A DNA stretch of 64,000 nucleotides. Origin: PVC group bacterium. Its GTDB lineage: Bacteria > Omnitrophota > Gorgyraeia > B26-G9. Location of the stretch: assembly GCA_024231215.1 (NCBI GenBank), contig JAAEQR010000142.1:100593-164592 (forward strand), written 5' to 3'. Made by a program: the position numbers and the translations under genes. The notes under the pieces were generated by a model. The model did no database searches, was not told the origin of the DNA, and was given only the letters and a program-made list of their open reading frames with translations. This document shows positions 1 to 64,000 of this stretch, in pieces (within the stretch, counting starts at the first letter, position 1; every line of letters begins with the position of its first letter).

Positions 1-346
1 TATTAAAGAACTCAAAAACTACGATATGGATGCCTTGCGTAAAATCTGTGATCGGTTAAAAAGCAAAACAGATAATGTTATTTGCGTATTGGCTTCAACC
101 GGATTAAAAAAACCTCTGCTCATTGTCGGATTAAGTTCTTCTCTGGCTAAAAAAGGCCTTGATGCAGTTACGATCATAAAAGAAATCACAGCCATAGCCG
201 GGGGAGGCGGAGGCGGTAAAAAAGATCTGGCACAAGCGGGAACAAAAGATGAAATAGGACTGCGTAAGGCTCTAGATCAATCAAAACAAATTGTTGAAAA
301 ATTTTTAAACCAAGGCTTTGTATTAGACACAGATGAAGAGTGCTGA
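1..346 (+). CDS. alaS: alanine--tRNA ligase, C-terminal fragment (5' end lies outside the window)
   Basis: Open frame from position 2; the translation carries the Gly-rich GGGGGG(K/R)xD.AQAGG box of the AlaRS C-terminal (DHHA1) domain; stop at 344-346. Confidence 0.7.
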   Translation, partial: IKELKNYDMDALRKICDRLKSKTDNVICVLASTGLKKPLLIVGLSSSLAKKGLDAVTIIKEITAIAGGGGGGKKDLAQAGTKDEIGLRKALDQSKQIVEKFLNQGFVLDTDEEC

Positions 347-359
347 GATTTTTGAGCTG

Positions 360-420
360 AAACAATTACAAAAAATGCAGACATACCCAATAGGTACGTC
401 GAGGCTTTTTGTAATTGTTT
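360..420. repeat. perfect 15-bp inverted repeat (AAACAATTACAAAAA ... TTTTTGTAATTGTTT) with a 31-nt spacer, between the alaS stop and hisD
   Basis: Both arms read directly at 360-374 and 406-420; A/T-only stem; followed by an A-run. Confidence 0.5.
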
Positions 421-490
421 AAGCCAAAAAAATTAGTGCTATTCGCTGTGGACTAAGGCAAATTCTTGGTTGGAGGAGATAGGCTAACAA

Positions 491-1711
491 ATGAAAGTAG
501 TTAAATTTACCGGGAAAACAGTGGAAAACATTTACAGCCGTTCGGCTAAACGAAAAGTACGCGTAAAAAGAACTGTAGAGAAAATAATCCAGGATGTACA
601 TACTACCGGAGATAAAGCACTAATAAAGTATACAAAAAAATTTGATAACGTCAAATTAACCGTACGGCAAATCAAAGTAACAGAATCGGAAACCAACGGT
701 GCATACCAAAACATCGATGCTGAGTTCATTTCCAGTTTAAAAATAGCCTTAAATAATATTACCAGTTTCTACAAAAAACAGTTGAAGAAATCCTGGAAAA
801 TAAAACAGGAAGACGGCGTTATATTGGGAGAAATCATACGCCCCATTGAAAAAGTTGGAGTATATGTACCTAGTGGGACAGCACCGCTAATCTCATCAGT
901 ATATATGAGTGTGCTCCCGGCAAAAATCGCCGGAGTCAGTGAAATATACTTAGCTACTCCGCCTAACGCAAATGGAGAGGTAAATCCATATATACTTGTT
1001 GTTGCCAATCTCTTAAAAGTAAACGCAGTTTATAAATTAGGCGGCGCACATGCAATAGCGGCCATGGCCTTAGGAACAAAAACCGTGCCTAAAGTAGATA
1101 AAATTGTCGGTCCGGGAAACGACTATGTCACAGAAGCCAAACGCCAGGTATTTGGATATGTTGATATTGACATGCTCGCCGGGCCAAGTGAAATTGTAGT
1201 TATTGCTAATAATTTTGCAAATCCAAAACATGTTATCGCTGATCTACAGTCCCAGGCTGAACACCGTCGAGGTATTGCTATCTTAGTCACTACTTCAAAA
1301 AAACTAGCAAAAATTGTCCGCAAAGAAGTATCCAGCGGATATACAATTTTAGTAAAAAATCTAGATGAAGCCGTAGATGTCTCTAACCGTATTGCTCCGG
1401 AACATCTAGAAATACTAGTCAAACAACCAAATAAACTTCTGAAAAAAATCAAGAATGCAGGGGCTGTATTTGTCGGACCATATACACCGGTTGTGGTGGG
1501 TGACTACATTTCCGGCCCAAGCCACGTGTTACCAACAGGCGGCACAGCCAGATTTTTCTCCGGATTAGGAATTAATGATTTCATAAAAAGTACACATATG
1601 ATAAGCTATACTAAAAAGGCCTTGGAAAAGGTAGCACCTGCGGTGGAAAAAATAGCATCTTTAGAAGGCTTGAAAAAACACATTTATTCCTTAAAATCAC
1701 GTTTTGAATAA
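491..1711 (+). CDS. hisD: histidinol dehydrogenase
   Basis: 406-aa ORF with HisD hallmarks (GPSEIVVIA, APEHLEIL, VGDYISGPSHVLPTGGTARF); GGAGGAG RBS-like upstream. Confidence 0.9.
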   Translation: MKVVKFTGKTVENIYSRSAKRKVRVKRTVEKIIQDVHTTGDKALIKYTKKFDNVKLTVRQIKVTESETNGAYQNIDAEFISSLKIALNNITSFYKKQLKKSWKIKQEDGVILGEIIRPIEKVGVYVPSGTAPLISSVYMSVLPAKIAGVSEIYLATPPNANGEVNPYILVVANLLKVNAVYKLGGAHAIAAMALGTKTVPKVDKIVGPGNDYVTEAKRQVFGYVDIDMLAGPSEIVVIANNFANPKHVIADLQSQAEHRRGIAILVTTSKKLAKIVRKEVSSGYTILVKNLDEAVDVSNRIAPEHLEILVKQPNKLLKKIKNAGAVFVGPYTPVVVGDYISGPSHVLPTGGTARFFSGLGINDFIKSTHMISYTKKALEKVAPAVEKIASLEGLKKHIYSLKSRFE

Positions 1712-1725
1712 GAAGAGGTGTAGAA

Positions 1726-2331
1726 ATGAATGAATTAAGAAAAGCACAAATTAAAAGAAAGACCAACGAAGTAGATATAAACGGTGAATTCATCATTGAC
1801 GGTTCAGGAAACACTGATGTAAAAACAGGCTTTGAACCGCTTAATCATTTACTTACTTTGTTTGCCTTTCACGGCCTGTTTAATTTAAAAATCCAAGCAA
1901 CCGGAGACTTACCTCATCACATCATCGAAGATATCGGTATTGCCCTGGGTAAAACATTCAAAGAAGCTCTGGGAGAAAAAGAAAGTATTAACCGCTATGG
2001 ATGCTTTACTGTTGCTATGGATAAAGTCGCAGTGGAGGCTGTCATTGATATCAGCGGCAGGCCATCTTTGCACGGAGAAGCACTAACCGCTAAGATTCTT
2101 GAAGGATCTTTTGATAATACTGATTTCACATTCAAACATGCTGAGGAGTTCTTAGAATCATTCCTGCAGCATGCTGGCATCAGTCTGGTTTATATTGTAA
2201 AATCCTCAGAAGGGGACTTGCATCATATATTAGAAGCCTTATTTAAAGCCATGGGTAAAGCCCTGGATATTGCTACACAAATTGATATGCGACGCCAGGG
2301 AGTACCGTCAACAAAAGGAGTTATTGACTAA
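1726..2331 (+). CDS. hisB: imidazoleglycerol-phosphate dehydratase
   Basis: 201 aa; RKTNEVDI...GFEPLNHLL...HHIIEDIGIALG are IGPD motifs. Confidence 0.9.
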   Translation: MNELRKAQIKRKTNEVDINGEFIIDGSGNTDVKTGFEPLNHLLTLFAFHGLFNLKIQATGDLPHHIIEDIGIALGKTFKEALGEKESINRYGCFTVAMDKVAVEAVIDISGRPSLHGEALTAKILEGSFDNTDFTFKHAEEFLESFLQHAGISLVYIVKSSEGDLHHILEALFKAMGKALDIATQIDMRRQGVPSTKGVID

Positions 2332-2335
2332 TCAA

Positions 2336-3097
2336 ATGATTATCATACCGGCAATTGACCTCAAGGATGGAAAAGTAGTACGTCTCTTACGAGGAGAGTA
2401 CCAACAAGAAACAGTATATGATGAAAACCCACTCGCTGTAGCCAGACGCTGGAAATACGCCGGAGCAGATATTATCCATATTGTAAACCTAGACGGAGCT
2501 CTTGCCGGTGATTTAAAACAGCTGGAAATTGTAAAAAAATTAATAAGCAATTTACATATACAGGTTCAATTCGGCGGAGGAATTCGCTCCTTAGATGATA
2601 TCAAATCCGTTTTTGATGCCGGAGCTGAACGAGTAATTATCGGAACAAAGGCATTCACCGATGACACTTTTTTGAAATACATATCTCAAGATCCGATATT
2701 AAAAAACAAGCTTGATAATATCATTGTAAGTATTGACTGTAAACGCGCTGCCCAAGGTTCCTATGTTGCAACAACTACAGGTTGGACACAGGATACACAA
2801 ATTACCCATGTGGATATGCTCGATGAAATCAGCAAACACGGAATCACTACGGCAGTGGTCACGGATATCAGTACTGACGGAGCACTTACCGGTCCGAATA
2901 TGCCATTTTTAACACAAGCCTTAGAAAAAAATTCTTCTGTCAAAATCATTGCGTCCGGTGGAATTGCAAATATAGATAATATTAAGGAACTAAAAGCATT
3001 AAGTGAAAAATATACCAATCTTCATGGTGTTATTATTGGAAAAGCATTATATGAACAAAAAGTAGAGCTTAAGGAGGCTATTAGAGTATGCAGGTAA
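2336..3097 (+). CDS. hisA: 1-(5-phosphoribosyl)-5-[(5-phosphoribosylamino)methylideneamino]imidazole-4-carboxamide isomerase
   Basis: The ORF opens at 2270 but the likely start is the ATG at 2336 ([17 protein letters not shown]), 4 nt after the hisB stop; HisA/HisF-fold motifs (GGGIRS, ASGGIAN). Confidence 0.85.
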
Positions 3098-3453
3098 AAC
3101 GTCCATTGTGTAAACCACTAAAGTTGAAAAACTTAAAATCAGTTAATGATCTAAAATTTGATGATAAAGGTCTAATCCCAACAATTGTCCAGGATACAAA
3201 AGATAAAAAAATATTAATGGTTGCTTATATGAATAAGGAATCTCTGAAAAAGACTATGAAAACCGGACTGGCTACTTACTGGTCACGCTCTCGCAAATGC
3301 TTTTGGTTAAAAGGGGATACGTCCGGACATTTTCAGAAGGTAAAAAAGATATATTTTGACTGCGACAAAGATACCTTGCTTTTAGAAGTAACCCAAATAG
3401 GCGTTGCTTGTCATACAGGCAAACGTTCATGTTTTTTCACACGGTTAGCATAA
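3088..3453 (+). CDS. hisI: phosphoribosyl-AMP cyclohydrolase
   Basis: 121 aa; LIPTIVQD...YWSRSR...LKGDTSGH...[15 protein letters not shown] are canonical HisI motifs; overlaps hisA by 10 nt. Confidence 0.85.
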
Positions 3454-3454
3454 C

Positions 3455-3482
3455 GGGCGGAGGCAAGCGCCGCCCCTACAAT
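3455..3482 (-). repeat. REP-like GC-rich palindrome (minus strand reads GTAGGGGCGG...CCGCCC) in the 43-nt hisI-trpE gap
   Basis: GGGCGG(3455-3460)/CCGCCC(3470-3475) stem followed by CTAC (GTAG on the minus strand); a closely related element recurs at 57668-57691. Confidence 0.5.
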
Positions 3483-3496
3483 AGGTTATACTTGAT

Positions 3497-4996
3497 ATGT
3501 ATTATCCATCAAAAAAAGAATTTAAAAAATTAAGCAAAAAAGGCAACCTTATTCCCGTGTATCGGGAATTGCTTGCTGATTTTGAAACTCCGGTATCTGC
3601 ATTTTCGAAAATAGATACCGGTGCTTATTCATATCTCTTAGAATCTGTGGAAGGGCAGGAAAAAATTGCCCGCTATTCATTCCTGGGCAGTAACCCGTCT
3701 TTATTATTGAAAATCAAAGGCCGCCAGGTTCAAATCCACGAAAAAAAAGGGGGACGTTTTAAACAAAAAAATTATGCACTTAAAGATAACGATCCTTTAG
3801 ATGAAATAAAAAAAATAATCACTCAATACAAATTTGTTACTGTTCCCGGATTACCAAGATTTTGCGGAGGATTAGTCGGATACCTTAGTTATGATACTGT
3901 ACGATTTTTCGAAAATATCCCGGACAAAAACCCGGATGATCTAAAATTACCGGATGCAGTATTTGTTCTGACAGATACAATACTTATTTTTGATCATATT
4001 GCACATAAGATCAAAATCGTTTCCAATGTCCATATTGATGATAAATCACCTGCTTCTCTGGACAAACTCTATGATAAATCCATAAAAAAAATCGATCAAA
4101 TAGCTGCACTATTAAAGAAGCCGTTGAAACCACACAAAACTCAGAAAAAAAATCCTCCGGTACGAGTACAATCTAATATGAGTAAAAAAGAATTTAAAAA
4201 TGCAGTTACTAAGGCAAAACAATATATCCGTGCCGGTGACATCATTCAAACCGTAATCTCTCAAAGATTCAAAGTAGATATTAATATCCCACCTTTTGAT
4301 TTATATCGTGCCCTGCGCACGGTTAATCCGTCTCCATATATGTATTATCTGAAATTCGGTGACGTCAAAATCATCGGATCATCTCCGGAAGTAATGGTTA
4401 GATGTGAAACAAATACAGCTGAGGTAAGACCAATAGCCGGAACACGTAAAAGAGGAAAAGACGAATCACAGGATGAATATTTAAGTAACGACCTTTTAAA
4501 TGATCCAAAAGAACGAGCCGAACACATTATGCTGGTTGATTTAGGCAGGAATGATCTAGGCCGTGTCTGCCGCTACAGTAGTGTAAAAGTAGATGACTTA
4601 ATGATCATTGAAAAATACTCCCATGTAATGCATATTGTCAGTAATGTGCAAGGACAGTTGAAACAGGGGAAAGATGTTTTTGATCTGATCCGTGCGACAT
4701 TTCCGGCAGGCACTGTATCCGGAGCACCAAAGATCAGAGCTATGGAAATCATTGACGAACTAGAAACAGTAAGAAGAGGCCCCTATGCAGGTTGTGTTGG
4801 ATACTTTAGTTTTTCCGGTAACCTGGATACATGTATTACAATCAGAACCATTGTCTGCAAAGGTAATAGTGCTTATGTTCAAGCCGGCGCAGGAATCGTG
4901 GCTGATTCCGTTCCGGAAAAAGAATACCAAGAGACAGAAAATAAGGCAAAAGCTCTTATAAAATCAATATCCGTAGCACAAGAGGGATTATTATGA
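3497..4996 (+). CDS. trpE: anthranilate synthase component I
   Basis: 499 aa; chorismate-binding motifs ([25 protein letters not shown]). Confidence 0.9.
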
Positions 4997-5568
4997 TTTT
5001 ATTAATAGATAATTATGATTCTTTTACATATAATCTAGTTCAATATTTCGGAGAACTGAAGCAAAAGCTAAAAGTAATACGAAACGATAAGATTACAATT
5101 GATCGCATTAAGCGATTGAAACCGGATTATATTGTAATTTCTCCCGGGCCCTGCACCCCAAAAGAAGCAGGACTGTCCTGCGAGATCATTAAGCAATTTG
5201 CCGGAAAAATACCAATCCTCGGAGTTTGCCTGGGACACCAATGCATAGGAAATGCCTTTGGCGGAAAAATAGTTCGCGCCAAAAATATTATGCACGGTAA
5301 AACCTCACAAATATATCATAAAAAAGAAAATATTTTTAAGGGTATTTCAAACCCGTTTACAGCTACACGTTATCATTCTCTGATCATTAAAAAAGATACT
5401 CTCCCTGGATGCTTCTCGATTACAGCCTGGACTAAGGATAAAACAATAATGGCCATAAAACACCGCAAATATCCACTCTGGGGACTTCAATTTCACCCGG
5501 AATCCATTCTAACAAAAGACGGAAAAAAAATTCTTTCCAACTTCTTAAAAGAGGGGATAAAAAAATGA
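4993..5568 (+). CDS. trpG: anthranilate synthase component II (glutamine amidotransferase)
   Basis: 191 aa; class-I GATase motifs (GVCLGHQ, HPES); start overlaps the trpE stop (ATGA). Confidence 0.9.
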
Positions 5569-6584
5569 TTCAAGAGGGAATAAAAAAAGTTATTACTAAA
5601 AAAAACTTGAGAAAAGAAGAAATGCAGGAAATCTTCACCCAAATCATGCAGGGAGAGGCTACTCCTGCGCAAATTGCCGCATTCCTAATCGGTTTGAGAA
5701 TGAAAGGCGAAACAGTAGATGAAATAACCGGCGCAGCAGAAGTAATGCGTAAATTTGCCACCCATATAAAAGTAGACAACCCAACCATCCTTGATACCTG
5801 CGGCACCGGAGGAGACAGAAAACACACATTTAATATCTCAACAATGACGGCAATAGTTGCCAGCGGAGCAGGCGTAACCGTTGCTAAACACGGCAACCGT
5901 AGCGTCTCCAGCAAATCCGGCAGCGCAGACCTCTTAGAGAAACTAGGGGTAAATCTTTCAGCTGATGTTGCAATAGTAGAAAAATGTGTGAATGAAATAG
6001 GTATCGGGTTTCTATTCGCACCAACCCTGCATAAAGCCATGAAATATGCAGTTGGTCCCCGAAAAGAAGTCGGTGTAAGAACAATTTTTAATATTTTAGG
6101 ACCGCTTACTAATCCAGCTAACGCAACCAATCAACTTTTGGGAATTTTTGATCGCACATTACGAGAACCAGTTGCTTTGGTTCTCCAGAAATTAGGATTA
6201 AAACATGCCCTCGTTGTACACGGCGCAGATGGGGTGGATGAAGTAAGTACTGTTGCAGAAACCTTTGTTTGTGAACTAAAAGATAATCAGCTGGAAGATT
6301 ATACAGTAAAACCAGAACGATTTAACATTAATAGAACCAATATTGAAAGCCTGCAAATAACAGATGCGCAAGAAAGCGCTAGTATCGCAAATAAACTCTT
6401 AGACGGCGAAAAAGGCCCAATATATGACGCTGTACTTTTAAATTCAGCCTTTGCTATTTATGCCGCAGATAAAGCCCCTTCTGTAGATGAAGGAATTAAG
6501 CTGGCTGCTGCAAGCTTAGCCGAGGGAAAAGCTAAAGAAAAACTCAATTTATTAATCAAATACACTAATGAAAACAATTCTTGA
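5565..6584 (+). CDS. trpD: anthranilate phosphoribosyltransferase
   Basis: 339 aa; [19 protein letters not shown] motifs. Confidence 0.9.
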
Positions 6585-7359
6585 AAAGATAGTTAGCGAA
6601 AAGAAAAAAGAAGTCAAAAAAGCAAAGCAAGTGATTTCCCTAAAAGAACTATCGGGAAAAATAAAAAAACAAAAGATTGCTTGCCGTGATTTCAAAAAAA
6701 ATATTTCATCACCGGGACAGATAAACTTTATCGGGGAACTAAAAAAAGCATCCCCGATAAAGGGAATGTTGCGTGAAAACCTGGATTTAGCAAAGACAGC
6801 GCGAATTTACGAAAGACAAGGCATAAAAGCAATTTCCGTACTTACTGATATACATTTTTGCGGACAGCTTTCGGATATAAAAACCGTAAAGAAAGCATCA
6901 AAACTTCCAGTATTGCGCAAAGATTTTATTATTGATGAATATCAGCTTTATGAATCGCGCTTAGCCGGAGCAGATGCTATACTGTTAATTGCCGCAATAT
7001 TATCTAAGGCAAGCTTAACCAAGATGCTGCGTATTACACACACACTAGGCATGCATGCTCTTGTAGAAGTACACAACAAAGACGATTTTAAAAAGGTGAA
7101 TTTTAAAGAAACCGACATTCTTGGAGTGAATAATAGAAATCTTAAAAATTTCAAGGTAGATATTACTACCACAGAAAAACTTATTAAAAACATTCCGGGA
7201 GATAAAATAGTCGTTGGAGAAAGCGGCATATCCTTAAGAAAACATGTTCGATACATGGAAAAACTAGGGGTCCAGGCATTACTAATTGGAGAAGGAATTG
7301 TCCGTTCAAAAAATATCGCTTCAAAAATCAAAACCTTGTACGGAAGAAGAAAATCATGA
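6568..7359 (+). CDS. trpC: indole-3-glycerol phosphate synthase
   Basis: 263 aa; IGELKKASP, VLTD..F.G, RKDFIIDEYQ, NNRNL motifs. Confidence 0.9.
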   Translation: MKTILEKIVSEKKKEVKKAKQVISLKELSGKIKKQKIACRDFKKNISSPGQINFIGELKKASPIKGMLRENLDLAKTARIYERQGIKAISVLTDIHFCGQLSDIKTVKKASKLPVLRKDFIIDEYQLYESRLAGADAILLIAAILSKASLTKMLRITHTLGMHALVEVHNKDDFKKVNFKETDILGVNNRNLKNFKVDITTTEKLIKNIPGDKIVVGESGISLRKHVRYMEKLGVQALLIGEGIVRSKNIASKIKTLYGRRKS

Positions 7360-7979
7360 CAAAGATTAAAATATGCGGCATTACCAGGCTCAAGGACGCA
7401 CTATCGGCAGCTGAATATGGGGCAGATGCTGTGGGATTTGTATTTGCTAAGAGTCCACGTCGGATAAGTCCTGTAGCTGCTTCCCGGATTATTGATAATT
7501 TACCCCCTTTTATTGCTAAAGTAGGTCTTTTTGTCAATGCAGAAAAAGAAGAAGTACTAAACATATTAAAAACCTGTCAACTGGATACTCTACAGTTCCA
7601 CGGCGAAGAAAGTGATAAATACTGTAATTTCTTTAGAAAATATTGTAAAATAATAAAAGCGTTCAGGATAAAAGATAATAGCTCATTAAAGCAGGCCTGC
7701 TCCTATAAATATATTGATGCTTGCTTATGTGACACATATGATCCAAAAAAACACGGAGGAACCGGAAAATCATTTAATTGGAATATATTGAAAAATTCCG
7801 GATTAAAGAAACCTGTTATAATTGCCGGTGGAGCATCATTATCAAATGTTGGTAAAATCATCCATAAACTTAAGCCATATGGGATTGATGTCTCCAGCAG
7901 TATTGAGCGCTCTCCTGGCAAGAAAGATGCTCGCATAATGCGGAAATTCATAAAAACTGTTACTAAAGAATCTTTATAA
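7356..7979 (+). CDS. trpF: N-(5'-phosphoribosyl)anthranilate isomerase
   Basis: 207 aa; KICGIT...GADAVGFVF..SPR motif; coupled to the trpC stop. Confidence 0.85.
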   Translation: MTKIKICGITRLKDALSAAEYGADAVGFVFAKSPRRISPVAASRIIDNLPPFIAKVGLFVNAEKEEVLNILKTCQLDTLQFHGEESDKYCNFFRKYCKIIKAFRIKDNSSLKQACSYKYIDACLCDTYDPKKHGGTGKSFNWNILKNSGLKKPVIIAGGASLSNVGKIIHKLKPYGIDVSSSIERSPGKKDARIMRKFIKTVTKESL

Positions 7980-8771
7980 TTGGAGCGACTTATGAAAAAC
8001 AAAAAAAACAATAATGACAAACCTAGAGTAAAATTCTCAGAAAATGATATACAGAAAAAACTCTATGGCGAAGAAAAAACAAAAAAAACACTGCCAAAGA
8101 TCATCAGCTCTATAGACAAAGATTCACCCATTAAACAAACAATCCCTACTAATAAACACATCCAGGAAGAAATAGACGCTCTTAAAGATGCTATAAATCA
8201 ACTTGAAGACAAATTAAAAAAAACAGAAGGACAAAAAGAACGTCTCAAAAAAAAACTTGTCCAAAGAAGATTTACAGCAAATCTAAAAGATGAAATCCTT
8301 GCAGTTATATCCAATAAGATACCTGAAAAAGTTATTATCCTTATTCCCGTTTTAGTTATTATTGTCCTTTTCATTCTCTTATTTAGCTTAAACCAGGAAA
8401 AAACTTCTACGCAAGAACCCCAGGCCGTTACTCAAACAGAAAGCCGGGTTCCTGAACGAAAAATTACCACTGCTCCTGTACCTGCGACTCCACGCCGAGA
8501 GAATAGCCCTGTTTTTGATTCAACAAAAAAATACACCCTTCAGGTTGCTGAATATTCCAATGAGCCCGCTGCAGAACGCTTTGTTAATAGCCTCAGAGAC
8601 CAGGGGTTTTACGTAAGCATCGATACCCGTTATCGGGGAGAAGAAAAAACGAATCCATATTTTAAAATTAACGTAGGTAAGTTTGATTCTTTTAACGAAG
8701 CAAAAAAATTTCATGAGGCATTTAAGCGAAAGACCGGTATAACAGACTCTTTTATCAAGGAGAAAAAGTAA
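7980..8771 (+). CDS. SPOR-domain membrane protein (coiled coil, one TM helix, C-terminal SPOR peptidoglycan-binding fold) inserted between trpF and trpB
   Basis: Starts 1 nt after the trpF stop; TM segment [20 protein letters not shown]; C-terminal [31 protein letters not shown]...[18 protein letters not shown] is a typical SPOR repeat. Confidence 0.6.
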
Positions 8772-8773
8772 CA

Positions 8774-9958
8774 ATGTCAAAACAACCAGATCAAAAAGGA
8801 TACTTTGGCCAGTTCGGTGGAAAATTCGTTCCAGAAACACTTATTGCCGCGTTAAATGAATTAGAAACCGCTTATAATCACTCGAAACGTGATCCTAAGT
8901 TTAAAAAACAGTTGCAATTTTATCTTAAAGAATTCGCCGGCAGACCAACACCCTTATACTATGCCGAACAGTTAAGTAAACACCTCGGCTTAAAAGTCTA
9001 TTTAAAACGTGAAGACTTATTACATTCCGGAGCTCATAAGATCAATAATACCTTAGGACAAGTCTTACTGGCTCTACAAATGAACAAACGACGTATTATC
9101 GCAGAAACCGGGGCAGGACAACATGGAGTAGCTACAGCGGTAGCCGCAGCACGTTTTGGCCTAGAGTGCGAAGTATATATGGGCGAAGAGGACATGCATC
9201 GCCAAGCACTGAATGTTTTCCGCATGAAACTTCTTGGCGCAAAAGTCAATTGTGTAACATCCGGGAGCAAGACATTAAAAGACGCAACAAATGAAGCTAT
9301 TCGCGACTGGGTAAGCAATGTCCGTACTACCCATTATATTCTGGGATCAGTTGTTGGACCACATCCTTACCCGGTAATGGTAAGAGACTTTCAAGCAGTT
9401 ATTGGTAAGGAAGCACGCAGCCAAATACTCCAAAAAGAAAAAAGACTTCCTGATTATCTTATGGCCTGTGTCGGCGGAGGCAGTAACGCAATCGGACTTT
9501 TTCATGAATTTTTTAACGACAAAAAAGTAAAAATATTCGGAATTGAGGCTGCCGGACACGGATTAAGTTCGGGGCAACATGCAGCAAGCTTATCAAAGGG
9601 AACAGTTGGCATTTTACACGGAAATAAAAGCTATCTTTTACAAGATAACGATGGCCAGATAAAAATAGCCCATTCTGTATCCGCAGGGTTAGATTATCCG
9701 GGAGTAGGCCCTGAACACTCCTACTATAAAAAAATAAAAAGAGCAGAGTATGTTGCAATAACCGACCAGGAAGCTTTGCAGGGATTAAAAAACCTCTCTA
9801 GGATAGAAGGTATAATTCCTGCACTTGAATCTGCACATGCTATTGCTTATTTATACAAAGCTGCAAAAAAAATCAAAAAGAAAAGTATTGTTGTTGTCTG
9901 TCTCTCAGGAAGAGGAGATAAAGACATGGAAATGGTTTCAAAATTAAAGGTGCTTTAA
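8774..9958 (+). CDS. trpB: tryptophan synthase beta chain
   Basis: 394 aa; [20 protein letters not shown] (PLP lysine), GGGSNAIG motifs. Confidence 0.92.
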
Positions 9959-9960
9959 AC

Positions 9961-10755
9961 ATGAATAGAATAGCTGTGAAAAACAATCATTTACAACAAA
10001 TACAAAAAAAAGCTTTTGTTGTCTATATTACTGCTGGATTTCCTAACATAAAAACAACAGAACAATTAATCCCCGTACTCGAGAAAAACGGGGTTGATTT
10101 CATTGAATTAGGAATGCCTTTTTCCGATCCGATTGCTGACGGTCCTACAATTCAAAAATCTTCATATACTGCGCTGCAAAAGGGTATGAATTTAGAAAAG
10201 TTCTTCAAGTTAGTATGCAGTATTCGAAAGAAAAGCAATATACCGTTAATCATGATGACTTATTATAATCCAATATATAACTATGGAATTAAACGGTTTG
10301 CAAAGATAGCTCATCAGTCAGGCTTAGACGGAGTAATCGTGCCCGATTTGCCTATTGAAGAAGCTTCTGAATTAAATCAATGTTTAAAACAATTTGATAT
10401 CGCTAATATCTTTTTAGTCTCTCCGGTAACACCAAAAAAACGCATCAGGAAAATCGCCGCTTTATCTTCCGGATTTATTTACTATGTATCTTTAACCGGA
10501 GTAACAGGGGTACGGGACAAACTTCCATCAGATTTAGTACAAAATATAAAAAAGATAAAGAGCGTAACAAAAAAACCTGTATTCGTAGGATTCGGGGTGT
10601 CAAAACCAAAGCAGATAAAAAATATTGATCGTGCTGCCAGCGGAGTTATTGTCGGCAGTGCTATTATTAAATCAATTGCAACTCATTACGGAACAAAAAA
10701 TTTTTTAAAAAAGATCGGGAAATTTGTAGCTTCCCTTAGTATTGTAACCAAATAA
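9961..10755 (+). CDS. trpA: tryptophan synthase alpha chain
   Basis: 264 aa; ELGMPFSDPIADGPTIQ, GFGVS motifs. Confidence 0.9.
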   Translation: MNRIAVKNNHLQQIQKKAFVVYITAGFPNIKTTEQLIPVLEKNGVDFIELGMPFSDPIADGPTIQKSSYTALQKGMNLEKFFKLVCSIRKKSNIPLIMMTYYNPIYNYGIKRFAKIAHQSGLDGVIVPDLPIEEASELNQCLKQFDIANIFLVSPVTPKKRIRKIAALSSGFIYYVSLTGVTGVRDKLPSDLVQNIKKIKSVTKKPVFVGFGVSKPKQIKNIDRAASGVIVGSAIIKSIATHYGTKNFLKKIGKFVASLSIVTK

Positions 10756-10776
10756 AAATCCAGCTGGAGAACCAAC

Positions 10777-12483
10777 ATGGCCGATTATGGAAAACTCGGA
10801 GAATTATTAATCCGCAAAAACATCATCACCGAAGATCAACTGGCTAGCGCGCTGCTCCGACAAAAAAAATCAAATTTAAGATTAGGTGAGGAACTCATAC
10901 GCAGCGGGATGGTCAGGGAAGAGGATATCCTATCCATTCTCGCTGAATCAATGAACATTCCATTCATAAAACTGCGGATAGAAACCATTGATCAACAACT
11001 TATTGATAAAATACCCGCGCGTTTTGTCACCCATTACAACTTTGTACCATTAAAAGAAGATAACGGGACATTAAATATCGCGATAAACGACCCGCTTGAC
11101 CTATACACTATTGATGAAATAAAACTGCTGCTCAAACAACCGCTAAAGATATCTCTGGCAACTTCAGCCGAAATCAATGAAGCAATTAAAAAATACTACG
11201 GAGTTGGGGCAAAAACCATGGCCCAGATGCTCGATGACTCTCAGCAGCTGGAGATAATCTCCCAGAAAGAAAAAACCACAGGAGAAGGCTCTTCAGAAGA
11301 AACAGACGATCCTTCAGTTATAAAATTTATTGATCAAATTATCCGCCAGGCAGTTAAAGAACGCGCCACAGATATTCATATAGAACCCTACGAAGGAAAT
11401 CTTCGTTTACGTTACCGGATAGATGGATTGCTCTATGACGTACCCGTACCTTCAACCATGCATCATTTTCAATCAGCCATAATTATCCGTTTAAAGATCA
11501 TGTCTGATTTAGATATTGCCGAGAAAAGATTACCTCAGGACGGCAGAATAAAAGTAAGAATCGACAGGGAAGACTATGATTTGAGAATTTCCATCCTGCC
11601 CACAAATTTTGGAGAAAGCATAGAAATAAGGATACTTTCCCGCAAACAAATATTTTCTAATCTTACACAATTAGGACTGGATCAATATGGCATGGAAATA
11701 CTCAATACAATGCTTAAACGACCGCATGGAATTATCTTAGTTACCGGGCCTACCGGCAGCGGAAAAACTACGACACTTTACTCATGTCTTAATAAAATTA
11801 ATGCTTCCGAACGTAAAATTATCACAATCGAAGATCCTATAGAATACCAGCTCCAAGGGGTAACCCAAGTACAGGTAAAACCAAAAATAAATCTCACTTT
11901 TGCAGATGGATTACGATCAATGCTTAGACATGACCCGGACATTATGATGGTCGGAGAAATAAGAGACCTGGAAACAGCGGAACTTGCTATCCGTACCGCG
12001 CTAACCGGACATCTGGTATTCAGCACTTTACATACAAATGATGCCCCCGGAGCAACTGCACGGCTTTTAGATATGGGGATTGAACCTTATTTGGTAGCAT
12101 CTTCACTAGACTGCGTTATAGCTCAACGCTTAGTTCGTTTAATATGCCCTCACTGCAAAGAAGAGATTAAGCCACATGCAGAACTATTAAGAGAATTTGA
12201 CATGCAGAATAAAGACAGTAAAAATTTAATTTTTTTCCAAGGTAAAGGCTGTGACCAATGTAACTACACAGGATATTGGGGAAGAACAGCCATATTTGAA
12301 ATTCTAAACGTAAACGACACGATAAAAGAAATGATCCTTAATCGCATACCATCCAACACCATAAAACAAAAAGCAATAAGCATGCAAATGAAAACACTCC
12401 GGCAATCTGGATGGGAAAAGATGGTTGAAGGACTAACAACACCAGAAGAAGTAATTCGAGTCACTCAAGAAGACGCCATATAA
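10777..12483 (+). CDS. type II secretion / type IV pilus assembly ATPase (GspE/PilB/MshE family) with an MshEN-like N-terminal domain
   Basis: 568 aa; Walker A GPTGSGKTTT, Asp box, His box, and a tetracysteine CPHC...CDQC. The N-terminus holds two tandem motifs, KLGELLIRKNIITEDQLASALLRQ and RLGEELIRSGMVREEDIL, separated by 5 aa, matching the MshEN c-di-GMP-binding consensus RLGxxLLxxG..xxxxLxxxLxxQ. Confidence 0.85.
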   Translation: MADYGKLGELLIRKNIITEDQLASALLRQKKSNLRLGEELIRSGMVREEDILSILAESMNIPFIKLRIETIDQQLIDKIPARFVTHYNFVPLKEDNGTLNIAINDPLDLYTIDEIKLLLKQPLKISLATSAEINEAIKKYYGVGAKTMAQMLDDSQQLEIISQKEKTTGEGSSEETDDPSVIKFIDQIIRQAVKERATDIHIEPYEGNLRLRYRIDGLLYDVPVPSTMHHFQSAIIIRLKIMSDLDIAEKRLPQDGRIKVRIDREDYDLRISILPTNFGESIEIRILSRKQIFSNLTQLGLDQYGMEILNTMLKRPHGIILVTGPTGSGKTTTLYSCLNKINASERKIITIEDPIEYQLQGVTQVQVKPKINLTFADGLRSMLRHDPDIMMVGEIRDLETAELAIRTALTGHLVFSTLHTNDAPGATARLLDMGIEPYLVASSLDCVIAQRLVRLICPHCKEEIKPHAELLREFDMQNKDSKNLIFFQGKGCDQCNYTGYWGRTAIFEILNVNDTIKEMILNRIPSNTIKQKAISMQMKTLRQSGWEKMVEGLTTPEEVIRVTQEDAI

Positions 12484-12488
12484 AAACT

Positions 12489-13694
12489 ATGCCTGTATAT
12501 GCCTATAAAGCAAAAGTTAAACCTGATGTTTTCAAAACCGGGACTATTGAAGCCGACAGCGAAAAGGCTGCGGTAAATAAGCTTCTCCAGCTTAATTATC
12601 ACCCAATTTCCATCTCTCAAGAATCAGAAAAACGTTTGCAAAAATACCGTCTTTTTCAAAAACTAAGCAGTAAAGATGTGTATATTTTCCTTCGCCAATT
12701 ATCAAATTTAATCAGCGCCGGGTTGCCTCTGGCAAAAGCACTGCATAACATAAGTGTTCAAAGCAATAATCCAAAACTGCGTCCGATTGTAACAGCCTTA
12801 AAAGAAAAAATACAAAAAGGAAAAACACTTTCGGAAGCTTTTGCCGATTCCCCTAATGTATTCACATCCCTGGAAATCAGTATGATCAAATCAGGAGAAA
12901 CCAGCGGAACATTAGCCGCAGTAATTACTAAAATTGCCGATTTAAAAGAAAATGATATCGCGTTCACTACAAAAATCAAAAATGCTCTAGCCTATCCAAT
13001 CCTTTTATTAGTCTCGGGGATACTCATGCTTTTTGTATTAGCTACATTTGTTTTTCCCAGGTTCATATCCTTATTTCAAGATTTAGGCCAGGATCTGCCA
13101 TTCATTACTCAAGTTTTAATTACAATAAGCCTTTTTATGAAAAAATTCTGGTTACTTATTATTGCAGGACTAGTCATTATGGGCACATTCTTCTCCGGAT
13201 ACCTCAAAACTGAACAAGGAAAACTCTGGTTTGATAAACTAAAATTTAATATTCCAATCATTAAAAATGTAATTATTAAAATTCAAATCAGCCGTTTCGC
13301 CAGAACTCTAGGCAGCCTAATTGAAAACGGTGTTCCTATACTTAATTCCTTGCAAGTTGTAAGTGAAGTTGCCAGCAATAAAGTATTTGCCCAGGAAATA
13401 AAAAACATTCATTCTCAGGTAGCAAAAGGGAAACACATAAGCGAAACTTTGAAAAAAAATACTGTTTTTGATAAAAACACATTAGACCTTATTAGTGTCG
13501 GCGAAGAAAGCGGACAATTAGAACAAATGCTTTTTCGTATCGCGCAAATGAATGAAAGCGAATCCACTCAACAAATAGAATCACTGGTATTCATGCTGGA
13601 ACCAACATTAATACTACTACTGGGAGGATTTATTGCCTTTATTGTTTTTGCAATTCTTTTGCCAATTTTCGAGATGAATCTTTTAATCCAATAA
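12489..13694 (+). CDS. type II secretion / type IV pilus platform protein (GspF/PilC family)
   Basis: 401 aa, polytopic; duplicated GspF-type domains; directly follows the ATPase. Confidence 0.85.
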   Translation: MPVYAYKAKVKPDVFKTGTIEADSEKAAVNKLLQLNYHPISISQESEKRLQKYRLFQKLSSKDVYIFLRQLSNLISAGLPLAKALHNISVQSNNPKLRPIVTALKEKIQKGKTLSEAFADSPNVFTSLEISMIKSGETSGTLAAVITKIADLKENDIAFTTKIKNALAYPILLLVSGILMLFVLATFVFPRFISLFQDLGQDLPFITQVLITISLFMKKFWLLIIAGLVIMGTFFSGYLKTEQGKLWFDKLKFNIPIIKNVIIKIQISRFARTLGSLIENGVPILNSLQVVSEVASNKVFAQEIKNIHSQVAKGKHISETLKKNTVFDKNTLDLISVGEESGQLEQMLFRIAQMNESESTQQIESLVFMLEPTLILLLGGFIAFIVFAILLPIFEMNLLIQ

Positions 13695-13704
13695 CGGAGG
13701 AATC

Positions 13705-14136
13705 ATGAATAAGAATTTTATGTACAAATCAGGGTTTACTTTAATTGAGTTAATGCTGGTAATCGTGATCATCGCCACACTTGCTGCTGTAGTTATGCCT
13801 CGTTTTACCGGCAAAGCAGAAATTGCCAGGATTACAGCCGCAAAAGCAGAAATCTTATCAAACATACCCCTAGCACTTGATCTCTATGAATTAGATAACG
13901 GTAGTTTCCCTAGTACCGAGCAGGGAATATCTGCTTTAGTTAAAAAACCAAACATTGCCCCTTTACCAAAAAACTGGAGCGGCCCCTATTTAAAGAAAAA
14001 ACCAATTGATCCCTGGGGAACTCCTTATACCTATATTAGTCCCGGAGTACACAATAAAAACGACTATGATTTATATTCTATGGGTAAAGACGGCGTAGAA
14101 GGCGGTGGGGATGATATCACCAATTGGGAAGAATAA
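13705..14136 (+). CDS. major pseudopilin / type IV pilin-like protein (GspG family)
   Basis: Prepilin leader plus G|FTLIELMLVIVII; C-terminal GspG-like ...DPWGTPY.Y...YDL.S.GKDG..GG. Confidence 0.8.
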   Translation: MNKNFMYKSGFTLIELMLVIVIIATLAAVVMPRFTGKAEIARITAAKAEILSNIPLALDLYELDNGSFPSTEQGISALVKKPNIAPLPKNWSGPYLKKKPIDPWGTPYTYISPGVHNKNDYDLYSMGKDGVEGGGDDITNWEE

Positions 14137-14605
14137 CGGCTTTACATTAATAGAACTACTTTCGGTAATTCTGCTTCTTGTGGTATTAATAACACTAAGT
14201 GTTCCAACCATGGCAAAAACTGCCCGCAGTTTTTATTTTAGGAATAAAGTAAAAACCATCACCGCACTTTTAGAATACGTTAGAAAAACATCCATCGTTG
14301 AAGAACGCACTTACAAATTCATCATCGATTCCGAAACAAATTCATATGAGATTAAATATGAAGACCTAACATTGCTTTACGATGATAAATTCAAAGCCGT
14401 TAATAATTCCATTATGCGCTCTCAAACTCTGCCCGAAGGATTTAACCTAAAAACCTCCGAATCAGAAGAAGAAACAGAAGAAATATTATTCACCTCTGAA
14501 GGAGGCATAACACATATAGAATTATACATCCATGATCAAAAAAATCATTTAGCAAAAATAACAACTACAGTAAGCGGAGAAATATCTGCGGAGTTTTTAC
14601 AATGA
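14105..14605 (+). CDS. minor pseudopilin (GspH-like)
   Basis: Short leader ending in G followed by FTLIELLSVILLLVVL (class III signal); overlaps the gspG 3' end by 32 nt; the ATG at 14111 is an alternative start. Confidence 0.6.
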   Translation: MGMISPIGKNNGFTLIELLSVILLLVVLITLSVPTMAKTARSFYFRNKVKTITALLEYVRKTSIVEERTYKFIIDSETNSYEIKYEDLTLLYDDKFKAVNNSIMRSQTLPEGFNLKTSESEEETEEILFTSEGGITHIELYIHDQKNHLAKITTTVSGEISAEFLQ

Positions 14606-14967
14606 AACAAAACAATACAGGTTTTATATTACTAGAGGTACTAACCGCGCTGGTAATCCTAACTCTTGGCATTCTGGTTATAATCCGGTCTTTATCTGTG
14701 GTTATTAAAAGCAACCGTCTTATCCAAAACCATACTTTGGCCGTTATTATTAGTGATAATATCTTTAACCGCATAGAAGCAAAAGAAAAAATAATCCCTC
14801 CTGAGAAAGTAAGCTTATTAGGGAAAAATTTTAATATAGAACAAGACATAACCGCTATAAATGATCTTTTTAAAAAATATTCTTTAAAAACCACCTGGGA
14901 AGAAGCCGGTAAAAATAATACTATTAACTTTAGCACCACAATAATTGATCCTGAACACCGCCTATAA
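14602..14967 (+). CDS. minor pseudopilin (GspI-like)
   Basis: N-terminal TG|FILLEVLTALVILTL prepilin-type sequence; ATGA-coupled to the upstream gene. Confidence 0.55.
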   Translation: MKQNNTGFILLEVLTALVILTLGILVIIRSLSVVIKSNRLIQNHTLAVIISDNIFNRIEAKEKIIPPEKVSLLGKNFNIEQDITAINDLFKKYSLKTTWEEAGKNNTINFSTTIIDPEHRL

Positions 14968-15022
14968 ATTAACTACATACAGGATTGACAATTTATAGAA
15001 CTAGTTATAAACTAATACTATT

Positions 15023-16213
15023 ATGGATATTTCAGTAGGGATTGGAAAGAGCAAAGAACTTGATTCATTCGCAGCCGGAGCATTAGCATCATCCGATGCA
15101 CTGGATAAGATGGGAAGGACGGATCCTGATATTCTGTTCTGCTTTGCCTCATCACGTTTTGACCATCACCAGTTGATCCGGGGGATAAAAAGTAATATAA
15201 CATCAGCGCCTCTAGTCGGATGCACAACCGCCGGAGAAATAACATCAGATGGCCCGGACACAAAATCAGTAGTTATTATGGCCCTTAAATCTTCGCGAAT
15301 ACATGCGGCATTAGGGATCGGAAAGAAAATAAGTCAAAATTCGCGTTCCGCTGGACAAGAAGTTTCCAGAGATACCGTAATAAAAACACGCCGAGGAGCA
15401 ATCAGGCATGCGTTTATGATGTTTCCTGACGGACTTAAAGGCAATAGCGCGGATATAATCCGCGGTATTCAGGAAGTACTGGGAACAAGCTTTCCGATTG
15501 TCGGTGGAGCTGCGGCAGATGACTTTTTATTTCAAAACACTTATCAGTACTATGATGATGGGGTTTACGAAGACTGTGTAGGCGGAGTTCTTTTTTCCGG
15601 AGATATCAGTGTGGGAATCGGAGCTAGACACGGCTGGTATCCTTTAGGAAAACCGCGGATTGTAACTGAAGCAGAACATAACATAATTCGAAAACTGGAC
15701 GGCAAGCCCGCAGCTAGAATATATGAGGATTATTTTGGCAAAAGAGTCGCTGATTTACAAAATGAACCTATGGCCAGAATGTCGGTTATGTATCCATTAG
15801 GCATGACCATCCCCGAAGAAGAAGAATGTATCGTTAGAAACGCCTTAAGGGTAGATAAAGACGGCGCTCTGATTTGTGCGGGAGAAGTACCTAAAGGCTC
15901 AGAAATTCGAGTAATGATGGGTTCTAAAGAAACCGCGCTTAAAGCAGCAAAAAAAGCTGCGGAAGTTGCTCTCGGAGCTCTTCGCAAACGCAAAGCAAAG
16001 TTAGTATTTATTTTTGATTCTGTATCACGCGCTAAATTATTTGGAAGAAATGCCGCCCAGGAAATAGAAGTCGTTAAAAATATTTTCGGGAAAGAAACCC
16101 CAATAATCGGCTTTTATACTTACGGAGAGCAAGCACCCTTAGGTGCTACTATTAATTTAGGACAAACATTTTTCCACAACGAAACTATAGTTGTGTTTGC
16201 AATTGGAGAATAG
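15023..16213 (+). CDS. FIST-domain sensory protein (FIST_N + FIST_C)
   Basis: 396 aa; FIST hallmarks (FCFASSRFD, VGCTTAGEI, later FYTYGEQAP). Confidence 0.8.
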   Translation: MDISVGIGKSKELDSFAAGALASSDALDKMGRTDPDILFCFASSRFDHHQLIRGIKSNITSAPLVGCTTAGEITSDGPDTKSVVIMALKSSRIHAALGIGKKISQNSRSAGQEVSRDTVIKTRRGAIRHAFMMFPDGLKGNSADIIRGIQEVLGTSFPIVGGAAADDFLFQNTYQYYDDGVYEDCVGGVLFSGDISVGIGARHGWYPLGKPRIVTEAEHNIIRKLDGKPAARIYEDYFGKRVADLQNEPMARMSVMYPLGMTIPEEEECIVRNALRVDKDGALICAGEVPKGSEIRVMMGSKETALKAAKKAAEVALGALRKRKAKLVFIFDSVSRAKLFGRNAAQEIEVVKNIFGKETPIIGFYTYGEQAPLGATINLGQTFFHNETIVVFAIGE

Positions 16214-16218
16214 ATTCA

Positions 16219-17805
16219 ATGAAAATTAATATTTGGCTTATCTTAATTATCGGAGCAGCCGTCTTAAGTGTAGTGGTCATTGTTAATAGCATGGTTGCTA
16301 AACTTATGGGTGGATTTATCCTGCTTGTTTTGCTGGCTTATCTGGCTGAAATGTCTCGCGAAGACAGAGAACAAATAGCCAAGATGCAGCGAGCGTTAGA
16401 TAAATTAAGAAACGCCTACAGCGAACTGGATGAACAGGCCAAGATTATCATCCGTACTGACTTAGAATTAAATCGCACTCAAGAAGAGTTAGATAAAAAA
16501 ATTAACGGATTATATACCCTGCACGAACTGGGTAAACTTATGGGCGCCACGCTTGATGTCCAAAAACTATTCACACAGATAACCGAACCGCTAATTCTCA
16601 AACTTGGTTTTGAAAAAACAATCATTTGCATCACTGAAAAAAGTGGAAGCAATAAACAGCCTCAATGTAAAGCTTGTATTGGTTTTGAACAAATATTCAT
16701 ACAAAAACTCCAAGAGCAAAGTCTTGAAAATGAATTCCTTAAAAATGTTTTTGAAAAAGGAACCGCAATCCTGGTAAAAAACAAGGATTCAGCATCAGAT
16801 CAAGAACGGATATGGCTTAAATTTTTCGATGTATCATCTTTTGTTATTGTGCCAATTGTAATAAAAGAACATGTTCAGGGATACATCTTTGTCGGAAACA
16901 CTAATCCCTACAGCCATATTTCAGAAGGGGATATTGATTTATTGTTTATCCTTTCAAACCAGATTGCCGGATCAGTAGAAACTGCCCGTCTTTACGAAGA
17001 ATTAAAACATTCTCACGACCAATTAGAAATCAGGGTACAGGAAAGAACAAAAGAACTTGCAGAAGCAAATCAAAAACTTGTAAAACTCGACAAAATGAAA
17101 TCCGACTTTGTATCTGCGGTTTCTCATGAATTGAGAACTCCACTAACGTCAATTAAAGGATACGCCGCAATCATGATGGCCGGCAGATTAGGAGAAGTCA
17201 CAGAAATACAACAAGAAAAACTTAAAAAGATCAACGTACATAGCGACGAGTTAATTCAATTGGTAAATGATCTTTTAGATATTGCACGGATTGAATCCGG
17301 GCGGATCGGTATGAGCATAAAACATGCTTCTTTAACAGAAATAATAAAAAGCATAGCTGATTTATTTTTTCCGCAAACCGACGAAAAAGATATCAATATG
17401 GTTCTCGATATGCCGGAAGATCAATTAATGGTCTGGATGGATCCCAGTCAAATATCCCGTGTATTCATTAATTTAATTGGTAATGCCATGAAGTTTACTC
17501 CGCAAAATGGAGAAATTTCCATAAAAGTAAAACCAGGAGAAGATTTTATCACTGTGGAAGTCTCAGATAGCGGAATTGGGATAAGCAAAGAAGATATGGC
17601 TAGAATTTTTGATGAATTCTATCGTGTTGACAACGCGATCAATGTAGAAAAGAAAGGGACAGGATTAGGTCTCTCTCTGGTAAATAAAATTATTACCGCA
17701 CACAAAGGCAAACTTTGGGTAAGCAGTGAACTAGGTAAAGGAACAACTTTCCACTTCACATTATCTACTAAGCAGGTAGAAGACTCACATATAACCGTGG
17801 ACTAA
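16219..17805 (+). CDS. sensor histidine kinase (TM - coiled coil - GAF - HisKA - HATPase_c)
   Basis: 528 aa; N-terminal TM helices; H-box HELRTPLTSIKGY; N/G boxes (GNAMKFT, DSGIGI, GTGLGLS). Confidence 0.85.
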   Translation: MKINIWLILIIGAAVLSVVVIVNSMVAKLMGGFILLVLLAYLAEMSREDREQIAKMQRALDKLRNAYSELDEQAKIIIRTDLELNRTQEELDKKINGLYTLHELGKLMGATLDVQKLFTQITEPLILKLGFEKTIICITEKSGSNKQPQCKACIGFEQIFIQKLQEQSLENEFLKNVFEKGTAILVKNKDSASDQERIWLKFFDVSSFVIVPIVIKEHVQGYIFVGNTNPYSHISEGDIDLLFILSNQIAGSVETARLYEELKHSHDQLEIRVQERTKELAEANQKLVKLDKMKSDFVSAVSHELRTPLTSIKGYAAIMMAGRLGEVTEIQQEKLKKINVHSDELIQLVNDLLDIARIESGRIGMSIKHASLTEIIKSIADLFFPQTDEKDINMVLDMPEDQLMVWMDPSQISRVFINLIGNAMKFTPQNGEISIKVKPGEDFITVEVSDSGIGISKEDMARIFDEFYRVDNAINVEKKGTGLGLSLVNKIITAHKGKLWVSSELGKGTTFHFTLSTKQVEDSHITVD

Positions 17806-17833
17806 CAAAAACATCGCACAGGGAGTTCCAGAT

Positions 17834-18775
17834 ATGAGAAAACAAAAAATACTTATTGTTGATGACGAGCCGGATATCCGGGATGTTTTAAAGATAACCC
17901 TGGAATGCGAAGGATATGATGTACAAGAAGCATGTGACGGAGTAGATGGTTTGGCAAAAGTAAATAAAGTCTCTCCAGACCTTGTAATATTAGATAATAA
18001 TATGCCTAAAATGACGGGACAGGAAGTTTGTGAAATATTAAAAAAAGATATCTTGTTAAGACATATGCCGATAATAATGCTCACCGGCAAAGGAGATATT
18101 CAGGATAAAGTCAAAGGCTTAGACGCCGGCGCAGATGACTATATCGTAAAGCCATTTGAACCTCAGGAACTAGTCGCCAGAATAAAAATGATCTTACGCC
18201 GCTCTTCCCGGGATTTAGACGCAAATCCGTTAAGCCGCTTACCAGGCAATATCACGATTATGAGCGAACTAGAAGCAGCAATCCACAGCGGAAAACAGTT
18301 TGCCGTATGTTATCTAGACTTAGACAAGTTCAAATCTTTTAATGACACTTATGGCTTTGAACACGGAGATGAAGTTATTAGAGAGACAGCCCGAATAATT
18401 TTAAGTACTGCAAATGAAATTGGCAACAAAGAAGACTTTGTCGGACATATCGGGGGCGATGATTTTGTCATCCTTACTACAATAGAAAAATCGGACGAAT
18501 TATCTCAAGTTATTATTGATGCATTTGACAAGACAGCTCCAGCCTTTTATAACAAAGAAGATCGGGAACGTAATTGTATAATTGCTAAAGATCGGCAGGG
18601 CAATGTGCAAAAAATTCCACTTATCTCAATTTCTATCGGTATTGTTACTAATGAATATCGTACTATTTCTCATGTAGCAGAGATCGGAGAAATCGGGGCA
18701 GAACTAAAAAAACTAGCAAAATCAAAAGAACACAGTAACTTTGTGAGAGACAGCCGGAAAGATGAAGCCGCCTAA
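17834..18775 (+). CDS. response regulator, REC + GGDEF-family domain with a GGDDF signature (probably degenerate)
   Basis: 313 aa; receiver LIVDDEPDIRD...LVILDNNMP...KPF; C-terminal GGDEF fold (YLDLDKFKSFNDTYGFEHGDEVI ... HIGGDDFVIL) in which the catalytic fourth residue is D not E, and no RxxD I-site lies upstream. Confidence 0.8.
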   Translation: MRKQKILIVDDEPDIRDVLKITLECEGYDVQEACDGVDGLAKVNKVSPDLVILDNNMPKMTGQEVCEILKKDILLRHMPIIMLTGKGDIQDKVKGLDAGADDYIVKPFEPQELVARIKMILRRSSRDLDANPLSRLPGNITIMSELEAAIHSGKQFAVCYLDLDKFKSFNDTYGFEHGDEVIRETARIILSTANEIGNKEDFVGHIGGDDFVILTTIEKSDELSQVIIDAFDKTAPAFYNKEDRERNCIIAKDRQGNVQKIPLISISIGIVTNEYRTISHVAEIGEIGAELKKLAKSKEHSNFVRDSRKDEAA

Positions 18776-19002
18776 ACAACCCACAGAACACGATTTTTGG
18801 TTTGTATCTAAGATACGTCAGAATAACGATATTTCCCGCCTTAATAAACGACAGCAACGTATTCTAGAAAAAGTAAGGCTCTGGGAGAAATTTAACGGCC
18901 CCCAGGACCAGAAGAAATGGAATTTCTAGAAACACCTCCCGCATACTTATAACTCATTGTTTTTAAAGAAGTTACCTCTTGAAAAATAACTCTCTTTCGC
19001 AT

Positions 19003-19030
19003 TGTTTTTCTAATAAATATATGGTATAAT
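19003..19030 (+). promoter_or_regulatory. candidate sigma70 promoter with extended -10 (TTGTTT-16-TGgTATAAT)
   Basis: TGGTATAAT at 19022-19030, about 50 nt upstream of the 19082 start. Confidence 0.4.
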
Positions 19031-19081
19031 TTATTACCTTTTTTAGACCACATATAAGCAACCACATAAACTATTGATGGG

Positions 19082-21112
19082 ATGAGAGTTATGAAAACAA
19101 AAAAACTCCTTATATTGATATTAATTCAACTGTTTCTATTTCAGCCATTATCTTGGGCTGGAACTAGCGAACTTTCACCCCATTTGCGAATTTCTAACTC
19201 CATTGTTCAAGCAACATTCAAAAACAATCCAACCGATAGTCAATTACAACAAAATTCTGATATCCAGACCAACAGGGAGTTACCCGGACTTACAATCGCT
19301 ATTAATATCAGAGATTTAGGCGTAGAAATACTTTCCGGCGGTAAAATAATTTATAAAAACTGTTTAGAAAAAGCAGAGCAAATTCTGCCGCTCCTAAAGA
19401 GAACATTCGGAGTAAGTAATGTATATATTTACGACAGTTTTTATGAGTTGGGCAAGATGAGTACACTTACCCATACCCGCAAGACGGAAGATTATCTAAC
19501 TACATATAATGACTTGGGCATAGAAGAACGCATAAGCCCCATCCATACTGGAAGAGCGTCTGTTATCGTAAAAAATAATTATATTGGAAAGAAAAAAACA
19601 ATCAATACTTCCAGGGGACAGTCAATATTAGATGATCGCAACGGTAATTCTTTTTCTCTTGCTGGGATGATAAAAAAGATAAAGAATAAATGGAAGCTGA
19701 ATATAAACCCTAAATTATCCGATTCCGAATTTCCCGACGCAAAAAAATCCGCTCAGGCCTTAAAAAATTTTTTAGATACCTCTAAACACCTGGATATAAA
19801 AATAATCACTGATTTTATTCCCTGGATGGCTCCAGACGCGGTGGATGAGACTAATTATAAATGGACGTTTTACACAGAAATAAGCGAAGCTGAAAACGCG
19901 CAATTTCGCAGTCTGCCAGGAGAAAAAGAAAAACAGAAATTTATCGAAAATCTTCTGGCCTGGAGCGGCAACAAAAGTTTTACCGCAGTGAGGATAACAG
20001 AGAATGGATTAGAGCGAATAATTTTGGTCAAGCGCCTGCGGTTTTACGGTATCTATAGCGCCGATCAGGTAGTTTTAAATCCCTTTCTACCGGAAGTTCA
20101 AGAATATTATATAAACACCTTGAAACTTTTAACCGATGCGGGTATTGGCGGTGTACGTATTGACTTGGGCGGCATCCTCTTAAACAAAGGCCTAAAAGAT
20201 CCGGAGGCCAGATATCTTGATTTTGTGAGTGAAGAACAAAAGCAAAGCAGTGAAAAATTGCATGGAAAACCCTGGTCTGAAATTATAGCCGGGGAAGAGC
20301 CCTGGAAAAATATTTTGTCTAAGGCTAAAGAATACGCACGGAATAAAAATGCCCCTCTGGAAGTATTGATGGAAATATACAGCTATGACGAAACGGAGAT
20401 GGAACGGGTATTGGCCTTAGGAGTGGATAAACTTTATTATGAAGACGTCTATGAAAATTACAAACACCTGGAATGGGGGACTCCGGAAGAAAAAGCGAAC
20501 GCGGTTAACTGGCTCTATGAATCGCTTGAATTCATGATTAAACATAAAGACAAATTACTTATTTTCCCGATGTCTAATTTTGATAAGCCTTCGGCAGAAT
20601 TGCTTGGCGGCCCCATTACCGGCATGAGAGCATTGTCAATTTATACAGCAAAAGCCGGGATTAAAACAATGGTTGATTTCAGAGAATTATTGGGACAATT
20701 TGGACAATTTTTCCCTATTCCAGGAGGCATTGAAAGCGATGGTACTTACAGCCACCCCTTTGTTAAGGACGCGGAAGCTGAACAGCGTAAAGATTTTGCC
20801 GGAACACAAAATGCTTTAGACAATAGCCCGTTCCTATCGTTGATTAATCGTTTATTTAATATACAAACAGAGTCCGGGCAAACGATAATGTCCTTGCCGG
20901 TGCTCAAGATAAATCCACCGCAAAAAGACGCGCATGGCAAGCTTCATTTAAGCTGGGAAACTGACCAAGGAATAATTGTGCGGTTTTCTATCGACCTAAA
21001 TAATCAGGGCCAGGACAGTTATCAGGTAGATTTTTTTCAGGACAACTTTCAACAACCGCTAAAAACCATGCACGTATCTTCACATAATAACCTTATCCAA
21101 CAGGCAATATAA
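19082..21112 (+). CDS. large secreted hypothetical protein (signal peptide; possible glycosidase-like TIM-barrel segment)
   Basis: 676 aa; N-terminal signal MRVMKTKKLLILILIQLFLFQPLSWAG; GIGGVRIDLGG resembles the region-II motif of GH13-like hydrolases but no full catalytic signature was recognised. Confidence 0.55.
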   Translation: MRVMKTKKLLILILIQLFLFQPLSWAGTSELSPHLRISNSIVQATFKNNPTDSQLQQNSDIQTNRELPGLTIAINIRDLGVEILSGGKIIYKNCLEKAEQILPLLKRTFGVSNVYIYDSFYELGKMSTLTHTRKTEDYLTTYNDLGIEERISPIHTGRASVIVKNNYIGKKKTINTSRGQSILDDRNGNSFSLAGMIKKIKNKWKLNINPKLSDSEFPDAKKSAQALKNFLDTSKHLDIKIITDFIPWMAPDAVDETNYKWTFYTEISEAENAQFRSLPGEKEKQKFIENLLAWSGNKSFTAVRITENGLERIILVKRLRFYGIYSADQVVLNPFLPEVQEYYINTLKLLTDAGIGGVRIDLGGILLNKGLKDPEARYLDFVSEEQKQSSEKLHGKPWSEIIAGEEPWKNILSKAKEYARNKNAPLEVLMEIYSYDETEMERVLALGVDKLYYEDVYENYKHLEWGTPEEKANAVNWLYESLEFMIKHKDKLLIFPMSNFDKPSAELLGGPITGMRALSIYTAKAGIKTMVDFRELLGQFGQFFPIPGGIESDGTYSHPFVKDAEAEQRKDFAGTQNALDNSPFLSLINRLFNIQTESGQTIMSLPVLKINPPQKDAHGKLHLSWETDQGIIVRFSIDLNNQGQDSYQVDFFQDNFQQPLKTMHVSSHNNLIQQAI

Positions 21113-21164
21113 TTGAGCTTTTTTATCCCTAGCTAAGAAAACCATAGAATAGAAAACAATTTAG

Positions 21165-21536
21165 TTGTATAATATTTTTATGCAATCAAAAATATCTCTA
21201 TTCACCATTTCAGTATTAATTATTCTATGCATGCTCATATCAATTAATTTTGTCTACCACAGCGAAAAAAATAGTATCAACAAGCTAACCGTTGAGGTTA
21301 ATAGCCTGAAATCTCATCTATCAAAATTAGAAAAGAAAATGGGAAAAGATGGAGATCTAATAATAAAAATGAGGGAAAAGCTAAGACATACTAAATTATT
21401 ATATAAAAACGACTATGATAGTTATATTGCATTGATTGACTCATATACAGAACTACAGCAAATACTCAAAGACGAGCGCAAAGAATATGAATCATTACTC
21501 CAGGATTACAATACCAAAAAAAAACGCCTGCAATAA
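21165..21536 (+). CDS. small membrane-anchored coiled-coil protein, hypothetical
   Basis: 123 aa; one N-terminal TM helix then a heptad-rich K/E region; no recognisable domain. Confidence 0.4.
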   Translation: MYNIFMQSKISLFTISVLIILCMLISINFVYHSEKNSINKLTVEVNSLKSHLSKLEKKMGKDGDLIIKMREKLRHTKLLYKNDYDSYIALIDSYTELQQILKDERKEYESLLQDYNTKKKRLQ

Positions 21537-21558
21537 AAACATGATTCCCAAAACTCCA

Positions 21559-21587
21559 TTGACTTTTCTTGTAAAACCATTTAAACT
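21559..21587 (+). promoter_or_regulatory. candidate promoter for tRNA-Ala (TTGACT-17-TAAACT)
   Basis: -35/-10-like hexamers with 17-nt spacing, ending about 28 nt before the tRNA 5' end. Confidence 0.35.
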
Positions 21588-21614
21588 AATTTTAGGTATT
21601 TTTTTATCTATACT

Positions 21615-21690
21615 GGGGCTGTAGCTCAGCTGGGAGAGCGTCTGGTTCGCAATCAGAAGGTCATGGGTTCGATCCCCGTCAGCTCCACCA
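21615..21690 (+). tRNA. tRNA-Ala (anticodon CGC)
   Basis: 76-nt cloverleaf folded by hand: 7-bp acceptor stem with the G3:U70 Ala identity pair; anticodon loop TTCGCAA; T-loop GGTTCGATCC; encoded CCA. Confidence 0.85.
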
Positions 21691-21731
21691 GACATGTACA
21701 AGGGTGAGAACCCCAAAAAGAGGTCTTAGGT

Positions 21732-22463
21732 TTGAAAGGGGATAAAACTATGAGAACACCAAATCTAATCATTCCCATCGTTATAACTACACTTATGTTC
21801 AGCTATATCGCTGAATCACAAGCAGAAATAGGTATTGGCAGTACTCGCAAAGAGGTTATTGATACATATGGGCTGCCCTCAGGACAATTAAAAAGCGGTG
21901 ACGAAGAAATACTCACCTATCCGGGAGGACTGCTTACCATCCGCAACGATAAAGTCATAAGCATAGATGATGACTTTGTACAACGCTTAGAATCTCGTAA
22001 AAAAACAAACGCGTTTGAATCTGAACAGAAAGCAAAAGGATTAATTCTTCATAATGGAAAATGGATCACCAAAGCTGAAAAACAATCACAAGAACGCAGC
22101 CAAGCTGAAGAAGAAATAAAACAGAGATTAACCAATGACCCGATACTTGTATTTTCCAATCAAGGTCAAGCCATAGATATTAACGCCCTACTAGTTTCGG
22201 GAAAAATAACAATTATTGATTTTTATGCAGATTGGTGCGGTCCCTGCAAATCAATTTCCCCGCATTTAGAACAGATCGCAAGAAATGACCCGGAAGTTTT
22301 CCTGCGTAAAGTAGATATCGTAACCTGGCAAACTCCGGTTGTTCAGCAATATGCGATCAAAAGCGTCCCTAATATACGTGTATTTAATCGTCGAGGCAAA
22401 ATGATCGGACAACCAACTCATAATATAAATCAGGTGCAAGAGTATATCGAAAAAGCAAAATAA
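21732..22463 (+). CDS. thioredoxin-domain protein with N-terminal signal/anchor and coiled-coil linker
   Basis: 243 aa; C-terminal thioredoxin fold with the WCGPC active site (IDFYADWCGPCKSISP). Confidence 0.75.
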   Translation: MKGDKTMRTPNLIIPIVITTLMFSYIAESQAEIGIGSTRKEVIDTYGLPSGQLKSGDEEILTYPGGLLTIRNDKVISIDDDFVQRLESRKKTNAFESEQKAKGLILHNGKWITKAEKQSQERSQAEEEIKQRLTNDPILVFSNQGQAIDINALLVSGKITIIDFYADWCGPCKSISPHLEQIARNDPEVFLRKVDIVTWQTPVVQQYAIKSVPNIRVFNRRGKMIGQPTHNINQVQEYIEKAK

Positions 22464-22481
22464 TATAAAGGACTACATAGT

Positions 22482-23084
22482 ATGGAAAGATTAGAGAACC
22501 GAAACAAAATACTTGTTACCCAAAAAAAAGAATGGGGAGAAATCTTAAGCGGCTTTGAAACAAAAAATAAATATATTGTAAAAGATGAAAACGGGCAAGC
22601 TATCTATCTAGCCGCAGAAATAGGCGGTTCAGTTCTCGCAAGAATCTTTCTCAAAGCATTGAGACCTTTTACGCTTCACGTTATGGACGAAAAACATCAG
22701 CCTGTTTTAAAACTACAAAGACCGTTCCGATTCTATTTCCATAGAATAGACGTCTTCGATTCAGAAAATAATTTCTTAGGACATATAGAACGGCAGTTTT
22801 CTCTTTTTAGCCGCCAATATTTGGTTTTCAATGAATCCAGACAGCAAATCTGTCAGCTTTACGGCCCTTTCATTCATCCCTGGACATTTCTTATCAAACA
22901 AAGAGGCCGGGAACTCGGCAAGATAACAAAAAAATGGAGCGGCCTCTTTAAAGAAGGCTTTACAGACGCAGACAACTTTGCTGTCTTGTTTCCGGAGGAG
23001 GCAACACTCACAGAAAAAAGCCTATTTTTAAGCGCAGTATTTTTAATCGATTTTGTACACTTTGAAAACACAGGCAACCGGTAA
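22482..23084 (+). CDS. phospholipid scramblase-family protein (PLSCR-like)
   Basis: 200 aa; strikingly similar to eukaryotic PLSCR1 (GFETKNKYIVKDENGQAIYLAAE, ITKKWSGLFKEGFTDADNFAVLFP, FLIDFVHFENTG) as recalled from memory. Confidence 0.7.
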   Translation: MERLENRNKILVTQKKEWGEILSGFETKNKYIVKDENGQAIYLAAEIGGSVLARIFLKALRPFTLHVMDEKHQPVLKLQRPFRFYFHRIDVFDSENNFLGHIERQFSLFSRQYLVFNESRQQICQLYGPFIHPWTFLIKQRGRELGKITKKWSGLFKEGFTDADNFAVLFPEEATLTEKSLFLSAVFLIDFVHFENTGNR

Positions 23085-23100
23085 TTAAAGATAATACTTC

Positions 23101-23604
23101 ATGCAATTTATAGATAAAAAGTTTAAGTATAACAAACGCAGTTATATAATTCAAAGTTTATTAGCAACTTTGTCTATATTTATAGTTTTGCTATTACTCG
23201 ATGCGAAAACCAATGCGGCAATCATCGCATCCTTAGGTGCCAGTTCCTTTATTGCCTTTACCGTTCCCCATGCCTCAAATTCCGGGCCCAGATTCCTGAT
23301 TGGAGGATATACAGTGGGGATTTTATCAGGAGGCATCTGTCATTACTTATCTTTATTAGCATGCTTGCAAAACATCCCGATTATTAACGAATTATCTTAT
23401 ATTTTTTTTGCATCTTTAGCCGTGGGGCTTGCAATCTTCATCATGGTAATCACCAATACAGAACATCCACCTGCTGCGGGGCTTGCATTAGGCCTGGTAT
23501 TTAACGCTTTTAATCACCGTACGTTACTTGTTGTAATTCTCGGGATAATCGCACTTTCACTCATAAAAACATTATTAAAACCTCTCCTGAAAAATTTATT
23601 GTAA
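23101..23604 (+). CDS. HPP-family integral membrane protein
   Basis: 167 aa, 4-5 TM helices; conserved EHPPAAG motif. Confidence 0.7.
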   Translation: MQFIDKKFKYNKRSYIIQSLLATLSIFIVLLLLDAKTNAAIIASLGASSFIAFTVPHASNSGPRFLIGGYTVGILSGGICHYLSLLACLQNIPIINELSYIFFASLAVGLAIFIMVITNTEHPPAAGLALGLVFNAFNHRTLLVVILGIIALSLIKTLLKPLLKNLL

Positions 23605-23675
23605 ATTATTTTCTTGTACCTCGCCCAAAGTATGCTAAAATAATCTCAGATCGTGGTTAACCAATTAGGGGATAA

Positions 23676-24788
23676 GTGGTTATGTTATTAAATCGCCGAG
23701 TTTTCTTAAAAACATCTCTTGCCGCCGGCAGTTATTTACTAGGCAGCACCTTACCAATACTAAACGCCCAAACAATAAATCCAAAAGAAGCCCTGCATTA
23801 TATCCCTCTAGCTAATTCAAGTGTCCAATGCCAACGCTGTCCTCATAGTTGTGTTATCACAAAAGGAGAGCGGGGATTCTGTAGAGTAAGAGAAAACAAC
23901 GATGGGAAATTATACAATATAGTCTACGGAAAACCATGTGCTGTACACGTAGACCCGATTGAAAAAAAACCCTTATTCCATGTATTGCCCGGGACCATGT
24001 CTTTCTCAATCGCTACAGTCGGATGCAACTTAACTTGCAAATTCTGTCAAAATTGGCAAATATCCCAAGCCTCCCCGGAAAACGTACAAACAGTAGAAAT
24101 GCCTCCGGAATTAATTGTATCAAAAGCATTAAAAACAAAATGTAAAACAATAGCCTATACCTATACTGAAGCATCTGTATTTTATGAATACATGCTGGAT
24201 ATCGCAAAAATCGCCCAGGATAACGATATCAAAAACGTAATACATTCTAACGGATTTATAAATCCCAAGCCGCTAAAAGAACTCTGCCCGTATATCACCG
24301 CCATGAATGTCGATCTTAAGGGATTTTCCGAAAATTATTACAATGAAATCTGCTCGGGAAATCTTAAAACAGTATTAAACAGTTTATGTACAATAAAAGA
24401 GCAGGGGGTCTGGCTTGAACTCACAAATCTTCTTATTCCAACCTTAAATGACAGTACAAAAAAAATAAAAGAAATGTGCTCATGGATAAAAAATAATCTA
24501 GGGAATGATGTACCTATACATTTTTCGCGTTTCTTTCCAACATACAAGCTTACCACTTTACCGCCAACTCCGGTAAGCACACTAGAGAACGCAAGAAATA
24601 TCGCTCTTGATGTCGGGCTAAAGTTTGTTTATATCGGAAACCTTCCCGGGCATGCAGCAGAAAATACATATTGTCCACATTGCAACAATGTAATTATAAA
24701 AAGAAGCGGTTATACAGTTTTAGAAAACACGATCAATAACGGGAACTGTACGATATGCGGCAATTCAATTCAAGGAGTATGGACATGA
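23676..24788 (+). CDS. amrS: AmmeMemoRadiSam system radical SAM enzyme, with a predicted twin-arginine (Tat) signal peptide
   Basis: 370 aa; CNLTCKFCQNW CxxxCxxC radical SAM motif in a PflA-like fold; N-terminus NRRVFLKTSLAAGSYLLGSTLPILNAQ matches Tat RRxFLK; additional Cys pairs (CQRCPHSC, CPHCNN, CTIC). Confidence 0.85.
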   Translation: MVMLLNRRVFLKTSLAAGSYLLGSTLPILNAQTINPKEALHYIPLANSSVQCQRCPHSCVITKGERGFCRVRENNDGKLYNIVYGKPCAVHVDPIEKKPLFHVLPGTMSFSIATVGCNLTCKFCQNWQISQASPENVQTVEMPPELIVSKALKTKCKTIAYTYTEASVFYEYMLDIAKIAQDNDIKNVIHSNGFINPKPLKELCPYITAMNVDLKGFSENYYNEICSGNLKTVLNSLCTIKEQGVWLELTNLLIPTLNDSTKKIKEMCSWIKNNLGNDVPIHFSRFFPTYKLTTLPPTPVSTLENARNIALDVGLKFVYIGNLPGHAAENTYCPHCNNVIIKRSGYTVLENTINNGNCTICGNSIQGVWT

Positions 24789-26257
24789 AAAAAATCCATT
24801 CTATTATACTGGGGATACTCGCAATATTTATTTTCATAATTTTCCATCAATCTCCCGCGCAATCAACAAACATAAAAGAACCTAATGTTAGCGGCAGGTT
24901 TTATCCTTCTGCCCCATACACATTGACCAATATGATTGATAATTATCTCAAAGCAGCGCAACCTCCTGAAATCTCAGGCACAATATACGGACTTATCAGC
25001 CCCCATGCCGGGTATATATATTCCGGGCCGGTAGCTGCCTACGGATATAAAACTATTGCCGAAAAAAGCTATAAAACAGTAGTTATCATCTCTCCCAGTC
25101 ATTATAAATATCTCACCAATGCTGTTGTTTATAAAACCGGTGCTTTTCAAACACCATTGGGAAACGCACGCATAGATTCTTCTTTCACTGCGAAATTGTT
25201 AAAATTAAATACTGATATTGTGCAGATGCCTTCGGTTTTTGAAAAAGAACATGCACTTGAAGTACAAATACCTTTTCTTCAAAGAACACTTAAAAATTTT
25301 AAAATTGTACCGATAATCATGGGCAACAATTCCTACGATCTCTGCAACAGTCTTGCTGAGAGTTTAGCCGCAATAATTAAAGACCGGGATGATGTGCTGA
25401 TCATTGCCAGTTCTGACATGTCGCATTACCACGATCAGGAGAAAGCAAAAGCAATAGATGAACAAACCATGGATATTATTAAAAGCTTTGATACATCAGA
25501 ACTATTGAAAAAAACTGCAGAAAAAGAAATAGAACTCTGCGGCAGCGGGCCGGTAGCAACATTACTGCTTACTATGGAAAAAATGGGTGTCTCTAATATT
25601 CAAAAATTAAACTATGCTACATCCTGGGATACCATGGGTTCCAATAAAAACAAAGTTGTCGGGTACTGCAGCTTTGTTTTTTCAAAAAGGAGATATGATA
25701 TGTTAAAAGAGAATATGTTAAGTGAAATACAAAAAAATAAGTTATTAGTATTAGCCCGGCAATCAATCAGAGAATTCGTTACCCATCGCCAGCACCCCAG
25801 AATTGTTAACAATGATCCGGATCTAACTATAAAACAAGGAGCATTTGTAACAATCAAAAAGAATGGACAATTGCGCGGCTGCATTGGGCGCATTATCGCA
25901 GATACCCCGCTAATCAACACGGTGAGCGAAGTAGCTATCCAGGCCGCGACCGAAGACCCGCGTTTTCCACCGTTAAAGGAAGACGAACTAGATCAAATAC
26001 ATTTAGAAATTTCCGTAATGTCACCACTTAAGTTAATATCCAATATTGATGAAATTGAAGTAGGTAAGCACGGCCTGATCATACGCAAAGGATTTTCTTC
26101 CGGATTATTGCTGCCCCAGGTAGCTACAGAATATAATTGGTCTAAAGAAGAGTTCTTAGAACATACGTGTATGAAGGCTGGATTAAGATCAGATGAATGG
26201 AAAAATAATGCGCAAATGTATATTTTTAGCGCAGAAGTATTTGGAGAAAAAGAATAA
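24785..26257 (+). CDS. fused AmmeMemoRadiSam system protein B (Memo-like) + protein A (AMMECR1 domain), with N-terminal signal/anchor
   Basis: Start chosen at the ATG overlapping the amrS TGA (ATGA) with an AGGAG RBS 7 nt upstream. N-terminal hydrophobic HSIILGILAIFIFIIF...AQS. Memo motifs (GLISPHAGYIYSGPVAAYGY, IISPSHY, SSDMSHY) then AMMECR1 motifs (GAFVTIKKNGQLRGCIG ... GLLLPQVA). Confidence 0.8.
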   Translation: MKKIHSIILGILAIFIFIIFHQSPAQSTNIKEPNVSGRFYPSAPYTLTNMIDNYLKAAQPPEISGTIYGLISPHAGYIYSGPVAAYGYKTIAEKSYKTVVIISPSHYKYLTNAVVYKTGAFQTPLGNARIDSSFTAKLLKLNTDIVQMPSVFEKEHALEVQIPFLQRTLKNFKIVPIIMGNNSYDLCNSLAESLAAIIKDRDDVLIIASSDMSHYHDQEKAKAIDEQTMDIIKSFDTSELLKKTAEKEIELCGSGPVATLLLTMEKMGVSNIQKLNYATSWDTMGSNKNKVVGYCSFVFSKRRYDMLKENMLSEIQKNKLLVLARQSIREFVTHRQHPRIVNNDPDLTIKQGAFVTIKKNGQLRGCIGRIIADTPLINTVSEVAIQAATEDPRFPPLKEDELDQIHLEISVMSPLKLISNIDEIEVGKHGLIIRKGFSSGLLLPQVATEYNWSKEEFLEHTCMKAGLRSDEWKNNAQMYIFSAEVFGEKE

Positions 26258-26341
26258 CCAAATAAACTAAATGAGGTTATTCAGAAAGTTGCGGAAAAAC
26301 TTAAATAATTATGTTATGATGGAGAGGAAAAGGAGATTACT

Positions 26342-26782
26342 ATGTCAAAAATTTTAATTATTCACGGACCTAATTTAAACTTACTCGGCGAAAGAGAACC
26401 CGATGTGTATGGAACTGTAAATCTTGAAAACATCAATCAACAGGCTATAGAATGGGGAAATACACACAGCATAGATATTGACACATTCCAATCCAATCAT
26501 GAAGGTGAAATTGTTGACCAGATTGGTAAAGCCAAAGACACTTACGATGTAATTGTTATAAATCCGGCCGCATATACACATACCAGTGTTGCAATACGTG
26601 ATGCGATAAGTGCTATCGGGATCCCTACAATTGAAGTACATCTCTCAAACATACATGCCAGAGAAGAATTCAGGCACGTATCAACGGTAGCCCCGGTAAG
26701 CCGCGGGCAAATATGTGGATTCGGAATAAAAAGCTATATCCTCGGATTAGAAGCCGCTCTTAGCATAATAAATGAAAAATGA
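26342..26782 (+). CDS. aroQ: type II 3-dehydroquinate dehydratase
   Basis: 146 aa; ILIIHGPNLNLLGEREP..YG, HEGEI, NPAAYTHTSVA motifs. Confidence 0.9.
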   Translation: MSKILIIHGPNLNLLGEREPDVYGTVNLENINQQAIEWGNTHSIDIDTFQSNHEGEIVDQIGKAKDTYDVIVINPAAYTHTSVAIRDAISAIGIPTIEVHLSNIHAREEFRHVSTVAPVSRGQICGFGIKSYILGLEAALSIINEK

Positions 26783-27822
26783 TTAATCAAAAAGTTTTAA
26801 AAATAAAACGTTTTTTAAGACGTAATAACTACGATGCCTTTTTGGTGTCTTCTCCTGAGAATGTAAGCTATATAAGCGGTTTTACCGGAGGGGACTGCCG
26901 CCTGTTAATCACACGCCGGGAAAACATCTTTATTGGTGACTTCCGGTATAAACTACAGGCAAAAAAAGAACTAGACGATGATAGTTTTTGCATTGAAATG
27001 CTATCCTCCAGTATTTTCACTTTATTAAAAGATCTTCTCAAAAAACATAACATATCCTCACTTTGTTTTGAATCTCAATACACAAGCGTAGCTTTTTATA
27101 ATCAACTAACCAAACATCTTAAACGAATAAAACTTATTCCAACAAAAGAAACAATCGAACAACAGAGAATTATAAAAACTCCGAAAGAACTGCAGAACAT
27201 CCAAAAAGCAGTAAATATCACAAAAAAAGGATTTAAGAAACTTAAAACTTTAATCCGGCCGGGAATTACTGAACTCTGGCTCAAACACAAACTAGAGGAA
27301 ATCTTAAAAAGTTATGGAGCGGATGGCCTTTCTTTTGACATTATTGTAGCTTCCGGACTCAACGCCGCAATGCCACACGCGAAGACAACCAACAAAAAAA
27401 TACAGAAAAATGAACCAATCATCGTCGATGCCGGAGCTAACTATAAAGGATATAAATCCGACTTGACAAGAACATTCTTTTTAGGTAAAATGACGCAATA
27501 TGCCCATTATTATAAACTTGTTGCTACAGCGCAAGATAGGGCAATTAAAATAGTCGCTCCTGGGGTAAAAATCAGCACTGTTGACTCTAGGGCCCGAGCA
27601 GTGTTTAAGAAAGATAATTTGCAGGATTTTTTCGGACATGCTTTGGGGCATGGAGTAGGGTTAAATATACATGAAGCCCCAACTATTTCTCAATTGAACA
27701 AACAAAAACTAAAGTCCGGCATGGTTTTTACCGTAGAACCTGGACTTTATATGCCGGAATGGGGCGGAATTCGTATTGAAGATATGGTAACGGTAACAGA
27801 GAAAGGATACAGGGTTTTATAA
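26779..27822 (+). CDS. Xaa-Pro aminopeptidase / M24-family peptidase
   Basis: 347 aa; pita-bread fold motifs DAGA.Y.GY.SD.TRT, HGLGHGVGLNIHE, EPG.Y. Confidence 0.85.
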   Translation: MINQKVLKIKRFLRRNNYDAFLVSSPENVSYISGFTGGDCRLLITRRENIFIGDFRYKLQAKKELDDDSFCIEMLSSSIFTLLKDLLKKHNISSLCFESQYTSVAFYNQLTKHLKRIKLIPTKETIEQQRIIKTPKELQNIQKAVNITKKGFKKLKTLIRPGITELWLKHKLEEILKSYGADGLSFDIIVASGLNAAMPHAKTTNKKIQKNEPIIVDAGANYKGYKSDLTRTFFLGKMTQYAHYYKLVATAQDRAIKIVAPGVKISTVDSRARAVFKKDNLQDFFGHALGHGVGLNIHEAPTISQLNKQKLKSGMVFTVEPGLYMPEWGGIRIEDMVTVTEKGYRVL

Positions 27823-27825
27823 CAG

Positions 27826-28383
27826 ATGATTAGTACAAATCAATTCAAGACAGGTTTAACAATTGAAATCGACGGCGACTTATATGCTATATCTGAATTC
27901 CAACACGTAAAGCCAGGAAAAGGCGGAGCATTTGTCAGAACAAAATTAAAAAATTTACGCACTAAAAAAATGCTTGATAAAACTTTCCGGTCGGAAGAAA
28001 AATTTGAAGAAGCATATATAGAAGAAAAGAAAATGCAGTACTTATATAGAGCGGGGACAACATTCCATTTCATGGACCATGAAACATATGAGGAATTCAG
28101 CCTTGAACAGGAAAAAGTTTCAGATATATCCGGTTTTCTCAAAGAAAATATGGATATTAGTATTGTCTTCTACAAAAGTGAAATTCTTGAGGTAAAATTA
28201 CCAATGTTTATCGAAGCGAAAATTACCGAGACAGAACCTGGGATAAAAGGCGATACAGCTAAATCTTCTTTCAAACCGGCAACCATTGAAACCGGTGCAA
28301 CAATACAAGTTCCATTATTTATCGATCAAAACGACACAATAAAAATAGATACTCGAACCGGAGCATATGTAGAGAGAGTTTAA
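27826..28383 (+). CDS. efp: elongation factor P
   Basis: 185 aa; ISTNQFKTGLTIEIDGDLY...KPGKGGAFVRTKLKNL (KPGKG loop). Confidence 0.92.
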   Translation: MISTNQFKTGLTIEIDGDLYAISEFQHVKPGKGGAFVRTKLKNLRTKKMLDKTFRSEEKFEEAYIEEKKMQYLYRAGTTFHFMDHETYEEFSLEQEKVSDISGFLKENMDISIVFYKSEILEVKLPMFIEAKITETEPGIKGDTAKSSFKPATIETGATIQVPLFIDQNDTIKIDTRTGAYVERV

Positions 28384-28418
28384 CTTAAAATTCCATAACT
28401 ATAACATGGAGAATTAGT

Positions 28419-28874
28419 ATGAACCTAAAAGAAATAAAACAATTAATAGCGTTGATGAATGACAACAACCTCACCGAATTTGAATTAGAACGAGAAGGTT
28501 TTAAAATCCGCCTCAATCGGGGAGGATCAGCAACTGCACAACCTAATATCGTTGTAGAACGAATTGCATCACAAGAACCAGCAGCACCAACACAAGCCGC
28601 CGCTCAATCTGCACCTGCGCCAGTTGCTTCTAACCTTCATGAGATAAAATCACCTATGGTCGGAACATTCTACCAGTCACCTTCTCCCGAATCTCCTCCT
28701 TTTGTGGAAATAGGCACAAACATTGAAATCGGACAGGTAGTTTGTATCATAGAAGCTATGAAACTCATGAACGAAATCAAATCAGAAGTCAAAGGAACAA
28801 TAAAAGAAATCCTTATTGAAAATGGTGATCCGATTGAATTTGGACAGGCATTATTTAGAATAGAACCGAGATAA
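28419..28874 (+). CDS. accB: acetyl-CoA carboxylase biotin carboxyl carrier protein
   Basis: 151 aa; Ala/Pro-rich linker and biotinyl-lysine motif EAMKLMNEI. Confidence 0.9.
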   Translation: MNLKEIKQLIALMNDNNLTEFELEREGFKIRLNRGGSATAQPNIVVERIASQEPAAPTQAAAQSAPAPVASNLHEIKSPMVGTFYQSPSPESPPFVEIGTNIEIGQVVCIIEAMKLMNEIKSEVKGTIKEILIENGDPIEFGQALFRIEPR

Positions 28875-28894
28875 TTACGGAGTAATTATAGACT

Positions 28895-30244
28895 ATGTTT
28901 ACAAAAATATTAATCGCAAATCGTGGCGAAATCGCCTTACGCATAATCCGGGCCTGCAAGGAAATGGGTATCCGGACAGTAGCGGTATATTCTGAGGCTG
29001 ACGCTGATACGATGCATGTGCAGTTTGCTGACGAAGCAGTATGTATCGGCCCAGCTCAGGGTGCAGCAAGTTATCTTAACATTGCCGCAATTATGAGCGC
29101 CGCGGAAATAACTGATGTTGAAGCTATTCATCCGGGATACGGATTTCTAGCTGAAAACGCCCATTTTGCTGAAATCTGCGAATCATGCCATATCAAATTC
29201 ATCGGCCCCACTCCGGAAAACATCCGCACGCTGGGAGATAAAATGGCCGCAAAAGACATGATGCGCAAAGCCGGCATCCCAGTCATTCCCGGATCTATCG
29301 ATATCGTATCAAAAAAAGAAGACGCATTAAAAATTGCCAAAAAGATAAAATATCCGATCATCATCAAAGCTGCAAGCGGCGGTGGCGGAAAAGGAATGCG
29401 TGTAGCACATAATGACGTTCGTTTGGTAAGTTCAATTCTAACCGCACAGACAGAAGCAGAAGCAAATTTTGGAAATCCAAACGTATATCTTGAAAAATAT
29501 TTCGAAAAACCTCGACATGTAGAGATTCAGATACTTGCCGACAAACATAACCACGTTGTTCATTTTGGAGAAAGAGACTGCACAGTTCAAAGAAGACATC
29601 AGAAACTTATCGAAGAATCACCTTCTCCGGCAATTGACGCAAGAATCCGCAAAAAAATGGCAGAAACAGCGGTTCGAATCGCTAAAGTCTCTAATTACGT
29701 TAACGCAGGGACTGTTGAATTTATACTTGATACTGATGGGAAATTTTATTTCATGGAGATGAATACCAGGATCCAAGTAGAACATCCAGTCTCAGAGATG
29801 GTAACCGGAATTGATCTTATAAAAGAACAGATTAGGATTGCTGCCGGAGAAAAAATAGGATATTCCCAAGATGAAATAAAATTTAAAGGAGTAGCTATTG
29901 AATGTCGAATTAATGCTGAGGATCCAGACAACAATTTCATGCCTTCTCCCGGAGTAATAGAAAAATTACATTTCCCGGGGGGCAGAGGCGTACGCGTAGA
30001 CTCTCATGTATATACGGAATATAAAATCCCTCCGTATTATGATTCGATGATCGCTAAGCTCATTGTTTACGGAAAAGACCGAAAAGAAGCAATAAAAATA
30101 ATGCAGCGTGCACTTGATGAATTTGTAATAGATCCGATAAAAACAACAATACCTTTTCATAAATCGGTTTTTAGTAATCCTCAGTTCTTACGCGGAAAAT
30201 ACTACACAAATTTTGCAGATAATCTTTTAGAGAAAAAGAGATAA
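28895..30244 (+). CDS. accC: acetyl-CoA carboxylase biotin carboxylase subunit
   Basis: 449 aa; ATP-grasp [31 protein letters not shown]. Confidence 0.93.
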
Positions 30245-30255
30245 AAGGAGGAACA

Positions 30256-30621
30256 GTGGCTAATAAAGAAAAAACCACGGATTTGGGGATCCTTAAAATT
30301 AATAACGAAGTAATTGCTTCCATTGCAAAACAAGCAGCCTTAGAAGTAGACGGGGTAAAAGGTCTAAAGACTAACCCTCTCTCAATACTTTCTGATTTTT
30401 TCAACAAAGGATATAACAACAAAGGGATAACCCTTGATATAACTGATCGAGACATAAAAATAGGAGTAACGATTATCGTCAAATACGGGGTAAGTATTCC
30501 TGATGTAGCCAGCCTGGTTCAGGAAAACATTCGCACTGCGATAGAAGAAATGACAGGGTTATCGGTAGCAGAGGTAGATGTAGATATCGGTGACCTATAT
30601 GCAGAAAAAAGAGAAAACTAA
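30256..30621 (+). CDS. Asp23/Gls24-family (alkaline shock) protein
   Basis: 121 aa; typical Asp23 architecture (INNEVIASIAKQAALEVDGV...). Confidence 0.75.
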   Translation: MANKEKTTDLGILKINNEVIASIAKQAALEVDGVKGLKTNPLSILSDFFNKGYNNKGITLDITDRDIKIGVTIIVKYGVSIPDVASLVQENIRTAIEEMTGLSVAEVDVDIGDLYAEKREN

Positions 30622-30638
30622 CAAAAGGGGAGGAACGG

Positions 30639-31229
30639 ATGCGAATCTTCAATAAAATAATAGTATTTTTCTATACTCTTATATTTTCCTTGATCGGAGC
30701 ATGTTTAATCATGGTTGCTTCTCATCTTGCAGGATGGATAGATTTAACATTACCAATCGAATATGTCATAGATTTTCCTGACCTTCCGTGGTTATTATTA
30801 TTAAGCGGATCACTGTTAATTCTTGTCAGTCTTTCTCTGGCCAGTATTTCATTTAAGAAGTTTCAGGAAGAAAAAACCATCGGATACGCAACCAACGGAG
30901 GACAAGTAATCATCTCGCTCAGTGCGATTGAAGATTTTATCCGTCGGTTAACCCAACAATTAACAGAAGTCAGAGAATTGCGTTCTGAGGTATTTGTTAC
31001 CCGGCGCGGCATCGAAATTGAAAGCAGAGTTATTCTCTGGTCAACCTCTAACATACCGAATATTACCGAAAGAATTCAGGAAACAATAAAAGGACAAGTG
31101 CAAGAACTTCTTTCCGGAATAGATAAACCGGTCATGGTTAATGTCCATGTTATAAAAATAACTCAAAAACCACCAGAGAAAAATATAAAAGATAAAAAAT
31201 CAAAACAAGAAATTCCTTTTTTAAGGTAA
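30639..31229 (+). CDS. membrane protein, AmaP-like partner of Asp23
   Basis: 196 aa with two N-terminal TM helices directly downstream of the Asp23 gene (a conserved pairing); assignment by context and topology only. Confidence 0.5.
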   Translation: MRIFNKIIVFFYTLIFSLIGACLIMVASHLAGWIDLTLPIEYVIDFPDLPWLLLLSGSLLILVSLSLASISFKKFQEEKTIGYATNGGQVIISLSAIEDFIRRLTQQLTEVRELRSEVFVTRRGIEIESRVILWSTSNIPNITERIQETIKGQVQELLSGIDKPVMVNVHVIKITQKPPEKNIKDKKSKQEIPFLR

Positions 31230-31233
31230 AATC

Positions 31234-31803
31234 ATGAAAAACAATATTATCACAAGCATTACAGATTCAATTAAAGTGAAAGAGAAAATGCTTTCTGCTT
31301 TAATACCCGAGATTGAACATACCGCAAAAACAATAATTAAAGCATACAAAAAGAAAAAGAAAGTCTTAATTTTCGGTAACGGTGGAAGTGCCGCAGATAG
31401 TCAGCACATTGCAGCTGAACTTGTCGGTCGATTTAAAAAAGAAAGACAGGCATGGCCGGCAATAGCATTAACCACAAATACCTCGATTTTAACGGCTTTG
31501 GCTAACGATTATTCTTATGATTGTATTTTCGAACGGCAAATAGAGGCTTTGGGAAACAAAGGAGATATCGCCATCGGCATTTCAACCAGTGGCAAAGCTC
31601 CAAATGTTATTGCCGGGTTTAAAAAAGCACGCAAACAAGGGCTTACCTGCATCGCGTTAACCGGACAAAAAGGAAGTAACTTAAAAAAACTAACGGATAT
31701 CTGCCTCATGGCACCAGCTAAAGATACTCCAAGAATTCAGGAAGCACATATTTTAATCGCACACATTATCTGTGATCTTGTCGAAAAAGATCTTACATCA
31801 TGA
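31234..31803 (+). CDS. gmhA: D-sedoheptulose 7-phosphate isomerase (SIS domain)
   Basis: 189 aa; SIS motifs (IFGNGGSAADSQH, GISTSGKAPNVI). Confidence 0.8.
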   Translation: MKNNIITSITDSIKVKEKMLSALIPEIEHTAKTIIKAYKKKKKVLIFGNGGSAADSQHIAAELVGRFKKERQAWPAIALTTNTSILTALANDYSYDCIFERQIEALGNKGDIAIGISTSGKAPNVIAGFKKARKQGLTCIALTGQKGSNLKKLTDICLMAPAKDTPRIQEAHILIAHIICDLVEKDLTS

Positions 31804-32285
31804 TAAAAAAGAAAATAAAAACTATCAGCTCTTTAAAAAAAATAATTGCATCGCTTAAAAAAAACGGTAAAAAGATAGTTTTCACCAACGGTTGTTTTGA
31901 TATAATCCATTCCGGACATGCACTGTATCTGGAAGAAGCAAAAAAACTAGGTGATCATCTTATTGTCGCCTTAAATAGCGATGCTTCAGTAAAAAAAATA
32001 AAAGGAAAATCGCGGCCCATTGTCGGGGAAAAAGAACGGGCCACTGTAATTGCCGCTTTAGAAAGCGTTGATTTTGTTGTGATTTTTAACGAAACAACAC
32101 CGCTTTCTCTTATAGAAAAACTTACTCCTGATGTACTGGTAAAAGGCTCTGATTGGAAACAAGGTAAAATCGTCGGAGCAGACCATGTAATACGTTGCGG
32201 AGGCAAGGTGAAAAGCGCGAAATTCATTCAAGGATGTTCAACAACTCAACTCATTAAAAAAATTGTCAAAAAAAGCAGTAACTAA
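31800..32285 (+). CDS. D-glycero-beta-D-manno-heptose 1-phosphate adenylyltransferase (RfaE/HldE domain II-like cytidylyltransferase)
   Basis: 161 aa; nucleotidyltransferase HxGH motif (FTNGCFDIIHSGH) and ...IKGKSRPIV...; adjacent to gmhA. Confidence 0.8.
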   Translation: MIKKKIKTISSLKKIIASLKKNGKKIVFTNGCFDIIHSGHALYLEEAKKLGDHLIVALNSDASVKKIKGKSRPIVGEKERATVIAALESVDFVVIFNETTPLSLIEKLTPDVLVKGSDWKQGKIVGADHVIRCGGKVKSAKFIQGCSTTQLIKKIVKKSSN

Positions 32286-32712
32286 TAAATCTTTTTTCCG
32301 TCTTATTGATGCCAATAGCAACCGGCTAAGAGAAGGATTGCGTGTACTTGAAGATATCGTCAGATTTATTATAGATGATGGAAAATTAACCGTCGGATTT
32401 AAAAATATCCGCCATGAACTTACCCGCTGTCTCAAGCAAACAGCGGTGGTAAAAAATCTAGATACACTACAACACAGACAAGTGCAAAAAGATGTAGGGA
32501 AGGGATCAATTCCTCTTGAGTTCCAGAGGAAAAATGTTCTGGATATCTTTCTTGCTAATGCACAACGAGCAAAAGAATCGATCAGAGTTTTGGAGGAATT
32601 TTTTAAAATTCTCGATAAAACAACTGCTTTACAACTGAAGAAATTGCGGTACAAAATATATTCATTAGAGCAACGTTCTGTTGAAAAACTTATGAATATA
32701 CGCAAGCATTGA
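32263..32712 (+). CDS. conserved hypothetical protein immediately upstream of thiC
   Basis: 149-aa ORF overlapping the upstream gene end; LIDANSNRLREGLRVLEDI motif looks familiar from thiamine-gene neighbourhoods but I cannot name the family. Confidence 0.45.
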   Translation: MSKKAVTNKSFFRLIDANSNRLREGLRVLEDIVRFIIDDGKLTVGFKNIRHELTRCLKQTAVVKNLDTLQHRQVQKDVGKGSIPLEFQRKNVLDIFLANAQRAKESIRVLEEFFKILDKTTALQLKKLRYKIYSLEQRSVEKLMNIRKH

Positions 32713-32748
32713 CAAAGACCACAAAACAAGGGGAATTTTAAACAAACA

Positions 32749-34032
32749 ATGAAAACTCTAATTGAAAACGCACGCTCCGGGAAGATAACTCCGTTAATCA
32801 AAACGGTAGCAAAAAAAGAAAACATCTCACAAAAAATATTAGCTAAACTTATCGCCGAAGGGAAAGTAGTTATCCCGGCCAATTCCGGCAGAGATATTTT
32901 AACCCCATGCGGAATAGGCAAGTCCCTGCAAGTAAAAATAAACGCTAATCTGGGGACATCTCCTGATAAGTCTAACTTAAAAGATGAGATTAAAAAATTA
33001 AAAACCGCAATACAGTTTGGTGCCGATACAGTCATGGACCTGAGTGTCGGAGGAGACATCAAAAAAGTACAAAAATACCTACTAAAACACTCAAGCATCC
33101 CTTTGGGCACAGTACCTATTTATGAAGCAACTATTCACGCAACAAAAAAATACGGGTCATTTCTAAAAATGACCCGGGACGATATCTTAGATGTCCTTAC
33201 AAGTCAAGCGAAAAACGGGGTTGATTTTTTCACAATACACTCTGGAGTAACAAAAAAAACATTGCAAAGCCTGAAACAATCCCCACGACTCATGGGAATT
33301 GTCAGCCGGGGCGGAGCAATAACAGCTAGCTGGATAACAAAAAATAAAAAAGAAAATCCACTTTTTGAATACTTTGACGATGTTATCCAGATCGCTAAGA
33401 AATACGATATCACATTAAGTCTAGGCGATGGATTACGTCCAGGCGCAATATCTGACGCAACAGATAAATCCCAGATTGAGGAACTAAAGCTTTTAGGGTT
33501 CTTGGCAAAAAAAGCCCTCAGAGCCGGAGTCCAGGTAATGATTGAAGGACCGGGACATGTACCCATAAATCAAATTCAAAAAAACATTGAATTACAAAAA
33601 CGCTATTGTAATGAAGCCCCGTTCTATGTATTAGGGCCATTGGTCACAGATTCGGGGATGGGATACGATCATATTACTGCAGCAATCGGTTCTAGTATAG
33701 CCGCCTATCATGGCGCTGATTTCATCTGTTTTGTTACTCCGGCAGAACATGTAAAACTTCCTGATTTAGAGGACATAAAATTAGGTGTAATTGCCAGCCG
33801 GATTGCCGCACACAGCGCTGATTTAGCAAAAGGAAATAAAACAGCCTGGGCAAAAGACACAGCAATAAGCAAAGCACGAAAAAAAAGAAACTGGATAAAA
33901 CAAATAGAGATGTCTTTAGATCCGCATAAGATCAAGCAAGAAAGAGCCGCGTCTAAACCTAAAACTACTGATGTGTGCACCATGTGCGGAGAATTTTGTT
34001 CAATGAAATTAATGGATAGTTTAAAAATTTAA
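32749..34032 (+). CDS. thiC: phosphomethylpyrimidine synthase
   Basis: 427 aa; ThiC core (MIEGPGHVP, FYVLGPLVTD) and C-terminal CTMCGEFCSMK Fe-S motif. Confidence 0.93.
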   Translation: MKTLIENARSGKITPLIKTVAKKENISQKILAKLIAEGKVVIPANSGRDILTPCGIGKSLQVKINANLGTSPDKSNLKDEIKKLKTAIQFGADTVMDLSVGGDIKKVQKYLLKHSSIPLGTVPIYEATIHATKKYGSFLKMTRDDILDVLTSQAKNGVDFFTIHSGVTKKTLQSLKQSPRLMGIVSRGGAITASWITKNKKENPLFEYFDDVIQIAKKYDITLSLGDGLRPGAISDATDKSQIEELKLLGFLAKKALRAGVQVMIEGPGHVPINQIQKNIELQKRYCNEAPFYVLGPLVTDSGMGYDHITAAIGSSIAAYHGADFICFVTPAEHVKLPDLEDIKLGVIASRIAAHSADLAKGNKTAWAKDTAISKARKKRNWIKQIEMSLDPHKIKQERAASKPKTTDVCTMCGEFCSMKLMDSLKI

Positions 34033-34048
34033 TAATAACCAAAGAAAT

Positions 34049-34122
34049 GCGGGCGTAGTTCAGTGGCAGAACATCAGCTTCCCAAGCTGAATACGAGGGT
34101 TCGATTCCCTTCGCCCGCTCCA
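34049..34122 (+). tRNA. tRNA-Gly (anticodon CCC)
   Basis: 74-nt cloverleaf folded by hand: acceptor GCGGGCG/CGCCCGC, anticodon loop TTCCCAA, T-loop GGTTCGATTCC, encoded CCA. Confidence 0.85.
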
Positions 34123-34131
34123 ATACCCTTG

Positions 34132-34872
34132 ATGAATACAGAAAATAAAATTACTTCTTTCAAGGATGAAGCAGTACTTTTTAAGGATAAACATAATAAA
34201 ATAATAGTCTATAGTCTAGTCTTAGGGCTATTTCTGTCTGGATGTAGTACTCCGCACAAACGGATAACATCAAGGCCTGAACCAACTATATACATCAAAA
34301 CAGACCTTCCTGGAACATATCATAGCGTTAAAAGGGGAGAGACCTTATGGCGCATCAGCCGAATATATCAAATTGATCTTTCAATGCTGGTTGATTTCAA
34401 CAAAATCCCTAACGCATCAAAACTTAAAATCGGACAAAAAATATTTATTCCTGATTCATTACGACAAACTAACAACATCAAAGCCTCCGATGATTTTGAC
34501 GAGCATTTTTATTGGCCGACAAAAGGAACTATCGCTAGTTATTTTTCGCAAATAAAACAGCATGTCAAAAATCAGGGGATTGATATTTATGCAAAACACG
34601 GCGCACCTGTATATGCAGCAACACATGGGAAAGTAATTTTTACATCAAACAATATGCGCGGCTATGGGAGAACAATCATTATTAAGCATAATAACCTTTT
34701 TAGCTCTGTATATTCATCAAATAAAGAAAACATCGTTACCTCTGGAGACTATGTAACCCAGGGGCAAGTTATTGCATATGCAGGAACCAGCGGAAGAACA
34801 AACCAGTGCATCGTACATTTTGAATTGCGAAAAAACAACAAACCGCAAAACCCGTTATACTATTTGCCGTAG
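34132..34872 (+). CDS. LysM + M23 peptidase lipoprotein (NlpD-like)
   Basis: The ORF opens inside the tRNA, so the start is placed at the first ATG after it (34132). Lipobox-like LFLSGCS; LysM (YHSVKRGETLWRISRIY...GQKIFIP); M23 motifs (GIDIY...GAPVYAATHGKV, HFEL). Confidence 0.8.
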   Translation: MNTENKITSFKDEAVLFKDKHNKIIVYSLVLGLFLSGCSTPHKRITSRPEPTIYIKTDLPGTYHSVKRGETLWRISRIYQIDLSMLVDFNKIPNASKLKIGQKIFIPDSLRQTNNIKASDDFDEHFYWPTKGTIASYFSQIKQHVKNQGIDIYAKHGAPVYAATHGKVIFTSNNMRGYGRTIIIKHNNLFSSVYSSNKENIVTSGDYVTQGQVIAYAGTSGRTNQCIVHFELRKNNKPQNPLYYLP

Positions 34873-34884
34873 GATAAAACTGTT

Positions 34885-36507
34885 ATGGTATTTAAAACAA
34901 AATCAAAAACTGAATTTTTTGCACGTCAGGAGATACTTAATCTCTTGTTAAAAAGGGTAGAAGCCTCTAAGTGCCGCTATCGCCAGAACATTGCGCTGCT
35001 GGGAAACCAGAGTTTAGGCAAAACATCCCTTATTTTTGAACTATTACGAATTTCTAAAAACCCGGACATTATCCCTATTTATCTGGACGTAAAACCCAAA
35101 TCCATAGAAGCTCTAGCGCAAAATTTTATAGGCGTACTCCTTTATCAATACCTCAGTTTAGAAGAAGATATTTTAGAAGATAATTTGGATTTTCTAATCA
35201 AAAACAGTCGAACTAAAATACCTAAAACAATTCAGCAAATCAACCAAATCAGGAAGTTACTAAAAGAAAAAAAACATGCTGATGAGATATACTCTCTATT
35301 ACTTGATCTTCCTCAGACCATTCACGAAGAAACACAGAAAACAATCCTTTTGATTTTTGATGAGTTTCATAATATCGACAGTTTAGGCCTACGCAACCCA
35401 TTTCTTGAACTTAGTAATAAAATTATGGTGCAAAAACATACAATGTACATTGTAGTCAGTTCCGCTGTTCACAGCGCACAACTGATTCTTTCTGAAAAAT
35501 TAAGCTTATTGTTCGGAAATTTTGAAATTGTAAACCTTGAACCTTTTAATGAGACTATCGCAAAAACATTTATTGATAATAAACTGCAAAACATACAAAT
35601 ACGTTCTGCTTTTAAAAACTTCATCATTCAATTTACGGGCGGCTATCCTTTTTACTTAGATGCAATTACGGAACAGCTTAAGACCGTCTGTCTCGATAAT
35701 GACTGTAAAAATATTTCCGAAAAGATACTGCTTTCAAGCCTCTTTGAGACAATGTACAAGGACCACGGAATATTAAACCAATTTTTCAATAATAAATATT
35801 ATCGCCTGTTAAATAACGGTCACATGAATATATTCCCGGAGATTCTCTTAGCCATCGCTACCGGTTGCAGGAAACCATCGCAAATAACCACCAGGCTCAA
35901 CCGGAAAACCAGAGATATTAACAAATATTTAAATAAGCTTATGCAGATGGATATTATCAGTAAAAAAGGAGTATTCAATTACATTAACGACCCACTTTTT
36001 GAAAACTGGCTAAAACATGTCCTGCAAAAAAAACAACATTCATTTAACATTAATGTGCATCTTGCAGCGCAAAAATTTGAGGAGGATATCCTGCAAAGTT
36101 TAACGACTTTCATTGATGAATCTAAAAAAGATGTTCCCCAAAGACTAAAAGAAATTTTTACAATGTTCGAAAATGACATAATTGAATTGGATAAAAAAAG
36201 GTTTATGTTGACACGATTCGATGAAATAGATATAAAAGATAATAATACTATAAGCATGGTAAGAGCACGGCGTGCCAATAAACACTGGCGTTGTTATATT
36301 GAAAAAGACTTTATAGACGAATTGAAAATTAACGAAGTACTATCCGATACAAAAAGAAAAGATTGTATAAAAAAGATCCTGATTGCTCTAAAAGGGATTG
36401 ATGTTAATGCAAGATTAAAAGCCTTAGAAGCACGTATGTGGATATGGGACCAAAACATTCTTAACCAACTTTTAACCTTATTTGAAAAACCGAGGTTTAT
36501 GAAATGA
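34885..36507 (+). CDS. P-loop ATPase of the Arch_ATPase / DUF234-like family
   Basis: 540 aa; Walker A GNQSLGKTS and Walker B-like ILLIFDEFH; architecture typical of the 'archaeal ATPase' family found adjacent to DUF234. Confidence 0.6.
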   Translation: MVFKTKSKTEFFARQEILNLLLKRVEASKCRYRQNIALLGNQSLGKTSLIFELLRISKNPDIIPIYLDVKPKSIEALAQNFIGVLLYQYLSLEEDILEDNLDFLIKNSRTKIPKTIQQINQIRKLLKEKKHADEIYSLLLDLPQTIHEETQKTILLIFDEFHNIDSLGLRNPFLELSNKIMVQKHTMYIVVSSAVHSAQLILSEKLSLLFGNFEIVNLEPFNETIAKTFIDNKLQNIQIRSAFKNFIIQFTGGYPFYLDAITEQLKTVCLDNDCKNISEKILLSSLFETMYKDHGILNQFFNNKYYRLLNNGHMNIFPEILLAIATGCRKPSQITTRLNRKTRDINKYLNKLMQMDIISKKGVFNYINDPLFENWLKHVLQKKQHSFNINVHLAAQKFEEDILQSLTTFIDESKKDVPQRLKEIFTMFENDIIELDKKRFMLTRFDEIDIKDNNTISMVRARRANKHWRCYIEKDFIDELKINEVLSDTKRKDCIKKILIALKGIDVNARLKALEARMWIWDQNILNQLLTLFEKPRFMK

Positions 36508-36986
36508 AAATTGGCGTTATTTCGGATACACATATACCAATCAATTGCGATAAATTACCGCAAAACATTGCCAAACACTTCAAAGATATCGATATGATCA
36601 TCCATGCCGGAGATCTTGTCTCAACAGACGTTATTTCTCTGCTTGAGGAATTTACAAAAAATATAGTTGCCGTAGCCGGAAACATGGACTGCCATGACGT
36701 TCAAGAAAAATTCCCGCCAAAAACAACAATAACCGCCGGGAAATATAAGATCGGCGTTGTACATGGTTGGGGACCGCCAAGCACATTACCTAAACGTATG
36801 CTTGATGAATTCAAAGGAGTAGATATTATTATATTCGGACATTCGCATCGCCCCTGTAACGAAGAAATAGATGGTGTCTTACTATTTAATCCAGGCAGCC
36901 CTACCGATAAGATATATGCTGAATATAATTCTATTGGCATCCTGGAATTAAACGGCAAAAAGAAGGGAACAATCATAAAGCTATGA
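36504..36986 (+). CDS. metallophosphoesterase, YfcE/MJ0936 family
   Basis: 160 aa; GVISDTH, HAGD, GNMD, FGHSH motifs. Confidence 0.8.
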   Translation: MKIGVISDTHIPINCDKLPQNIAKHFKDIDMIIHAGDLVSTDVISLLEEFTKNIVAVAGNMDCHDVQEKFPPKTTITAGKYKIGVVHGWGPPSTLPKRMLDEFKGVDIIIFGHSHRPCNEEIDGVLLFNPGSPTDKIYAEYNSIGILELNGKKKGTIIKL

Positions 36987-37468
36987 AAAATCAACAGCAG
37001 AACAATCTACTCTGGGCTCCATGGCGAATAAATTATATTCAAGGCAAAAAAACTCCCGGATGTATTCTATGCAAAGCCCCGAAACAAAAAAACGACGAAA
37101 AAGTTCATATAATTACCCGGGCCAAGGATGCCTACACAATGCTCAATACCTTTCCTTACAATAACGGACATATGATGGTCATCCCTTACCGTCATGTAGC
37201 TAATCTGGAAGACCTAAAAGATCAGGAATTAAAAGAAATAATGAGCCTGGTAAAAGCTTCGGTAAAACTACTCAAAAAACATTTACGTCCCCAGGGATTT
37301 AACATCGGAATCAATCTGGGCAAAGCCGCCGGTGCCGGTATTGATAAACACCTTCACGTTCATATCGTACCACGCTGGAACGGTGATACTAATTTTATGC
37401 CGGCAGTATCTAAAACTAAAGTAATCTCACAATCACTTAACGAATTATATAGGGTATTAAAATCATGA
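36983..37468 (+). CDS. HIT-family (histidine triad) nucleotide hydrolase/transferase
   Basis: 161 aa; [10 protein letters not shown] histidine triad; Cys motif CILC near the N-terminus. Confidence 0.8.
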
Positions 37469-39003
37469 AAGAACTTATTATTATCATCGATTTTGGATCA
37501 CAATACAGCCAGTTAATTGCAAGAAGAGTGCGTGAATATAATGTCTACTGTGAAATATATCCGCCTAACATCACCGCAGAAAAAATCAAAAAACTATCTC
37601 CGCAAGGAATAATTTTTTCAGGCGGACCATCAAGCCTTACCCAGAAACATGCCCCGCGCTGCGATAAAGCGATATTTAAACTGGAAATACCAATTTTAGG
37701 AATTTGCTACGGGATGCAACTTATAGCACACCACTTCAAAGGCACAGTAGGCAAATCCTCAGCCCGGGAATATGGAAAGACCGAACTCTACATAGATACA
37801 TCTAAACAACTTTTTTCAGGGCTAGGAAAAAAAATTATCACCTGGATGAGCCATGAAGATAAGGTGAAAAAGCTTCCTAAAGACTTTCTGGCCCTGGCGC
37901 ATACTTGCAATTCGAAAATTGCCAGTTTTGCCCATAAAAAACGCCCTATCTTTGGGCTTCAGTTTCACCCGGAAGTAGTTCACACTCCGAAGGGGAAAAT
38001 AATACTAAAGAATTTTCTCTTCAAAGTCTGCGGAGCTAAAGGACTCTGGACCATGCAGTCTTTCATAAAAGAATCCATTTCTCAGATACGAGAAAAAGTA
38101 CAAGACGACTCTGTTGTCTTAGGCTTAAGCGGGGGAGTAGACTCTTCGGTCGGAGCAGTGCTTCTGCACAAAGCGCTGGGAAAACGCCTGCACTGCATTT
38201 TCGTAAATAACGGATTGCTTCGCAGTCAGGAAGCAGAAAAAGTGAAAAACACATTCAAAAAACATTATAGAATGAATTTCCATTATGTTAACGCAGAAAA
38301 ACTATTTTTAAAACAATTAAAAGGTGTTACCGATCCGGAAAAAAAACGCAAAATTATCGGTAAATTATTTATCCATGTTTTTGAAACAGAAGCTAAAAAA
38401 CTAAAAAACATAAAATATCTGGCACAGGGAACTCTCTATCCGGACGTAATTGAAAGTCAATCTGTATTTGGCGGACCATCCGCGGTAATTAAAAGCCATC
38501 ATAATGTCGGAGGACTGCCGAAAAAAATGCAATTAAAATTAATCGAACCTTTGCGTTTTCTTTTTAAAGATGAAGTCCGGCTTCTCGGCAAAGCATTAAG
38601 AGTACCTGAGGCAATCATCAATCGTCACCCATTTCCCGGGCCGGGCCTGGCTATAAGAATTCTTGGATCAATAACTAAAGAACGGCTTGATGTCCTGCGT
38701 CAGGCAGATAAACGCTTTATCGAAGAATTGAAAAATGCTGGACTATATAACAAAGTCTGGCAAGCATTAAGTGTCTTACTACCGGTTAAAAGTGTCGGGG
38801 TCATGGGGGATGAAAGAACATATGAGAATACAATTGCCTTACGTGCAGTTACCAGTGTAGACGGAATGACCGCAGACTGGGCAAAACTCCCGATGAAGGT
38901 ATTAGAAACAGTTTCTAATCGAATTATTAATGAAGTAAAAGGTGTTAACCGGGTTGTTTATGATATTAGCTCAAAACCTCCCGCGACAATAGAATGGGAA
39001 TAA
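37465..39003 (+). CDS. guaA: GMP synthase (glutamine-hydrolysing)
   Basis: 512 aa; GATase (GICYGMQ), PP-loop SGGVDSSV, C-terminal dimerisation domain. Confidence 0.93.
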
Positions 39004-39025
39004 GCATATTTTCTAAGGAGAGAAA

Positions 39026-42000
39026 ATGAAACACACTGATTTTGTTCACCTGCATGTACATACTCAATATAGTCTTTTAGACGGAGCCTGCCAACTACCT
39101 AAACTCATCGATTTAGCACAAACCATGAATATGCCTGCAGTATGCATTACTGATCACGGTAATATCTTCGGAGCGATTGAATTCTATATTGAAGCAATGA
39201 AAAAGGGACTCAAACCAATCATTGGCTGTGAAACTTATGTTGCGAAAACAAGCCGTTTTAAAAAAATAGAAGCCGGGGTAAGAGAACCATCTCACCATCT
39301 CACACTACTTGTAAAAAACGAAGAAGGGTATAGAAACTTAATCCGGCTTATCTCCATAGCATACATGGAAGGTTTTTATTATAAACCCAGAATAGATAAA
39401 GAAGTGTTGAATAAATATGGAAAGGGGCTCGTCGCCCTTTCCGGATGTCTAAAAGGAGAAATCGCCTCATTAATCACAGAAGGCAAAGAAAAAGAAGCCT
39501 TTTCAACCGCGCAAGAATACCGCGACTTATTTGAAAAAGAAAGCTTTTTTCTGGAACTAATGGATCAGGGGATAATCCAACAAAAAAAAGTTAATCGTAC
39601 GCTTTTAAAAATAGGCCGCGAACTGGACATACCCGTAGTAGCTACTAATGACGTACATTATTTAAAAAAAGAAATGTCTCATGCGCATGAAGTACTTTTA
39701 TGCATCCAAACTCAAACCAACCTGGACAACCCCAACCGGATGAAGTTATCAACTAATGAATTCTACTTTAAATCTGCCGAAGAAATGAAAAAAATATTCT
39801 CCGAGGTTCCCGAAGCTATTTCTAATACAATCAGAATAACTGAGATGTGCAACCTGGAAATTGATTTTGATACAACGCATCTACCGCATTACAAACTGCC
39901 GGCAGGAACCAAAGCAATTAATGTTCTTCGTGACGAGTGTCTAAAGGTAATTCCCCATAGATACCCGCAAGATACTGAATCCGCACTCGAAAGACTAAAA
40001 ATAGAAATATCAGTTATTAAAAACTCGGGATTCGCTAGTTATTTTTTAATTGTTTCAGACTTCGTACAATTCGCCAAAAACAATAATATTCCGGTCGGCC
40101 CCGGAAGAGGATCTGCCGCAGGCAGTATTGTCAGTTATCTTACCGGGATCACGGAGATTGATCCTTTAAAATACGATCTCCTTTTTGAAAGATTTTTAAA
40201 TCCGGAACGTGTTACATTCCCGGATATTGATATAGATTTTTGTTACGAAAGACGAGACGAAGTTATTCGATATGTTACAGAAAAATACGGCAAAGATAAT
40301 GTAGCCCAAATTATTACTTTTGGAACCATGGCCGCAAAAGGTGTCTTAAGGGATGTCGGCAGAGTAATGGGAATACCTTATACAGATGTTGACAAAATAG
40401 CTAAACTCATTCCGGCAGATCCCAATATAACACTTTCTCAAGCCGTAGAAACAGAACCGGAATTAAAACTGCTCTATAAGTCCGATAAAACCATAAAAGA
40501 ACTGATTAACACTTCTTATGTGCTGGAGGGACTAACAAGACACGCTTCTACACATGCAGCCGGGGTAGTTATAAGTGATGAACCCCTCTACGAGCATATC
40601 CCGCTGTTTAAATCCTCTGAAGGACAAATAACTACCGGTTTCACAATGAAGTCATTGGAAAAAATCGGACTTCTAAAAATGGACTTTCTGGGATTAAAAA
40701 CACTTACCGTTATTAATGAAGCCCTAAAAATCATTAAACGCACAAAAAACATCGAGATTGATATCCCAAACATCAATCTCGATGATAAAAAAACTTTTAA
40801 GTTATTCTGCAAAGCACAAACTGCCGGAGTATTCCAGCTTGAAAGTTCCGGGATGAGAGAACTATTAAAGAAATTAAAACCGGACAAGTTTGAAGATATA
40901 ACCGCACTTCTTGCTCTATACAGACCAGGTCCTCTGGGCAGTGGTATGGTTGATGACTTTATTAATCGAAAGAGAAAAGGAGCAAAAGTCCGTTACGATC
41001 ACCCGCTTTTAGAACCGGTTTTAAAAGATACCTACGGGATCATTCTCTACCAGGAACAAGTCATGCGTATTACCAATGTTCTAGCTGGTTTTTCACTCGC
41101 CCAGGCTGATCTACTGCGCCGGGCAATCGGAAAGAAAATTCCGGAAGTTATTGAAAACCAAAGGAAAACTTTTATAGACGGAGCATTAAAGAACAAGATT
41201 AATCAAAAAATAGCCGAAAAAGTATTTGATCTAATTGAATATTTCGCCGGCTATGGATTTAATAAAAGCCATTCTGCGGCCTACGCTATGATTTCCTATC
41301 AAACCGCATTTTTAAAAGCAAATTATCCCGTAGAATTCATGGCTGCACTGCTTACTAATGAAAAAGATAACACCGACAAGATAGCCCGTTATATAAATGA
41401 AGCAAAACACATGAAAATCAAAATCCTGCCGCCGGACGTAAATGAAAGCTTTTCCCAATTTACCGTTGTCGGACAGGACTCGATCCGGTTTGGATTATCT
41501 GCTGTCAAAAATGTAGGGGAGGGAGCAGTCGAAGCAATAATTTCAGCCCGAAAAGCAGGCGGCATATTTCATTCACTAATGGAGTTCTGCGAACGAGTTG
41601 ACAATAAATCAGTAAATAAAAAAGTGCTGGAAAGTTTAATTAAATGCGGTGCTTTTTCCAGTTTCAAGCGAAAAAGGGCCCAACTCATGGAAGAATTAGA
41701 AACAACCATGAACCTTGCCGGAGCAGTACAACGTGACAAACAAAACGGACAACTACTACTGTTTGAAACTTCCAATAAAGATACCCACACGCAAATCAAT
41801 GTAGCTGAAGTCGAAGAATGGCCCATGCTGCAATTGCTTTCTTTCGAGAAAATGATGTTAGGATTCTATATTACCGCTCACCCTTTAGACCAATACAAAG
41901 CTGAGCTCAAACGATTTAATATATCCAGCATCAAAGAACTACTTAATACTCGTGATATCAATAATAAAGAAATTATGGTTTCCGGGATTTTAGAAAAAGT

Positions 42001-42469
42001 TAAAATCACCTTTACTAAAAGATCGGCCGAAAAAATGGCAATCATCAGATTAGAAGATATAGAAGATGCCATCGACGTATTAGTTTTTCCGGAAGCATTT
42101 AAAAACAGCTCTCAATATATTGAACAAGACCGTTTAGTTGTTGTAAAAGGAACTCTGGACTCCCGGGAAGATACATCTAAAATCCTGGCTACAGATATTA
42201 TTCCGATAGAAAATGTTTCTGCGACTCTCATAAGTAATATTAATCTCAACATATCAACATTAGCACAAAAACAAAATGCGCTGGCTAAATTAAAAACTGT
42301 TATCCTTGCACACCCCGGAGAAACTCCGGTTCATCTAGCAATGGCTTCTCAGCGGGGGACCACAATAAAAATCAAGGCAGAAGCAAGTGTTTCTGTAAAT
42401 AACATCTTAATTGCCGAGTTAGAAAACATTTTAGGAAAAGAAGATGTTTGTATAATGATCCGAAAATAG
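39026..42469 (+). CDS. dnaE: DNA polymerase III alpha subunit
   Basis: 1147 aa; N-terminal PHP domain (FVHLHVHTQYSLLDG), polymerase core, OB fold. Confidence 0.95.
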   Translation: MKHTDFVHLHVHTQYSLLDGACQLPKLIDLAQTMNMPAVCITDHGNIFGAIEFYIEAMKKGLKPIIGCETYVAKTSRFKKIEAGVREPSHHLTLLVKNEEGYRNLIRLISIAYMEGFYYKPRIDKEVLNKYGKGLVALSGCLKGEIASLITEGKEKEAFSTAQEYRDLFEKESFFLELMDQGIIQQKKVNRTLLKIGRELDIPVVATNDVHYLKKEMSHAHEVLLCIQTQTNLDNPNRMKLSTNEFYFKSAEEMKKIFSEVPEAISNTIRITEMCNLEIDFDTTHLPHYKLPAGTKAINVLRDECLKVIPHRYPQDTESALERLKIEISVIKNSGFASYFLIVSDFVQFAKNNNIPVGPGRGSAAGSIVSYLTGITEIDPLKYDLLFERFLNPERVTFPDIDIDFCYERRDEVIRYVTEKYGKDNVAQIITFGTMAAKGVLRDVGRVMGIPYTDVDKIAKLIPADPNITLSQAVETEPELKLLYKSDKTIKELINTSYVLEGLTRHASTHAAGVVISDEPLYEHIPLFKSSEGQITTGFTMKSLEKIGLLKMDFLGLKTLTVINEALKIIKRTKNIEIDIPNINLDDKKTFKLFCKAQTAGVFQLESSGMRELLKKLKPDKFEDITALLALYRPGPLGSGMVDDFINRKRKGAKVRYDHPLLEPVLKDTYGIILYQEQVMRITNVLAGFSLAQADLLRRAIGKKIPEVIENQRKTFIDGALKNKINQKIAEKVFDLIEYFAGYGFNKSHSAAYAMISYQTAFLKANYPVEFMAALLTNEKDNTDKIARYINEAKHMKIKILPPDVNESFSQFTVVGQDSIRFGLSAVKNVGEGAVEAIISARKAGGIFHSLMEFCERVDNKSVNKKVLESLIKCGAFSSFKRKRAQLMEELETTMNLAGAVQRDKQNGQLLLFETSNKDTHTQINVAEVEEWPMLQLLSFEKMMLGFYITAHPLDQYKAELKRFNISSIKELLNTRDINNKEIMVSGILEKVKITFTKRSAEKMAIIRLEDIEDAIDVLVFPEAFKNSSQYIEQDRLVVVKGTLDSREDTSKILATDIIPIENVSATLISNINLNISTLAQKQNALAKLKTVILAHPGETPVHLAMASQRGTTIKIKAEASVSVNNILIAELENILGKEDVCIMIRK

Positions 42470-42494
42470 CTATAATATCCAAAAGGAGATTATT

Positions 42495-43901
42495 ATGGAT
42501 AAACCGTTAGAAGAGTCTTTTGATTTATATAATGAACTACGATCAAACACACGAATCAGAACCCGTTTAAAAGTTCAATTCCAAAAAGTATCGGAAGATG
42601 GAACCTTAGATGAGTTACAACTTACTCTTGCTAGTGATATCAGCACAACCGGCATTCATCTGGTAACCGAAGAAACCATTCCCATGAACTCAAAGGTAAA
42701 AGTAATCTTCCGTTTGCCGAAACTTTCTAATCCCATAGAAGTCATCTGCCGGGTAGTAAGAGTCGAAGAATTGAAAAATAGTACTTTTGGCATCGGAATG
42801 CTTTTTGAAGAAATCATCAACGAGAATAAAGAAGCAATCATAAAATGCATCGAAACCATGGACATTCTAAAACTACTCCAGATAACCTATCAGAAAAAAG
42901 CATCTGATTTACATCTTACATACAACCGTCCACCGATCATGCGCCTGCACGGCCGCCTTGTCCCAATTGGAGAAGAAGCATTAAGCACTTTAGAGTTAAA
43001 AAACATTATCTATAGTATTCTCTCCGATGAACAAATCGCCCGTTTTGAAAAATTCAGAGAACTCGATTTTGCATTTTCTCCCAATCCGGACTTCCGATTT
43101 CGCGTAAATGTACATCTTCAAAGAGGGAATGTAGAAGCTACGTTCCGGGTAATCATGCCTGATTTAAAAACAATACAAGAGTTAGGACTGCCAAGCGTAG
43201 TCGAAGAGCTCTCTTTAAGAAAAAAAGGTATTGTAGTTATTGCCGGGCCTACAGGCAGCGGCAAAACAACAACCCTAGCCGCAATGATCGATATTATCAA
43301 TCGCAAACGCGAAGCAGTTATCATTTGTTTAGAAGACCCGATTGAATATATCCATAAAAATCTCAATTCTATAATAAAACAACGTGAAATCGGTTCTGAT
43401 ACATTATCCTTTTCCGTAGCTTTAAAAAGAACCCTGCGTCAGGATCCTGATGTTATTTTAGTAGGCGAGTTACTTGACGCTGAAACCGTACGCACAGTAA
43501 TTACTGCCGCGGAAACCGGACATTTGGTAATCACATCCTTACATGCACCTGATACAGTACAAGCTGTGGATCGATTAATAAGTATTTTCCCTCCCCAACA
43601 ACGAAATCAAGCCTGTGTCCAGCTTGCAAACAGTCTGCAAGGAATAATAACACAACTCCTTGTACCTAAAAAGGATAAGGAGACAAGGGTAGTCGCTACA
43701 GAGGTTATGGTCGTGACAGATGCAATTCGTAATCATATCCGGGAAGGTCAAACCATTCAGATACCATCCAGTATTCAGACCGGAGCTCGTTATCGCATGC
43801 ACACCATGCAAGAAAGCTTTAAGCGCTTATTTAACAATAACATAATCTCTAAGGAGACCGCTATTGACCACTGCCCGGAATTAGACCAAATATTAACTTG
43901 A
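42495..43901 (+). CDS. PilZ-domain / PilT-like retraction-type ATPase fusion
   Basis: 468 aa; N-terminal PilZ with RSNTRIR (RxxxR) and DISTTG (DxSxxG) c-di-GMP motifs; then PilT N-domain and Walker A GPTGSGKTTT, Asp and His boxes. Confidence 0.8.
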   Translation: MDKPLEESFDLYNELRSNTRIRTRLKVQFQKVSEDGTLDELQLTLASDISTTGIHLVTEETIPMNSKVKVIFRLPKLSNPIEVICRVVRVEELKNSTFGIGMLFEEIINENKEAIIKCIETMDILKLLQITYQKKASDLHLTYNRPPIMRLHGRLVPIGEEALSTLELKNIIYSILSDEQIARFEKFRELDFAFSPNPDFRFRVNVHLQRGNVEATFRVIMPDLKTIQELGLPSVVEELSLRKKGIVVIAGPTGSGKTTTLAAMIDIINRKREAVIICLEDPIEYIHKNLNSIIKQREIGSDTLSFSVALKRTLRQDPDVILVGELLDAETVRTVITAAETGHLVITSLHAPDTVQAVDRLISIFPPQQRNQACVQLANSLQGIITQLLVPKKDKETRVVATEVMVVTDAIRNHIREGQTIQIPSSIQTGARYRMHTMQESFKRLFNNNIISKETAIDHCPELDQILT

Positions 43902-43963
43902 CATAATATATCCATTATGATAATATTTATCCGTAGTTATTGATAAAAGGAAGGATACGAAAA

Positions 43964-44449
43964 ATGATTGATCAGGATTTAGAAAACAAAATAGCCCAAA
44001 TAAAAGCTTTCATTGAATTATGGGAAAATTTTTATCAATCATATAAACAAGCAATAACACAACCTTCTTTCACGGAAGAAGATGAAAAAAACTTCCTCGA
44101 ATTAAAAAGTAGTTTAGCCCGGAAATACCAGGGATTGATGGATTCCCTGGGACTTAAACCTACGGCTGAAGATAGAACGTTTGACGTTATCTCTCAAGTA
44201 ATGAGTTTGAAAAACATTACAACTTTATCTCCTTTACAAATGCAAAAGCTAGAAAACGATTGGCATAATTCATACATTACTCTAAATAAAATAATGGGTT
44301 CTTTAGAAAATAGACGCGATGAATTAGCAAAAATTAGTGTAGTAAAAGAATCATTGAAAAAATTCTTTACTAACCCATTTTTCGCACTAATTTTAATTAT
44401 TACTATAATTTACTTTTTATATTATGTTGTGACAACTGTAATTAAGTAA
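43964..44449 (+). CDS. hypothetical C-terminally membrane-anchored protein
   Basis: The ORF as listed starts on TTG; the more likely start is the ATG at 43964 (MIDQDL...) behind an AAGGAAGGA RBS; single C-terminal TM (FFALILIITIIYFLYYVV). Confidence 0.45.
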   Translation: MIDQDLENKIAQIKAFIELWENFYQSYKQAITQPSFTEEDEKNFLELKSSLARKYQGLMDSLGLKPTAEDRTFDVISQVMSLKNITTLSPLQMQKLENDWHNSYITLNKIMGSLENRRDELAKISVVKESLKKFFTNPFFALILIITIIYFLYYVVTTVIK

Positions 44450-44483
44450 CCTTTAACAGCAGCGGAAAGGAGGCTGGGCCGGT

Positions 44484-44756
44484 ATGACAAAAAAAGATAT
44501 TGTGCTCAAAATCGCTAACGAAACAAAAATGAAACAACAGGATATTAAAAAAATAGTACAGAAAACTCTGGATACTATTATTGATAGCCTGGTTAACGGT
44601 CAAACCGTAGAATTGAGAAACTTTGGTATTTTCAAAGTTAAATCAAGACGGGGAAGAACAGGCCGTAATCCTCGCACTGGTCAGGTAGTACCAGTTCCAC
44701 CCAAAAAGGTTGTTGTATTTAAGCCTGGGTTGGAAATGAAAAAGTTAGTAAAATAA
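44484..44756 (+). CDS. HU/IHF-family nucleoid DNA-binding protein
   Basis: 90 aa; ...RNFGIFKVKSRRGRTGRNPRTGQVVPVP...VVFKPG is the bHU/IHF arm. Confidence 0.85.
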   Translation: MTKKDIVLKIANETKMKQQDIKKIVQKTLDTIIDSLVNGQTVELRNFGIFKVKSRRGRTGRNPRTGQVVPVPPKKVVVFKPGLEMKKLVK

Positions 44757-44792
44757 AACACCTACAATAATATTTGATATTACGTAGAATAT

Positions 44793-44828
44793 AAAACCCC
44801 AACCGGTGACATTGGGGTTTTATGTTTT
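44793..44828 (+). terminator. rho-independent terminator
   Basis: AAAACCCCAA-ccggtgaca-TTGGGGTTTT hairpin followed by TATGTTTT. Confidence 0.6.
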
Positions 44829-44853
44829 AAACCGGATTTTGCGTTAGACACAT

Positions 44854-46119
44854 ATGAAGATAAAAGCATTAAAAGGAGTTCAGGATATCCTTCCAGAAAC
44901 TATCGGACAATGGGATTTTCTTGTTTCTTGCTCAAAAAATTTATTCTCCGTCTATGGATATCAGGAAATAAAAATTCCGCTCATCGAAGAAACTAACCTA
45001 TTCATAAGAAGCATAGGAGAGCAAACTGATATTGTAGAAAAAGAAATGTACACCTTTATTGATAAAGGCAATCGCAAAATATCACTTCGTCCGGAAGCAA
45101 CCGCATCTGTAGTTAGAGCCTATCTTGAACATAATCTTAACCAGCAAGGCCTAGCTAAGCTTTTTTATATCGGCCCGATGTTCCGGGGAGAAAAACCACA
45201 ATCAGGACGCAACAGACAATTTTATCAATTAGGCGTTGAAGTTCTTGGTTCCTACAGCGCTTATCTGGACGCCGAAGTTATTATCCTTGCCGCAGAATAT
45301 ATTAAAAAACTTGGTCTTAAAAACTTTACTCTATTAATCAATACTGTGGGCTGTACAGAAGATAAATTAAATTACTCAAAACTGCTTAAAACCTATCTGG
45401 AAGATAAAAAAGACAGCTTATGCGAAAATTGCAACAACCGACTCGGGCGGAATGTCCTGCGGATTCTTGATTGTAAAAGACCCTCATGTAAAAAAATCGT
45501 AAATGAAGCACCACAGATAACCAATCATCTCTGCGAAGACTGCACCGATCATTTTAACGATGTAAAAAATGCCCTGGATGAAATAAAAATCAACTATACA
45601 GTTGATCCATACCTTGTCCGCGGACTAGACTACTACACAAAAACAGTATTTGAAATTGCGCATAAAGACCTGGGTGCACAAAACGCAATTTGCGCCGGCG
45701 GCAGATACGATAATTTAATCAAAGACCTCGGCGGCCCTCAAGAGGGAGCTACCGGATTTGCCTTTGGCATAGAACGACTCTTACTGGCTATTACAGCTGA
45801 GAAGACAGATTTATCTATAAAAAAACAACCAACTATTTATGCCATTGGATTAGGATCAGTCGCCCAAAAGAAAATATTTCAAATAGTCCAGACCCTGCGT
45901 TCAAAAAATATTCGCCTAACAACTAGTTTTGAGGAAAAATCCCTTAAAGCACAGATGAAACAAGCTAACAAGCTTAATTGCGAATACACACTTATATTAG
46001 GAGATGACGAGCTAGAAAAAGACTCTATCATGCTCCGCGACATGCAAACTGGAGAACAGGAACTCATTACTATAAATAATCTCACTACCAACTTAAATAA
46101 GCGTTTATCATCATTATGA
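44854..46119 (+). CDS. hisS: histidine--tRNA ligase
   Basis: 421 aa; class II motifs and HisRS-specific regions (GGRYDNL, GFAFGIERL), C-terminal anticodon-binding domain. Confidence 0.93.
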   Translation: MKIKALKGVQDILPETIGQWDFLVSCSKNLFSVYGYQEIKIPLIEETNLFIRSIGEQTDIVEKEMYTFIDKGNRKISLRPEATASVVRAYLEHNLNQQGLAKLFYIGPMFRGEKPQSGRNRQFYQLGVEVLGSYSAYLDAEVIILAAEYIKKLGLKNFTLLINTVGCTEDKLNYSKLLKTYLEDKKDSLCENCNNRLGRNVLRILDCKRPSCKKIVNEAPQITNHLCEDCTDHFNDVKNALDEIKINYTVDPYLVRGLDYYTKTVFEIAHKDLGAQNAICAGGRYDNLIKDLGGPQEGATGFAFGIERLLLAITAEKTDLSIKKQPTIYAIGLGSVAQKKIFQIVQTLRSKNIRLTTSFEEKSLKAQMKQANKLNCEYTLILGDDELEKDSIMLRDMQTGEQELITINNLTTNLNKRLSSL

Positions 46120-47261
46120 CAAATAACCCTACAATAACCTCACAACTAGCCCCTTACGCAATGAACGGATCTGATTCAAAAGGGCGTCAACATAAAGAAC
46201 CGGAGCATGCTTATCGGGGCGTATTTCAACGTGATCGAGACCGCATTATCCATTCAAGATCATTCAGAAGACTGCAATACAAAACACAGGTTTTTGTAAA
46301 TAATGAAGGGGATCAGTACCGGACAAGACTTACTCACACTCTGGAAGTAGTACAAATCGCACGCACCATCGCCAAAGCACTCAACCTTAATGAAAGTTTA
46401 GTTGAAGCTATTGCTTTAGCACACGACATCGGCCACACACCATTTGGACATGCCGGAGAAGACGCTCTACACGAAATAATGAAAGACCACGGCGGGTTTG
46501 AACATAACCAGCAAGGATTACGCGTAGTTGATATATTAGAAGAAAGATATCCTGATTTCATTGGGCTTAATCTCACCTGGGAGGTAAGGGAGGGCATAAT
46601 AAAACACGATACAACTTTTGACAGTCCTACCGTTCCCAAAGAATTTGATCCGCAAACCCTGCCTACTTTAGAAGCACAAGTAGTAGATATCGCCGATGAA
46701 ATTGCTTACAACACTCATGATTTAGATGACGGGATAAGCAGCGGACTAATAAAAGAAAGCGACTTAAACGATATCGCCATTTGGAATACAGCAAAAAATA
46801 TTGTAAATAAAAATACAACTATTGAAAATAAACATATCGAAACTTACCAGATAATACGCACCCTGATCAACCTGCATGTTACCGAATTAGTTTCAAAATC
46901 AAAAGAAATGATCCAGGAATTAGGGATAAACTCTCAAGAAAAAGTTCGTCAACAAAAAGAAAAAATAATAACTTTTCAACATTCTCCCATGCATGAAAAC
47001 TTAAAAGAACTTTCAAAATTTTTATACGAAAATCTTTACCGCCACTATAAAGTAATTCGGATGTCCAGTAAAGCCCAACGATTCATGAAAGAAATGTTCA
47101 ACGTATATCTGGAAGATCCTAAACAACTTCCGCATGGAACAGAAGAACAGCTTTCAAACACCCCGATACACAGAGTTATCTGCGATTATATCGCCGGAAT
47201 GACTGACCGCTACGCGCTTGATGAATACAAAAAACTATTCCATCCCTGGGAAAAAGTCTAA
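46116..47261 (+). CDS. dGTPase-like HD-domain triphosphohydrolase
   Basis: 381 aa; FQRDRDRIIHS..FRRL, HDIGHTPFGHAGE, DIAD..AY..HDLDD motifs. Confidence 0.85.
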   Translation: MTNNPTITSQLAPYAMNGSDSKGRQHKEPEHAYRGVFQRDRDRIIHSRSFRRLQYKTQVFVNNEGDQYRTRLTHTLEVVQIARTIAKALNLNESLVEAIALAHDIGHTPFGHAGEDALHEIMKDHGGFEHNQQGLRVVDILEERYPDFIGLNLTWEVREGIIKHDTTFDSPTVPKEFDPQTLPTLEAQVVDIADEIAYNTHDLDDGISSGLIKESDLNDIAIWNTAKNIVNKNTTIENKHIETYQIIRTLINLHVTELVSKSKEMIQELGINSQEKVRQQKEKIITFQHSPMHENLKELSKFLYENLYRHYKVIRMSSKAQRFMKEMFNVYLEDPKQLPHGTEEQLSNTPIHRVICDYIAGMTDRYALDEYKKLFHPWEKV

Positions 47262-47296
47262 TATAGTATTTACAACAAAATAGGCGATAAATTTTC

Positions 47297-47325
47297 TTGA
47301 CAAACAATCTTGTAGTATCTATAAT
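47297..47325 (+). promoter_or_regulatory. consensus sigma70 promoter (TTGACA-17-TATAAT)
   Basis: Exact consensus hexamers at 47297-47302 and 47320-47325 with a 17-nt spacer, about 65 nt upstream of the PilZ gene. Confidence 0.55.
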
Positions 47326-47389
47326 AAAATTCGAAAGCAATAATTAAACATTTTAAAAACATAAAAAAACTTTAAAGCGGAGGTTTGTT

Positions 47390-47767
47390 ATGGACAACAA
47401 AGAATCGCTGGAAGAAAGACGGAACTTTAGCAGGGTAAAGATTCCTAACCTTAAAGCAAACTTTAAATTACTTAATCTACGCACCTACTCAACCTACCTT
47501 GAAAAAAATCCAGAACCAATTGAAGATATCAGCTTAGGTGGAATGTCGTTAAAAACATTCAACAATCTTGAAACAAAATCCCCGGTTACGATTGATTTTA
47601 AAATAGGAGCAGAACCTTATACAGTTAAAGTTTTCGGCCGTATTGCCTGGATTAAACAAGTCCAGGAACAAGACTACATGATGGGAATCAGCTTCTCCTG
47701 GTGGAACAAAGAAGAAGATAAAAAAATCGTTAAAGAACTAATAAGTCAGTATAAAAAGACAGAATAA
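47390..47767 (+). CDS. stand-alone PilZ-domain protein
   Basis: 125 aa; RRNFSRV (RxxxR) and DISLGG (DxSxxG) motifs. Confidence 0.7.
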   Translation: MDNKESLEERRNFSRVKIPNLKANFKLLNLRTYSTYLEKNPEPIEDISLGGMSLKTFNNLETKSPVTIDFKIGAEPYTVKVFGRIAWIKQVQEQDYMMGISFSWWNKEEDKKIVKELISQYKKTE

Positions 47768-47786
47768 TCCGGAGACACACTTTCGC

Positions 47787-49286
47787 ATGAAAGTTTCATA
47801 TAAAGAAGAAATTTTTAAACGTCTAATTGAATATCCAAGCTGGAAAAATGAAATTGACTGCTTCACTAAAGTTATCGGCAGCAACGATTGGGTAATTTTA
47901 TCCAAAACCGGAGCACCCCAAGTCCGACACCAAAAAATATCGAAGGCTAAATCCGCTTCAAAAAAAGACCCCCTGACAAAACTAAAAAAACTGATTTCCT
48001 CGGCTAAAAAAACACATAAAGTTCAAGAAAAAATCAGCATTAACGGCAATTCTACATATTGCATTCCAATTATCCGGGGCGATCAAATATACGGATATCT
48101 CGGCATATTAAATTTAAAAACAAAAATCCCGGCAAAGTTTTCAGATCTTTTCAACGCATTCACCTGCGCAACAATAGAAAGCGTGCAAAAAGAATTAGAA
48201 CTGATGAAAATGTCCGAAACTATACGCCCCAGAACAATAGCTCTTTCTACTATACATACTGTAAACAGAATCATTAGCTCCACTCTGGAAATAGAAGAAC
48301 TCCTGCCGCGTATTGCCCGGCTCAGCCTGCAAGTATTGCGAGCCCGCCGGTGCACAATTATGCTTGTAGATAAAAACAAACGACTCTTAATCCCGCATGC
48401 TGTAGTTGACGTACAACAAAAAAAACCAAAACAAGAACCCCTGAAAATAGGGAAGGGACTACCGGGACAAGTCGTTAAATACGGAAAAACAATTATTCGC
48501 AATAAATATTTATGCGTTCCCTTTGTTGCCGAAGAAAATATCATCGGCGCAATAAGTGTATCTTACAGATTAGACAACAAACCATTTAATATTTTTGATA
48601 AAGAAATCTTAACGACCCTGGCCGAACAAGCCGTAATTGCGATCAAGAACGCCCAGCTCTATGAAGAACAAGAAAAATTAGCCCTAAACAGTATCAAAGC
48701 ATTAGCATCTGTATTGAGTTCAGGAGTTGCTTTCAATTACGGCCGTTCCAATTTGTTTATCAATGTTACAATGTCCATCGGCATGGAACTCAAACTCAGG
48801 TCTGATGAAATGCGCATTCTTTATTACGCAGCATTACTTCACAATGTCAGCCAAATGAGTCTACCGGAAAAACTTCTCAAAAAATCAACCAAATTAACCG
48901 GTAAAGATTATAAAATAATCCGGTCACATCCACTTATTGGAGCTCAAATAATAAAACCCATCGGAGGACGTTTAAAATCAGTTTTACCGATAATAATATA
49001 TCACCATGAACGTTACGACGGAAAAGGCTATCCTAGCGGACTAAAAGCGGATGAAATCCCATTAGGTGCCAGAATCCTCATGGTTGCCGATGCTTTTGAA
49101 GCTATGCTTTCGAAGAGACCGTACAGAAAAAAACTTACCATATCGCAAGCTGTATCGGAAATAGTAAGATTTAGCGGAGAGCAGTTTGACCCGGTTATTG
49201 TCGATGCATTTGTGAGGGTAATAAAACGCTTTAAAACCAAGATTTTTCGCACCGGAAAAAATGCCTGGGTGTGGAAAAATTTATAG
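47787..49286 (+). CDS. GAF-GAF-HD-GYP protein with non-canonical HN in place of the HD dyad
   Basis: 499 aa; two GAF-like regions then HHERYDGKGYPSGL (HD-GYP signature), but the upstream metal-binding motif reads LLHNVSQ instead of LLHDIGK. Confidence 0.8.
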   Translation: MKVSYKEEIFKRLIEYPSWKNEIDCFTKVIGSNDWVILSKTGAPQVRHQKISKAKSASKKDPLTKLKKLISSAKKTHKVQEKISINGNSTYCIPIIRGDQIYGYLGILNLKTKIPAKFSDLFNAFTCATIESVQKELELMKMSETIRPRTIALSTIHTVNRIISSTLEIEELLPRIARLSLQVLRARRCTIMLVDKNKRLLIPHAVVDVQQKKPKQEPLKIGKGLPGQVVKYGKTIIRNKYLCVPFVAEENIIGAISVSYRLDNKPFNIFDKEILTTLAEQAVIAIKNAQLYEEQEKLALNSIKALASVLSSGVAFNYGRSNLFINVTMSIGMELKLRSDEMRILYYAALLHNVSQMSLPEKLLKKSTKLTGKDYKIIRSHPLIGAQIIKPIGGRLKSVLPIIIYHHERYDGKGYPSGLKADEIPLGARILMVADAFEAMLSKRPYRKKLTISQAVSEIVRFSGEQFDPVIVDAFVRVIKRFKTKIFRTGKNAWVWKNL

Positions 49287-49429
49287 ATTTTAATGTAAAC
49301 AGCTGTGGTTATTCATGTTGCACAGTCTATCCTTATTTTTCTTAAAAAAATATTGTTTTTTGACGAAATCCTGCTATAATAATAACTGCCTGAGATATCA
49401 ATAATGGATTATACGATACAGGGGGTCTA

Positions 49430-50002
49430 ATGACGTACAAGAACACGGAGGTTCAACCGGAATTATTTTCCGGTATTGACAAAAGAAATAAACGAAAATC
49501 TTTTAAGAAAAATGTATTTTCTATCAATTATAAATCTGCTATAAGTGTATCTATAGATTCACTTATAGTAATTATTATCAGCCTCTTGATGGTTAACCTA
49601 CTATGTTTTGTCATAGGAATCGAGAGGGGTAAACATATTATTAAAGTAAGCAACGACAAGATTAGAACAACTACCCGGGCAAAGGCTAAACCAATTGCTC
49701 CAAAAGTTGTTACATCACCTGTAGTTGCCCCAAAAGTTGCTGTAAAAAAAGTAGAACCAAGCAAAAAGAAAAACAACAACGGATACACTATTCAGCTGGT
49801 AACCTACAACAACAACGGAATTGCGGAAAAAGAAGTTACCCGGTTAAAAGCTAATGGGGTAAACGGATTTGTCTTGAAAAAAGGTGATTACTACGTTGTT
49901 TACGGCGGAGTTTTCAATACAGAAAAAACAGCGAAAAAAAAGTTAAATTCTTTCAAAAAACGTTATAAAGACTGCTTCGTACGGTTTTTGAAAAAATCAT
50001 AA
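49430..50002 (+). CDS. membrane-anchored SPOR-domain protein
   Basis: 190 aa; one TM helix; K/P/V-rich linker; C-terminal SPOR-like repeat (GYTIQLVTYNNNGIAEKEVTRLKANGVNGFVLKKGDYYVVYGGVF). Confidence 0.6.
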   Translation: MTYKNTEVQPELFSGIDKRNKRKSFKKNVFSINYKSAISVSIDSLIVIIISLLMVNLLCFVIGIERGKHIIKVSNDKIRTTTRAKAKPIAPKVVTSPVVAPKVAVKKVEPSKKKNNNGYTIQLVTYNNNGIAEKEVTRLKANGVNGFVLKKGDYYVVYGGVFNTEKTAKKKLNSFKKRYKDCFVRFLKKS

Positions 50003-50030
50003 AGAAACACAGAAAGGAGCGATGTAAGTA

Positions 50031-50288
50031 ATGTCTATTCATCCAAGTTTAACTGCATCAAAAGGTAAAGGACACAGAAGTGTACTAAAACGTTTTGAAC
50101 GCGTAGAAAAACTAAAAAAAGCCGGTAAGTGGACCGATGATACATCATCTTTTGGTTTACCAAAAGTAAAGATCATCAAGATGAAGCTTAAGAAGTCAAA
50201 AGCTGCAGAAGCAAAAACTGCTGAAGAAGGCGCAGCTGCAACACCTGCAACAAAAGACGGTGCTGCTTCAAAAGCTGCTTCCAAATAA
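50031..50288 (+). CDS. small basic protein, hypothetical (resembles the conserved small basic protein family of PVC-group bacteria)
   Basis: 85 aa, highly basic; N-terminal ...SKGKGHRSVLKRFERVEKLKKAGKW...FGLPKVK and an Ala/Lys-rich tail; family assignment from memory only. Confidence 0.45.
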   Translation: MSIHPSLTASKGKGHRSVLKRFERVEKLKKAGKWTDDTSSFGLPKVKIIKMKLKKSKAAEAKTAEEGAAATPATKDGAASKAASK

Positions 50289-50303
50289 CCATACCAAAAA
50301 ATA

Positions 50304-51149
50304 ATGCGGAAAATAATAGATTGTCTTTGGAGAGTTTTTATTGTTTTAGGGTTTTTTTGCATGCTGATTGAGCCTTGTGCGGCCCAGCAAAGCAAAGATT
50401 CGACCTATACTGGAATAATCACAGCAGATGCTGTTAACATCCGCAGCGGCCCCAGCCTCAACTTCGAAATCATCACCAAACTCGATAAAGACGCGTTGGT
50501 TCTTATCCAGGAAACTCAAGGGGAATGGCATAAAATCAAGCTTCCCCCGACAAGTGCCGCTTATATGCACCGGAAATTCCTGCGTTTAGCCGGCAAACAA
50601 GCCATTGTAAAGGGCAATCGAGTTAATGTAAGAGCAGGTAAGGGAACCCAGTTTAATGTCTTGGGACAGCTAAACGATAGAGATCTCGTAGCCCTGATCG
50701 CCAGAGAAAAAGAATGGTACAAAATATTTCCGTCTAATAACTGCTTTGCCTGGATCCATAAAAATTTTGTCGTTAATTTCGGAAAATCCGAACTATATCT
50801 TGCCGAGGAAAGAAAATACAGGTCAAAGATTATTAAAATAAAACAAAAAGCAAAACAAACACCCCTTGCAAAACAACCTGCACCTGCAACAAAAAAATCA
50901 CCTAAAATAAATTATTCCAAAACAGCACCGATCGCACAGGGAAAATTAATGGAAATGGGACGATTTTTCAAACGCCATGGAACACATAAATTGCTTATTG
51001 ATAAAAAACCGGCGTATTTACTAAAAAGTGAAACAATTGATTTAGACGATTATATATACTACAAAGTTGATGTCTGGGGAACCCAAACAACCTCGGCAAA
51101 GTCAAAGCTTCCGATCATCAACGTAGAACACATAAAGAAGTTGAATTAA
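50304..51149 (+). CDS. secreted protein with two bacterial SH3 (SH3b) domains
   Basis: 281 aa; signal peptide; two ...VNIRSGPS...W.KI... SH3b-like repeats. Confidence 0.6.
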   Translation: MRKIIDCLWRVFIVLGFFCMLIEPCAAQQSKDSTYTGIITADAVNIRSGPSLNFEIITKLDKDALVLIQETQGEWHKIKLPPTSAAYMHRKFLRLAGKQAIVKGNRVNVRAGKGTQFNVLGQLNDRDLVALIAREKEWYKIFPSNNCFAWIHKNFVVNFGKSELYLAEERKYRSKIIKIKQKAKQTPLAKQPAPATKKSPKINYSKTAPIAQGKLMEMGRFFKRHGTHKLLIDKKPAYLLKSETIDLDDYIYYKVDVWGTQTTSAKSKLPIINVEHIKKLN

Positions 51150-51150
51150 A

Positions 51151-51744
51151 ATGGACGCGAACTCTCGAATCTTAAATTTTTTCTTTAATCTCCCTGCATT
51201 TCTAATCGCATTGACAGTTCATGAGTATGCACACGGATTTATTGCCAATAAATTAGGTGACTCTACCGCAAAACGCATGGGACGACTGACTTTTAATCCA
51301 TTAGCTCACATTGATCCCGTAGGCACTATCCTTGTACCGCTTTTTCTGATATCCTCCGGAAACTTGGTATTTGGTTGGGCTAAGCCTGTACCGGTAAATT
51401 TCTATAATTTAAAAAATCCTAAAAAAGATATGATCTGGGTAGGATTAGCCGGCCCAGCCGCAAACTTCATCGCCGCATTTATAACATATTTTATCCTCAA
51501 GACAGAAATAATCCAAAACATATTTGCAATTAACTTCTTAACTGTCTTACTCATAATTAATATAGTCCTGGGTGTATTTAATTTAATTCCCATTCCGCCG
51601 CTTGACGGATCACGTATATTAATGGGACTATTACCGCCTAAAATGGCGGCTGGATATGCACGATCTGAACCTTATGTAATAAAAACTTTACAAACGATAT
51701 TCATAATAAGCATACTATATAACTTCTTACGGAGAATGTTCTAA
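51151..51744 (+). CDS. site-2 protease-family (M50) membrane metalloprotease
   Basis: 197 aa; HEYAHG (HExxH) in TM1; LDG motif later. Confidence 0.75.
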   Translation: MDANSRILNFFFNLPAFLIALTVHEYAHGFIANKLGDSTAKRMGRLTFNPLAHIDPVGTILVPLFLISSGNLVFGWAKPVPVNFYNLKNPKKDMIWVGLAGPAANFIAAFITYFILKTEIIQNIFAINFLTVLLIINIVLGVFNLIPIPPLDGSRILMGLLPPKMAAGYARSEPYVIKTLQTIFIISILYNFLRRMF

Positions 51745-52832
51745 TGAAAACAATTACGCTTGATTTAAAAGAACGCAGTTATCCTATAATTATTGATACT
51801 AAAGGATTTGAAATCCTTGCCAAACAAATAAAAAAAATGGCGCTGGGAACTGACGCGGTGATCATAACCAACAGCCGTATATTCAATCTCTACGCTAAAA
51901 TCCTCACCAAAAGCTTAAAATCAGCCGGAATAAAGGTTCACTTTCAAAAGGTAAAGGACTCAGAAGAGAGTAAATCCATAAATACATATATTAAAACCAT
52001 CCAGGCTATTTCAAAAATCGATACAAAAAAACGCATATTTCTTATTGCGCTGGGAGGAGGTGTTATCGGAGATCTTTGCGGCTTTATTGCCGCGACGTAC
52101 AAAAGGGGAGTGCCTTGTGTGCAAATCCCTACTACATTATTAGCTCAGGTCGATTCAAGTATCGGAGGGAAAACAGCAATTGACTTACCCTCCGGGAAAA
52201 ATCTCGTCGGAGCGTTCTTTCAGCCTCGCATTGTATATTCTAATATTAAAGTTCTAAATAGTCTGCCTCAAAGGCAGATAAAAAGCGGGCTGGCGGAAGT
52301 TATAAAATATGGAATTATCGTTGATAAAAATCTGTTTTCATACTTAGAAAAAAATACTGTTAAAATTCTAAATCTGGACCCAAAAAGTCTGGAACATATT
52401 ATTAGTGTCTCAAGTAATATAAAAGCTAAAATCGTCGCATTTGACGAAAAAGAAACCAAGGGATTACGTACAATCCTTAATTTCGGACATACAATCGGAC
52501 ATGCATTAGAAACCGCGACAAAATACACAAAATTAAATCACGGAGAAGCAGTTGCGATCGGCATGGTCTGTGCGGCAGATATAGCACTTAACATGGGACT
52601 ATTGGATTTAAAAATACATAATCGAATTATTTCTTTAATAAAAGCATTTAAACTACCGACACAGGCAAAAAATATTAACTTAAATCATGTTTTTAATGCG
52701 TTCTACCGGGACAAAAAGTTCATTAACGGGAAAATACGCATGGTACTACCTACAAATATCGGTCATGTGATCGTAACTGAAGATATAACTTTCAATGAAA
52801 TCAAAAAGGTTATTCAAAAACGGGTGATATAA
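51744..52832 (+). CDS. aroB: 3-dehydroquinate synthase
   Basis: 362 aa; GGGVIGDL, NAD-binding and metal-binding His motifs typical of DHQS. Confidence 0.9.
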   Translation: MKTITLDLKERSYPIIIDTKGFEILAKQIKKMALGTDAVIITNSRIFNLYAKILTKSLKSAGIKVHFQKVKDSEESKSINTYIKTIQAISKIDTKKRIFLIALGGGVIGDLCGFIAATYKRGVPCVQIPTTLLAQVDSSIGGKTAIDLPSGKNLVGAFFQPRIVYSNIKVLNSLPQRQIKSGLAEVIKYGIIVDKNLFSYLEKNTVKILNLDPKSLEHIISVSSNIKAKIVAFDEKETKGLRTILNFGHTIGHALETATKYTKLNHGEAVAIGMVCAADIALNMGLLDLKIHNRIISLIKAFKLPTQAKNINLNHVFNAFYRDKKFINGKIRMVLPTNIGHVIVTEDITFNEIKKVIQKRVI

Positions 52833-52833
52833 A

Positions 52834-53331
52834 ATGGATATTAAAATAAGAAAATTCAAAAAGCAAGACCAGGAACAAGTATACACACTAATCACATCAG
52901 TCCTCAAAAAAGAATTTGACCTGGATAAGGAAACATATCCTGAATTCGATCTGGGGGACATCTCAGATTCTTACGGCGGTAAAAAAGATATCTTTCTAGT
53001 CGCGGTACTCGGCAACAGCGTAATCGGCACAATCGCCGTAAAAGAAGATGATAAAAACACCGCGTTATTACGCCGTATCAGTGTTTCTCCGGAATTCCGG
53101 GGCATCGGCTTAGGGAAACAGTTAATCATCAAAGCTATTGAGTTCTGCCAGCAAGAGCAATACAGACTGGTCCATTTCCGGTCTACGGAGAAAATGGAAG
53201 CTGCAAACAGCCTTTGCCAGAAAAACGGCTTTAAAGTCCGGGCTTCTATGGATTTGGGAGACACTACGATACTGAAGCTCACACGCAGACTGCGTACAGG
53301 ACAACAACGACGCACATCTGCCGGCAAATGA
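52834..53331 (+). CDS. GNAT-family N-acetyltransferase
   Basis: 165 aa; acetyl-CoA motif RRISVSPEFRGIGLGKQLI. Confidence 0.8.
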   Translation: MDIKIRKFKKQDQEQVYTLITSVLKKEFDLDKETYPEFDLGDISDSYGGKKDIFLVAVLGNSVIGTIAVKEDDKNTALLRRISVSPEFRGIGLGKQLIIKAIEFCQQEQYRLVHFRSTEKMEAANSLCQKNGFKVRASMDLGDTTILKLTRRLRTGQQRRTSAGK

Positions 53332-53334
53332 AAC

Positions 53335-53877
53335 ATGAAAAAAATCTCTGAAAAGAGTTTATACCAGGGAACCTGGATAAATCTCAAGAAATCGAAGTTT
53401 ATTAGCGATAGGGGAGAGGAAGTCCTCTGGGAATACGTCGAAAGGGTCAATGTAAAGCAAGTCGTGATCATTGTACCTAAATTGGTTCCTTCTAATCGCT
53501 ATATCCTAATCCGGCAGTTCCGCCATGCACTTAACACCCATGTTATTGGCTTACCAGCCGGCTTAATCCACGATGAGGAGGTCTCAAAGGCCGCTCTCCG
53601 GGAACTTAAAGAAGAAACCGGCTATACCGGTACAATTAAAGAAATAAGCCCATTATTAGCCTTAAATTCAGCTTTATCTAATATCAGGGTTCAGTTTGTT
53701 ACCGCAGAAATAGATGAAAATGACCCTGAAAATAAAAACCCGATCCAGAAGCTTGAACCGGAAGAACAGATTGAAGTATTCCTGGTTCAGGATACTAAAG
53801 CAAAAGACTTCATAATAGAGCATAAAGAAAAAGGTGATGATGTCGGAGCCTCGTTGTGGGCAATATTTGGAATATAA
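53335..53877 (+). CDS. NUDIX hydrolase
   Basis: 180 aa; Nudix box G.....EE....ALRELKEETGY. Confidence 0.8.
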   Translation: MKKISEKSLYQGTWINLKKSKFISDRGEEVLWEYVERVNVKQVVIIVPKLVPSNRYILIRQFRHALNTHVIGLPAGLIHDEEVSKAALRELKEETGYTGTIKEISPLLALNSALSNIRVQFVTAEIDENDPENKNPIQKLEPEEQIEVFLVQDTKAKDFIIEHKEKGDDVGASLWAIFGI

Positions 53878-53893
53878 CATGAAAGGAAATACT

Positions 53894-54610
53894 ATGAGGA
53901 AAATAATAATTGCTTGTTTATTGTCGTTGTGTCTTGTCTCAATTGGATATGCTCAGGATACCACTCCAGAGCCTACGACTACAGTTCAAACTTTTAAGGC
54001 AGGGGGGACGCCAATCGCGATTCCGCCGCCAACTCCGGAAATGACCGAGGTTGGGTACGATACTCGTGAGCTCATGGAGATTTTTGTACCACAGAATAAC
54101 CGTCTCATTGCCGCATTCGTACTGACCGAAGATCTTCCTCGGCTCGCAGCCGGAGATGAAAATCTTATAATGTCCCTGTACTCGATGGTTCAAGTTCCTC
54201 GCCGTGGTGAAGCTATGGATTGTGCCGCAAGTGATTTTTCAGAAGTAACCGCCGGTGCAAAGGAGCAGTTCGGAGATATCATGAACTCCTCAATGAAAGA
54301 AGCCGAGGATGAATTCAACCGCCGCATGAAAGCACTTGATCTGGAAGATGCCACAATGAGCATGAAAGATCCGGTGCAAATCGGCTGCCTATTCTCAAAA
54401 CCAGACTCCTATTGTTTTGGGATGATCATGGAGAACACAATAGGTGGAATAACTACAAAGATGACCATGGGCTGCATGCTCCTTCGCGTAAGAAATAGAA
54501 TGATTTTCGTCTATCTCTATAAAGAATACGAAAACGAGGAAACTGTCACTTGGCTTCGTAAAAATACAGAAGCCTGGTCAGACGCTATTCTAGCCGCAAA
54601 TAAGGAGTAG
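53894..54610 (+). CDS. secreted hypothetical protein
   Basis: The ORF opens at 53834, but the likely start is the ATG at 53894 (MRKIIIACLLSLCLVSIGYAQ signal peptide) behind AAGGAAA; no recognisable domain. Confidence 0.5.
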   Translation: MRKIIIACLLSLCLVSIGYAQDTTPEPTTTVQTFKAGGTPIAIPPPTPEMTEVGYDTRELMEIFVPQNNRLIAAFVLTEDLPRLAAGDENLIMSLYSMVQVPRRGEAMDCAASDFSEVTAGAKEQFGDIMNSSMKEAEDEFNRRMKALDLEDATMSMKDPVQIGCLFSKPDSYCFGMIMENTIGGITTKMTMGCMLLRVRNRMIFVYLYKEYENEETVTWLRKNTEAWSDAILAANKE

Positions 54611-54708
54611 CTTGACGGGCAGTTAGAAATGTAGTAATCTATTCTTTATTAGTGTAAGTACTTTATTGACACGGAGTACCTTAAATGAAGAAAATAAGAT
54701 TAAACTTA

Positions 54709-54748
54709 AAAGGCAATCCTTAAAAAAACAGGGGATTGCCTTTTTTGC
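54709..54748 (+). terminator. rho-independent terminator
   Basis: AAAGGCAATCC-loop-GGATTGCCTTTTTTGCTTT hairpin plus T-run, about 100 nt after the stop. Confidence 0.55.
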
Positions 54749-54782
54749 TTTGTGAGAGATTAATAAAAGGTTTTAGGTAGGT

Positions 54783-54807
54783 GTAGGGACAGGTCTTAGG
54801 CCTGTCC
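54783..54807 (+). repeat. REP element (GTAGGGACAGGTCTTAGGCCTGTCC)
   Basis: GTAG head plus 7-bp GGACAGG/CCTGTCC palindrome; near-identical copies at 58317 and 58626. Confidence 0.6.
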
Positions 54808-54873
54808 TGGATAAAATATAATAACTATGGATTACGTATATTAATTGTTATGTCAAAATAAGGATTTAATATT

Positions 54874-55554
54874 ATGGGGAAATTTTTACCATTATCTTTT
54901 ACGCAACTTGTGGCAGGGATATTTTCTTTTTGTTCTATAATTGCATTCTTTTTATCTTTAAAAACATCAATTCGGGCTCACTCTCTTCGTTTATTTTCAA
55001 TTTCACTCATTAGCGCGCTATCATTATTTTGCAATCATGTGTCGGTCTATTTTGCAAGTGTATTTATAATTGCCACAGCAATAACGGAAACTGAATTTTT
55101 ACAAAATTTAGCAGCAATAATTAGCGATAGCAAAGAATATTTTCATTATAAACAAGCTAAAGAAGGGAAAACTTCTTTAGACAAAATATCCAGCACTGAA
55201 GGAACAATAAAAATTACTAAAAAAGAGACAATTTCTCTTGTAAGAGATCCCATAGAATACAAAATCTTAAACACATTATTTACAAAACAAGTAAATAAAT
55301 TCCCAACATTTTCGCCATTGTTTACCTTTATTATTTCAAGAAACTCTTTTGAGTATCCCAAATTTCGTGAAATGGGTAGTAAATTATATGGCGAAGGATT
55401 AATTGGAGAAACAGAAAATGGACATTATTGTTTAACACAAACTGGATGGGAATGGTGTAAAAAACATTATGACGATTTTAAGTCTTCTCCACAATGGTGG
55501 TCAGAAGAACCAATTATAGTGGAAAATTTAAAAAAAGTATTAGAACAAAAATGA
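54874..55554 (+). CDS. hypothetical membrane protein (2-3 N-terminal TM helices; C-terminal soluble domain with winged-helix-like ...GEGLIGETENGHYCLTQTGWEW)
   Basis: 226-aa ORF in a visibly AT-richer stretch; no known domain recognised. Confidence 0.5.
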   Translation: MGKFLPLSFTQLVAGIFSFCSIIAFFLSLKTSIRAHSLRLFSISLISALSLFCNHVSVYFASVFIIATAITETEFLQNLAAIISDSKEYFHYKQAKEGKTSLDKISSTEGTIKITKKETISLVRDPIEYKILNTLFTKQVNKFPTFSPLFTFIISRNSFEYPKFREMGSKLYGEGLIGETENGHYCLTQTGWEWCKKHYDDFKSSPQWWSEEPIIVENLKKVLEQK

Positions 55555-55577
55555 TAATTGTTAAAGGAAAATAAAAA

Positions 55578-55997
55578 ATGGAAATATTATTTAAAATTGC
55601 AATAACAATAGTTGCTTCTTTTTTAATATATTATCAAATTGTTTTTGTTAAATATATTTGGACGAGCCATATTGATGTTAAGGCAACCTTATTTCAATTT
55701 GTAAAACAAGCTACTCCAAGAACGGATACCATTGCCATAAGAGATCCTAGCAAGATATATCAAAATGGTGAACAGGTCGGAAGTATCATTGGCGCACCTA
55801 AAATAGAAGAAAATATTATTGTATTTGAAAAAATTAGCGAAACAAAAAATCTTAAAAGAGAACAATTTTTTGAATACAAAAGAGATAAATACAAAATAAT
55901 AAAAATTGAAAAAAGTGCTGTTTTAGATATTTCATCAAGTTCTGGGCAATTAAACCATACCTTAACTAATGTTACTTGTGAAAAGATTAACCCATAA
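55578..55997 (+). CDS. hypothetical N-terminally anchored protein
   Basis: 139 aa; one TM helix; AT-rich; no domain recognised. Confidence 0.45.
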   Translation: MEILFKIAITIVASFLIYYQIVFVKYIWTSHIDVKATLFQFVKQATPRTDTIAIRDPSKIYQNGEQVGSIIGAPKIEENIIVFEKISETKNLKREQFFEYKRDKYKIIKIEKSAVLDISSSSGQLNHTLTNVTCEKINP

Positions 55998-56139
55998 CAA
56001 ATCACTTCAGCTAACCCCGCCAAATTTATCCCGAAGCAGGCGAGAGGAACAGCGTGATTTCGCTTCAATTTGCCGGCCCGGCAAAACCGGATATATCGTG
56101 GTTAGTGGGGTTGATCAATTAATGCAAATAATCCCTTAG

Positions 56140-56168
56140 TTGACTTTTTTACAAATAATCTTTATAAT
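56140..56168 (+). promoter_or_regulatory. near-consensus sigma70 promoter (TTGACT-17-TATAAT)
   Basis: Hexamers at 56140-56145 and 56163-56168 with a 17-nt spacer, 10 nt before the ATG at 56178. Confidence 0.55.
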
Positions 56169-56177
56169 TTAATAATC

Positions 56178-57095
56178 ATGGGTGAGATTAAAAAAGAAGA
56201 AAAAAGTATATTAGATTTAGTTGTAGAGGAAACTACTGCAAAACCTAAGCTTAATTGGCAAGAATTTTTGGAGAAATACCCTCCTGGATCTGAATATAGT
56301 ATTATCGGTTGGGCTGACTCCATACTTGTTAGAAATCAATACCGCGGTATTGTAGCTCCCACAATAACTAGATATTGCCCTCAATGCAAGGGGAATCGTT
56401 TCTTTCATTGCAACGACAATACGTCCATTCAGTTTCTTGCGTTTCAAGGTGGCGAACAATTCTTTTTTCTAAAATATATATGTAGGAATTGTGGAGAAAT
56501 TTATATAGACATGGCCTTATTTATTAGAACTATAAATAATACCCCAAAAGGAGACGCAATAGTTCAAAAGTTAGGAGAACTGCCAGTTTTTGGGCCACAC
56601 TCGCCGGCTCAGCTAATCACACTCGTTGGTAAAGATCGAGATCTTTATTTGACTGGTAGGAGAGCAGAAAGTCAAGGGATGGGAATCGGCGCGTATTCTT
56701 ACTATCGACGTATTGTTGAAAATCAAAAAAATGCAATCATTGATAAAATAATTAAAGTATCGCAAAGCCAGCATTCTTCGCAGGAGTTCATCGATAGTTT
56801 AAAAGAAGCAAAAAAAGAAACACGATTCACAACAGCAATCGAAAAAATTAAAGATGGAATTCCAGAATCACTTAAAATGTATGGACACAACCCTCTAACA
56901 ATTTTACATAAGACGTTGAGTGAGGGGTTACATGCTGGAAGTGATAACGAGTGCCTAGAATTGGCAAAAGACATTCGAAATGTATTAACAGAGTTAGCCG
57001 AAAGATGTGCAACTATTTTAAAAGACAATGAAAAATTAAAAAGGTCTATTGGGAAACTTTTTAAACTACCTGAGCAGCCAAAAAATAAAGAATGA
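56178..57095 (+). CDS. hypothetical zinc-ribbon + alpha-helical protein
   Basis: 305 aa; CPQCKG...x26...CRNCGE four-Cys ribbon; C-terminal helical region (...LTILHKTLSEGLHAGSDNECLELAKDIRNVL...) faintly reminiscent of DUF4145-type domains (weak, from memory). Confidence 0.55.
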   Translation: MGEIKKEEKSILDLVVEETTAKPKLNWQEFLEKYPPGSEYSIIGWADSILVRNQYRGIVAPTITRYCPQCKGNRFFHCNDNTSIQFLAFQGGEQFFFLKYICRNCGEIYIDMALFIRTINNTPKGDAIVQKLGELPVFGPHSPAQLITLVGKDRDLYLTGRRAESQGMGIGAYSYYRRIVENQKNAIIDKIIKVSQSQHSSQEFIDSLKEAKKETRFTTAIEKIKDGIPESLKMYGHNPLTILHKTLSEGLHAGSDNECLELAKDIRNVLTELAERCATILKDNEKLKRSIGKLFKLPEQPKNKE

Positions 57096-57520
57096 ATACC
57101 TTTATAGCGCATAATAGCGAATACCTATCCGGCCTAGCTTCATTAATAGCAATCACCACAGCAGTCTTTGCCATACCATCATTTATCATAAAAAAAATTC
57201 TTTATTGTCGGGAGCAGGGTAGACTCTTAAAATATAAAACTATGATTTTCAACATCAACACTCTTGCTGCGGTCAAAACCTTTAAGTTTGTTGATAAAGA
57301 AAAAACTGATTTAACGATCAGAGAGATAGTATCTCTTACTAATAACAAAGAATTGTTCGAAAAATTATATAAGGATCGACCAACAGCTTGGAACGACATC
57401 CTGGAAATTCAAAAAATAAATAACGAGATAATTTTTTATAAGGCAGCTATTCTTACACCTTTAGCTGTACTTGTAATCATGGCACTTAAATTTATAGCGG
57501 TAACCCAATTAAAGCTGTAA
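57092..57520 (+). CDS. small 2-TM membrane protein, translationally coupled to the zinc-ribbon protein
   Basis: 142 aa; ATGA overlap with the upstream stop; TM helices at the N-terminus (LASLIAITTAVFAIPSFII) and C-terminus (ILTPLAVLVIMALKFIAV). Confidence 0.5.
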   Translation: MNTFIAHNSEYLSGLASLIAITTAVFAIPSFIIKKILYCREQGRLLKYKTMIFNINTLAAVKTFKFVDKEKTDLTIREIVSLTNNKELFEKLYKDRPTAWNDILEIQKINNEIIFYKAAILTPLAVLVIMALKFIAVTQLKL

Positions 57521-57667
57521 AACAAATTCCAGTTATATCTCAGGGGGAGCTCTTGACAAAAGCATAGAATACCTGTATGTATACAAATCTATGATTGGAA
57601 CAGAAAACAACAAGATCAGACCCTGAAAACGAAAAACTAATAAAACATCTGACAAATAAATAATACC

Positions 57668-57691
57668 GGGCGGACAGCCATCCGCCCCTAC
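57668..57691 (-). repeat. REP element (minus strand reads GTAGGGGCGGATGGCTGTCCGCCC)
   Basis: GGGCGGA/TCCGCCC stem followed by CTAC; same family as 3455-3482, with an internal GGACAGCC resembling the second REP family. Confidence 0.5.
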
Positions 57692-57738
57692 AATATTACC
57701 AATAAATTACGTATCACAAACCAAGAAAGAAGAATATT

Positions 57739-58311
57739 ATGAAAGTTATTGGAATTAATGGAAGTCCTCGGAAAGACGGGAATACGCAGAAACTTATTGA
57801 GAAGGTATTTGAAGCTCTCAAAACTGAAGGGATTGAAACTGAACTTATCCAGGTTGGCGGTAAAAACATCAAAGGATGTATAGCTTGCTATAGATGCGCT
57901 GAGAATAAAGATAAACGATGTGCAGTTACCAACGATATTTGTAATGAAGTCCTAGAAAAAATGCTCGAAGCTGATGCTATTATCTTGGGTTCACCGACAT
58001 ATTTTACTAGTGTCACAGCTGAGCTCAAAGCCCTTATTGACCGATCGGGGATAGTTGCAGTTGTTAATGGAGGGCTTTTCCGTCACAAAATAGGTGCTGC
58101 GGTTGTTGCGGTCAGAAGGGGAGGGGGGATTCATTGCTTTGATACCATAAATCACCTCTTCCAAATGAGCCAGATGTTTGTGGTCGGATCAACATATTGG
58201 AACCTTGGTTTTGGGCGCAATCCAGGCGAGATAACCAACGATGCTGAAGGCCTTAAAAACATGGCTGATCTCGGGAAATCTATGGCTTTTTTACTAAAGA
58301 AAATTCAATAA
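57739..58311 (+). CDS. iron-sulfur flavoprotein-like NADPH-dependent FMN reductase (Isf family)
   Basis: 190 aa; flavodoxin-like fold (MKVIGINGSPRKDGNT...ILGSPTYF) with the compact Cys motif C-x2-C-x2-C-x6-C (GCIACYRCAENKDKRC). Confidence 0.75.
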   Translation: MKVIGINGSPRKDGNTQKLIEKVFEALKTEGIETELIQVGGKNIKGCIACYRCAENKDKRCAVTNDICNEVLEKMLEADAIILGSPTYFTSVTAELKALIDRSGIVAVVNGGLFRHKIGAAVVAVRRGGGIHCFDTINHLFQMSQMFVVGSTYWNLGFGRNPGEITNDAEGLKNMADLGKSMAFLLKKIQ

Positions 58312-58316
58312 ACTAT

Positions 58317-58341
58317 GTAGGGACAGGCCTAAGGCCTGTCC
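58317..58341 (+). repeat. REP element (GTAGGGACAGGCCTAAGGCCTGTCC), 12 nt upstream of the RAYT start
   Basis: Read directly; perfect inverted copy at 58626-58650. Confidence 0.65.
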
Positions 58342-58352
58342 GAGACGCGACA

Positions 58353-58919
58353 ATGACAAAAAAAATAACCCGTAAAACACATAATCGTTTAAATGGATAC
58401 GATTATTCGCAACCAAATTATTATTACATCACTACCTGCACAGAAAACCACAAAGACTGGTTTGGGGTAATTAATAACAATCAAATGATTTTAAATTCAT
58501 TTGGCCTTATCTGCCGGGAACACCTCCAAAAACTACCTGATCATTATAAAAATATCGAAATCGACAAATTCATAATAATGCCCAATCATGTCCATGCAAT
58601 TATAACCATTAATTATCAGGGTAACGGACAGGCCTTAGGCCTGTCCCTACATAATGACAATAATATTGATATTGCCAAAAATGAACCATTATCTAAAACC
58701 ATCCGTGATTTCAAATCATTCTCATCCCGGGAAATCAACAAAACAATAAATAACGGGAACAAATTCAAATGGCAAAGATCTTTCCATGACCATATAATTA
58801 GAAACGAAACGTCATTAAACAAAATCCGTGAATACATAGCAACCAATCCGGCAACGTGGTATACGGATGAATATACTATCGAAAAAATGGAGATTACAAA
58901 GAAAATCCACACAAAATAG
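58353..58919 (+). CDS. REP-associated tyrosine transposase (RAYT; IS200-like HuH-Y1 transposase)
   Basis: 188 aa; HuH motif MPNHVHAII; C-terminal KWQRSFHDHIIRNE...IREYIATNP with the catalytic Tyr, matching the E. coli TnpA_REP layout (..PEHMHCIW.. / ..IWQPRFWEHAIRN...YIYINP) from memory; flanked by and containing REPs. Confidence 0.75.
   Translation: MTKKITRKTHNRLNGYDYSQPNYYYITTCTENHKDWFGVINNNQMILNSFGLICREHLQKLPDHYKNIEIDKFIIMPNHVHAIITINYQGNGQALGLSLHNDNNIDIAKNEPLSKTIRDFKSFSSREINKTINNGNKFKWQRSFHDHIIRNETSLNKIREYIATNPATWYTDEYTIEKMEITKKIHTK
58626..58650 (-). repeat. REP element inside the RAYT coding sequence (in-frame, encodes ...GQALGLS...)
   Basis: Exact reverse complement of 58317-58341 (the perfect match extends to 29 nt). 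Confidence 0.65.
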
Positions 58920-59449
58920 ACACAATTCCCCTATTTCATAATTTAAAAATCGGCAGGGGAGAGGCTAATTATTTAGCAAATAAATACCCTGAATTCATGT
59001 GATAATTATCAGGTACAGACGAGCAAAAGGCCCCTAAGCATTCACGGGTTCATACGCATAGACCCGCATGCCAATAAACTACAAAATTCTGCCTATAAAG
59101 ATCAAAATCAAAAAAGTTTTAGCCTTAGAAAGCGAATTTAGGGAAAAGAATTATAGATAATTACCCGGATAAACAAAGCGAGATTTAACCCTAAATAACC
59201 AGACCCTAAAAAGAGATATTCATAATATAGGCATTTCTGAGCTTCCGTCGGAAACACCATATGATTAAGTTAACATAAGATATATTATAGGAAGTTGTAT
59301 TATGGTGGAAAATAAGGGGTTTAATGCCTGCTTTTATGGGATTGTGTTGATTTCGTGGTGTTGATTTTTCTCAACACATTTCTGTTGCCTCATATTTCTT
59401 TTGCGCATATTTTTTGTGTTTTTAAAAATAGTTATTAAGCTCAAAATAC

Positions 59450-59785
59450 CTACATATCAAAATGCAACTGCTTATGTGCTAGTTCAGCTGATTTTGTTTT
59501 AAGAGCCTTAGGAGCTTTTTTAGCCACGGATACCAGATGATTTACCGGCTCCAACTTCACAGCCTTAAATGGCTTCTGAGACTCTTTTCCTGCGACATGC
59601 CCACGACCATCTAAATACTCCAAAAGCGTCTTTCTAATAAACACTGACGGCTCTAAATGACTTCCATGAGCTGCCACTTGAACGCTTAGCCATTGCTCAT
59701 GCGTAAGCCTCACATTAATAGTTTTAGTATATTTAATTTGCTTCTTAGGTCTGCCCCTGGTAGGTTTCTTCTGAACGTGATTCAC
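59450..59785 (-). CDS. ribbon-helix-helix mobilisation-type protein (MobC/relaxosome accessory-like), orphan
   Basis: 111 aa; GTG start behind a strong AAGGAGGT RBS; RGRPKK...INVRLTHEQWLSVQVAAHGSHLEPSVFIRKTLLEYL resembles MobC-type RHH proteins of mobilisable elements; composition looks GC-richer than the neighbours. Confidence 0.5.
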   Translation of the reverse strand: MNHVQKKPTRGRPKKQIKYTKTINVRLTHEQWLSVQVAAHGSHLEPSVFIRKTLLEYLDGRGHVAGKESQKPFKAVKLEPVNHLVSVAKKAPKALKTKSAELAHKQLHFDM

Positions 59786-60036
59786 CTTTTACCTCCTTGC
59801 AAAATTGAAATCCATCGCCATCCTGGCTTATTGATAATAAATGTATTATACTATAAAACTATTTTCAAGGCAACAAAAAACCACAATAAAATACAGAAAA
59901 TACCCGTTTCAATATCTTTTAAGTTTATGTCTATAATTATAGTTTTATAGCGTTTTGGAAATTGTATATTGTTCCCCACTTTTGACTTGAAAATAAAATG
60001 TGGTAGATTTGGTTAACTTTGGAAGATTATTTATTA

Positions 60037-61050
60037 TTATATTGCCTGTAAAATTAATTCTTCATTTGGTGAGAATACCTCTTCCAAAACATTAAGAATA
60101 TCCAAAAACTTTAAAATAGCCATCTCATTATAAATAATGTTATTTCCCTTAAAATATGCATTCAGATCGTGAGCTAATACAATATGAACTTTCAAGAAAG
60201 CATTTTTCAACCTATCAAGGTTATCACTGCTATCAGAAATATAAATAGGTTCCATTTCTTTACAAACTGCATCTACTATGTTATCCATGGAAGTTCCCTG
60301 TAATTTACTCTTATACGAAGGATATGCCGACATTATGACTTCCCGGCTAAGCACTTTCATTAAAAAATTATTACTTTTTAAAATACTGCCTGGCTGGCTA
60401 TATGCAATATCTTTATATCTGTCTTCAAAATCTTTCTGTATTTGCTTTTCTATAATATGAACACAAAATAAATCAGATAAAGCACTAAGATAATCTGAAA
60501 CTGCTATATTCTTTACCTGCCAAGTTACTAAGAAACCTTGTTTATTGATAATAATCCTCAAGACAGCCCAAATAAGATAATATTCCTGCTCTTTGGTGTC
60601 CATATCTTGCGATATGTTTATTTGATACATTTTGCCATTTTTCTGCAATAAAGGTATTACCTCTTTGCTTTCGTTTAACATGATATCGTGATTAATCCTG
60701 TATTTTTGTTTAAGAATACTTAGCCGAGACTGATTATCAGAACAATTGGTATATTTTTCAATAAATCCCATTCTGGTCATCGGCAGAACTCTCTGCAGAT
60801 CAGAATCGGTTAGCTGTCTATTATCTGCATCTAAAATACTTTGTGAATTTAATTTTTGTAAAAAACTATCCTTGATTTCTACAATTGATATATGAACCCG
60901 CGGAGACAATAAACTCTGGATAGAACTGTGCCTTGAAGCAGCAAAAGACGTAGTCTCCCCTGCCCAAGCTATCTGTCCTAAAAGAATAGTATTTAGCAGT
61001 ATTACAACTATGCTTTTATTTATATTATGCTTTGGGTTAAATTTAACCAT
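60037..61050 (-). CDS. secreted hypothetical protein
   Basis: 337 aa; N-terminal signal-like IVVILLNTILLGQIAWAG; AT-rich; no domain recognised. Confidence 0.5.
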   Translation of the reverse strand: MVKFNPKHNINKSIVVILLNTILLGQIAWAGETTSFAASRHSSIQSLLSPRVHISIVEIKDSFLQKLNSQSILDADNRQLTDSDLQRVLPMTRMGFIEKYTNCSDNQSRLSILKQKYRINHDIMLNESKEVIPLLQKNGKMYQINISQDMDTKEQEYYLIWAVLRIIINKQGFLVTWQVKNIAVSDYLSALSDLFCVHIIEKQIQKDFEDRYKDIAYSQPGSILKSNNFLMKVLSREVIMSAYPSYKSKLQGTSMDNIVDAVCKEMEPIYISDSSDNLDRLKNAFLKVHIVLAHDLNAYFKGNNIIYNEMAILKFLDILNVLEEVFSPNEELILQAI

Positions 61051-61148
61051 ATGATATTCACCGTAACTTATTTATTGACTAATAGTAAAGTCCGGCAAGT
61101 ATACCATACAACCACTGACCTGTCAAGGCAGCTAAGTATAAGTAATTA

Positions 61149-61919
61149 TTAGGGTTGGAACCCTTCCCAGGTAGGATTAATCTCTTTTACATGAAAAATA
61201 GGACGGGCACTGTTGTTCTTCTGGAATATCATGGTTTGATTCTGAGAATTTATACACAAAGTATGGATACCACTGCGTCCGTATTCAGCCGGAACAGCGC
61301 AAAGCATAAAGGAATTCTTGCTATCACTTTCCCCCACAGTGATTCTGACCGTCTCTATATAGTAGTATCCTCTCATTGCCCGTTGTTTACTTTTTGCTGA
61401 ATTAAGAATACGTAAATCATCATCAATAATCTCATAAACACCTTTTTTTTCAATAAGTAGTTCTGCCGCATTTTCGGCATACAAGCCATAATATTTTCTA
61501 TATATTTCCTGAGCCGCAGCATATTTTTTCAAAAGCTTAGCTGCAGATTTTTCATTTGCGATTATCTTCTCTCTATCAACTGAGTCTTTAAGAATTGATT
61601 CTGTATTATGATACTCGGTAAGCGCCTGTATTGCCGCTTTATTTTCTGTTCTTGCAGAACCTCTTACAACTATTGTTTTAGGAGCTTCTTGTTCCGGAGG
61701 AACTTCTCCTCCCGGAGAAAGACCTTTGAGAAGTTCGGCTGGAATTTGTACATTGCCTGAAGAAACAGATTTTGAACCAGGAAGGATCTCCTGGTATGTC
61801 CTTTTTAAAAATTGCATTGCTACTAATGTTCCTATAATTAAAAGTATTACTATAATTATCGAAAAAATTGAATATATGCTAGTTCCGGCTCTATTAGTCA
61901 TTATTTCGTCTGTTTTCAT
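61149..61919 (-). CDS. N-terminally anchored hypothetical protein
   Basis: 256 aa; one TM helix (IYSIFSIIIVILLIIGTLVA); Pro/Glu linker; C-terminal globular region; no domain recognised. Confidence 0.5.
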   Translation of the reverse strand: MKTDEIMTNRAGTSIYSIFSIIIVILLIIGTLVAMQFLKRTYQEILPGSKSVSSGNVQIPAELLKGLSPGGEVPPEQEAPKTIVVRGSARTENKAAIQALTEYHNTESILKDSVDREKIIANEKSAAKLLKKYAAAQEIYRKYYGLYAENAAELLIEKKGVYEIIDDDLRILNSAKSKQRAMRGYYYIETVRITVGESDSKNSFMLCAVPAEYGRSGIHTLCINSQNQTMIFQKNNSARPIFHVKEINPTWEGFQP

Positions 61920-61927
61920 TTTCCCTC

Positions 61928-62557
61928 TTATTTACATTTTTTTGATGTTAGTATCGTCAAAACCCCGGCTAACATCAGAAATAATGTTGAAGGTTCCGGA
62001 ATAGTATTCGAAGCTCCAGGGGTTCCATAATCTCCAGCGCCAAAAATATTATCGGAGATAGCTTCAGTCGCAAACCAATATTCAGGACTATTAATATCCC
62101 CGACACCGCTAAAAGCTAATGATCTACCTGAATAAATTGGCCAAGTGCCATTGGAATATTCGAGCCTTGAAATTTCTGTACCCAGATTATCTTCCAGAAT
62201 AACTTCGTCCTCTGTATTGCTTAATATGAATCCTTCGTATACATAGTCCGGAAGATAATCACCATTAAAATCAACCTCACCATTTCGGCCTAAAAGTAAA
62301 AATCCATCCGGAGAAATTAAAAGCGGAGCTTCATTATTGATAACATGATGATTACTATCGGCATCTTTAACTACCCACGCATTAACATCTACCGATTCAG
62401 TGCCATCGTTATATAACTCAAGCCATTCTCCATATGTATCTGAAACTTCCTGTGGATCTATCATAATCTCGTTGATATTCACAGCAGCATATATAAATCC
62501 ATTACCAATCAACATTACTAAAAAAGCAACAATCGTCCCCGATATTATTTTTATCAT
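61928..62557 (-). CDS. lamin-tail-domain (LTD) protein with a C-terminal PEP-CTERM sorting signal
   Basis: 209 aa; signal peptide; LTD-like INEIMIDP...GEWLELYNDG...VDVNAWVV; C-terminus IPEPSTLFLMLAGVLTILTSKK is PEP + TM + basic. Confidence 0.7.
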   Translation of the reverse strand: MIKIISGTIVAFLVMLIGNGFIYAAVNINEIMIDPQEVSDTYGEWLELYNDGTESVDVNAWVVKDADSNHHVINNEAPLLISPDGFLLLGRNGEVDFNGDYLPDYVYEGFILSNTEDEVILEDNLGTEISRLEYSNGTWPIYSGRSLAFSGVGDINSPEYWFATEAISDNIFGAGDYGTPGASNTIPEPSTLFLMLAGVLTILTSKKCK

Positions 62558-62584
62558 CCCCTAAGTATCACTCCCCCGTTATGT

Positions 62585-63208
62585 TTAGTTATTAAAAAAT
62601 AAAAAACTCCCCCCCACGAATATAAGTAATCCTGCAGATACCCGAATAATGTTTTGATATGATCTGTCACTTAGATATGTTTTCCCCTTATTTACTCCAT
62701 ATCCAATAAATCCATACCATAGGATATCTGCAAACCAATGTCCAATTAAAAGCATCACTACTCCGCCAAAACCAAGTAATGCTGCTTTAAGAATAGTAGA
62801 AAGACCAATTGTAGCCCACCAGACAAAAAAACCCGGACTCATACTACTAAAAATAATACCACCCAGAATTAATCCTCTGTCTGGAGTTTTTGCGCCTTTT
62901 AATGCGGATAGATTCATTTTGCCTGCTTTAAAAAAAAGCAAAAGCCCCATAATAATTAAAGAGGCTCCTCCAAGAATAGAGACTGTAAACAGAAAACTTT
63001 TGTATACTAATAGCCTATGGAATCCCAGAAAAATCAAGACAATAAGAAATAACTCTACAATAATATGTCCAATTATTGTCTTAAACCCGGCAAACTGATC
63101 TGTTTTAAGCGCTGCGGAAACAGTAAACAAGGTCAATGGACCTGGGATTATTGCACCAGTCAAGCCTATCGCAAATCCTGTAAATAGTAAAAATAATAGA
63201 TTCAGCAT
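62585..63208 (-). CDS. LysE/RhtB-family amino-acid exporter
   Basis: 207 aa, 6 TM helices; N-terminal LLFLLFTGFAIGLTGAIIPGP typical of LysE-type translocators. Confidence 0.75.
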   Translation of the reverse strand: MLNLLFLLFTGFAIGLTGAIIPGPLTLFTVSAALKTDQFAGFKTIIGHIIVELFLIVLIFLGFHRLLVYKSFLFTVSILGGASLIIMGLLLFFKAGKMNLSALKGAKTPDRGLILGGIIFSSMSPGFFVWWATIGLSTILKAALLGFGGVVMLLIGHWFADILWYGFIGYGVNKGKTYLSDRSYQNIIRVSAGLLIFVGGSFLFFNN

Positions 63209-63216
63209 TATGTTTG

Positions 63217-63648
63217 TTAGTCAATAAATTTAGTATCTACTATTGCCTGGCTCCAGAATTTCCAAACACCGTCTTCCTGTTTGAAAACATAAATAAAATC
63301 AACAATATTATTTTGGAATGCAGGGCCGTCAACTTTTATAGTTTTTTGGATTGCCCTGGCAAGCGCATACTCCCCGTCAATAGCAATATAGTTAAATTCT
63401 AATAACTCATACTTTAAATCATAATAAGGAAATAATTGATTGCTCAGCTCTTTTGTCTGTAAATATCCAGGCGCCTGTGTATGAATCGTTTTCATCGCCG
63501 CATCAACATCTTCATTCGCTAATGCTACAAAATTAGCTTCCACAACAGCACGCAGTTCAGCATCCATAGCTTTATCAGCGGCTACAGCTGAACTAGCAAC
63601 CGCAAAAACAACCAATAGACAAATTATAAAAATATAGACTTTCTTCAC
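63217..63648 (-). CDS. secreted NTF2-like (SnoaL/DUF4440-type) protein
   Basis: The ORF opens at 63669, but the probable start is a GTG at 63648 (VKKVYIFIICLL...) behind an AAAGGAG RBS; signal peptide then a cone-shaped NTF2-like fold pattern (...W.F...). Confidence 0.5.
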   Translation of the reverse strand: MKKVYIFIICLLVVFAVASSAVAADKAMDAELRAVVEANFVALANEDVDAAMKTIHTQAPGYLQTKELSNQLFPYYDLKYELLEFNYIAIDGEYALARAIQKTIKVDGPAFQNNIVDFIYVFKQEDGVWKFWSQAIVDTKFID

Positions 63649-63668
63649 ACTTATGCTCCTTTCCCACA

Positions 63669-63869
63669 TTAGTCAGCAATTGTCATTTTCTGCCAGATAA
63701 AAATAATAAATTTACCTAAAATCCAGATTGCGAATATAAGTAATAAAGCCATAACTATAATTCGTAATAGTACCGCCAGAACAAACAAAAATGGAACAAT
63801 TAAAATTCCAATGCCTGTTAATACAGTTATCGCAACTAAAAATATTAGCCCTACTAAAAAAGCTCTCAT
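63669..63869 (-). CDS. small 2-TM membrane protein, hypothetical
   Basis: 66 aa; AAGGAGAG RBS 4-5 nt before the ATG; two hydrophobic helices. Confidence 0.4.
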   Translation of the reverse strand: MRAFLVGLIFLVAITVLTGIGILIVPFLFVLAVLLRIIVMALLLIFAIWILGKFIIFIWQKMTIAD

Positions 63870-64000
63870 CAGCTCTCCTTAAACCCATGTTTCTCGTAAG
63901 TAAAATGAATATATTTATAAATAAGATTATACTTATAATCAACAAATATGTCAATTTCTACCATAAACTTAATCCCGTATCAGGGTCATGCTTTCGCTCC

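Follow-up and report, generated by a model that had tools for sequence, protein, structure and literature searches.

A five-gene core behind the tryptophan genes

In one lineage of Omnitrophota, an uncultured phylum, a five-gene pilus-like secretion core lies directly behind the tryptophan genes and is followed on the same strand by genes for a FIST protein, a histidine kinase (HK) and a response regulator (RR) (Table 1). We analysed this locus within a 64-kb stretch of DNA from an Omnitrophota metagenome-assembled genome, hereafter the window, in which an ORF listing placed all the genes, junctions and motifs of a preliminary description where it had reported them. The his-trp gene order of the window is common to six contigs. 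The window also contains LPS heptose genes (31234–32285), which point to a probable outer membrane in the host.

Table 1. Features of the locus, with positions counted from the first nucleotide of the window
Feature	Position	Strand	Basis
trpA, final gene of the hisD-hisB-hisF-hisI-trpEGDCF-SPOR-trpBA run	9961..10755	+	ORF list; Trp_syntA in orthologous loci
trpA-gspE junction, 21 nt, GGAGA at 10766-10770	10756..10776	+	Terminator and promoter search; comparison of relatives
GspE/PilB-type assembly ATPase, 568 aa, Walker A GPTGSGKT, tetracysteine CPHC...CDQC	10777..12483	+	Pfam, NCBIfam, motifs
Tandem MshEN-type motifs, residues 6-58: KLGELLIRKNIITEDQLASALLRQ, KKSNL, RLGEELIRSGMVREEDILSILAES	10792..10950	+	NF053729; alignments
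GspF/PilC-type platform protein	12489..13694	+	T2SSF x2, 196.8 bits; TIGR02120 359 bits (cutoff 424)
GspG major pseudopilin, leader MNKNFMYKSG/FTLIE (slash, cleavage site), Ca-site-like C-terminal tail GKDGVEGGGDD	13705..14136	+	TIGR01710 157.1 bits (cutoff 88.85, passed); T2SSG 114 bits
Minor pseudopilin, weakly GspH/ComGD-like, G/FTLIE	14105..14605	+	N_methyl; GspH 36.5 and ComGD 38.9 bits, both under cutoff
Minor pseudopilin, weakly GspI-like, G/FILLE	14602..14967	+	N_methyl; TIGR01707 38.1 bits (cutoff 44.35)
Promoter TTGACA-17 nt-TAAACT, ending 9 nt upstream of the FIST ATG	14985..15013	+	Sequence search; conserved in clade
FIST_N+FIST_C sensor protein, cytoplasmic	15023..16213	+	FIST 175 bits, FIST_C 110 bits
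Histidine kinase, membrane-anchored: two TM helices with hardly any loop, coiled coil, marginal GAF, HisKA, HATPase_c	16219..17805	+	ORF list, Pfam
Response regulator: REC, helical linker, GGDEF-fold domain	17834..18775	+	Pfam; AF2 model
Variant active-site motif GGDDF, residues 207-211	18452..18466	+	Sequence, homologue alignment

By its profile scores the ATPase clearly belongs to the GspE/PilB class: it matched Pfam T2SSE at 453 bits in addition to MshEN, and stands slightly below the NCBIfam equivalog cutoff for GspE (TIGR02533, 620.4 bits, cutoff 630.25), scoring 602.6 bits for PilB (cutoff 675.65). Two of the four minor pseudopilins expected of a T2SS (H, I, J and K) are present, J and K not being found in the window; the real start of the GspH-like ORF may be the ATG at 14111. 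Virtually all ORFs of at least 110 aa in the 64-kb window were scanned with Pfam and returned no Secretin, Peptidase_A24, PilM/N/O or GspC/J/K/L/M, in agreement with the earlier report that secretin, prepilin peptidase and PilMNO are missing there, and no GspD secretin or GspO prepilin peptidase was detected within the window. These matches identify gspE-F-G-H-I as a reduced core of the T2SS (type IV filament) type. The MSHA-like pilus offered as a reading in the preliminary description is rejected, as the pilin is a genuine GspG, the ATPase scores nearer to GspE, and no MshA-type pilins or other msh components were seen. In relatives, a PilT gene lies next to the gsp core. The five gsp genes are under purifying selection with synonymous sites saturated: across all eight genes from gspE to the regulator, pN is 0.09–0.35 against a saturated pS of 0.70–0.87, the values for gspE being 0.11 and 0.87 in the comparison with locus L001.

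Two units rather than one

The block from gspE to the regulator had been proposed to form a single pilus-plus-signalling module, partly on account of its co-directional genes and short junctions, which range from −32 to +55 nt. However, tight same-strand packing spans 58 kb of the window, where the gaps have a median of 12 nt and 41 of the 61 junctions measure 25 nt or less; being the norm, such packing therefore carries little weight as evidence by itself. The locus consists of two units, gspE-F-G-H-I and then FIST-HK-REC/GGDEF with a separate promoter.

At the trpA-gspE junction we found no terminator, and its 21 nt leave no space for a promoter. A GGAGA Shine-Dalgarno site stands 6 nt upstream of the gspE ATG, and the spacing in relatives is −4, 17, 21, 19 and 17 nt, with GGAG or AGGAG present every time. 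The search for a sigma-70-like site within 300 nt upstream of gspE was negative in five of six loci, the conserved FIST promoter serving as a positive control for promoter detection. The suggestion that the gsp genes are read through from tryptophan biosynthesis thus withstood the search for a terminator and promoter pair between trpA and the ATPase, neither being found over junctions of −4 to +21 nt that keep their Shine-Dalgarno site on six contigs. Because the junction is conserved and tight, retains this site and has neither terminator nor promoter, co-transcription with trp by read-through is the most economical reading. Given the compact genome, the adjacency to trp may nevertheless have no regulatory meaning. 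The order trp-gspEFGHI-FIST-HK-RR occurs in the window and at loci L001, L003/L092, L004, L094 and L097, GspE and RR orthologues occur together on six contigs, and the gsp-FIST linkage is also present in L095, L096, L099 and L119.

The 14 loci of the clade all share the same promoter boxes upstream of FIST at the same distance from the ATG, even one in which a nitroreductase gene has been inserted upstream; the rest of the spacer ranges between 49 and 764 nt. Only six promoter-like sites of this type occur on the + strand of the window, five of them intergenic. Since the 9 nt that separate the promoter from the ATG contain no Shine-Dalgarno site, the FIST-HK-RR mRNA is probably leaderless. The triad itself was found across Omnitrophota. 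A Tad-like pilus locus adjoins it, divergently oriented, in 18 of 27 distant loci; pilus neighbours are absent from 5 of 27 ‘group C’ loci and, in the ‘group B’ lineage (48–56% identity), where the triad lies among housekeeping genes, from 9–10 of 10. With a conserved promoter of its own, and with Tad-like or housekeeping genes as its neighbours elsewhere, the triad does not belong to a single module with the gsp genes.

Candidate c-di-GMP receptor and putative variant cyclase

The N-terminus of GspE had been described as carrying tandem MshEN motifs with a five-residue spacer, and a profile search bore this out: NCBIfam NF053729 (c-di-GMP motif, MshE-related) scored 61.8 bits (cutoff 38). Each motif has 24 residues (motif 1, residues 6–29; spacer, 30–34; motif 2, 35–58). 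Scored against the consensus RLGxx(L/V/I)(L/V/I)xxG(L/V/I)(L/V/I)xxxxLxxxLxxQ, taken twice with a five-residue spacer, they are canonical at 18 of 22 positions, and the domain can be aligned with the N-domains of MshE (5htl), Geobacter PilB and Thermus PilF. Motif 1 has K for the stacking Arg (K6, at the position of MshE R9) and N for the turn Gly (N15), and motif 2 has S for Gln (S58, MshE Q61). Among orthologues, motif position 1 varies between K, R, Q and L. Mutating the deviating positions in MshE altered its affinity by a factor of less than five (Wang et al. 2016, PMC5013675). GspE proteins of the clade retain both motif glycines and the motif-2 Arg, which many paralogues from full T2SS operons of Omnitrophota have lost. 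Gating of GspE by c-di-GMP is a plausible proposal. Other likely c-di-GMP receptors in the window are a PilZ-PilT fusion and a stand-alone PilZ protein.

The regulator, described earlier as REC-GGDEF, does have a conserved GGDEF-family domain, but its motif reads GGDDF rather than GGDEF. Response_reg matched at 113.7 bits and GGDEF at 64.4 bits, the latter covering only model positions 20–118 of 161; the AF2 model (pLDDT 85) found its best fold matches in WspR, PleD and DgcR by Foldseek. The accepted cyclase motif, [G/A/S]G[D/E]E[F/Y], does not describe this sequence, and 116 of 120 homologues carry GGDD[F/Y]. An RxxD I-site is absent, the regulator having NKED there and most homologues N-x-[DE]-D; this site is frequent in the GGDEF family and does not define it. 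In the REC domain D10, D11, D54, T84 and K106 are invariant, and the family as a whole is very strongly conserved and largely confined to Omnitrophota. The FIST-HK-RR module probably makes c-di-GMP; we infer this synthesis, and do not take it as given, because the cyclase motif is the non-canonical GGDDF.

The FIST protein has full-length homology to NosP, but scored 116.1 bits against a cutoff of 450 for NF041558, which rules it out as a NosP equivalog; a sequence search found no solved structure for it. The H-box kinase and the REC domain with its phospho-acceptor Asp are predicted to form one two-component pathway, since at locus L128 the sensor half of the kinase (residues 59–261; 34% identity, E 7e-32) and the output half of the regulator (GGDDF; 52% identity, E 4e-66) are fused in one protein. 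The gene for this fusion sits between FIST and genes for PilT, an MshEN ATPase, pilins and PilC.

Proposed circuit, alternatives and known systems

We propose, giving equal weight to belief and doubt, that the two adjacent units constitute a local c-di-GMP circuit. The promoterless gsp unit would be transcribed as the tail of the his-trp run, to which it may be translationally coupled in one relative, and the triad would be expressed from its own, probably leaderless, promoter. The cytoplasmic FIST protein would bind a small ligand, possibly NO or haem by analogy with NosP, and modulate the membrane-anchored GAF kinase, which would phosphorylate the REC domain; the regulator would then dimerise and its GGDDF domain make c-di-GMP without product inhibition. 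Binding to the MshEN motifs of GspE would switch on GspG polymerisation on GspF, for either secretion or a surface filament, with prepilin peptidase, other platform parts and any outer-membrane secretin having to come from elsewhere in the genome.

It is possible, if on the unlikely side, that the adjacency is incidental: the triad would be a global, vertically inherited regulator of Omnitrophota, acting through c-di-GMP or otherwise, the gsp core would be constitutive, GspE would be no specific target, and the trp linkage would be a by-product of genome compactness. The triad's own promoter, the ‘group B’ and ‘group C’ loci without pilus neighbours, the 12-nt median gap along the 58-kb same-strand run, the further likely c-di-GMP receptors elsewhere in the window and the diffusibility of c-di-GMP are all consistent with this. 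Against it, FIST and GGDDF genes stand beside filament ATPase loci in three architectures (gsp, Tad-like in 18 of 27, and the L128 fusion), the gsp-FIST linkage has persisted although synonymous sites are saturated and, at one locus, a gene has been inserted, and the GspE proteins of the clade keep motif residues lost in many paralogues.

A further alternative is that the GGDDF domain is no diguanylate cyclase but an inactive receptor or scaffold, or the maker of another nucleotide, in which case the circuit would not depend on c-di-GMP from the regulator. The Asp in the fourth motif position, the partial Pfam match, a weak match to the Cas10 palm-2 domain (E 0.007) and the inactivity of PA3258 and other GGDDF proteins point in this direction. 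We nonetheless consider it unlikely: the regulator has no EAL or HD-GYP partner domain, its fold resembles active cyclases, and the GGDDF domain of GSU1937, the only GGDDF enzyme demonstrated to be active, made c-di-GMP in E. coli (PMC8835794). Moreover, GGDD[F/Y], D162, K165-F166-K167, N170, D179 and A295-K296 are invariant in 55 aligned homologues (mean column identity 75%; D162, N170, D179 and K296 correspond to PleD D327, N335, D344 and K442), and D179 is Asp where cGAMP-making Hypr enzymes have Ser; the invariance of the substrate-binding residues suggests catalysis over decay. We regard it as highly improbable that the five gsp genes are left over from a full T2SS operon, in decay and building nothing now. 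The window lacks J, K, L, M, C, D and O, and a complete operon, E-F-G-H-I-J-K-L-M-D, exists in another Omnitrophota locus (L005); yet ten contigs carry all five reading frames undamaged, pN lies well under pS with GspE as constrained as TrpB (0.110 vs 0.114), the catalytic motifs and prepilin cleavage sites are intact, and the Shine-Dalgarno site is conserved.

A bolder version of the local circuit, which we hold to be doubtful, would make FIST-HK-REC/GGDD[F/Y] a master switch for type IV filament machines throughout the phylum, its regulator a competent non-canonical cyclase without product inhibition. The trp-attached E-F-G-H-I set would then be a c-di-GMP-gated, possibly retractile filament that borrows secretin and peptidase from another locus and has its basal expression tied to amino-acid biosynthesis. 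The PilT gene beside the gsp core in relatives and the PilZ-PilT fusion in the genome are adduced for retraction. If true, one switch would span a Tad-like system beside giant adhesin genes, T4P-like sets and the Gsp core.

Set beside known systems, the locus is a tidy variation on known biology and not a new kind of system. The ComG competence pseudopilus of monoderms likewise has a minimal set of ATPase, platform, major pilin and few minor pilins, in an operon without secretin; here, in contrast, GspE, GspF and GspG match best, ComGA stays under its cutoff (268 bits, cutoff 300), and an outer membrane is probable for the host. In the same phylum, T2SS/Tad-like loci preceding giant genes have been described, and their cluster of rotamase, RcpC, secretin and ATPase is the neighbour of the FIST triad in the 18 distant loci (West-Roberts et al. 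2023, bioRxiv 10.1101/2023.11.21.568195). In the clade of the window the triad instead adjoins a trp-attached five-gene Gsp core, with no giant gene in the window; a term search of that paper returned no mention of c-di-GMP. MshE of the V. cholerae MSHA pilus and the PA14_29490/HxcR-type T2SS ATPases share with GspE the tandem 24-residue motifs and five-residue spacer on a GspE/PilB-type hexameric ATPase (PMC5013675), whereas GspE differs from MshE in having three substitutions in the motifs (K, N and S for R, G and Q), a partner pilin of GspG rather than MshA type, and a candidate cognate cyclase encoded beside it. The REC-GGDEF cyclases WspR, PleD and DgcR share domain order and fold with the regulator (Foldseek E 9e-24 to 6e-20), as well as the phospho-acceptor Asp, the metal-binding Asp and the guanine-reading Asn and Asp; unlike them, it has GGDDF for GG[D/E]EF and NxxD for the I-site RxxD. 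GSU1937 of Geobacter sulfurreducens is likewise a GGDDF variant without EAL or HD-GYP partner (PMC8835794), but it belongs to the Hypr cGAMP synthases (Ser348) and its N-terminus is transmembrane, whereas the regulator has the canonical Asp and a REC input. The closest precedent is NosP-NahK-NarR of Legionella pneumophila, with a stand-alone FIST_N+FIST_C protein, a kinase and a REC c-di-GMP enzyme in one operon (PMC11237717, PMC8846402); the NosP-NahK systems of P. aeruginosa and Burkholderia were compared alongside it. Here too the FIST protein is stand-alone and its gene lies upstream of the kinase gene. Unlike those systems, the regulator here has only GGDDF, without EAL, the kinase is membrane-anchored with a GAF-like domain and is not a hybrid, and the FIST module is tied to loci for type IV filaments.

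Gene content and linkage to the trp operon

The preliminary description had presented one c-di-GMP-wired pilus or secretion module fused to the trp operon. Its open reading frames and gene identities were borne out by the ORF list and by Pfam and NCBIfam profiles (table below), and secretin, prepilin peptidase and PilMNO are, as it claimed, absent from the window in Pfam scans of ORFs of at least 110 aa; the same scans of the remaining ORFs of this size revealed no GspC, GspJ, GspK, GspL or GspM in the 64 kb. A complete T2SS cannot be claimed for the gsp set. The proposed "MSHA-like" identity is rejected on the pilin and ATPase scores, as is a ComG assignment. The gsp proteins and those of the adjoining triad (FIST protein, histidine kinase and regulator) are identical to MCP4649908.1 through MCP4649915.1 (GspE being MCP4649908.1) of a 497,756-bp contig, and the close relatives of the window's proteins all belong to Omnitrophota. 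A scan of genome contigs with generic ATPase patterns gave, among the matches listed, relatives of at most 56% identity and no close orthologue.

Features of the gsp set and the FIST triad (window positions)
Feature	Position	Profile evidence
GspE/PilB-class ATPase	10777-12483	T2SSE 453 bits; TIGR02533 GspE 620.4 vs cutoff 630.25; PilB 602.6 vs 675.65
GspF	12489-13694	Pfam/NCBIfam
GspG, genuine	13705-14136	TIGR01710 157 vs cutoff 88.85
Small prepilin-type protein, weakly GspH-like	14105-14605	Pfam/NCBIfam
Small prepilin-type protein, weakly GspI-like	14602-14967	Pfam/NCBIfam
FIST_N+FIST_C protein	15023-16213	Pfam/NCBIfam
Histidine kinase: 2 TM helices, marginal GAF, HisKA, HATPase	16219-17805	Pfam/NCBIfam
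Regulator, REC + GGDEF-family	17834-18775	Pfam/NCBIfam

The trpA gene ends at 10755 and is followed after 21 nt by gspE, with GGAGA 6 nt 5' of the ATG. The order hisD...trpEGDCF-SPOR-trpBA-gspEFGHI-FIST-HK-RR is common to six independent contigs (the window, L001, L003/L092, L004, L094 and L097), with a GspE identity of 72-84%, and the gsp-FIST linkage also occurs on four shorter contigs. In the relatives the trpA-gspE junction measures -4, 17, 21, 19 and 17 nt, with a GGAG-type ribosome-binding site in every one. The terminator and promoter pair that would separate trpA from the ATPase was not found: no + strand terminator lies at the junction, and in five of the six loci a stringent sigma-70 pattern, whose hits at the FIST promoter and at further intergenic sites serve as positive control, is missing across the entire his-trp-gsp stretch. 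Likewise, no promoter lies within the final 300 nt of trpA in five of six. The tight co-directional junctions are present as described but are ordinary in this genome and carry little weight alone: all genes from 491 to 58919 run on the + strand, gaps have a median of 12 nt, and 41 of the 61 window junctions are no longer than 25 nt, so that the 21-nt trpA-gspE junction is in itself uninformative. This arrangement is explained most economically by co-transcription of gsp with trp, which appears likely. Rfam detected no c-di-GMP riboswitch, T-box or trp leader in the window at the gathering threshold, two tRNAs being the sole matches.

Distant GspE homologues (53-59% identity) lack trp linkage and sit in long operons such as E-F-G-H-I-J-K-L-M-secretin of the related locus L005, which makes the five-gene set a reduced version.

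The SPOR-domain (peptidoglycan-binding) coiled-coil membrane protein encoded inside the trp operon between trpF and trpB (7980-8771) keeps that place on each of the six related contigs; another SPOR protein is encoded at 49430-50002. The long same-strand run ends with an IS200/Y1-type transposase fragment (58353-58919), and past about 59.4 kb the genes are on the - strand and GC falls to 0.34-0.36. A GmhA-like SIS protein and a cytidylyltransferase-like protein (31234-32285), LPS heptose-pathway genes, suggest a diderm host envelope, across which a surface filament would need a secretin.

The FIST triad as a unit of its own

The single-module claim is not supported: gsp genes and triad adjoin, but the triad is a separate, phylum-wide unit with its own conserved promoter. 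The 55-nt gap 5' of FIST contains TTGACA-17-TAAACT ending 9 nt ahead of the ATG, with no Shine-Dalgarno site between promoter and ATG, and the FIST transcript is probably leaderless. Both boxes and their spacing to the ATG are kept in all 14 loci of the clade, the remaining spacer being 49-764 nt long; L003 has a nitroreductase-family gene (14415-15104 of that contig) between gspI and FIST, and the promoter is still directly 5' of FIST. In several distant loci, similar TTGACC-17/18-TATACT sites stand just 5' of FIST. The FIST protein sequence matched nothing in the PDB; Borziak and Zhulin are said to have suggested in 2007 that FIST may bind amino acids.

Another leaderless-type promoter of the window, TTGACT-17-TATAAT, ends 10 nt 5' of a 305-aa ORF without family match (56140-57095). 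Beyond the triad lies the gene of a 676-aa protein (19082-21112), which has a signal peptide and matches neither Pfam nor NCBIfam; an extended -10 element of its own, TGGTATAAT, is situated at about 19023. In relatives this position lacks the gene and is taken by small ORFs, a toxin-antitoxin pair or PilT.

Neighbourhoods were compared in 80 metagenome loci anchored on FIST and divided into three identity groups. Where FIST identity is at least 66%, gsp genes lie upstream in all five informative loci. In the group with 34-45% identity, 18 of 27 loci are preceded by a divergently oriented Tad-like cluster made up of rotamase, RcpC, a secretin with TonB_C and a CpaE/TadA fusion, and a further 4 by single pilus genes; it is this cluster that bioRxiv 10.1101/2023.11.21.568195 describes upstream of Omnitrophota giant genes. 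At 48-56% identity and high GC, none of 10 loci has pilus genes and the neighbours are housekeeping genes; in two loci of this lineage, L117 and L122 (49-52% identity, about 62% GC), the triad is flanked by aminotransferase, M17 aminopeptidase, folE, thiC, nadA and PFOR, with no pilus genes nearby. In L128, one 479-aa protein without kinase or receiver joins the TM/coiled-coil/GAF half of the kinase (34% identity, E 7e-32) to the GGDDF half of the regulator (52%, E 4e-66). The gene order there (9986-20296) is FIST, the TM-GAF-GGDDF fusion, PilT, an MshEN ATPase, an unknown ORF, two GspG-like pilins, PilC and a PilM-like gene, which is a one-component version of the proposed FIST-HK-RR circuit. 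The fusion argues that kinase and regulator belong to one pathway with the GGDDF domain as output, and adds to the links with type IV filament ATPases a third, independent one.

Predicted binding and synthesis of c-di-GMP

The profile search proposed for the GspE N-domain agrees with the MshEN assignment: residues 6-58 match the NCBIfam model "c-di-GMP motif, MshE-related" with 61.8 bits (cutoff 38) and can be aligned to MshE (5htl), Geobacter PilB and Thermus PilF. Motif 1 reads K-LG..LI..N.II....L...L..Q and motif 2 R-LG..LI..G.MV....I...L..S, with a 5-residue spacer. Binding by MshE is carried by hydrophobic residues and Gly backbone amides, and changes of its Arg9, Asp12 or Gln32 shifted affinity less than fivefold (PMC5013675), so that the K, N and S substitutions in GspE seem tolerable. 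Among orthologues, position 1 of motif 1 is K, R, Q or L and the Arg of motif 2 is kept in 20 of 21; L005-type full-operon GspE has lost both motif glycines. Since the overall motif score is 16.9/22 for the clade and for other Omnitrophota GspE alike and specific positions alone differ, better preservation in the clade is weakly supported at best. Binding of c-di-GMP by GspE is plausible and rather probable.

The regulator motif, initially read as GGDEF, is GGDDF, which falls outside the accepted motif; GGDD[F/Y] occurs in 116 of 120 homologues. An alignment of 55 sequences (mean column identity 75%) contains invariant REC (D10, D11, D54, T84, K106) and palm residues (D162, K165-F166-K167, N170, D179, G207-G208-D209-D210, A295-K296). 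N170 and D179 align with the guanine readers N335 and D344 of PleD, the I-site position is NxxD, and the AF2 model (pLDDT 85) best matches WspR, PleD and DgcR. A Hypr/cGAMP cyclase identity was rejected, D179 being Asp where Hypr enzymes that make cGAMP have Ser. Of GGDDF proteins, GSU1937 is the only one shown to be active and made c-di-GMP in E. coli, and PA3258 is inactive (PMC8835794). Cyclase activity is predicted with somewhat better than even confidence.

Other related genes of the window include one at 42495-43901 that joins a PilZ domain (RSNTR and DISTTG, both canonical motifs) to a retraction ATPase of the PilT family (TIGR01420 414 bits vs cutoff 319). In L004, L094, L097 and L099 a plain PilT (45% identity) directly follows the regulator in convergent orientation; it is unusual for a retraction motor to lie near a "T2SS-type" core. 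At 47297-49286, a TTGACA-17-TATAAT promoter precedes a stand-alone PilZ (47390-47767; RNFSR, DISLGG motifs) and a GAF + HD-GYP protein (47787-49286), which retains HHE...GYP with HN as HD dyad and may be an inactive phosphodiesterase or a receptor.

Readings of the locus and comparison with known systems

Our best reading of the locus as a whole, to which we give an even chance, runs from FIST through the kinase and the REC/GGDDF regulator to c-di-GMP and the MshEN GspE. FIST would sense a cytoplasmic ligand and modulate the membrane-anchored kinase, which would phosphorylate the REC domain; the GGDDF domains would make c-di-GMP, and with it bound to MshEN, GspE would be licensed for GspG polymerisation on GspF. 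The gsp core itself would be transcribed with his-trp and switched after translation.

It is doubtful that the adjacency is incidental and the triad a global regulator. A non-cyclase GGDDF domain is unlikely. That the gsp set is a decaying remnant is highly improbable, being contradicted by pN values well below pS. Our own NG86 count against L001 gives saturated synonymous sites (pS 0.70-0.87) and a saturated dS, so that only pN and pS are quoted; pN is 0.11 for GspE against 0.114 for TrpB, and 0.18, 0.15, 0.30 and 0.35 for GspF, GspG, GspH and GspI. The gsp genes are maintained rather than in decay.

The Omnitrophota are abundant bacteria that are largely uncultured and may be predators or epibionts; their pilus and secretion loci are regarded as the drivers of attachment to prey. 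The presence beside such loci of a conserved module running from sensor to cyclase, whose promoter can be recognised, gives a concrete, testable regulatory hypothesis, and in the regulator homologues there is a large natural family in which the activity of GGDDF cyclases can be asked about. As for the trp linkage, it is a curiosity that can at most suggest expression of the filament core along with housekeeping biosynthesis and a post-translational switching-on.

MshEN-type ATPases, REC-GGDEF cyclases and Omnitrophota pilus or secretion loci are kinds already known, as is the FIST module, in which the triad resembles NosP-NahK-NarR. Their combination is new: in one clade a reduced E-F-G-H-I core is fixed to the 3' end of the trp operon, the regulator family has a conserved GGDD[F/Y] and no I-site, and the FIST triad has a leaderless-type promoter and recurs beside different type IV filament systems.

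Follow-up and report, generated by a model that had tools for sequence, protein, structure and literature searches.

Radical SAM enzymes are assumed to be cytoplasmic, as they require SAM, a low-potential reductant and Fe-S assembly. Does an apparently export-targeted version of the AmmeMemoRadiSam system, whose function is unknown, act on the other side of the membrane? This question is raised by two overlapping genes in a 64-kb stretch of DNA (the whole stretch analysed, hereafter the window), which encode a radical SAM enzyme (AmrS) with a predicted twin-arginine (Tat) signal peptide, and a fusion of Memo (AmrB) and AMMECR1 (AmrA) with a Sec-type signal peptide or signal anchor. AMMECR1 and MEMO1 are conserved from archaea to humans and are linked to human disease, yet the chemistry of the Amme–Memo–radical SAM triad is unknown. 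An exported branch of this system would narrow the search for its substrate to the cell envelope and would offer experimentally tractable variants, while a periplasmic radical SAM enzyme would force a rethink of where SAM, reductant and Fe-S clusters are available.

A sequence-only reading of the locus had proposed that both gene products are targeted outside the cytoplasm, implying an extracytoplasmic substrate and a physical A–B complex, and had also drawn attention to the fusion and to additional cysteine pairs in AmrS. In order to evaluate this proposal, we examined the gene structure, family membership, predicted structures and genomic context of both genes, in conjunction with several hundred homologs. 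Targeting outside the cytoplasm is supported, although export is predicted rather than shown; the fusion and the cysteines, in contrast, prove not to be peculiar to this locus.

Gene structure and family assignment

Both open reading frames (ORFs) lie on the + strand. AmrS (23682-24788; 368 aa) begins at an ATG located 9 nt downstream of a Shine-Dalgarno-like AGGGGA (23667-23672), which is also the start of the identical NCBI protein from a MAG; the only in-frame starts before codon ~102 are this ATG and a GTG at 23676. The TGA stop codon (24786-24788) overlaps the start of the second gene (24785-26257; 490 aa, also identical to an NCBI MAG protein), forming an ATGA overlap (24785-24788) indicative of translational coupling. 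The second ATG lies 7 nt downstream of a Shine-Dalgarno AAGGAG (24772-24777) located inside the end of amrS, and there is no in-frame start between 24785 and the Memo core. A promoter and terminator scan around the operon yielded nothing that exceeded shuffled controls, and the only Rfam hit was a tRNA, with no SAM riboswitch.

All three AmmeMemoRadiSam families are matched far above their cut-offs: TIGR04337 (AmrS) at 373.8 bits against a cut-off of 220 (residues 43-369 of the 370-aa ORF), TIGR04336 (AmrB) at 276.6 bits against 26, and TIGR04335 (AmrA) at 195.9 bits against 99. PF04055 (Radical_SAM; residues 113-265 of the 370-aa ORF), PF01875 (Memo; E 4e-68) and PF01871 (AMMECR1; E 2e-58) also match. 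Canonical members start at the conserved core, so that the models align only from residue ~43 of AmrS and ~31 of AmrB. The Memo domain (24878-25675) retains MEMO1-type metal-site residues (SPHAGY, SPSH, SSDMSH, CGSGP), whose His/His/Asp-His/Cys positions align with MEMO1 structures 3bcz and 7kq8, while the AMMECR1 domain (25748-26242), which aligns to 1zq7, 1vaj and 1wsc, contains the LRGCIG and DPRF motifs, corresponding to motifs described previously (PMC2034487).

AmrS harbors the radical SAM CxxxCxxC motif (C115, C119, C122; 24024-24047), as well as an N-terminal CxxCxxxC...C module (C50, C53, C57, C67; 23829-23882), probably an auxiliary metal or Fe-S site, and a C-terminal CxxC...CxxC module (C331, C334, C356, C359; 24672-24758); the cofactors of both modules are inferred. 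The additional cysteines noted in the sequence-only reading are real, but they are a family trait, as the N-terminal module is invariant or nearly invariant in 68 diverse family members and the C-terminal module is at least 90% conserved family-wide, including members that lack a signal. The idea that they represent an adaptation to export was accordingly rejected. Nor is the Memo–AMMECR1 fusion a novelty of this locus: such fusions are common, and the fusion and the linked radical SAM gene were reported by Balaji and Aravind in 2007 (PMC2034487). This work and that of Burroughs et al. (2019, JBC) appear to infer a cytoplasmic role in RNA-base modification or isoprenoid modification, and no statement about export signals was found in the portion of this literature that we could consult.

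The AF2 model of AmrS (pLDDT 96) has a PflA-like fold, its best PDB match being pyruvate formate-lyase activating enzyme (PflA; 3cb8, TMt 0.80), and the best secondary HMM matches are likewise to glycyl-radical activases (NrdG, PflA, YjjW activase). However, identity to PflA is only about 15%, AmrS contains the additional N- and C-terminal Cys4 modules, no glycyl-radical enzyme partner is present, and PflA is cytoplasmic.

N-terminal signal sequences

The AmrS N-terminus reads MLLNRRVFLKTSLAAGSYLLGSTLPILNA/Q. The predicted signal peptide (residues 1-29; 23682-23768) comprises the n-region MLLN, an RRVFLK motif (23694-23711; N-R-R-V-F-L-K at residues 4-10, compared with the S/T-R-R-x-F-L-K consensus), a weakly hydrophobic h-region (residues 11-25 of an uncharged stretch spanning residues 11-34; best 11-residue KD hydrophobicity 1.32) and an inferred cleavage site, L-N-A/Q, at residues 27-30. 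Two Tat-signal HMMs, TIGR01409 (13.8 bits against a cut-off of 16.7) and PF10518 (15.0 bits against 22.7), score this peptide below threshold, although each was the only hit in its library and a homolog (P0054; homologs and related loci are designated by P and L numbers, respectively) passes TIGR01409 at 21.8 bits. The second protein starts with a strongly hydrophobic segment (24785-24859; MKK, followed by IHSIILGILAIFIFIIF and HQSPA/Q; best 11-residue KD hydrophobicity 3.37) that may serve either as a cleaved Sec-type signal peptide or as an anchor. In the AF2 models, both N-termini are lone helices (residues 5-21 of AmrS, followed by a linker and with lower pLDDT; residues 2-21 of the fusion, overall pLDDT 93) detached from confident cores.

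It is very unlikely that these signals are an annotation artefact, with true starts downstream or a chance RRxFLK match. The sub-threshold Tat HMM scores could be taken in favor of this view, but neither gene has an in-frame ATG, GTG or TTG between the signal and the conserved core, a ribosome binding site lies at the right distance in both, RR.F[LIV]K occurs only once in the 128,000 six-frame residues of the window, and the feature is conserved in hundreds of homologs across many phyla.

Using a custom signal classifier, we found that 32 of the 120 closest AmrS homologs carry RR, 45 carry KR and 31 are Sec-type, while 11 have an extension left unclassified by our thresholds and 1 has none. 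Among 150 representatives of 50%-identity clusters, in contrast, about 32 carry RR, 6 are Sec-type and 77 have no N-terminal extension, suggesting that signals are a trait of the clade to which the window's AmrS belongs. The RR pair is invariant in the 19 nearest homologs, whereas other positions in and after the motif are only 16-84% conserved. All 120 top hits to the second protein are Memo–AMMECR1 fusions, of which 103 have hydrophobic (signal or lipoprotein-like) N-termini, about a dozen of them with good lipoboxes such as LSAC or VSAC.

Predicted topology and co-variation of signals

The flanks of the hydrophobic segments exhibit a charge bias (net charge about +3 on the N-flank and about 0 on the C-flank), with N exceeding C in 100 of 109 fusions, 45 of 51 RR-type AmrS and 38 of 41 Sec-type AmrS proteins, predicting an N-in/C-out orientation. 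This bears on an alternative in which the hydrophobic segments are reverse (N-out) anchors or peripheral helices holding the catalytic domains on the inner leaflet, for example to act on a lipid or isoprenoid substrate. Such an arrangement would provide SAM, flavodoxin and Fe-S assembly as usual, particularly for the Sec-type AmrS homologs, and would be compatible with the long h-region of the fusion (about 17 residues), which could be an uncleaved helix, with the ambiguous charge balance around the single TM of a triple fusion (P0251), and with a possible link between Memo systems and isoprenoid modification (Burroughs et al. 2019). However, we consider it unlikely, not only because of the charge bias but also because many homologs contain AxA-type cleavage sites or lipoboxes, which are only meaningful on the outer face, because RR/KR motifs with weakly hydrophobic h-regions are hallmarks of Tat signals rather than anchors, and because homologs are fused directly to extracytosolic domains (see below).

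Signals on the two genes also co-vary. In species-representative loci, both genes have signals in 27 cases and neither does in 6, with 5 and 2 mixed cases (Fisher p = 0.0026, not corrected for phylogeny). Five loci pair a signal-less AmrS with a signal-bearing fusion (L009, L048, L050, L081, L082), and two pair a Tat-type AmrS with a signal-less AmrA whose adjacent AmrB is cut or incompletely read (L019, L022). Sampling of canonical signal-less AmrS loci to enlarge the class lacking both signals was uninformative, as AmrA and AmrB were not adjacent in the loci retrieved.

Domain fusions and gene neighborhoods

Homologs about 50% identical to the window's AmrS are fused to a variety of additional modules, including TM + FMN_bind with the ApbE flavinylation motif DxxSGAT + AmrS, with no TM between the last two (P0259, P0262); FMN_bind + NapH-like + AmrS (P0243, P0244); DsbD_2 + AmrS (P0245, P0249, P0256); signal + CBM_11 + AmrS (P0248); signal + beta-propeller + AmrS (P0241); and one N-terminal TM followed by AmrS, Memo and AMMECR1 (P0251). 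Triple fusions without a TM also exist (P0265, P0322 and others). FMN_bind domains flavinylated by ApbE are extracytosolic and, with NapH-like and DsbD proteins, have been defined as outward electron conduits (Meheust et al. 2021, PMC8238504), in a survey that does not mention radical SAM, Memo or AMMECR1. As crude TM counts for P0243 and P0244 gave 7 and 6 helices, the side of the membrane on which their AmrS domain sits is undecided, and only fusions with no intervening TM (P0259, P0262, P0241, P0248) were used as evidence of location.

Neighboring genes in related loci point in the same direction. tatC lies within 4 kb of AmrS in 3 of 85 loci, where about 0.28 is expected (P = 0.003); tatA-tatC-tatA lies directly upstream of AmrS in L037, and tatA/tatC lie 1.3 kb from an RR-type AmrS in L006. 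DsbD_2 genes are neighbors in 9 loci, Tat-signal DUF362 genes in 11, and FMN_bind ORFs in 6 further loci; NapH-like genes are also found next to relatives. Within the 64-kb window itself, searches for tatA, tatC, FMN_bind, DsbD_2, DUF362 and fused MFS/spermidine synthase genes identified none; of the possible electron-transfer components, the window encodes only a secreted thioredoxin-domain protein upstream. TatC is widespread in Omnitrophota, the lineage of the syntenic relative L003.

A proposed extracytoplasmic AmmeMemoRadiSam system

Taken together, these observations are best explained, with more likelihood than not, by an extracytoplasmic version of the AmmeMemoRadiSam system, differing from canonical members in the export signals predicted on both proteins and, in relatives, in its association with Tat, DsbD-like, NapH-like and FMN_bind components. 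We propose that AmrS receives its Fe-S clusters in the cytoplasm and is moved folded across the inner membrane by Tat, that the translationally coupled fusion is exported or anchored by its Sec-type signal, and that the two meet on the outer face of the inner membrane or in the periplasm to act together on an envelope or extracytoplasmic substrate. In relatives, electrons for the radical SAM cluster probably come from dedicated outward conduits, namely covalently flavinylated FMN_bind domains, NapH-like and DsbD-like membrane proteins, and secreted thioredoxins. The predicted signal on AmrS seems to follow the logic of Tat-exported Fe-S proteins (hydrogenase small subunits, Rieske proteins, NapG/NrfC-type ferredoxins), which are probably loaded with clusters before export; none of these is a radical SAM enzyme, and we found no paper describing a periplasmic or exported one. 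Export nevertheless presents difficulties, as no SAM supply or Fe-S assembly is known outside the cytoplasm, and the 31 close AmrS homologs with Sec-type or lipoprotein-type signals would be exported unfolded and without clusters.

An alternative that would avoid radical SAM turnover outside the cytoplasm is that AmrS uses SAM in the cytoplasm, for example to modify a bound partner or substrate, as glycyl-radical activases, anSME or the HXS maturases act before export, and then leaves by Tat, alone or in a complex; where AmrS lacks a signal it would stay inside, and only the matured Memo–AMMECR1 protein would be exported. Consistent with this, the closest solved fold is that of a protein-modifying activase, the mixed loci (the five with a signal-less AmrS, as well as L019 and L022) fit a maturase or hitch-hiking logic, a radical SAM-matured periplasmic effector provides precedent (PMC13128918), and Tat carries folded complexes (PMC10924467). 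However, this explanation also appears unlikely: a Sec-exported fusion is translocated unfolded, and so cannot form a pre-export complex with AmrS in the window's arrangement; fusion of AmrS to extracytosolic electron-transfer modules (FMN_bind, NapH-like, DsbD_2) implies that the cluster is reduced outside, and hence turnover there; and Sec-type AmrS homologs would never fold in the cytoplasm.

More tentatively, the locus might represent the first radical SAM enzyme system to turn over outside the cytoplasm, part of a large multi-phylum clade working in the periplasm on an envelope substrate, a possibility that we regard as open but somewhat less likely than not. In such a system, the FMN_bind–AmrS fusions suggest an answer for the reductant, with flavinylated FMN_bind domains acting as an external ‘flavodoxin’ (PflA probably uses flavodoxin as its own reductant), alongside NapH-like and DsbD-like proteins. 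An as yet unknown supply of SAM would also be needed, for which one candidate is the fused MFS/spermidine-synthase-like membrane protein that neighbors about half of the related loci.

Gene organization and start sites

Two tightly packed genes are encoded on the + strand. The first (23682-24788, 368 aa) encodes an AmmeMemoRadiSam radical SAM enzyme, AmrS, which scores 373.8 bits against TIGR04337 (cut-off 220) and matches Pfam Radical_SAM. The second (24785-26257, 490 aa) encodes a fusion of a Memo/AmrB domain (TIGR04336, 276.6 bits) to an AMMECR1/AmrA domain (TIGR04335, 195.9 bits). The stop codon of the first gene (TGA, 24786-24788) overlaps the ATG of the second (24785), so the ATGA coupling noted in the sequence-only reading is real. 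Both starts are preceded by a Shine-Dalgarno-like sequence at a normal distance (AGGGGA 9 nt upstream and AAGGAG 7 nt upstream, respectively), and identical proteins of exactly these lengths exist in NCBI, from a MAG labelled ‘PVC group bacterium’. A syntenic locus in an Omnitrophota MAG (L003) has the order thioredoxin – scramblase-like – HPP – AmrS – AmrBA – aroQ – pepP – efp – accB – accC.

In the AmrS frame, the only possible starts before codon ~102 are GTG 23676 and ATG 23682, while in the frame of the fusion there is no start between ATG 24785 and the Memo core. The family models begin to align only at residue ~43 of AmrS and ~31 of the fusion. The N-terminal segments are therefore additions to the conserved cores that cannot be skipped in translation, and a start-codon artefact is essentially excluded.

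AmrS begins MLLN-RRVFLK-TSLAAGSYLLGSTLPIL-NA/Q, and the motif RR.F[LIV]K occurs only once in all six reading frames of the window, at this position. Its h-region is weakly hydrophobic (best 11-residue Kyte-Doolittle mean 1.32), as is typical for Tat signals, whereas the fusion starts MKK-IHSIILGILAIFIFIIF-HQSPAQS, which is strongly hydrophobic (3.37) and Sec-like. AlphaFold models are confident for both cores (pLDDT 96 and 93), with each N-terminus appearing as a lone helix followed by a lower-confidence linker. Two Tat-signal HMMs pick the AmrS peptide as their only hit, but below threshold (TIGR01409, 13.8 bits vs. a cut-off of 16.7; PF10518, 15.0 vs. 22.7), although a homolog passes TIGR01409 at 21.8 bits.

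Distribution of N-terminal signal types among homologs

The 120 closest AmrS homologs are 54-65% identical. Using a classifier of our own, 32 were assigned RR-type N-termini, 45 KR-type (…TKREFLKFCG…) and 31 Sec-type or lipoprotein-like; 11 carry an extension left unclassified by our thresholds, and 1 has no extension. In the 19 nearest homologs the RR pair is invariant, while the other positions in and after the motif are 16-84% conserved. A wider search, using one representative per 50%-identity cluster, showed that about 32 of 150 have RR signals (including textbook high-GC examples such as MATRTTRRGFLRGAG…), 6 are Sec-type, 77 have no extension and start MKEALFY…, and 13 are long fusions. 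In two related loci (L070, ~2200-2440, and L072, ~5190-5430), the N-terminal TM or signal segment of AmrS lies in a different reading frame from the core, indicating either a frameshift from MAG assembly error or a pseudogene.

All 120 best hits to the second protein are Memo+AMMECR1 fusions, of which 103 have hydrophobic N-termini; many have AxA-like sites, and about a dozen have good lipoboxes (…LSAC|S…, …VSAC|G…). Closely related proteins thus exchange Tat, SPI and SPII signals, as expected if the selected property is being outside the cell.

Predicted topology and co-occurrence of signals

Around the hydrophobic segment, the N-flank carries a net charge of about +3, and the 15 residues that follow it about 0. 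N exceeds C in 100 of 109 fusion homologs, 45 of 51 RR-type AmrS and 38 of 41 Sec-type AmrS, which is the N-in/C-out pattern of exported proteins, and argues against a reverse anchor that would leave the enzyme in the cytoplasm.

In order to determine whether signals on the two genes co-occur, we retrieved 80 species-representative genome loci covering Omnitrophota, Desulfobacterota, Bacteroidales, Planctomycetota, Acidobacteriota, Ignavibacteriota, Verrucomicrobiota, two archaeal MAGs and others. Loci holding both genes in the stretch read, including some retrieved earlier, were classified, and the assignments were checked by hand. Signals are present on both AmrS and AmrB/AmrA in 27 loci (including the window), and on neither in 6. 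In five loci (L009, L048, L050, L081 and L082) AmrS starts right at its CxxCxxxC motif with no signal, while the adjacent Memo–AMMECR1 fusion has a signal or lipobox; in two others (L019, L022) AmrS has a Tat-type signal, but no signal was seen in the unfused AmrB/AmrA proteins that could be read. The Fisher test gives p = 0.0026, not corrected for phylogeny. The mixed cases are genuine exceptions that remain unexplained, including the five with a signal-less AmrS under a model in which all components are outside the cell. Both matched states occur within Bacteroidales, where L075, L083 and L084 have signals on both genes, and L076 and L079 on neither.

Fusion partners and gene neighborhoods

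Among the 50%-cluster representatives, AmrS domains about 50% identical to that of the window are fused behind other domains: a single N-terminal TM plus an FMN_bind domain carrying the ApbE flavinylation motif (DTVSGAT, DAVSGAT), with no TM in between (proteins P0259 and P0262); FMN_bind plus a NapH-like Fer4_5 membrane domain (P0243, P0244); DsbD_2 membrane domains (P0245, P0249, P0256); a signal plus a CBM_11 carbohydrate-binding module (P0248); and a signal plus a Reg_prop/PorZ-like beta-propeller (P0241). FMN_bind domains flavinylated by ApbE are extracytosolic, and NapH-like and DsbD systems carry electrons outward (Meheust et al. 2021, PMC8238504); that survey mentions neither radical SAM nor Memo nor AMMECR1. 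The fusions to FMN_bind, NapH-like Fer4_5 and DsbD_2 domains suggest an external flavin reductant for a radical SAM cluster.

One protein (P0251) carries a single N-terminal TM followed by AmrS, Memo and AMMECR1 in one chain. Signal-less triple fusions, AmrS–AMMECR1–Memo or Memo–AMMECR1–AmrS, also exist (P0322, P0352, P0355, P0364 and P0370, ~900-1100 aa, and P0265 and P0270), providing Rosetta-stone evidence that all three components act as one complex. The exported radical SAM enzyme is not always part of the three-component system, however, as stand-alone Tat/KR-type TIGR04337 members in two Desulfobacterota-type loci (L001, 8393-11128, and L004, 6852-9170) have no AmrA or AmrB nearby, and are instead divergently paired with a second ~350-aa radical SAM gene (plus a C_GCAxxG_C_C protein in L001).

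Clustering the neighbors of AmrS in 85 loci revealed several recurrent partners. A polytopic membrane protein of 700-1300 aa with a spermidine-synthase-like domain (‘fused MFS/spermidine synthase’, NF037959, PF01564) sits next to the exported-type AmrS in roughly 40 loci from many phyla (e.g. L064, 3748-5898; L007, 7119-9365, − strand; L056, 7126-9369; L081, 7185-11129), and could bear on SAM or dcSAM chemistry at the membrane. DUF362 proteins, most with their own RR-type signals, occur in 11 loci, immediately upstream of RR-type AmrS (related loci L023, L026, L027, L029, L040, L062, L063); DsbD_2 proteins occur in 9 loci, and FMN_bind ORFs in 6 further loci. A tatC gene lies within 4 kb in 3 loci, where about 0.28 would be expected (Poisson P = 0.003). 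In one of these (L037, 5006-6000, from a MAG labelled Altiarchaeota), tatA-tatC-tatA lies directly upstream of, and co-oriented with, an RR-type AmrS, which is followed by a lipobox-bearing Memo–AMMECR1 fusion and a fused MFS/spermidine synthase gene. TatC from the locus next to an RR-type AmrS retrieves only Omnitrophota TatC proteins, so the pathway exists in the lineage. None of these accessory genes was found in the 64-kb window.

A proposed extracytoplasmic AmmeMemoRadiSam system

The predicted structure of AmrS is that of a PflA-like radical SAM enzyme (3cb8, TMt 0.80). Its two extra Cys4 modules are conserved family-wide, and hence are not the export adaptation that the sequence-only reading had implied. 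The Memo domain retains the MEMO1 metal-site residues, and the AMMECR1 domain retains the RGCIG and DPRF motifs (defined in PMC2034487).

In the best-supported model, AmrS is loaded with Fe-S clusters in the cytoplasm and exported folded by Tat, while the fusion protein is exported by Sec and either cleaved or left anchored, such that the two act together on an extracytoplasmic substrate. In relatives, the radical SAM cluster would be reduced by an external, covalently bound flavin domain, the outside counterpart of flavodoxin, fed by NapH-like or DsbD-like conduits. Export, electron flow, the SAM source and the substrate are all inferred, and we regard the extracytoplasmic location as probable rather than established. 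No source of SAM is known in the periplasm; the frequent neighbor with a spermidine-synthase-like (SAM/dcSAM-binding) domain on a polytopic membrane protein provides a lead, not an answer. In addition, about a quarter of the close AmrS homologs have classical Sec or lipoprotein signals, which would export an unfolded apo-protein to a compartment with no known Fe-S assembly.

These difficulties, together with the five loci that combine a signal-less AmrS with an exported fusion, keep two alternatives alive. The chemistry might take place in the cytoplasm and be followed by export, a maturase logic as in PflA, anSME or the HXS system (PMC13128918), although we consider this unlikely. Alternatively, the enzyme might be tethered to the membrane but face the cytoplasm; this appears somewhat less likely still, as the charge bias, lipoboxes and extracytosolic fusion partners speak against it.

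The three families, their linkage, and the Memo–AMMECR1 fusion are already known (PMC2034487), and JGI even names such products ‘protein B/protein A’. Although export signals are implicit in databases, we found no paper describing an exported AmmeMemoRadiSam system, or any periplasmic radical SAM enzyme, in a literature search that did not extend to the key 2019 comparative paper. It is the predicted export of its components that distinguishes this system from the canonical one; the locus in the window is one ordinary member of a large, multi-phylum exported clade, and it is the clade itself that is of interest.

Genes flanking the amrS operon

A row of three genes lies immediately upstream of amrS (21732-23604, + strand), encoding a secreted thioredoxin-domain protein (WCGPC), a scramblase-family protein and an HPP-family membrane protein. 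Their order is conserved in the Omnitrophota locus L003, although it is not clear whether they are functionally linked. A tRNA gene (21615-21687, + strand; Rfam RF00005, 64.6 bits) lies just upstream of the thioredoxin gene, and may mark the start of the transcription unit. Further upstream (19082-21112, + strand), a 676-aa protein with a clear signal peptide (MRVMKTKKLLILILIQLFLFQPLSWA) has no Pfam match at E<=0.001.

Follow-up and report, generated by a model that had tools for sequence, protein, structure and literature searches.

Phage morons, as known from the HK97 and lambda literature, are single genes that have been inserted in the genomes of temperate phages, are transcribed independently and stand out in composition. 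Free-standing homing endonuclease genes often occur in phage structural modules, and the REP doublets that are known fall well short of 2.9 kb. GTAG REPs are recognised by an unpaired GTAG tag that adjoins the palindrome at one end, and RAYTs are considered to mobilise them (PMC3733652).

Here we consider a patch of about 2.9 kb within a 64-kb window, by which we mean the whole stretch of DNA that was analysed. The patch is bracketed by two oppositely oriented GTAG-tagged REPs and has four open reading frames, all on the plus strand, referred to as genes A, B, C and D. A sequence-only reading had given these four frames, which were recovered at the same coordinates and with the same lengths (226, 139, 305 and 142 aa), and had proposed that C and D form one system. 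Comparison of the genes across genomes suggests that the four are not one module, and they appear to be independent passengers.

Results

Composition and REP elements of the patch

The GC content of the patch is 32.2%, compared with 37.7 ± 0.9% in windows of the same size (z = -6.3), and no such window in the first 53 kb is as GC-poor. This comparison, together with the presence of both GTAG-tagged REPs, bears out the earlier description of an AT-rich, REP-flanked patch. The low GC comes from A and B (28.5%, z = -4.9), while C has 35.9% (z = -0.8 against background) and D 32.9% (z = -1.6). At third codon positions (GC3), for which the 34 long ORFs of the window served as background (0.331 ± 0.024), genes A (0.19, z = -5.6), B (0.16, z = -6.8) and C (0.27) each fall below all 34 ORFs, and D (0.32) is host-like. 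Thus A, B and C have a foreign GC3, and C is compositionally deviant at third codon positions only. The B-C spacer (55998-56177) has 40% GC as a whole, compared with 28.5% for A and B; its relatively GC-rich part at 55998-56139 (no strand assigned) separates the A/B and C/D halves and includes the palindrome TTGCCGGCCCGGCAA. The patch looks horizontally acquired, as had been said of it. For an empty-site comparison, no metagenome relative of the 258-aa flank protein was found, and the nearest AroB relative is about 53% identical, with synteny that stops at a GNAT gene.

The left edge of the patch is a GTAG-tagged REP of class 1 (TGTAGGGACAGGTCTTAGGCCTGTCC; 54782-54807, plus strand), with a DNA hairpin of -7.9 kcal/mol (z = -3.9). 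Two further class 1 copies are associated with a RAYT-like (IS200-like Y1) transposase gene at 58353-58919 on the plus strand (Pfam Y1_Tnp, E = 2.2e-9). One of these (58314-58342, plus strand) lies 11 nt upstream of the RAYT start codon, and the other (58625-58653, minus strand) is inside the RAYT coding sequence and perfectly complementary to the first. The right edge (57665-57692, minus strand; ATTGTAGGGGCGGATGGCTGTCCGCCCGG on that strand) has a hairpin of -9.0 kcal/mol (z = -3.3) and belongs to a separate REP class, ATTGTAGGGGCGG...CCGCCCG; it also scores as a minus-strand terminator-like site. A second class 2 copy at 3447-3485 on the minus strand has the 13-nt head and the stem in common with it. 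In the 64 kb counted there are three copies of class 1, where none is expected, and two of class 2. All five open with TGTAG followed directly by a GC stem of 8-9 bp, and their hairpins have energies between -7.9 and -10.6 kcal/mol, with z between -3.3 and -5.7. The window therefore has what defines GTAG-tagged REPs, namely a short GC-rich palindrome, an unpaired GTAG tag, and repetition together with a RAYT gene, and it is likely that the RAYT gene is the source of the local REP cluster. RAYT genes were also considered as companions of C homologs, and were rejected as such because one was present in only 1 of 86 loci.

Family searches with the four proteins

An Rfam scan of 53.5-60.5 kb gave no match. 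In scans of the four proteins with Pfam, NCBIfam and PADLOC no family was matched by any of them, in keeping with the earlier statement that none has a nameable domain; with PHROGs included, the sole match was that of C to PHROG 25239. Against PADLOC-DB 2.0.0, A gave only PDC-M49B (E = 0.025) and D only SduA (E = 0.0036), both at chance level, and B and C gave nothing. Thus no known defence, toxin-antitoxin (TA) or abortive-infection (Abi) family was matched by A-D.

Genes A and B

The product of gene A (54874-55554, plus strand; 226 aa) is predicted to have a membrane module of three helices, from which a disordered linker leads to a C-terminal domain that resembles a winged helix. Hydropathy gives two to three transmembrane (TM) helices, in agreement with what had been read from the sequence. 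The winged-helix-like C-terminus that had also been proposed is hinted at by sub-threshold Pfam matches to DUF4364 and HTH_45 and by the secondary structure of an AF2 model (pLDDT 82; C-terminal helices H126-142 and H161-174, hairpin 177-187). None of the 58 homologs of A has a Pfam match. The modules are shuffled among relatives, with the membrane module elsewhere joined to a PD-(D/E)xK-like domain, and the homologs adjoin type I R-M, TA and SMC-like ATPase genes. Gene A might tentatively be regarded as a membrane-anchored winged-helix protein of a modular family.

Gene B (55578-55997, plus strand; 139 aa) begins 23 nt downstream of A, and the two are probably co-transcribed. Hydropathy gives one N-terminal TM helix, matching the single-TM protein described before. 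No relatives of B were found in the limited searches made, which covered families including PHROGs, viral sequences and the neighbourhoods of A homologs; a 135-aa neighbour of one A homolog (locus L088) aligns with B at E = 0.01 only. The possibility that B is a conserved partner of A was rejected, given that unrelated genes come after A homologs.

The protein and promoter of gene C

Gene C (56178-57095, plus strand; 305 aa) is preceded by a sigma-70-like promoter, TTGACT-17-TATAAT (56140-56168, plus strand), which had been called near-perfect and matches at 11 of 12 positions. It is the best-scoring site of the region, in which promoter-like sites in total are not above chance (13 found, 15.4 expected). 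We infer that this predicted promoter is used. Its position 9 nt before the ATG would give a leaderless or nearly leaderless mRNA that lacks a Shine-Dalgarno sequence.

Two domains are predicted for the C protein, of which the AF2 model has pLDDT 89: a beta-domain at the N-terminus (residues 24-135), which bears a Cys4 zinc ribbon, and a HEPN-like helical domain (144-295). Hydropathy gives no TM helix. The four-Cys motif noticed earlier is indeed a family feature, given that C67, C70, C102 and C105 are invariant or nearly so across 49 family members. With a mean pairwise identity of 32% in the N-domain, compared with 61% in the C-domain, the family appears to combine a fast-evolving zinc-ribbon beta-domain with a strongly conserved HEPN-like helical domain. 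No aligned column has the Rx4-6H motif in more than 3 of the 49 sequences, HEPN-clan Pfam models matched none of the 49 at E <= 0.1, and the HEPN-fold comparison scores of the helical domain overlap those of generic helical bundles.

Other searches gave little more. A Pfam scan of the 49 members returned no consistent family, and no nuclease or transposase family was matched by C. Among PDB sequences, a profile search turned up nothing but a spurious match to NS3 helicase (E = 0.73), Foldseek gave no match to PDB or BFVD at E <= 0.001, an exact-sequence look-up in a contig collection found no match, and a literature look-up by accessions and PHROG identifier found no papers.

Distribution and mobility of the C family

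Of the four genes only C is widespread, and its family moves among bacteria, phages and plasmids. The family includes 482 homologs at 40-49% identity, in none of which a Pfam domain is matched. There are 360 hits among 185,579 species genomes, spanning at least 16 phyla, and homologs also occur in 22 IMG/VR contigs, on two plasmids of Leptospira and in one temperate phage of Rhizobium. Cultured carriers are Rhizobium leguminosarum TRX32, Caenimonas koreensis DSM 17982, Massilia cavernae, Thioalkalivibrio sp. ALJ21, Fodinibius salsisoli and Leptospira. C is single-copy in nearly every genome. The idea that it is a multicopy element of the IS kind was rejected, because the sole genome with two copies owes them to a 4.3-kb segmental duplication.

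The GC content of C homologs is below that of their flanks in 69 of 74 loci, and in 23 of 23 viral and plasmid loci. The dip begins about 200 nt upstream of the gene and fades over about 800 nt downstream, and the GC3 of homologs is 0.49, compared with 0.63 in neighbouring genes (p = 1e-8). In two loci from unrelated metagenome-assembled genomes (L077 and L085) the C gene is common at 87% DNA identity and nothing else is shared; the common DNA runs from about 30 nt upstream of C exactly to its stop codon, with no terminal repeats noticed at the boundaries.

In Rhizobium phage vB_RleA_TRX32-1, which was induced from a lysogen, the C homolog is a lone antisense gene adjoining the major capsid gene; the paper on this phage does not discuss the gene. 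A related prophage (L113) also has its homolog near the major capsid gene, and in two other loci (L112 and L115) the homolog adjoins integrases at prophage ends.

Neighbours of C and the pairing with D

Gene D (57092-57520, plus strand; 142 aa) has one TM helix at each end by hydropathy, as the sequence-only reading had it, and its start overlaps the stop of C in an ATGA, so that the translational coupling claimed there can be seen in the sequence. The overlap argues for co-expression of C and D in the source genome. D belongs to a rare family. A word-based search found only D itself, and four weak or remote relatives, all with a TM-soluble-TM layout, were found in 1.84 billion representative proteins. 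The one relative with enough flanking DNA has a thiolase gene on one side and a methyltransferase gene on the other.

The proposal that C and D form a system of soluble sensor and membrane effector did not hold up when neighbourhoods were tabulated. Across the 86 C loci compared, the viral and plasmid ones apart, there was no relative of A, B or D, and no relative of C was found in A loci or in any of the D loci. The pair likewise does not show the co-occurrence across genomes that is expected of a two-gene TA or abortive-infection module. Nor is there a conserved partner of another sort. The 147 immediate neighbours of C match 94 different Pfam families, mostly housekeeping, and neighbours that are common occur among related genomes only. 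Among the 2745 neighbouring ORFs no clusters formed other than integrases, at 7 loci, resolvases, at 3, and lineage-specific synteny. Genes downstream of C are as diverse as ilvC, those for MiaB-like enzymes and one for a SIR2-STAND protein, and some loci have none. An estimated 8-12 or so of the 147 immediate neighbours are defence-like (PADLOC counts being per family only), so that, roughly, C homologs do not appear strongly concentrated in defence islands. The coupling of D to C seems to be specific to the source lineage.

Discussion

On balance, we find it probable that the patch consists of four independent accessory genes collected in a small variable region of a REP/RAYT cluster, and that C represents a stand-alone mobile family. 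In this scenario, C would spread in a unit the size of the gene, much as phage morons do, and its protein would act alone, probably as a dimer or oligomer. The Cys4 zinc-ribbon beta-domain may recognise a nucleic-acid or protein ligand, and the conserved HEPN-like helical domain may perform a conserved step, for which the most likely setting is conflict between phage and host or with mobile elements, e.g., exclusion or abortive infection. Because the Rx4-6H motif is absent, this step would not be canonical HEPN RNase chemistry. A role in conflict is plausible given that the family is patchy and mobile, has members in a temperate phage as well as in prophages and on plasmids, and is sometimes found beside defence genes. 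A more specific version, which we regard as unlikely, is that the family is a new class of stand-alone mobile immunity or exclusion protein, in which the hypervariable zinc ribbon would sense a component of the invader, the HEPN-like domain would act non-canonically, and a downstream ORF recruited locally in some lineages, here D, would be an accessory membrane effector.

Several other explanations deserve consideration. C and D could be a true two-component module with C as the conserved sensor and the downstream gene as a rapidly exchanged effector, as in defence systems with swappable effectors. The ATGA overlap would fit such a module, as would the same-strand ORF that follows C within 40 nt in 20 of about 76 genome loci, the low GC that on average reaches about 800 nt downstream, and the defence-like nature of some downstream genes (a SIR2-STAND protein in L086, a PbeA-like helicase in L012). 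However, many C homologs are solitary, as in the gap between ilvN and ilvC or antisense in a phage structural module, and the tightly coupled downstream genes include housekeeping ones, such as those for a MiaB/RimO-like protein and a PMT glycosyltransferase. The downstream ORFs have no common sequence family, and D relatives occur where C does not. The two metagenomic loci speak against a cassette as well, given that their common DNA stops at the C stop codon, and so does the GC3 of D, which is host-like where that of C is foreign. We therefore consider a C-D module quite improbable; a fast-swapping partner retains a small residual chance because about a quarter of homologs have a tight downstream ORF and the GC dip decays over some 800 nt.

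A gene-sized transfer unit with AT-shifted composition could also be a selfish mobile gene, perhaps a new homing endonuclease or a minimal transposase, that inserts between genes with no benefit to the host. Its positions inside operons or beside conserved genes (ilvN/ilvC, pdxS, fabH) and in a phage structural module would be in line with this. Yet there is no recurrent target, considering the 94 neighbouring Pfam families and the restriction of common neighbours to related genomes, and copies are single apart from the segmental duplication. Neither the identical copies nor the nuclease or transposase domain expected of homing endonucleases and insertion sequences was found, and the boundaries of the shared metagenomic segment have no noticeable terminal repeats. 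This makes a purely selfish gene very unlikely. As for the REP pair, it might bound a RAYT-mobilised composite element with the four genes as joint cargo, a scenario suggested by the opposite orientation of the bracketing REPs, by the RAYT gene 0.7 kb away and by the mobilisation of GTAG REPs that is attributed to RAYTs (PMC3733652). We consider this highly improbable. The flanking REPs are of different sequence classes, three compositional signatures are seen among the four genes, which are never together elsewhere, and the length of the patch far exceeds that of known doublets. Moreover, REPs are normally intergenic, so that the bracketing can be coincidence.

The case carries a warning about systems that are read from one genome, because a sensor-plus-effector layout with coupling and a promoter dissolves when the neighbourhoods of homologs are tabulated. 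The C family itself is a concrete lead, being unannotated, about 300 residues long, not covered by a Pfam model, present in at least 16 phyla and moving as a single gene. It is open to testing in cultured carriers, and should it turn out to be an exclusion factor made up of one gene, the defence repertoire would gain a compact and easily transferable member.

With regard to known systems, the C family differs from HEPN conflict proteins (the RnlA/LsoA toxins, AbiA Abi-type HEPN, Csm6/Csx1 and MNT-HEPN toxins) in that it has neither the Rx4-6H motif nor a HEPN-clan match, and to our knowledge a Cys4 zinc-ribbon beta-domain fused to HEPN is not a described HEPN architecture. C shares membership of PHROG 25239, a viral family of unknown function (E = 5e-57, residues 67-295 on profile positions 61-287 of 294), and gains no functional annotation from the match. 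The REPs resemble described GTAG-tagged REP/RAYT systems (PMC3733652, PMC2817692) in their size of 26-29 nt, TGTAG head and GC-rich palindrome, in having several copies in both orientations, and in the copy that flanks the Y1_Tnp gene. They differ in that one copy is in frame within the RAYT gene itself and two sequence classes are found side by side in the window.

C can also be compared with morons. Unlike morons, most members of the family are chromosomal, with no recognisable prophage around them, and per base the family is not commoner in phage or plasmid records than in chromosomes. The window copy has no phage genes around it, and no terminator downstream, the latter because D overlaps its stop codon. 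Like a moron, however, C is a single gene with its own predicted consensus promoter and a composition unlike that of the surrounding genes, and its homologs are AT-shifted relative to their flanks. Insertion in temperate-phage genomes is seen in the TRX32-1 homolog, alone and antisense by the major capsid gene, and in its relative in L113, and the homologs of L112 and L115 lie at prophage ends.

Anatomy of the patch and its REP/RAYT setting

The AT-rich patch is a small variable region inside a cluster of short GC-rich palindromic repeats (REPs) and a REP-associated IS200-like Y1 transposase (RAYT) gene. The four accessory genes inside it are unrelated to one another, poorly characterised and of differing histories. 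All four ORFs are present on the plus strand: A (54874-55554), B (55578-55997), C (56178-57095) and D (57092-57520). Hydropathy agrees with the sequence-only reading in giving A two to three transmembrane helices, B one, C none and D one at each end, and the overlap of the C stop with the D start (ATGA), read there as translational coupling, is present. The near-perfect promoter described before C, TTGACT-17-TATAAT at 56140-56168, matches at 11 of 12 positions and is the top-scoring promoter-like site of the region; such sites are no more numerous overall than chance would give in DNA so rich in AT. Its 3' end lies 9 nt ahead of the C ATG, without a Shine-Dalgarno sequence, and transcription from it would leave the C mRNA with little or no leader. 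The spacer between A/B and C (55998-56139) is relatively GC-rich, contains the perfect palindrome TTGCCGGCCCGGCAA at about 56082-56096 and matched nothing in Rfam. Two independent acquisitions may meet here, or a protein may bind at this site.

Both REPs said to bracket the patch are real. The left one, TGTAGGGACAGGTCTTAGGCCTGTCC, has two more copies, at 58314-58342 and, inverted, at 58625-58653. The right hairpin, which reads ATTGTAGGGGCGGATGGCTGTCCGCCCGG on the minus strand, is unique as a whole sequence, but an element near position 3470 has the same head and stem. In all five elements a TGTAG head is followed directly by a GC stem of 8-9 bp, which is the definition of GTAG-tagged REPs (PMC3733652); these have been reported in Planctomycetes too and typically accompany RAYT genes (PMC3733652). 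The RAYT-like gene here (58353-58919) matches Pfam Y1_Tnp in two stretches, the better at residues 105-164, so the match may be split around an internal REP copy. One REP copy lies 11 nt 5' of the ATG of this gene. The inverted copy at 58625-58653 is within the coding sequence, is perfectly complementary to the upstream copy and encodes NGQALGLSLH (roughly residues 91-100), which falls after the HUH motif and before the C-terminal part of the protein; it looks like an in-frame REP inside its own transposase gene.

An AroB-like gene, further ORFs (by eye, likely a GNAT acetyltransferase and a NUDIX hydrolase) and a GC-rich gene for an apparently secreted 258-aa orphan precede the patch, and an FMN reductase gene and the RAYT-like gene follow it. 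Proteins of the window have exact database matches under locus tags GY853_07765 to 07780. In the collections searched, the source organism has no close relative.

Compositional mosaic

Window GC is 37.4%. The patch was confirmed as AT-rich: 54808-57667 has 32.2% GC, against 37.7 +/- 0.9% (z=-6.3) in same-size windows of the first 53 kb, and lies below all of them. This signal comes mainly from A (30.0%, z=-3.1) and B (26.9%, z=-3.5; 28.5% and z=-4.9 for both together), and less from C (35.9%, z=-0.8) and D (32.9%, z=-1.6). Relative to 34 long background ORFs (GC3 0.331 +/- 0.024), GC3 is below every one of them in A (0.19), B (0.16) and C (0.27) and typical in D (0.32).

The 258-aa ORF (53834-54610) stands out in this genome for its high GC (45.3%, z=+3.3) and by eye resembles a secreted protein or lipoprotein. 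Pfam, NCBIfam and PHROGs gave no match to it and a metagenome scan no relative, and it appears to be another foreign orphan adjoining the patch. In a second AT-rich stretch, 58920-61050 (33.2% GC, z=-3.9), a 111-aa ORF on the minus strand weakly matches a NikA-like mobilisation protein (E=3.4e-4) and another ORF encodes a 337-aa orphan, and therefore the variable, possibly mobile region may reach at least 61 kb. Given the low-GC A and B, the GC-rich 258-aa gene and this AT-rich stretch, the whole of 53.8-61 kb is a compositional mosaic, and genes A-D are thus without one common history.

Genes A and B

None of the 58 homologs of A has a Pfam domain. The N-terminus is a three-helix membrane module with the conserved sequence YFASVFIIATAITExEFLQNLAAIIRGSK; the C-terminal domain is winged-helix-like, as had been proposed, with sub-threshold DUF4364 and HTH_45 matches and a helix-helix-hairpin pattern in the AF2 model. 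The two modules are shuffled among relatives. In eight viral contigs (L202-L209) and several proteins (P0169-P0177) the membrane module is fused to a PD-(D/E)xK-like LDG...FE(V/I)KY domain, for which P0169 attains the YqaJ Pfam cut-off. An acidic linker joins the two parts. Such fusions would form a prophage family of putative nucleases anchored in the membrane, one that has no Pfam model. Homologs of A occur 3' of a type I restriction-modification operon and ahead of a DUF1016 nuclease gene, beside a toxin-antitoxin pair, or ahead of an SMC_N/AAA ATPase gene. A B-like gene never followed A in the A loci examined, and limited searches (Pfam, NCBIfam, PADLOC, PHROGs, viral proteins) found no relative of B.

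Gene C lacks a conserved partner

The sequence-only reading proposed C and D as a candidate two-gene system, a soluble sensor or nucleic-acid-binding protein with a small membrane effector. This pairing is not conserved. No relative of A, B or D was found in the 86 C loci searched, and C-like sequence is absent from every D-relative locus. A word-indexed search of 5.8 billion proteins returned only D itself, and exhaustive phmmer against 1.84 billion representatives gave four weak relatives (E 1.6e-8 to 2.8e-4) with the TM-soluble-TM layout of D; the relative whose flanks are long enough to judge has a thiolase gene on one side and a methyltransferase gene on the other. Across the 86 loci, the same-strand ORF downstream of C ranges from none to 1279 aa, with gaps of -23 to +297 nt, and in BLAST clustering these ORFs group together only where their genomes are duplicates or close relatives.

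Tabulating homolog neighbourhoods, as had been proposed, likewise produced no conserved partner. When the 2745 ORFs lying up to about 5 kb from C in 72 loci were clustered, tyrosine integrases formed the largest cross-locus family (7 loci); resolvases came next, in 3 loci, together with synteny to fabH and pdxS that is lineage-specific. The 147 immediate neighbours fall into 94 different Pfam families, mostly housekeeping; one homolog lies 16 nt 3' of ilvN, ahead of ilvC, and another directly 3' of pdxS. Roughly 8-12 of the 147, estimated from PADLOC matches, look defence-related (methyltransferases, MADS components, dGTPase, PD-T7-4, PbeA, SAVED-HNH). Genes for a SIR2-STAND NTPase (L086:5821-8370) and an XPB/PbeA-like helicase (L012:5815-7239) begin 1-7 nt after C homologs, and genes for a MiaB/RimO-like enzyme and a PMT glycosyltransferase are tightly coupled as well. 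On Leptospira mayottensis plasmid p1 the C homolog and a Shedu nuclease gene are about 2 kb apart. The coupling of C with D is confined to the present lineage.

Structure, dispersal and mobility of the C family

An AF2 model of C built on 49 sequences (pLDDT 89.4) has a beta-rich domain at residues 24-135, a conserved KxGExPxFGP linker and a possibly HEPN-like helical domain at 144-295. The beta-rich domain carries the four cysteines of the zinc ribbon recognised earlier, their CxxC...CxxC being invariant or nearly so in the family alignment. Foldseek against PDB and BFVD gave nothing significant, no HEPN-clan Pfam model matched the 49 members, and no aligned column carries the HEPN-defining Rx4-6H motif in more than 3 of the 49 sequences. 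Mean pairwise identity is 61% in the helical domain, where R161, R162, E164, Y175, Y176, R177, R178, E181, H237, N238, H244, H252 and R267 are near-invariant, versus 32% in the zinc-ribbon domain. We infer a variable recognition domain on a conserved core, as expected for a conflict protein. A stand-alone role of some kind in defence or exclusion is plausible, and we propose it only tentatively.

Homologs of C number 482 at E<=0.01; those among the matches listed have 41-49% identity over about 90% of the length and no Pfam domain. Carriers make up 360 of 185,579 species (one genome per species) and include Acidobacteriota, Verrucomicrobiota, Planctomycetota, Alpha-, Beta-, Gamma- and Deltaproteobacteria, Bacteroidota, Fodinibius, Ignavibacteriota, Heliobacteriaceae, Rubrobacter, Longimicrobiaceae, Nitrospinota, Nitrospirota, Fibrobacterota, Parcubacteria and Poribacteria. 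C matches PHROG 25239 ('function unknown'; E=5e-57), and homologs occur in 22 IMG/VR contigs, the temperate Rhizobium phage vB_RleA_TRX32-1 and two Leptospira plasmids. Frequency per base is about equal in chromosomes and in phage or plasmid records, and the family is not specifically a phage gene.

In 69 of 74 genome loci (mean difference -7.7 points), and in each of the 23 loci from viruses and plasmids, the homolog is lower in GC than its flanks. GC3 is also lower (0.49 versus 0.63 in neighbouring long ORFs; 55 of 70 loci, Wilcoxon p=1e-8), so amino-acid composition by itself does not account for the AT shift. On average, the dip in GC sets in sharply about 200 nt upstream and fades across about 800 nt downstream. 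In two unrelated MAGs (L077:1777-2685 and L085:425-1333) the gene is 87% identical in DNA, in a common block that begins about 30 nt before the start codon and stops exactly at the stop codon, with unrelated flanks. A GC-rich hairpin, different in each, stands just 5' of this block. Two contigs attributed to one Rhodospirillaceae isolate (L048 and L061) match at 93% identity over 4.3 kb, a stretch that covers the C homolog together with the gene downstream of it. The match reflects a segmental duplication, or else a duplicate that stems from the assembly or from strains.

In phage TRX32-1 the homolog adjoins the major capsid gene as the sole opposite-strand gene of the structural module; in a related prophage (L113) it is near the major capsid gene, and in two loci (L112, L115) it is adjacent to the integrase where the prophage ends. 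What this analysis most usefully yields is the C family itself, unannotated, widely dispersed, single-gene and mobile, whose members behave like morons, the independently transcribed single genes of phages, as a gene-sized mobile unit.

Follow-up and report, generated by a model that had tools for sequence, protein, structure and literature searches.

A subclass 2.4-like RAYT gene from an Omnitrophota genome that carries a REP palindrome in frame within its coding sequence

Features of the RAYT locus

The window analysed here is a whole stretch of 64,000 nt (64 kb) from a PVC group bacterium. On its plus strand, at 58353-58919, lies a gene for a protein of 188 amino acids which, judged by the open reading frame list, PF01797, NCBIfam, an AF2 model and Foldseek, appears to be a RAYT (TnpA_REP) of the subclass 2.4 type. 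The preceding FMN-reductase gene stops at 58311, and the 41-nt gap between this stop and the RAYT ATG (58353) holds a REP, GTAGGGACAGGCCTAAGGCCTGTCC (58317-58341, plus strand). This upstream REP consists of a GTAG foot (58317-58320) and a 9-bp stem (GGACAGGCC/GGCCTGTCC) with a TAA loop, and it is separated from the ATG by 11 nt (58342-58352) rather than by the 12 nt given in an earlier, sequence-only reading of this DNA. The same reading had placed the exact reverse complement of the 25-mer inside the gene, in frame and translated as GQALGLS, and this was confirmed. The internal copy occupies 58626-58650 (minus strand). Its hairpin (58626-58646) forms codons 92-98, and its foot, read as CTAC on the sense strand (58647-58650), supplies L99 and the first base of H100. 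The identity between the upstream and internal REPs extends across 28 nt (ATGTAGGGACAGGCCTAAGGCCTGTCCG).

Codons 92-100 lie between the HuH motif and the catalytic Tyr, as had been proposed. The codons of the HuH motif, N78-H79-V80-H81 (NHVH, which fits the subclass 2.4 signature NH[IFV]H), are at 58584-58595, those of W140-Q141 at 58770-58775, and those of the Tyr motif, Y161-I-A-T-N165-P, at 58833-58850, all on the plus strand. The internal REP falls in the variable beta3/alphaC loop (residues 87-112, NYQGNGQALGLSLHNDNNIDIAKNEP; 58611-58688, plus strand), which was delimited by alignment with 4ER8 and by the AF2 model.

A third copy of the REP, with two mismatches (GTAGGGACAGGTCTTAGGCCTGTCC), is found at 54783-54807 (plus strand), in an intergenic region directly after a terminator-like hairpin with a T-run. 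Another GTAG-footed hairpin, with a different stem (GTAGGGGCGGATGGCTGTCCGCCC), lies on the minus strand at 57668-57691, between genes and upstream of the FMN-reductase gene. Its fold as single-stranded DNA has an energy of -9.0 kcal/mol (z -3.7), and it possibly represents a second REP class. There was no flanking REP within 300 nt downstream of the RAYT stop. An Rfam scan of the window returned two tRNAs only and no match at the RAYT locus, and a promoter and terminator scan around the RAYT gene gave the same counts as shuffled sequences and was uninformative. The RAYT gene occurs once in the 64-kb window, and its protein cluster has one member from one contig.

Folding and dispersal of the REP

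With at most three mismatches to the 25-mer allowed, the 64-kb window contains three sites, compared with 0.00 expected from 100 shuffles. Three copies in 64 kb, with the downstream side of the gene bare, sit less easily with the reading of the locus that we prefer below. As single-stranded DNA, each of the two perfect copies forms a hairpin with a stem of 9 bp and a loop of 3 nt, with a folding energy between -10.2 and -10.6 kcal/mol and z about -5.5 to -6 (-10.6 kcal/mol and z -5.5 for the upstream copy).

The exact 21-mer core of the REP was found at 22 sites in species-representative genomes, and 20 of these sites are in six Omnitrophota MAGs; one related MAG has nine of them, another four and a third three. 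A GTAG foot is present at 18 of the 22 sites, always on the TAA-loop side. The earlier reading had allowed for the 25-mer having no further copies in the genome, and further copies do exist. The repeat in the window thus appears to be a genuine dispersed GTAG-REP.

Two explanations were considered and rejected. A chance palindrome was ruled out by the shuffles, in which none was expected. An assembly artefact was ruled out by the same layout in independent NCBI, JGI and ENA assemblies (loci L002, L016, L104, L106 and L107). In the classification of Quentin, Siguier, Chandler and Fichant (BMC Genomics 2018;19:475; PMC6006769), RAYT class 2 is marked by a canonical REP, a hairpin with 5' GT[AG]G at its foot, no more than 1000 nt to either side of the gene. 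Both the upstream and the internal REP are canonical REPs at such a distance.

The enzyme

Pfam PF01797 (Y1_Tnp) matched the protein with 37.9 bits, over the cut-off of 23 (E 2.2e-9). As the domain is split by the loop, the alignment covers residues 105-164 only, which are its C-terminal half. Among NCBIfam families, REP_Tyr_transpos (NF047646) scored best. This match is broken into two stretches by the loop, and its 68.9 bits remain under the curated cut-off of 80 because the REP-coded loop splits the domain; the model was presumably built mainly on other subclasses. In a Foldseek search with the AF2 model, the best match was 4er8_A (E 1.1e-6), and the top 30 matches were all Y1 transposases. 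By its sequence and its predicted fold, the protein is a REP-associated Y1 transposase, as the sequence-only reading had held.

The three RAYT motifs were located at residues 78-81 (NHVH), 140-144 (WQRSF) and 161-166 (YIATNP). H79, W140, Q141, H147, Y161 and N165 are invariant in the homologue alignment, and P166 is at least 90% conserved. The conservation of H79-V-H81 and Y161, together with the AF2 model and the Foldseek result, indicates a ferredoxin-like HUH fold. The context of the Tyr is Y---NP, the class 2 signature of RAYTs, and not the Y---Q of the IS200 type. The consensus of the homologue alignment for this motif is YIxNNP. That the window protein has YIATNP instead, as well as its NCBIfam score under the curated cut-off, is somewhat at odds with our preferred reading.

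The AF2 model has a mean pLDDT of 85.1, with a core above 90 and residues 91-110 at 51-60. The latter belong to a coil, likewise at 51-60, between a strand (79-86) and a helix (113-131). The REP-encoded residues fall in this predicted surface loop, outside the confident core and in the segment with the lowest pLDDT. The earlier reading had doubted that a protein with such an insertion would still be active. This doubt finds little ground, since the residues invariant in the family are all present and the REP peptide would lie in the low-confidence surface loop. On this evidence, no catalytic residue is lost.

Using phmmer against 4ER8, residues 77-86 were aligned with residues 57-66 of the chain, and residues 124-167 with residues 76-121. 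The segment between the two blocks has 37 amino acids in the window protein and 9 in 4ER8. Compared with E. coli TnpA_REP, the window protein has approximately 28 additional residues; loop residues 87-112 account for most of these, and the REP codes for only about nine of them. The HuH-to-Tyr spacing (H81-Y161) is about 80 residues compared with about 54 in E. coli TnpA_REP, in agreement with the excess of some 25 residues given in the sequence-only reading. The beta3/alphaC loop was found in each of the 38 homologues aligned and is highly variable among them. It is therefore lineage-typical; however, it is not a loop of REP-free relatives, which had been raised as the contrary outcome, because the relatives' loops hold REPs too.

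The internal REP in close relatives

Four relatives (L002, L016, L104 and L106), with 56-66% amino-acid identity to the window protein, have the same 27 nt at the same codons. Every position of the internal REP is identical in five orthologues. At the third positions of the REP codons, 90 of 90 pairwise comparisons are identical, compared with 52% in the rest of the gene. This evidence on synonymous sites is limited to the window clade, as grouping the relatives by identical stems would be circular for all other groups. In L107 the internal REP has a stem variant (GGACAGGGC/GCCCTGTCC) at the same place, which keeps the pairing and changes two amino acids. The upstream REP of L107 has the variant too, with one G-T wobble. 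Both in the window and in its closest relatives, about 11-40 nt separate the upstream REP from the start codon, which would place this REP in the 5' UTR. A second in-frame REP in another loop is a point on which close relatives differ (L104 and L106).

Because the closest relatives have the internal REP at the same codons, this copy is inherited and not new. Thus, of the proposal that a REP had been inserted in frame into the gene, the in-frame position was upheld, and a recent event was not.

Palindromes in distant relatives

The comparison also covered 67 non-redundant relatives. A perfect hairpin of at least 8 bp was found in the segment between HuH and WQ in 56 of them. In the controls, such hairpins occurred in none of the 67 N-terminal segments, in five of the 67 C-terminal segments and in 23 of 1340 shuffled loops. 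Palindromes of REP type thus occupy this site in nearly the whole subclass. Of the 56 loop hairpins, 49 have GT[AG]G or C[TC]AC as a foot: in 29 it is a 'double foot', in 12 it is on the sense strand only and in eight on the antisense strand only. The internal REP follows the HuH motif at distances of 5-53 codons.

GTAG is read in frame 0 in 30 cases and in frame 1 in 11 cases, and never in the frame in which TAG is a stop. CTAC is read in all three frames. The peptides encoded by the REPs consequently differ, e.g. VGAGLKPAPT, GRGTARRAPT, VGARHAVPLH and GQALGLSLH. What is conserved is the DNA palindrome and its foot, GT[AG]G or C[TC]AC, whereas the peptide is not.

The locus's own internal hairpin recurs in the flanks of 21 of the 56 loci, compared with about three expected from foreign hairpins. 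The flank copies are found 10-50 nt upstream or 20-100 nt downstream. Internal and flanking REPs of one locus therefore tend to match in sequence. Of the relative loci that are long (15-20 kb), about half have no second copy of their internal palindrome, and seven of them (L001, L025, L031, L071, L078, L085 and L100) have a perfect internal palindrome of 10-15 bp and no other copy in 15-20 kb. The internal REP may therefore be a passenger copy of an abundant REP in some members and not in all. Three relatives (L034, L035 and L097) have short REP-free loops, and decayed internal copies were seen in L021/P0008, L049 and L099. The retention of perfect stems over deep divergence fits selection as well as it fits passive tolerance.

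Interpretation

The locus is very probably a REPtron, i.e., an apparently single-copy subclass 2.4 HUH-Y1 RAYT gene with its cognate GTAG-footed REPs, one upstream and one inverted and in frame within the gene. The internal REP would sit in the surface loop that connects beta3, the HuH strand, with helix alphaC. By analogy with the enzymes of groups 2 and 3 (4ER8; PMC8266576), the protein would bind the folded single-stranded REP on the strand with 5'-GTAG, which is the plus strand for the upstream copy and the minus strand for the internal one. It would then cut and rejoin at a nearby CT or CA dinucleotide, as the enzymes of these groups do, and REPs could spread in this way. That this protein would bind and cleave this REP is extrapolated from those two groups. 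The intragenic copy may have arisen when a REP was deposited beside or within the enzyme's own gene, and it may have persisted because the loop tolerates about nine extra residues. Its identity with the genomic REPs might be maintained by REP turnover or conversion, or by a constraint that keeps all REPs recognisable.

The internal REP might instead be a selected cis-element of the RAYT gene and not a tolerated passenger, which we consider rather unlikely. The RAYT could bind its own gene or mRNA (the hairpin of the window gene is on the antisense strand) and so limit its own expression or a replication-coupled activity. Alternatively, the internal REP could serve as a protected 'master copy', from which extragenic REPs are reseeded and by which the enzyme and the REP family stay co-inherited. 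Several of the above observations would suit such a role: the near-universal perfect palindrome at one site, the use of every stop-free reading frame, the invariance of REP codons in the window clade including their synonymous sites, the pairing kept in L107 despite two amino-acid changes, the seven loci that keep the palindrome with no other copy nearby, and the position of the upstream REP in the would-be 5' UTR. However, the relatives with REP-free short loops indicate that the element is dispensable for the protein, and some copies have decayed. The orientation of the foot and the distance from HuH both vary. The second in-frame REP, on which close relatives differ (L104 and L106), resembles an opportunistic insertion. 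Moreover, the extragenic copies show the same invariance from one MAG to the next, and conservation is thus not necessarily peculiar to the internal copy.

A recent one-off insertion of a REP or REPIN arm into the window gene, possibly disabling it, is very improbable. The complete identity of the internal and upstream copies over 28 nt is what would be expected of a fresh copy. But the four relatives with the same nucleotides at the same codons are separated by synonymous sites near saturation, L107 has its variant at the same place, and the loop is present in all of the aligned homologues. None of the catalytic residues is lost, and the core of the AF2 model is confident. Recent horizontal transfer of a single insertion event among the relatives is argued against by the 52% identity of third positions.

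Still less probable is that the 334-bp segment from REP through N-terminus to REP moves or inverts as a cassette, whether as a REPIN-like unit whose spacer is 284 bp or as a switch that turns the gene on and off; the sequence-only reading had asked whether this unit is mobile. The two perfect 28-nt inverted repeats do enclose the start codon and the first 91 codons. However, by blastn and tblastn neither the unit nor the N-terminal segment occurs a second time in the window, and no free-standing or inverted copies were detected in the window and the 107 relative loci. Among the fetched loci, 92 gene copies have both halves, and every one of them is collinear. The only lone fragments, an N-terminal piece in L068 (cut by the contig end) and a C-terminal piece in L033, are unlike the REP-bracketed unit. 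In addition, the spacing between the REPs tracks the length of the N-terminus in the relatives (334-358 bp). HUH-Y1 enzymes act on single strands, and inversion of a duplex segment by them is not known.

That the loop peptide is under selection and the palindromic DNA a by-product can be practically dismissed: themes such as G-x-G-L-K-P-x-P-T do recur in many homologues, but GTAGGG-stem-loop-stem-CCCTAC is read in different frames to give unrelated peptides, which contradicts protein-level selection, the stems differ by lineage and are still perfectly self-complementary, copies of the same sequences are found outside the ORF as well, the segment is the least confident of the model and its synonymous sites are invariant.

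Subclass assignment and published precedent

TnpA_REP subclass 2.4 corresponds to RAYT group 4 of Bertels et al. 2017, according to the subclass descriptions of PMC6006769, to which the following comparison refers. There, the motifs of subclass 2.4 are given as NH[IFV]H for HuH, WQ for the W region and YIxNNP for Tyr. The median length is about 194 amino acids, the median HuH-Y distance is 88, and a C-terminal extension domain is lacking. The subclass has an insertion of variable length and sequence between beta3 and alphaC, and a small one (8 aa) at the end of alphaB. The W-Q positions are conserved in the REP-associated subclasses and implicated in GTAG recognition by E. coli TnpA_REP. An in-frame intragenic REP between HuH and Y is described as a striking trait found in subclass 2.4 alone.

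The window gene shares with this description the NHVH, WQ and Y---NP motifs, the size of about 190 amino acids (188) with no C-terminal extension domain, the enlarged variable beta3/alphaC insertion (HuH-Y distance 80 compared with the median of 88), the GT[AG]G-footed REP with a perfect stem adjoining the gene, and the in-frame REP between HuH and Y. 'Double foot' REPs and short loop DNA repeats are also found in its relatives. It differs in the Tyr motif, where T replaces the first N of YIxNNP, in a stem that starts with G-C, G-C and A-T and not with three G-C pairs, and in having no downstream flanking REP. Its host is an uncultured PVC/Omnitrophota MAG, whereas the paper names Cyanobacteria, Bacteroidetes and 'various phyla'. 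Judged by motifs, architecture and REP features, the window gene thus appears to be a subclass 2.4-like TnpA_REP.

The sequence-only reading had considered it unusual for a RAYT to carry its own REP. According to the subclass description in PMC6006769, this is the published hallmark of subclass 2.4, and the window locus is an ordinary new example. Beyond that description, we showed that all stop-free frames are used, that the REP codons are fully conserved in the window clade, and that a stem variant is common to the internal and upstream copies of one locus. The locus adds an Omnitrophota/PVC example to the sole RAYT subclass in which the substrate is habitually contained in the gene itself, and the analysis supplies numbers for the subclass (56 of 67 relatives, all stop-free frames, invariant REP codons and matching flank copies). 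For annotation, it explains the recurrence of GQALGLSLH, VGAGLKPAPT and GRGTARRAPT in matches named 'transposase'. The locus alone raises no new question, as the question of whether the internal copy has a function is already implicit in the 2018 description of the subclass (PMC6006769).

Comparison with other systems

Among solved structures, the best match in both sequence and fold was E. coli TnpA_REP (YafM; 4ER8), whose REPtron belongs to subclass 2.2 (RAYT group 2). Both have the HUH-Y1 core, the W-Q region and a GTAG-footed REP adjoining the gene, although the proteins are only 17% identical. The stem of the E. coli REP has a required bulge, whereas that of the window is perfect, and the segment from the HuH strand to alphaC is 9 aa in E. 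coli compared with 37 aa here. The E. coli enzyme has a C-terminal extension with a serine motif, as PMC6006769 describes it, and the window protein has no such extension. An intragenic REP is not expected in the E. coli gene, the feature being unique to subclass 2.4 in the same description.

The RAYTs of group 3 (subclass 2.5) from Stenotrophomonas and Marinomonas (Corneloup et al., NAR 2021; PMC8266576) have a very similar REP, a short perfect palindrome with an 8-9 bp stem, a 3-nt loop and a GTAG foot. They served here as the biochemical model for strand-specific binding and for cleavage at CT/CA (PMC8266576). They belong to a different subclass, with DH[LF]H as the HuH motif and YI[VI]ANP as the Tyr motif, and intragenic REPs are described as unique to 2.4 (PMC6006769).

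Frame-preserving insertion of palindromes is also known from the Rickettsia RPEs and from intragenic GTAG/CGTC REPs, which add 8-30 residues in presumably tolerant regions (Di Nocera et al. 2013; PMC3733652). Those insertions are in unrelated housekeeping and repair genes (PMC3733652), whereas the host gene here encodes the enzyme that is thought to mobilise the repeat. Unlike those insertions, the intragenic site here is the same across the whole subclass.

The TnpA proteins of IS200/IS605 (IS608, ISDra2) share the HUH-Y1 fold (Foldseek hits 2-30) and also recognise DNA hairpins, which are subterminal and lie on one strand, by means of a 4-nt guide. IS200/IS605 elements are multicopy insertion sequences with hairpins at the element ends and a Y---Q motif. 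In contrast, the window RAYT has one gene copy in the window, dispersed hairpins, one of them inside the ORF, and a Y---NP motif.

REP copies in and around the RAYT gene

The RAYT gene (a REP-associated tyrosine transposase gene; ORF 58353-58919, 188 aa) carries one arm of an inverted pair of perfect REP copies, as the sequence-only reading had described. The 25-mer GTAGGGACAGGCCTAAGGCCTGTCC is located at 58317-58341 (+), and its exact reverse complement lies in frame within the gene at 58626-58650. Identity between these two copies extends over 28 nt, and in single-stranded form both fold into a hairpin of 9 paired bases and a 3-nt loop (-10.2 to -10.6 kcal/mol; z about -5.5 to -6). The upstream REP begins 6 nt past the stop codon of an NADPH-dependent FMN reductase gene and ends 11 nt, rather than the claimed 12 nt, before the RAYT ATG. 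The internal hairpin corresponds to codons 92-98 (GQALGLS), and its CTAC foot continues into L99 and H100. Searching the window with up to 3 mismatches revealed a third copy, intergenic, at 54783-54807 (2 mismatches); at the same threshold, 100 dinucleotide-preserving shuffles of the window gave no match to the 25-mer.

Perfect hairpins with a GT[AG]G foot numbered six in the window versus 0.8 expected, and they include all three copies of the 25-mer. At 57668-57691 (-), the footed-hairpin scan also returned a GTAG hairpin whose stem differs (GTAGGGGCGGATGGCTGTCCGCCC; -9.0 kcal/mol as single-stranded DNA). It is intergenic and upstream of the FMN reductase gene, which is thus bracketed by two inverted GTAG hairpins. 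This hairpin may represent a second REP class; the scan also marked it as terminator-like. A 111-aa ORF (59453-59785, -), situated some 530 nt downstream of the RAYT gene, weakly matched a NikA-like Pfam family (mobilisation protein), below the cut-off (E 3.4e-4), which hints that the surrounding DNA may belong to a mobile or plasmid-derived region. Pfam gave no match for the nearby ORFs 56178-57095, 57092-57520 and 60037-61050.

Additional copies of the REP were also present in related genomes. The exact 21-nt hairpin core was found at 22 sites in species-representative genomes, 20 of them within six Candidatus Omnitrophota MAGs (nine sites in one, four in another and three in a third). A perfect GTAG foot was present at 18 of the 22 sites, invariably on the side that the orientation of the loop predicts (TAA loop, 5' GTAG), the pattern that marks a GTAG-tagged REP family. 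The core also occurred once each, without a GTAG foot, in a Lachnospiraceae MAG (L007 3735-3755) and an Aestuariivirga MAG (L012 184-204). These matches could reflect chance, contamination of the bins or a palindrome of unrelated origin.

The RAYT protein and its loop

The protein exceeded the family cut-off for Pfam Y1_Tnp. Its top NCBIfam family was REP_Tyr_transpos, with 68.9 bits under a cut-off of 80, because the loop splits the match into two. In the AlphaFold2 model (38 homologues; mean pLDDT 85), the core is above 90 and the coil between strand 79-86 and helix 113-131 reaches just 51-60. The top solved-structure match was 4er8_A, a REP-associated tyrosine transposase with a bound REP hairpin, followed by the IS200/IS608/ISDra2 transposases. 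H79, W140, Q141, H147, Y161 and N165 are invariant in all 38 homologues. Considering these residues, the confident core and the fold match, the protein looks intact by sequence and predicted fold, and the model places the REP-encoded residues in a low-confidence surface loop. A database record of the identical protein comes from an NCBI "PVC group bacterium" MAG (497-kb contig). Aligned by phmmer with E. coli TnpA_REP (4ER8), the window protein has 37 aa from its HuH strand to the following aligned helix, versus 9 aa in the E. coli enzyme, and a HuH-to-Tyr distance of about 80 versus about 54, in agreement with the longer spacing given in the sequence-only reading.

The internal REP in close relatives

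All 38 homologues in the protein alignment have an extended loop following the HuH motif; the closest relatives (56-66% identity) have GQALGLSLH or the variant GQGLALSL at the position of the window REP. We examined the DNA of five of them, L002, L016, L104, L106 and L107. The sequence GGACAGGCCTTAGGCCTGTCCCTACAT occupies the same codons in the first four. In L107, the internal REP has the stem variant GGACAGGGC/GCCCTGTCC, which changes the peptide to GQGLALS and keeps the stem pairing, and the same variant occurs, with a single G-T wobble, in the upstream REP. Codon alignment of five genes showed 100% identity at the nine REP codons (third positions 90/90 pairwise), whereas the rest of the gene showed 68% nucleotide identity and 52% third-position identity. 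This alignment contradicts a recent one-off insertion into the window gene.

L104 (10435-10455) and L106 (629-649) have a second in-frame REP in the sense orientation, with the stem GGACAAGGC/GCCTTGTCC, which codes for CRDKAKPCP in the loop directly before FKWQRSF. This second REP is absent from the window gene, and permissive loops are therefore still gaining or losing REPs in this lineage. In L104, the RAYT ORF and the called start of a dnaE-like gene (DNA polymerase III alpha) share 23 nt (10611-10633); Di Nocera et al. (2013) noted that replication and repair genes are enriched in intragenic REPs. L002 has a REP-like hairpin of another class (GGTTCAGGCagGCCTGAACC plus CTAC; 10540-10563) near the end of the RAYT ORF, with the stop two codons later. 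REP-like C-terminal tails, e.g. VGTGLQPV and CLAPTG, were also seen in other aligned homologues.

Loop palindromes in distant relatives

We surveyed 80 metagenomic relatives (31-45% identity) and the other fetched loci, together 67 non-redundant genes. Perfect hairpins of 8 bp or more were found between HuH and WQ in 56 of the 67, versus none in an equal-sized N-terminal segment, five in a C-terminal segment and 23 among 1340 shuffled loops. Among these 56 loop hairpins, a GT[AG]G or C[TC]AC foot is present in 49, and both feet are present in 29 (the "double foot", GTAGGG...CCCTAC); their stems differ widely between lineages. GTAG was read in the two frames (30 and 11 cases) that avoid the TAG stop, whereas all three frames occur for CTAC. 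The common DNA architecture yields unrelated peptides (VGAGLKPAPT, GRGTARRAPT, VGARHAVPLH and GQALGLSLH). The varied frames and unrelated peptides show that the DNA, rather than the peptide, is conserved at the loop site. The reading-frame analysis contradicts selection for the loop peptide at the protein level.

The internal palindrome recurs elsewhere in its own locus, with up to 3 mismatches, in 26 of 58 loci. The extra copies are mostly 10-50 nt upstream or 20-100 nt downstream of the ORF; a few lie inside it. In 21 of 56 loci, the flanks were matched better by the gene's own hairpin than by 95% or more of the foreign hairpins (about 3 expected). Short REP-free loops (L034, L035 and L097) and decayed REP copies (L021, L049 and L099) were also found.

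Tandem partial (half-REP) duplications were observed in the loops of L033, L055/L060, L068, L085 and L090, giving repeated peptides such as GRGTLH, VGAGS and VETGLKQRNVNTHFN, three times each. In L004 (1477-1506), partial GTAGGGACAGG units form a comparable run immediately upstream of an extragenic REP. The half-REP duplications may be products of slippage or repeated cleavage and joining. The loops of L045, L096, L046 and L072 contain two REPs in inverted orientation, paired as in a REPIN and each read in frame, for example VGAQFIAP...GAINRAPT. L033 has a C-terminal-only RAYT fragment (8896-9084) 6.6 kb from the full gene, and L068 an N-terminal fragment (7-93) at the contig edge, adjoining REP copies at 112 and 236. 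Each fragment may be a decayed second RAYT copy.

Possible mechanism

The upstream REP, the inverted in-frame REP in a low-confidence loop and the dispersed copy form an architecture that was observed to be inherited and conserved at the DNA level. By analogy with enzymes of groups 2 and 3 (4ER8; Corneloup et al., NAR 2021, PMC8266576), the window protein would bind a folded single strand bearing 5'-GTAG and would not bind the complementary iREP strand. Cleavage and joining at a nearby CT or CA would follow, and the predicted substrate strands are + for the upstream REP and - for the internal one. The internal copy is most simply explained if a REP was deposited in the sole part of the gene tolerating it and was thereafter kept uniform with the REP family. 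It seems unlikely that the internal REP is instead a selected cis-element, serving self-regulation or as a master copy. The proposal that the 334-bp REP-N-terminus-REP segment is a mobile or invertible cassette found no support: the window has no extra copy of it, and both halves were collinear in all 92 gene copies possessing both. The original observation is confirmed and its interpretation partly supported.

Comparison with subclass 2.4

The TnpA_Y1 family has been divided into 12 subclasses (Quentin, Siguier, Chandler, Fichant, BMC Genomics 2018;19:475, PMC6006769). According to that paper, subclass 2.4 (Bertels RAYT group 4) has the motifs NH[IFV]H, WQ and YIxNNP, a median length of 194 aa, a median HuH-Y distance of 88 aa, a beta3/alphaC insertion variable in length and sequence with short DNA repeats, and REPs that are canonical long and "double foot". 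REPs placed in frame inside the gene, between HuH and Y, are described there as unique to this subclass. The half-REP loop duplications match the "short repeats" of its Fig. S6. The window gene agrees on all features tested except the Y motif, which is YIATNP. With loop hairpins in 56 of 67 relatives and the phenomenon already described there, the internal REP is not "unusual", as had been thought; the window gene is a new example of it, from a PVC/Omnitrophota MAG. To that description our analysis appears to add some quantification: how the reading frames are used, the invariance of the REP codons, the stem variant of L107 and the comparison of own with foreign hairpins in the flanks.
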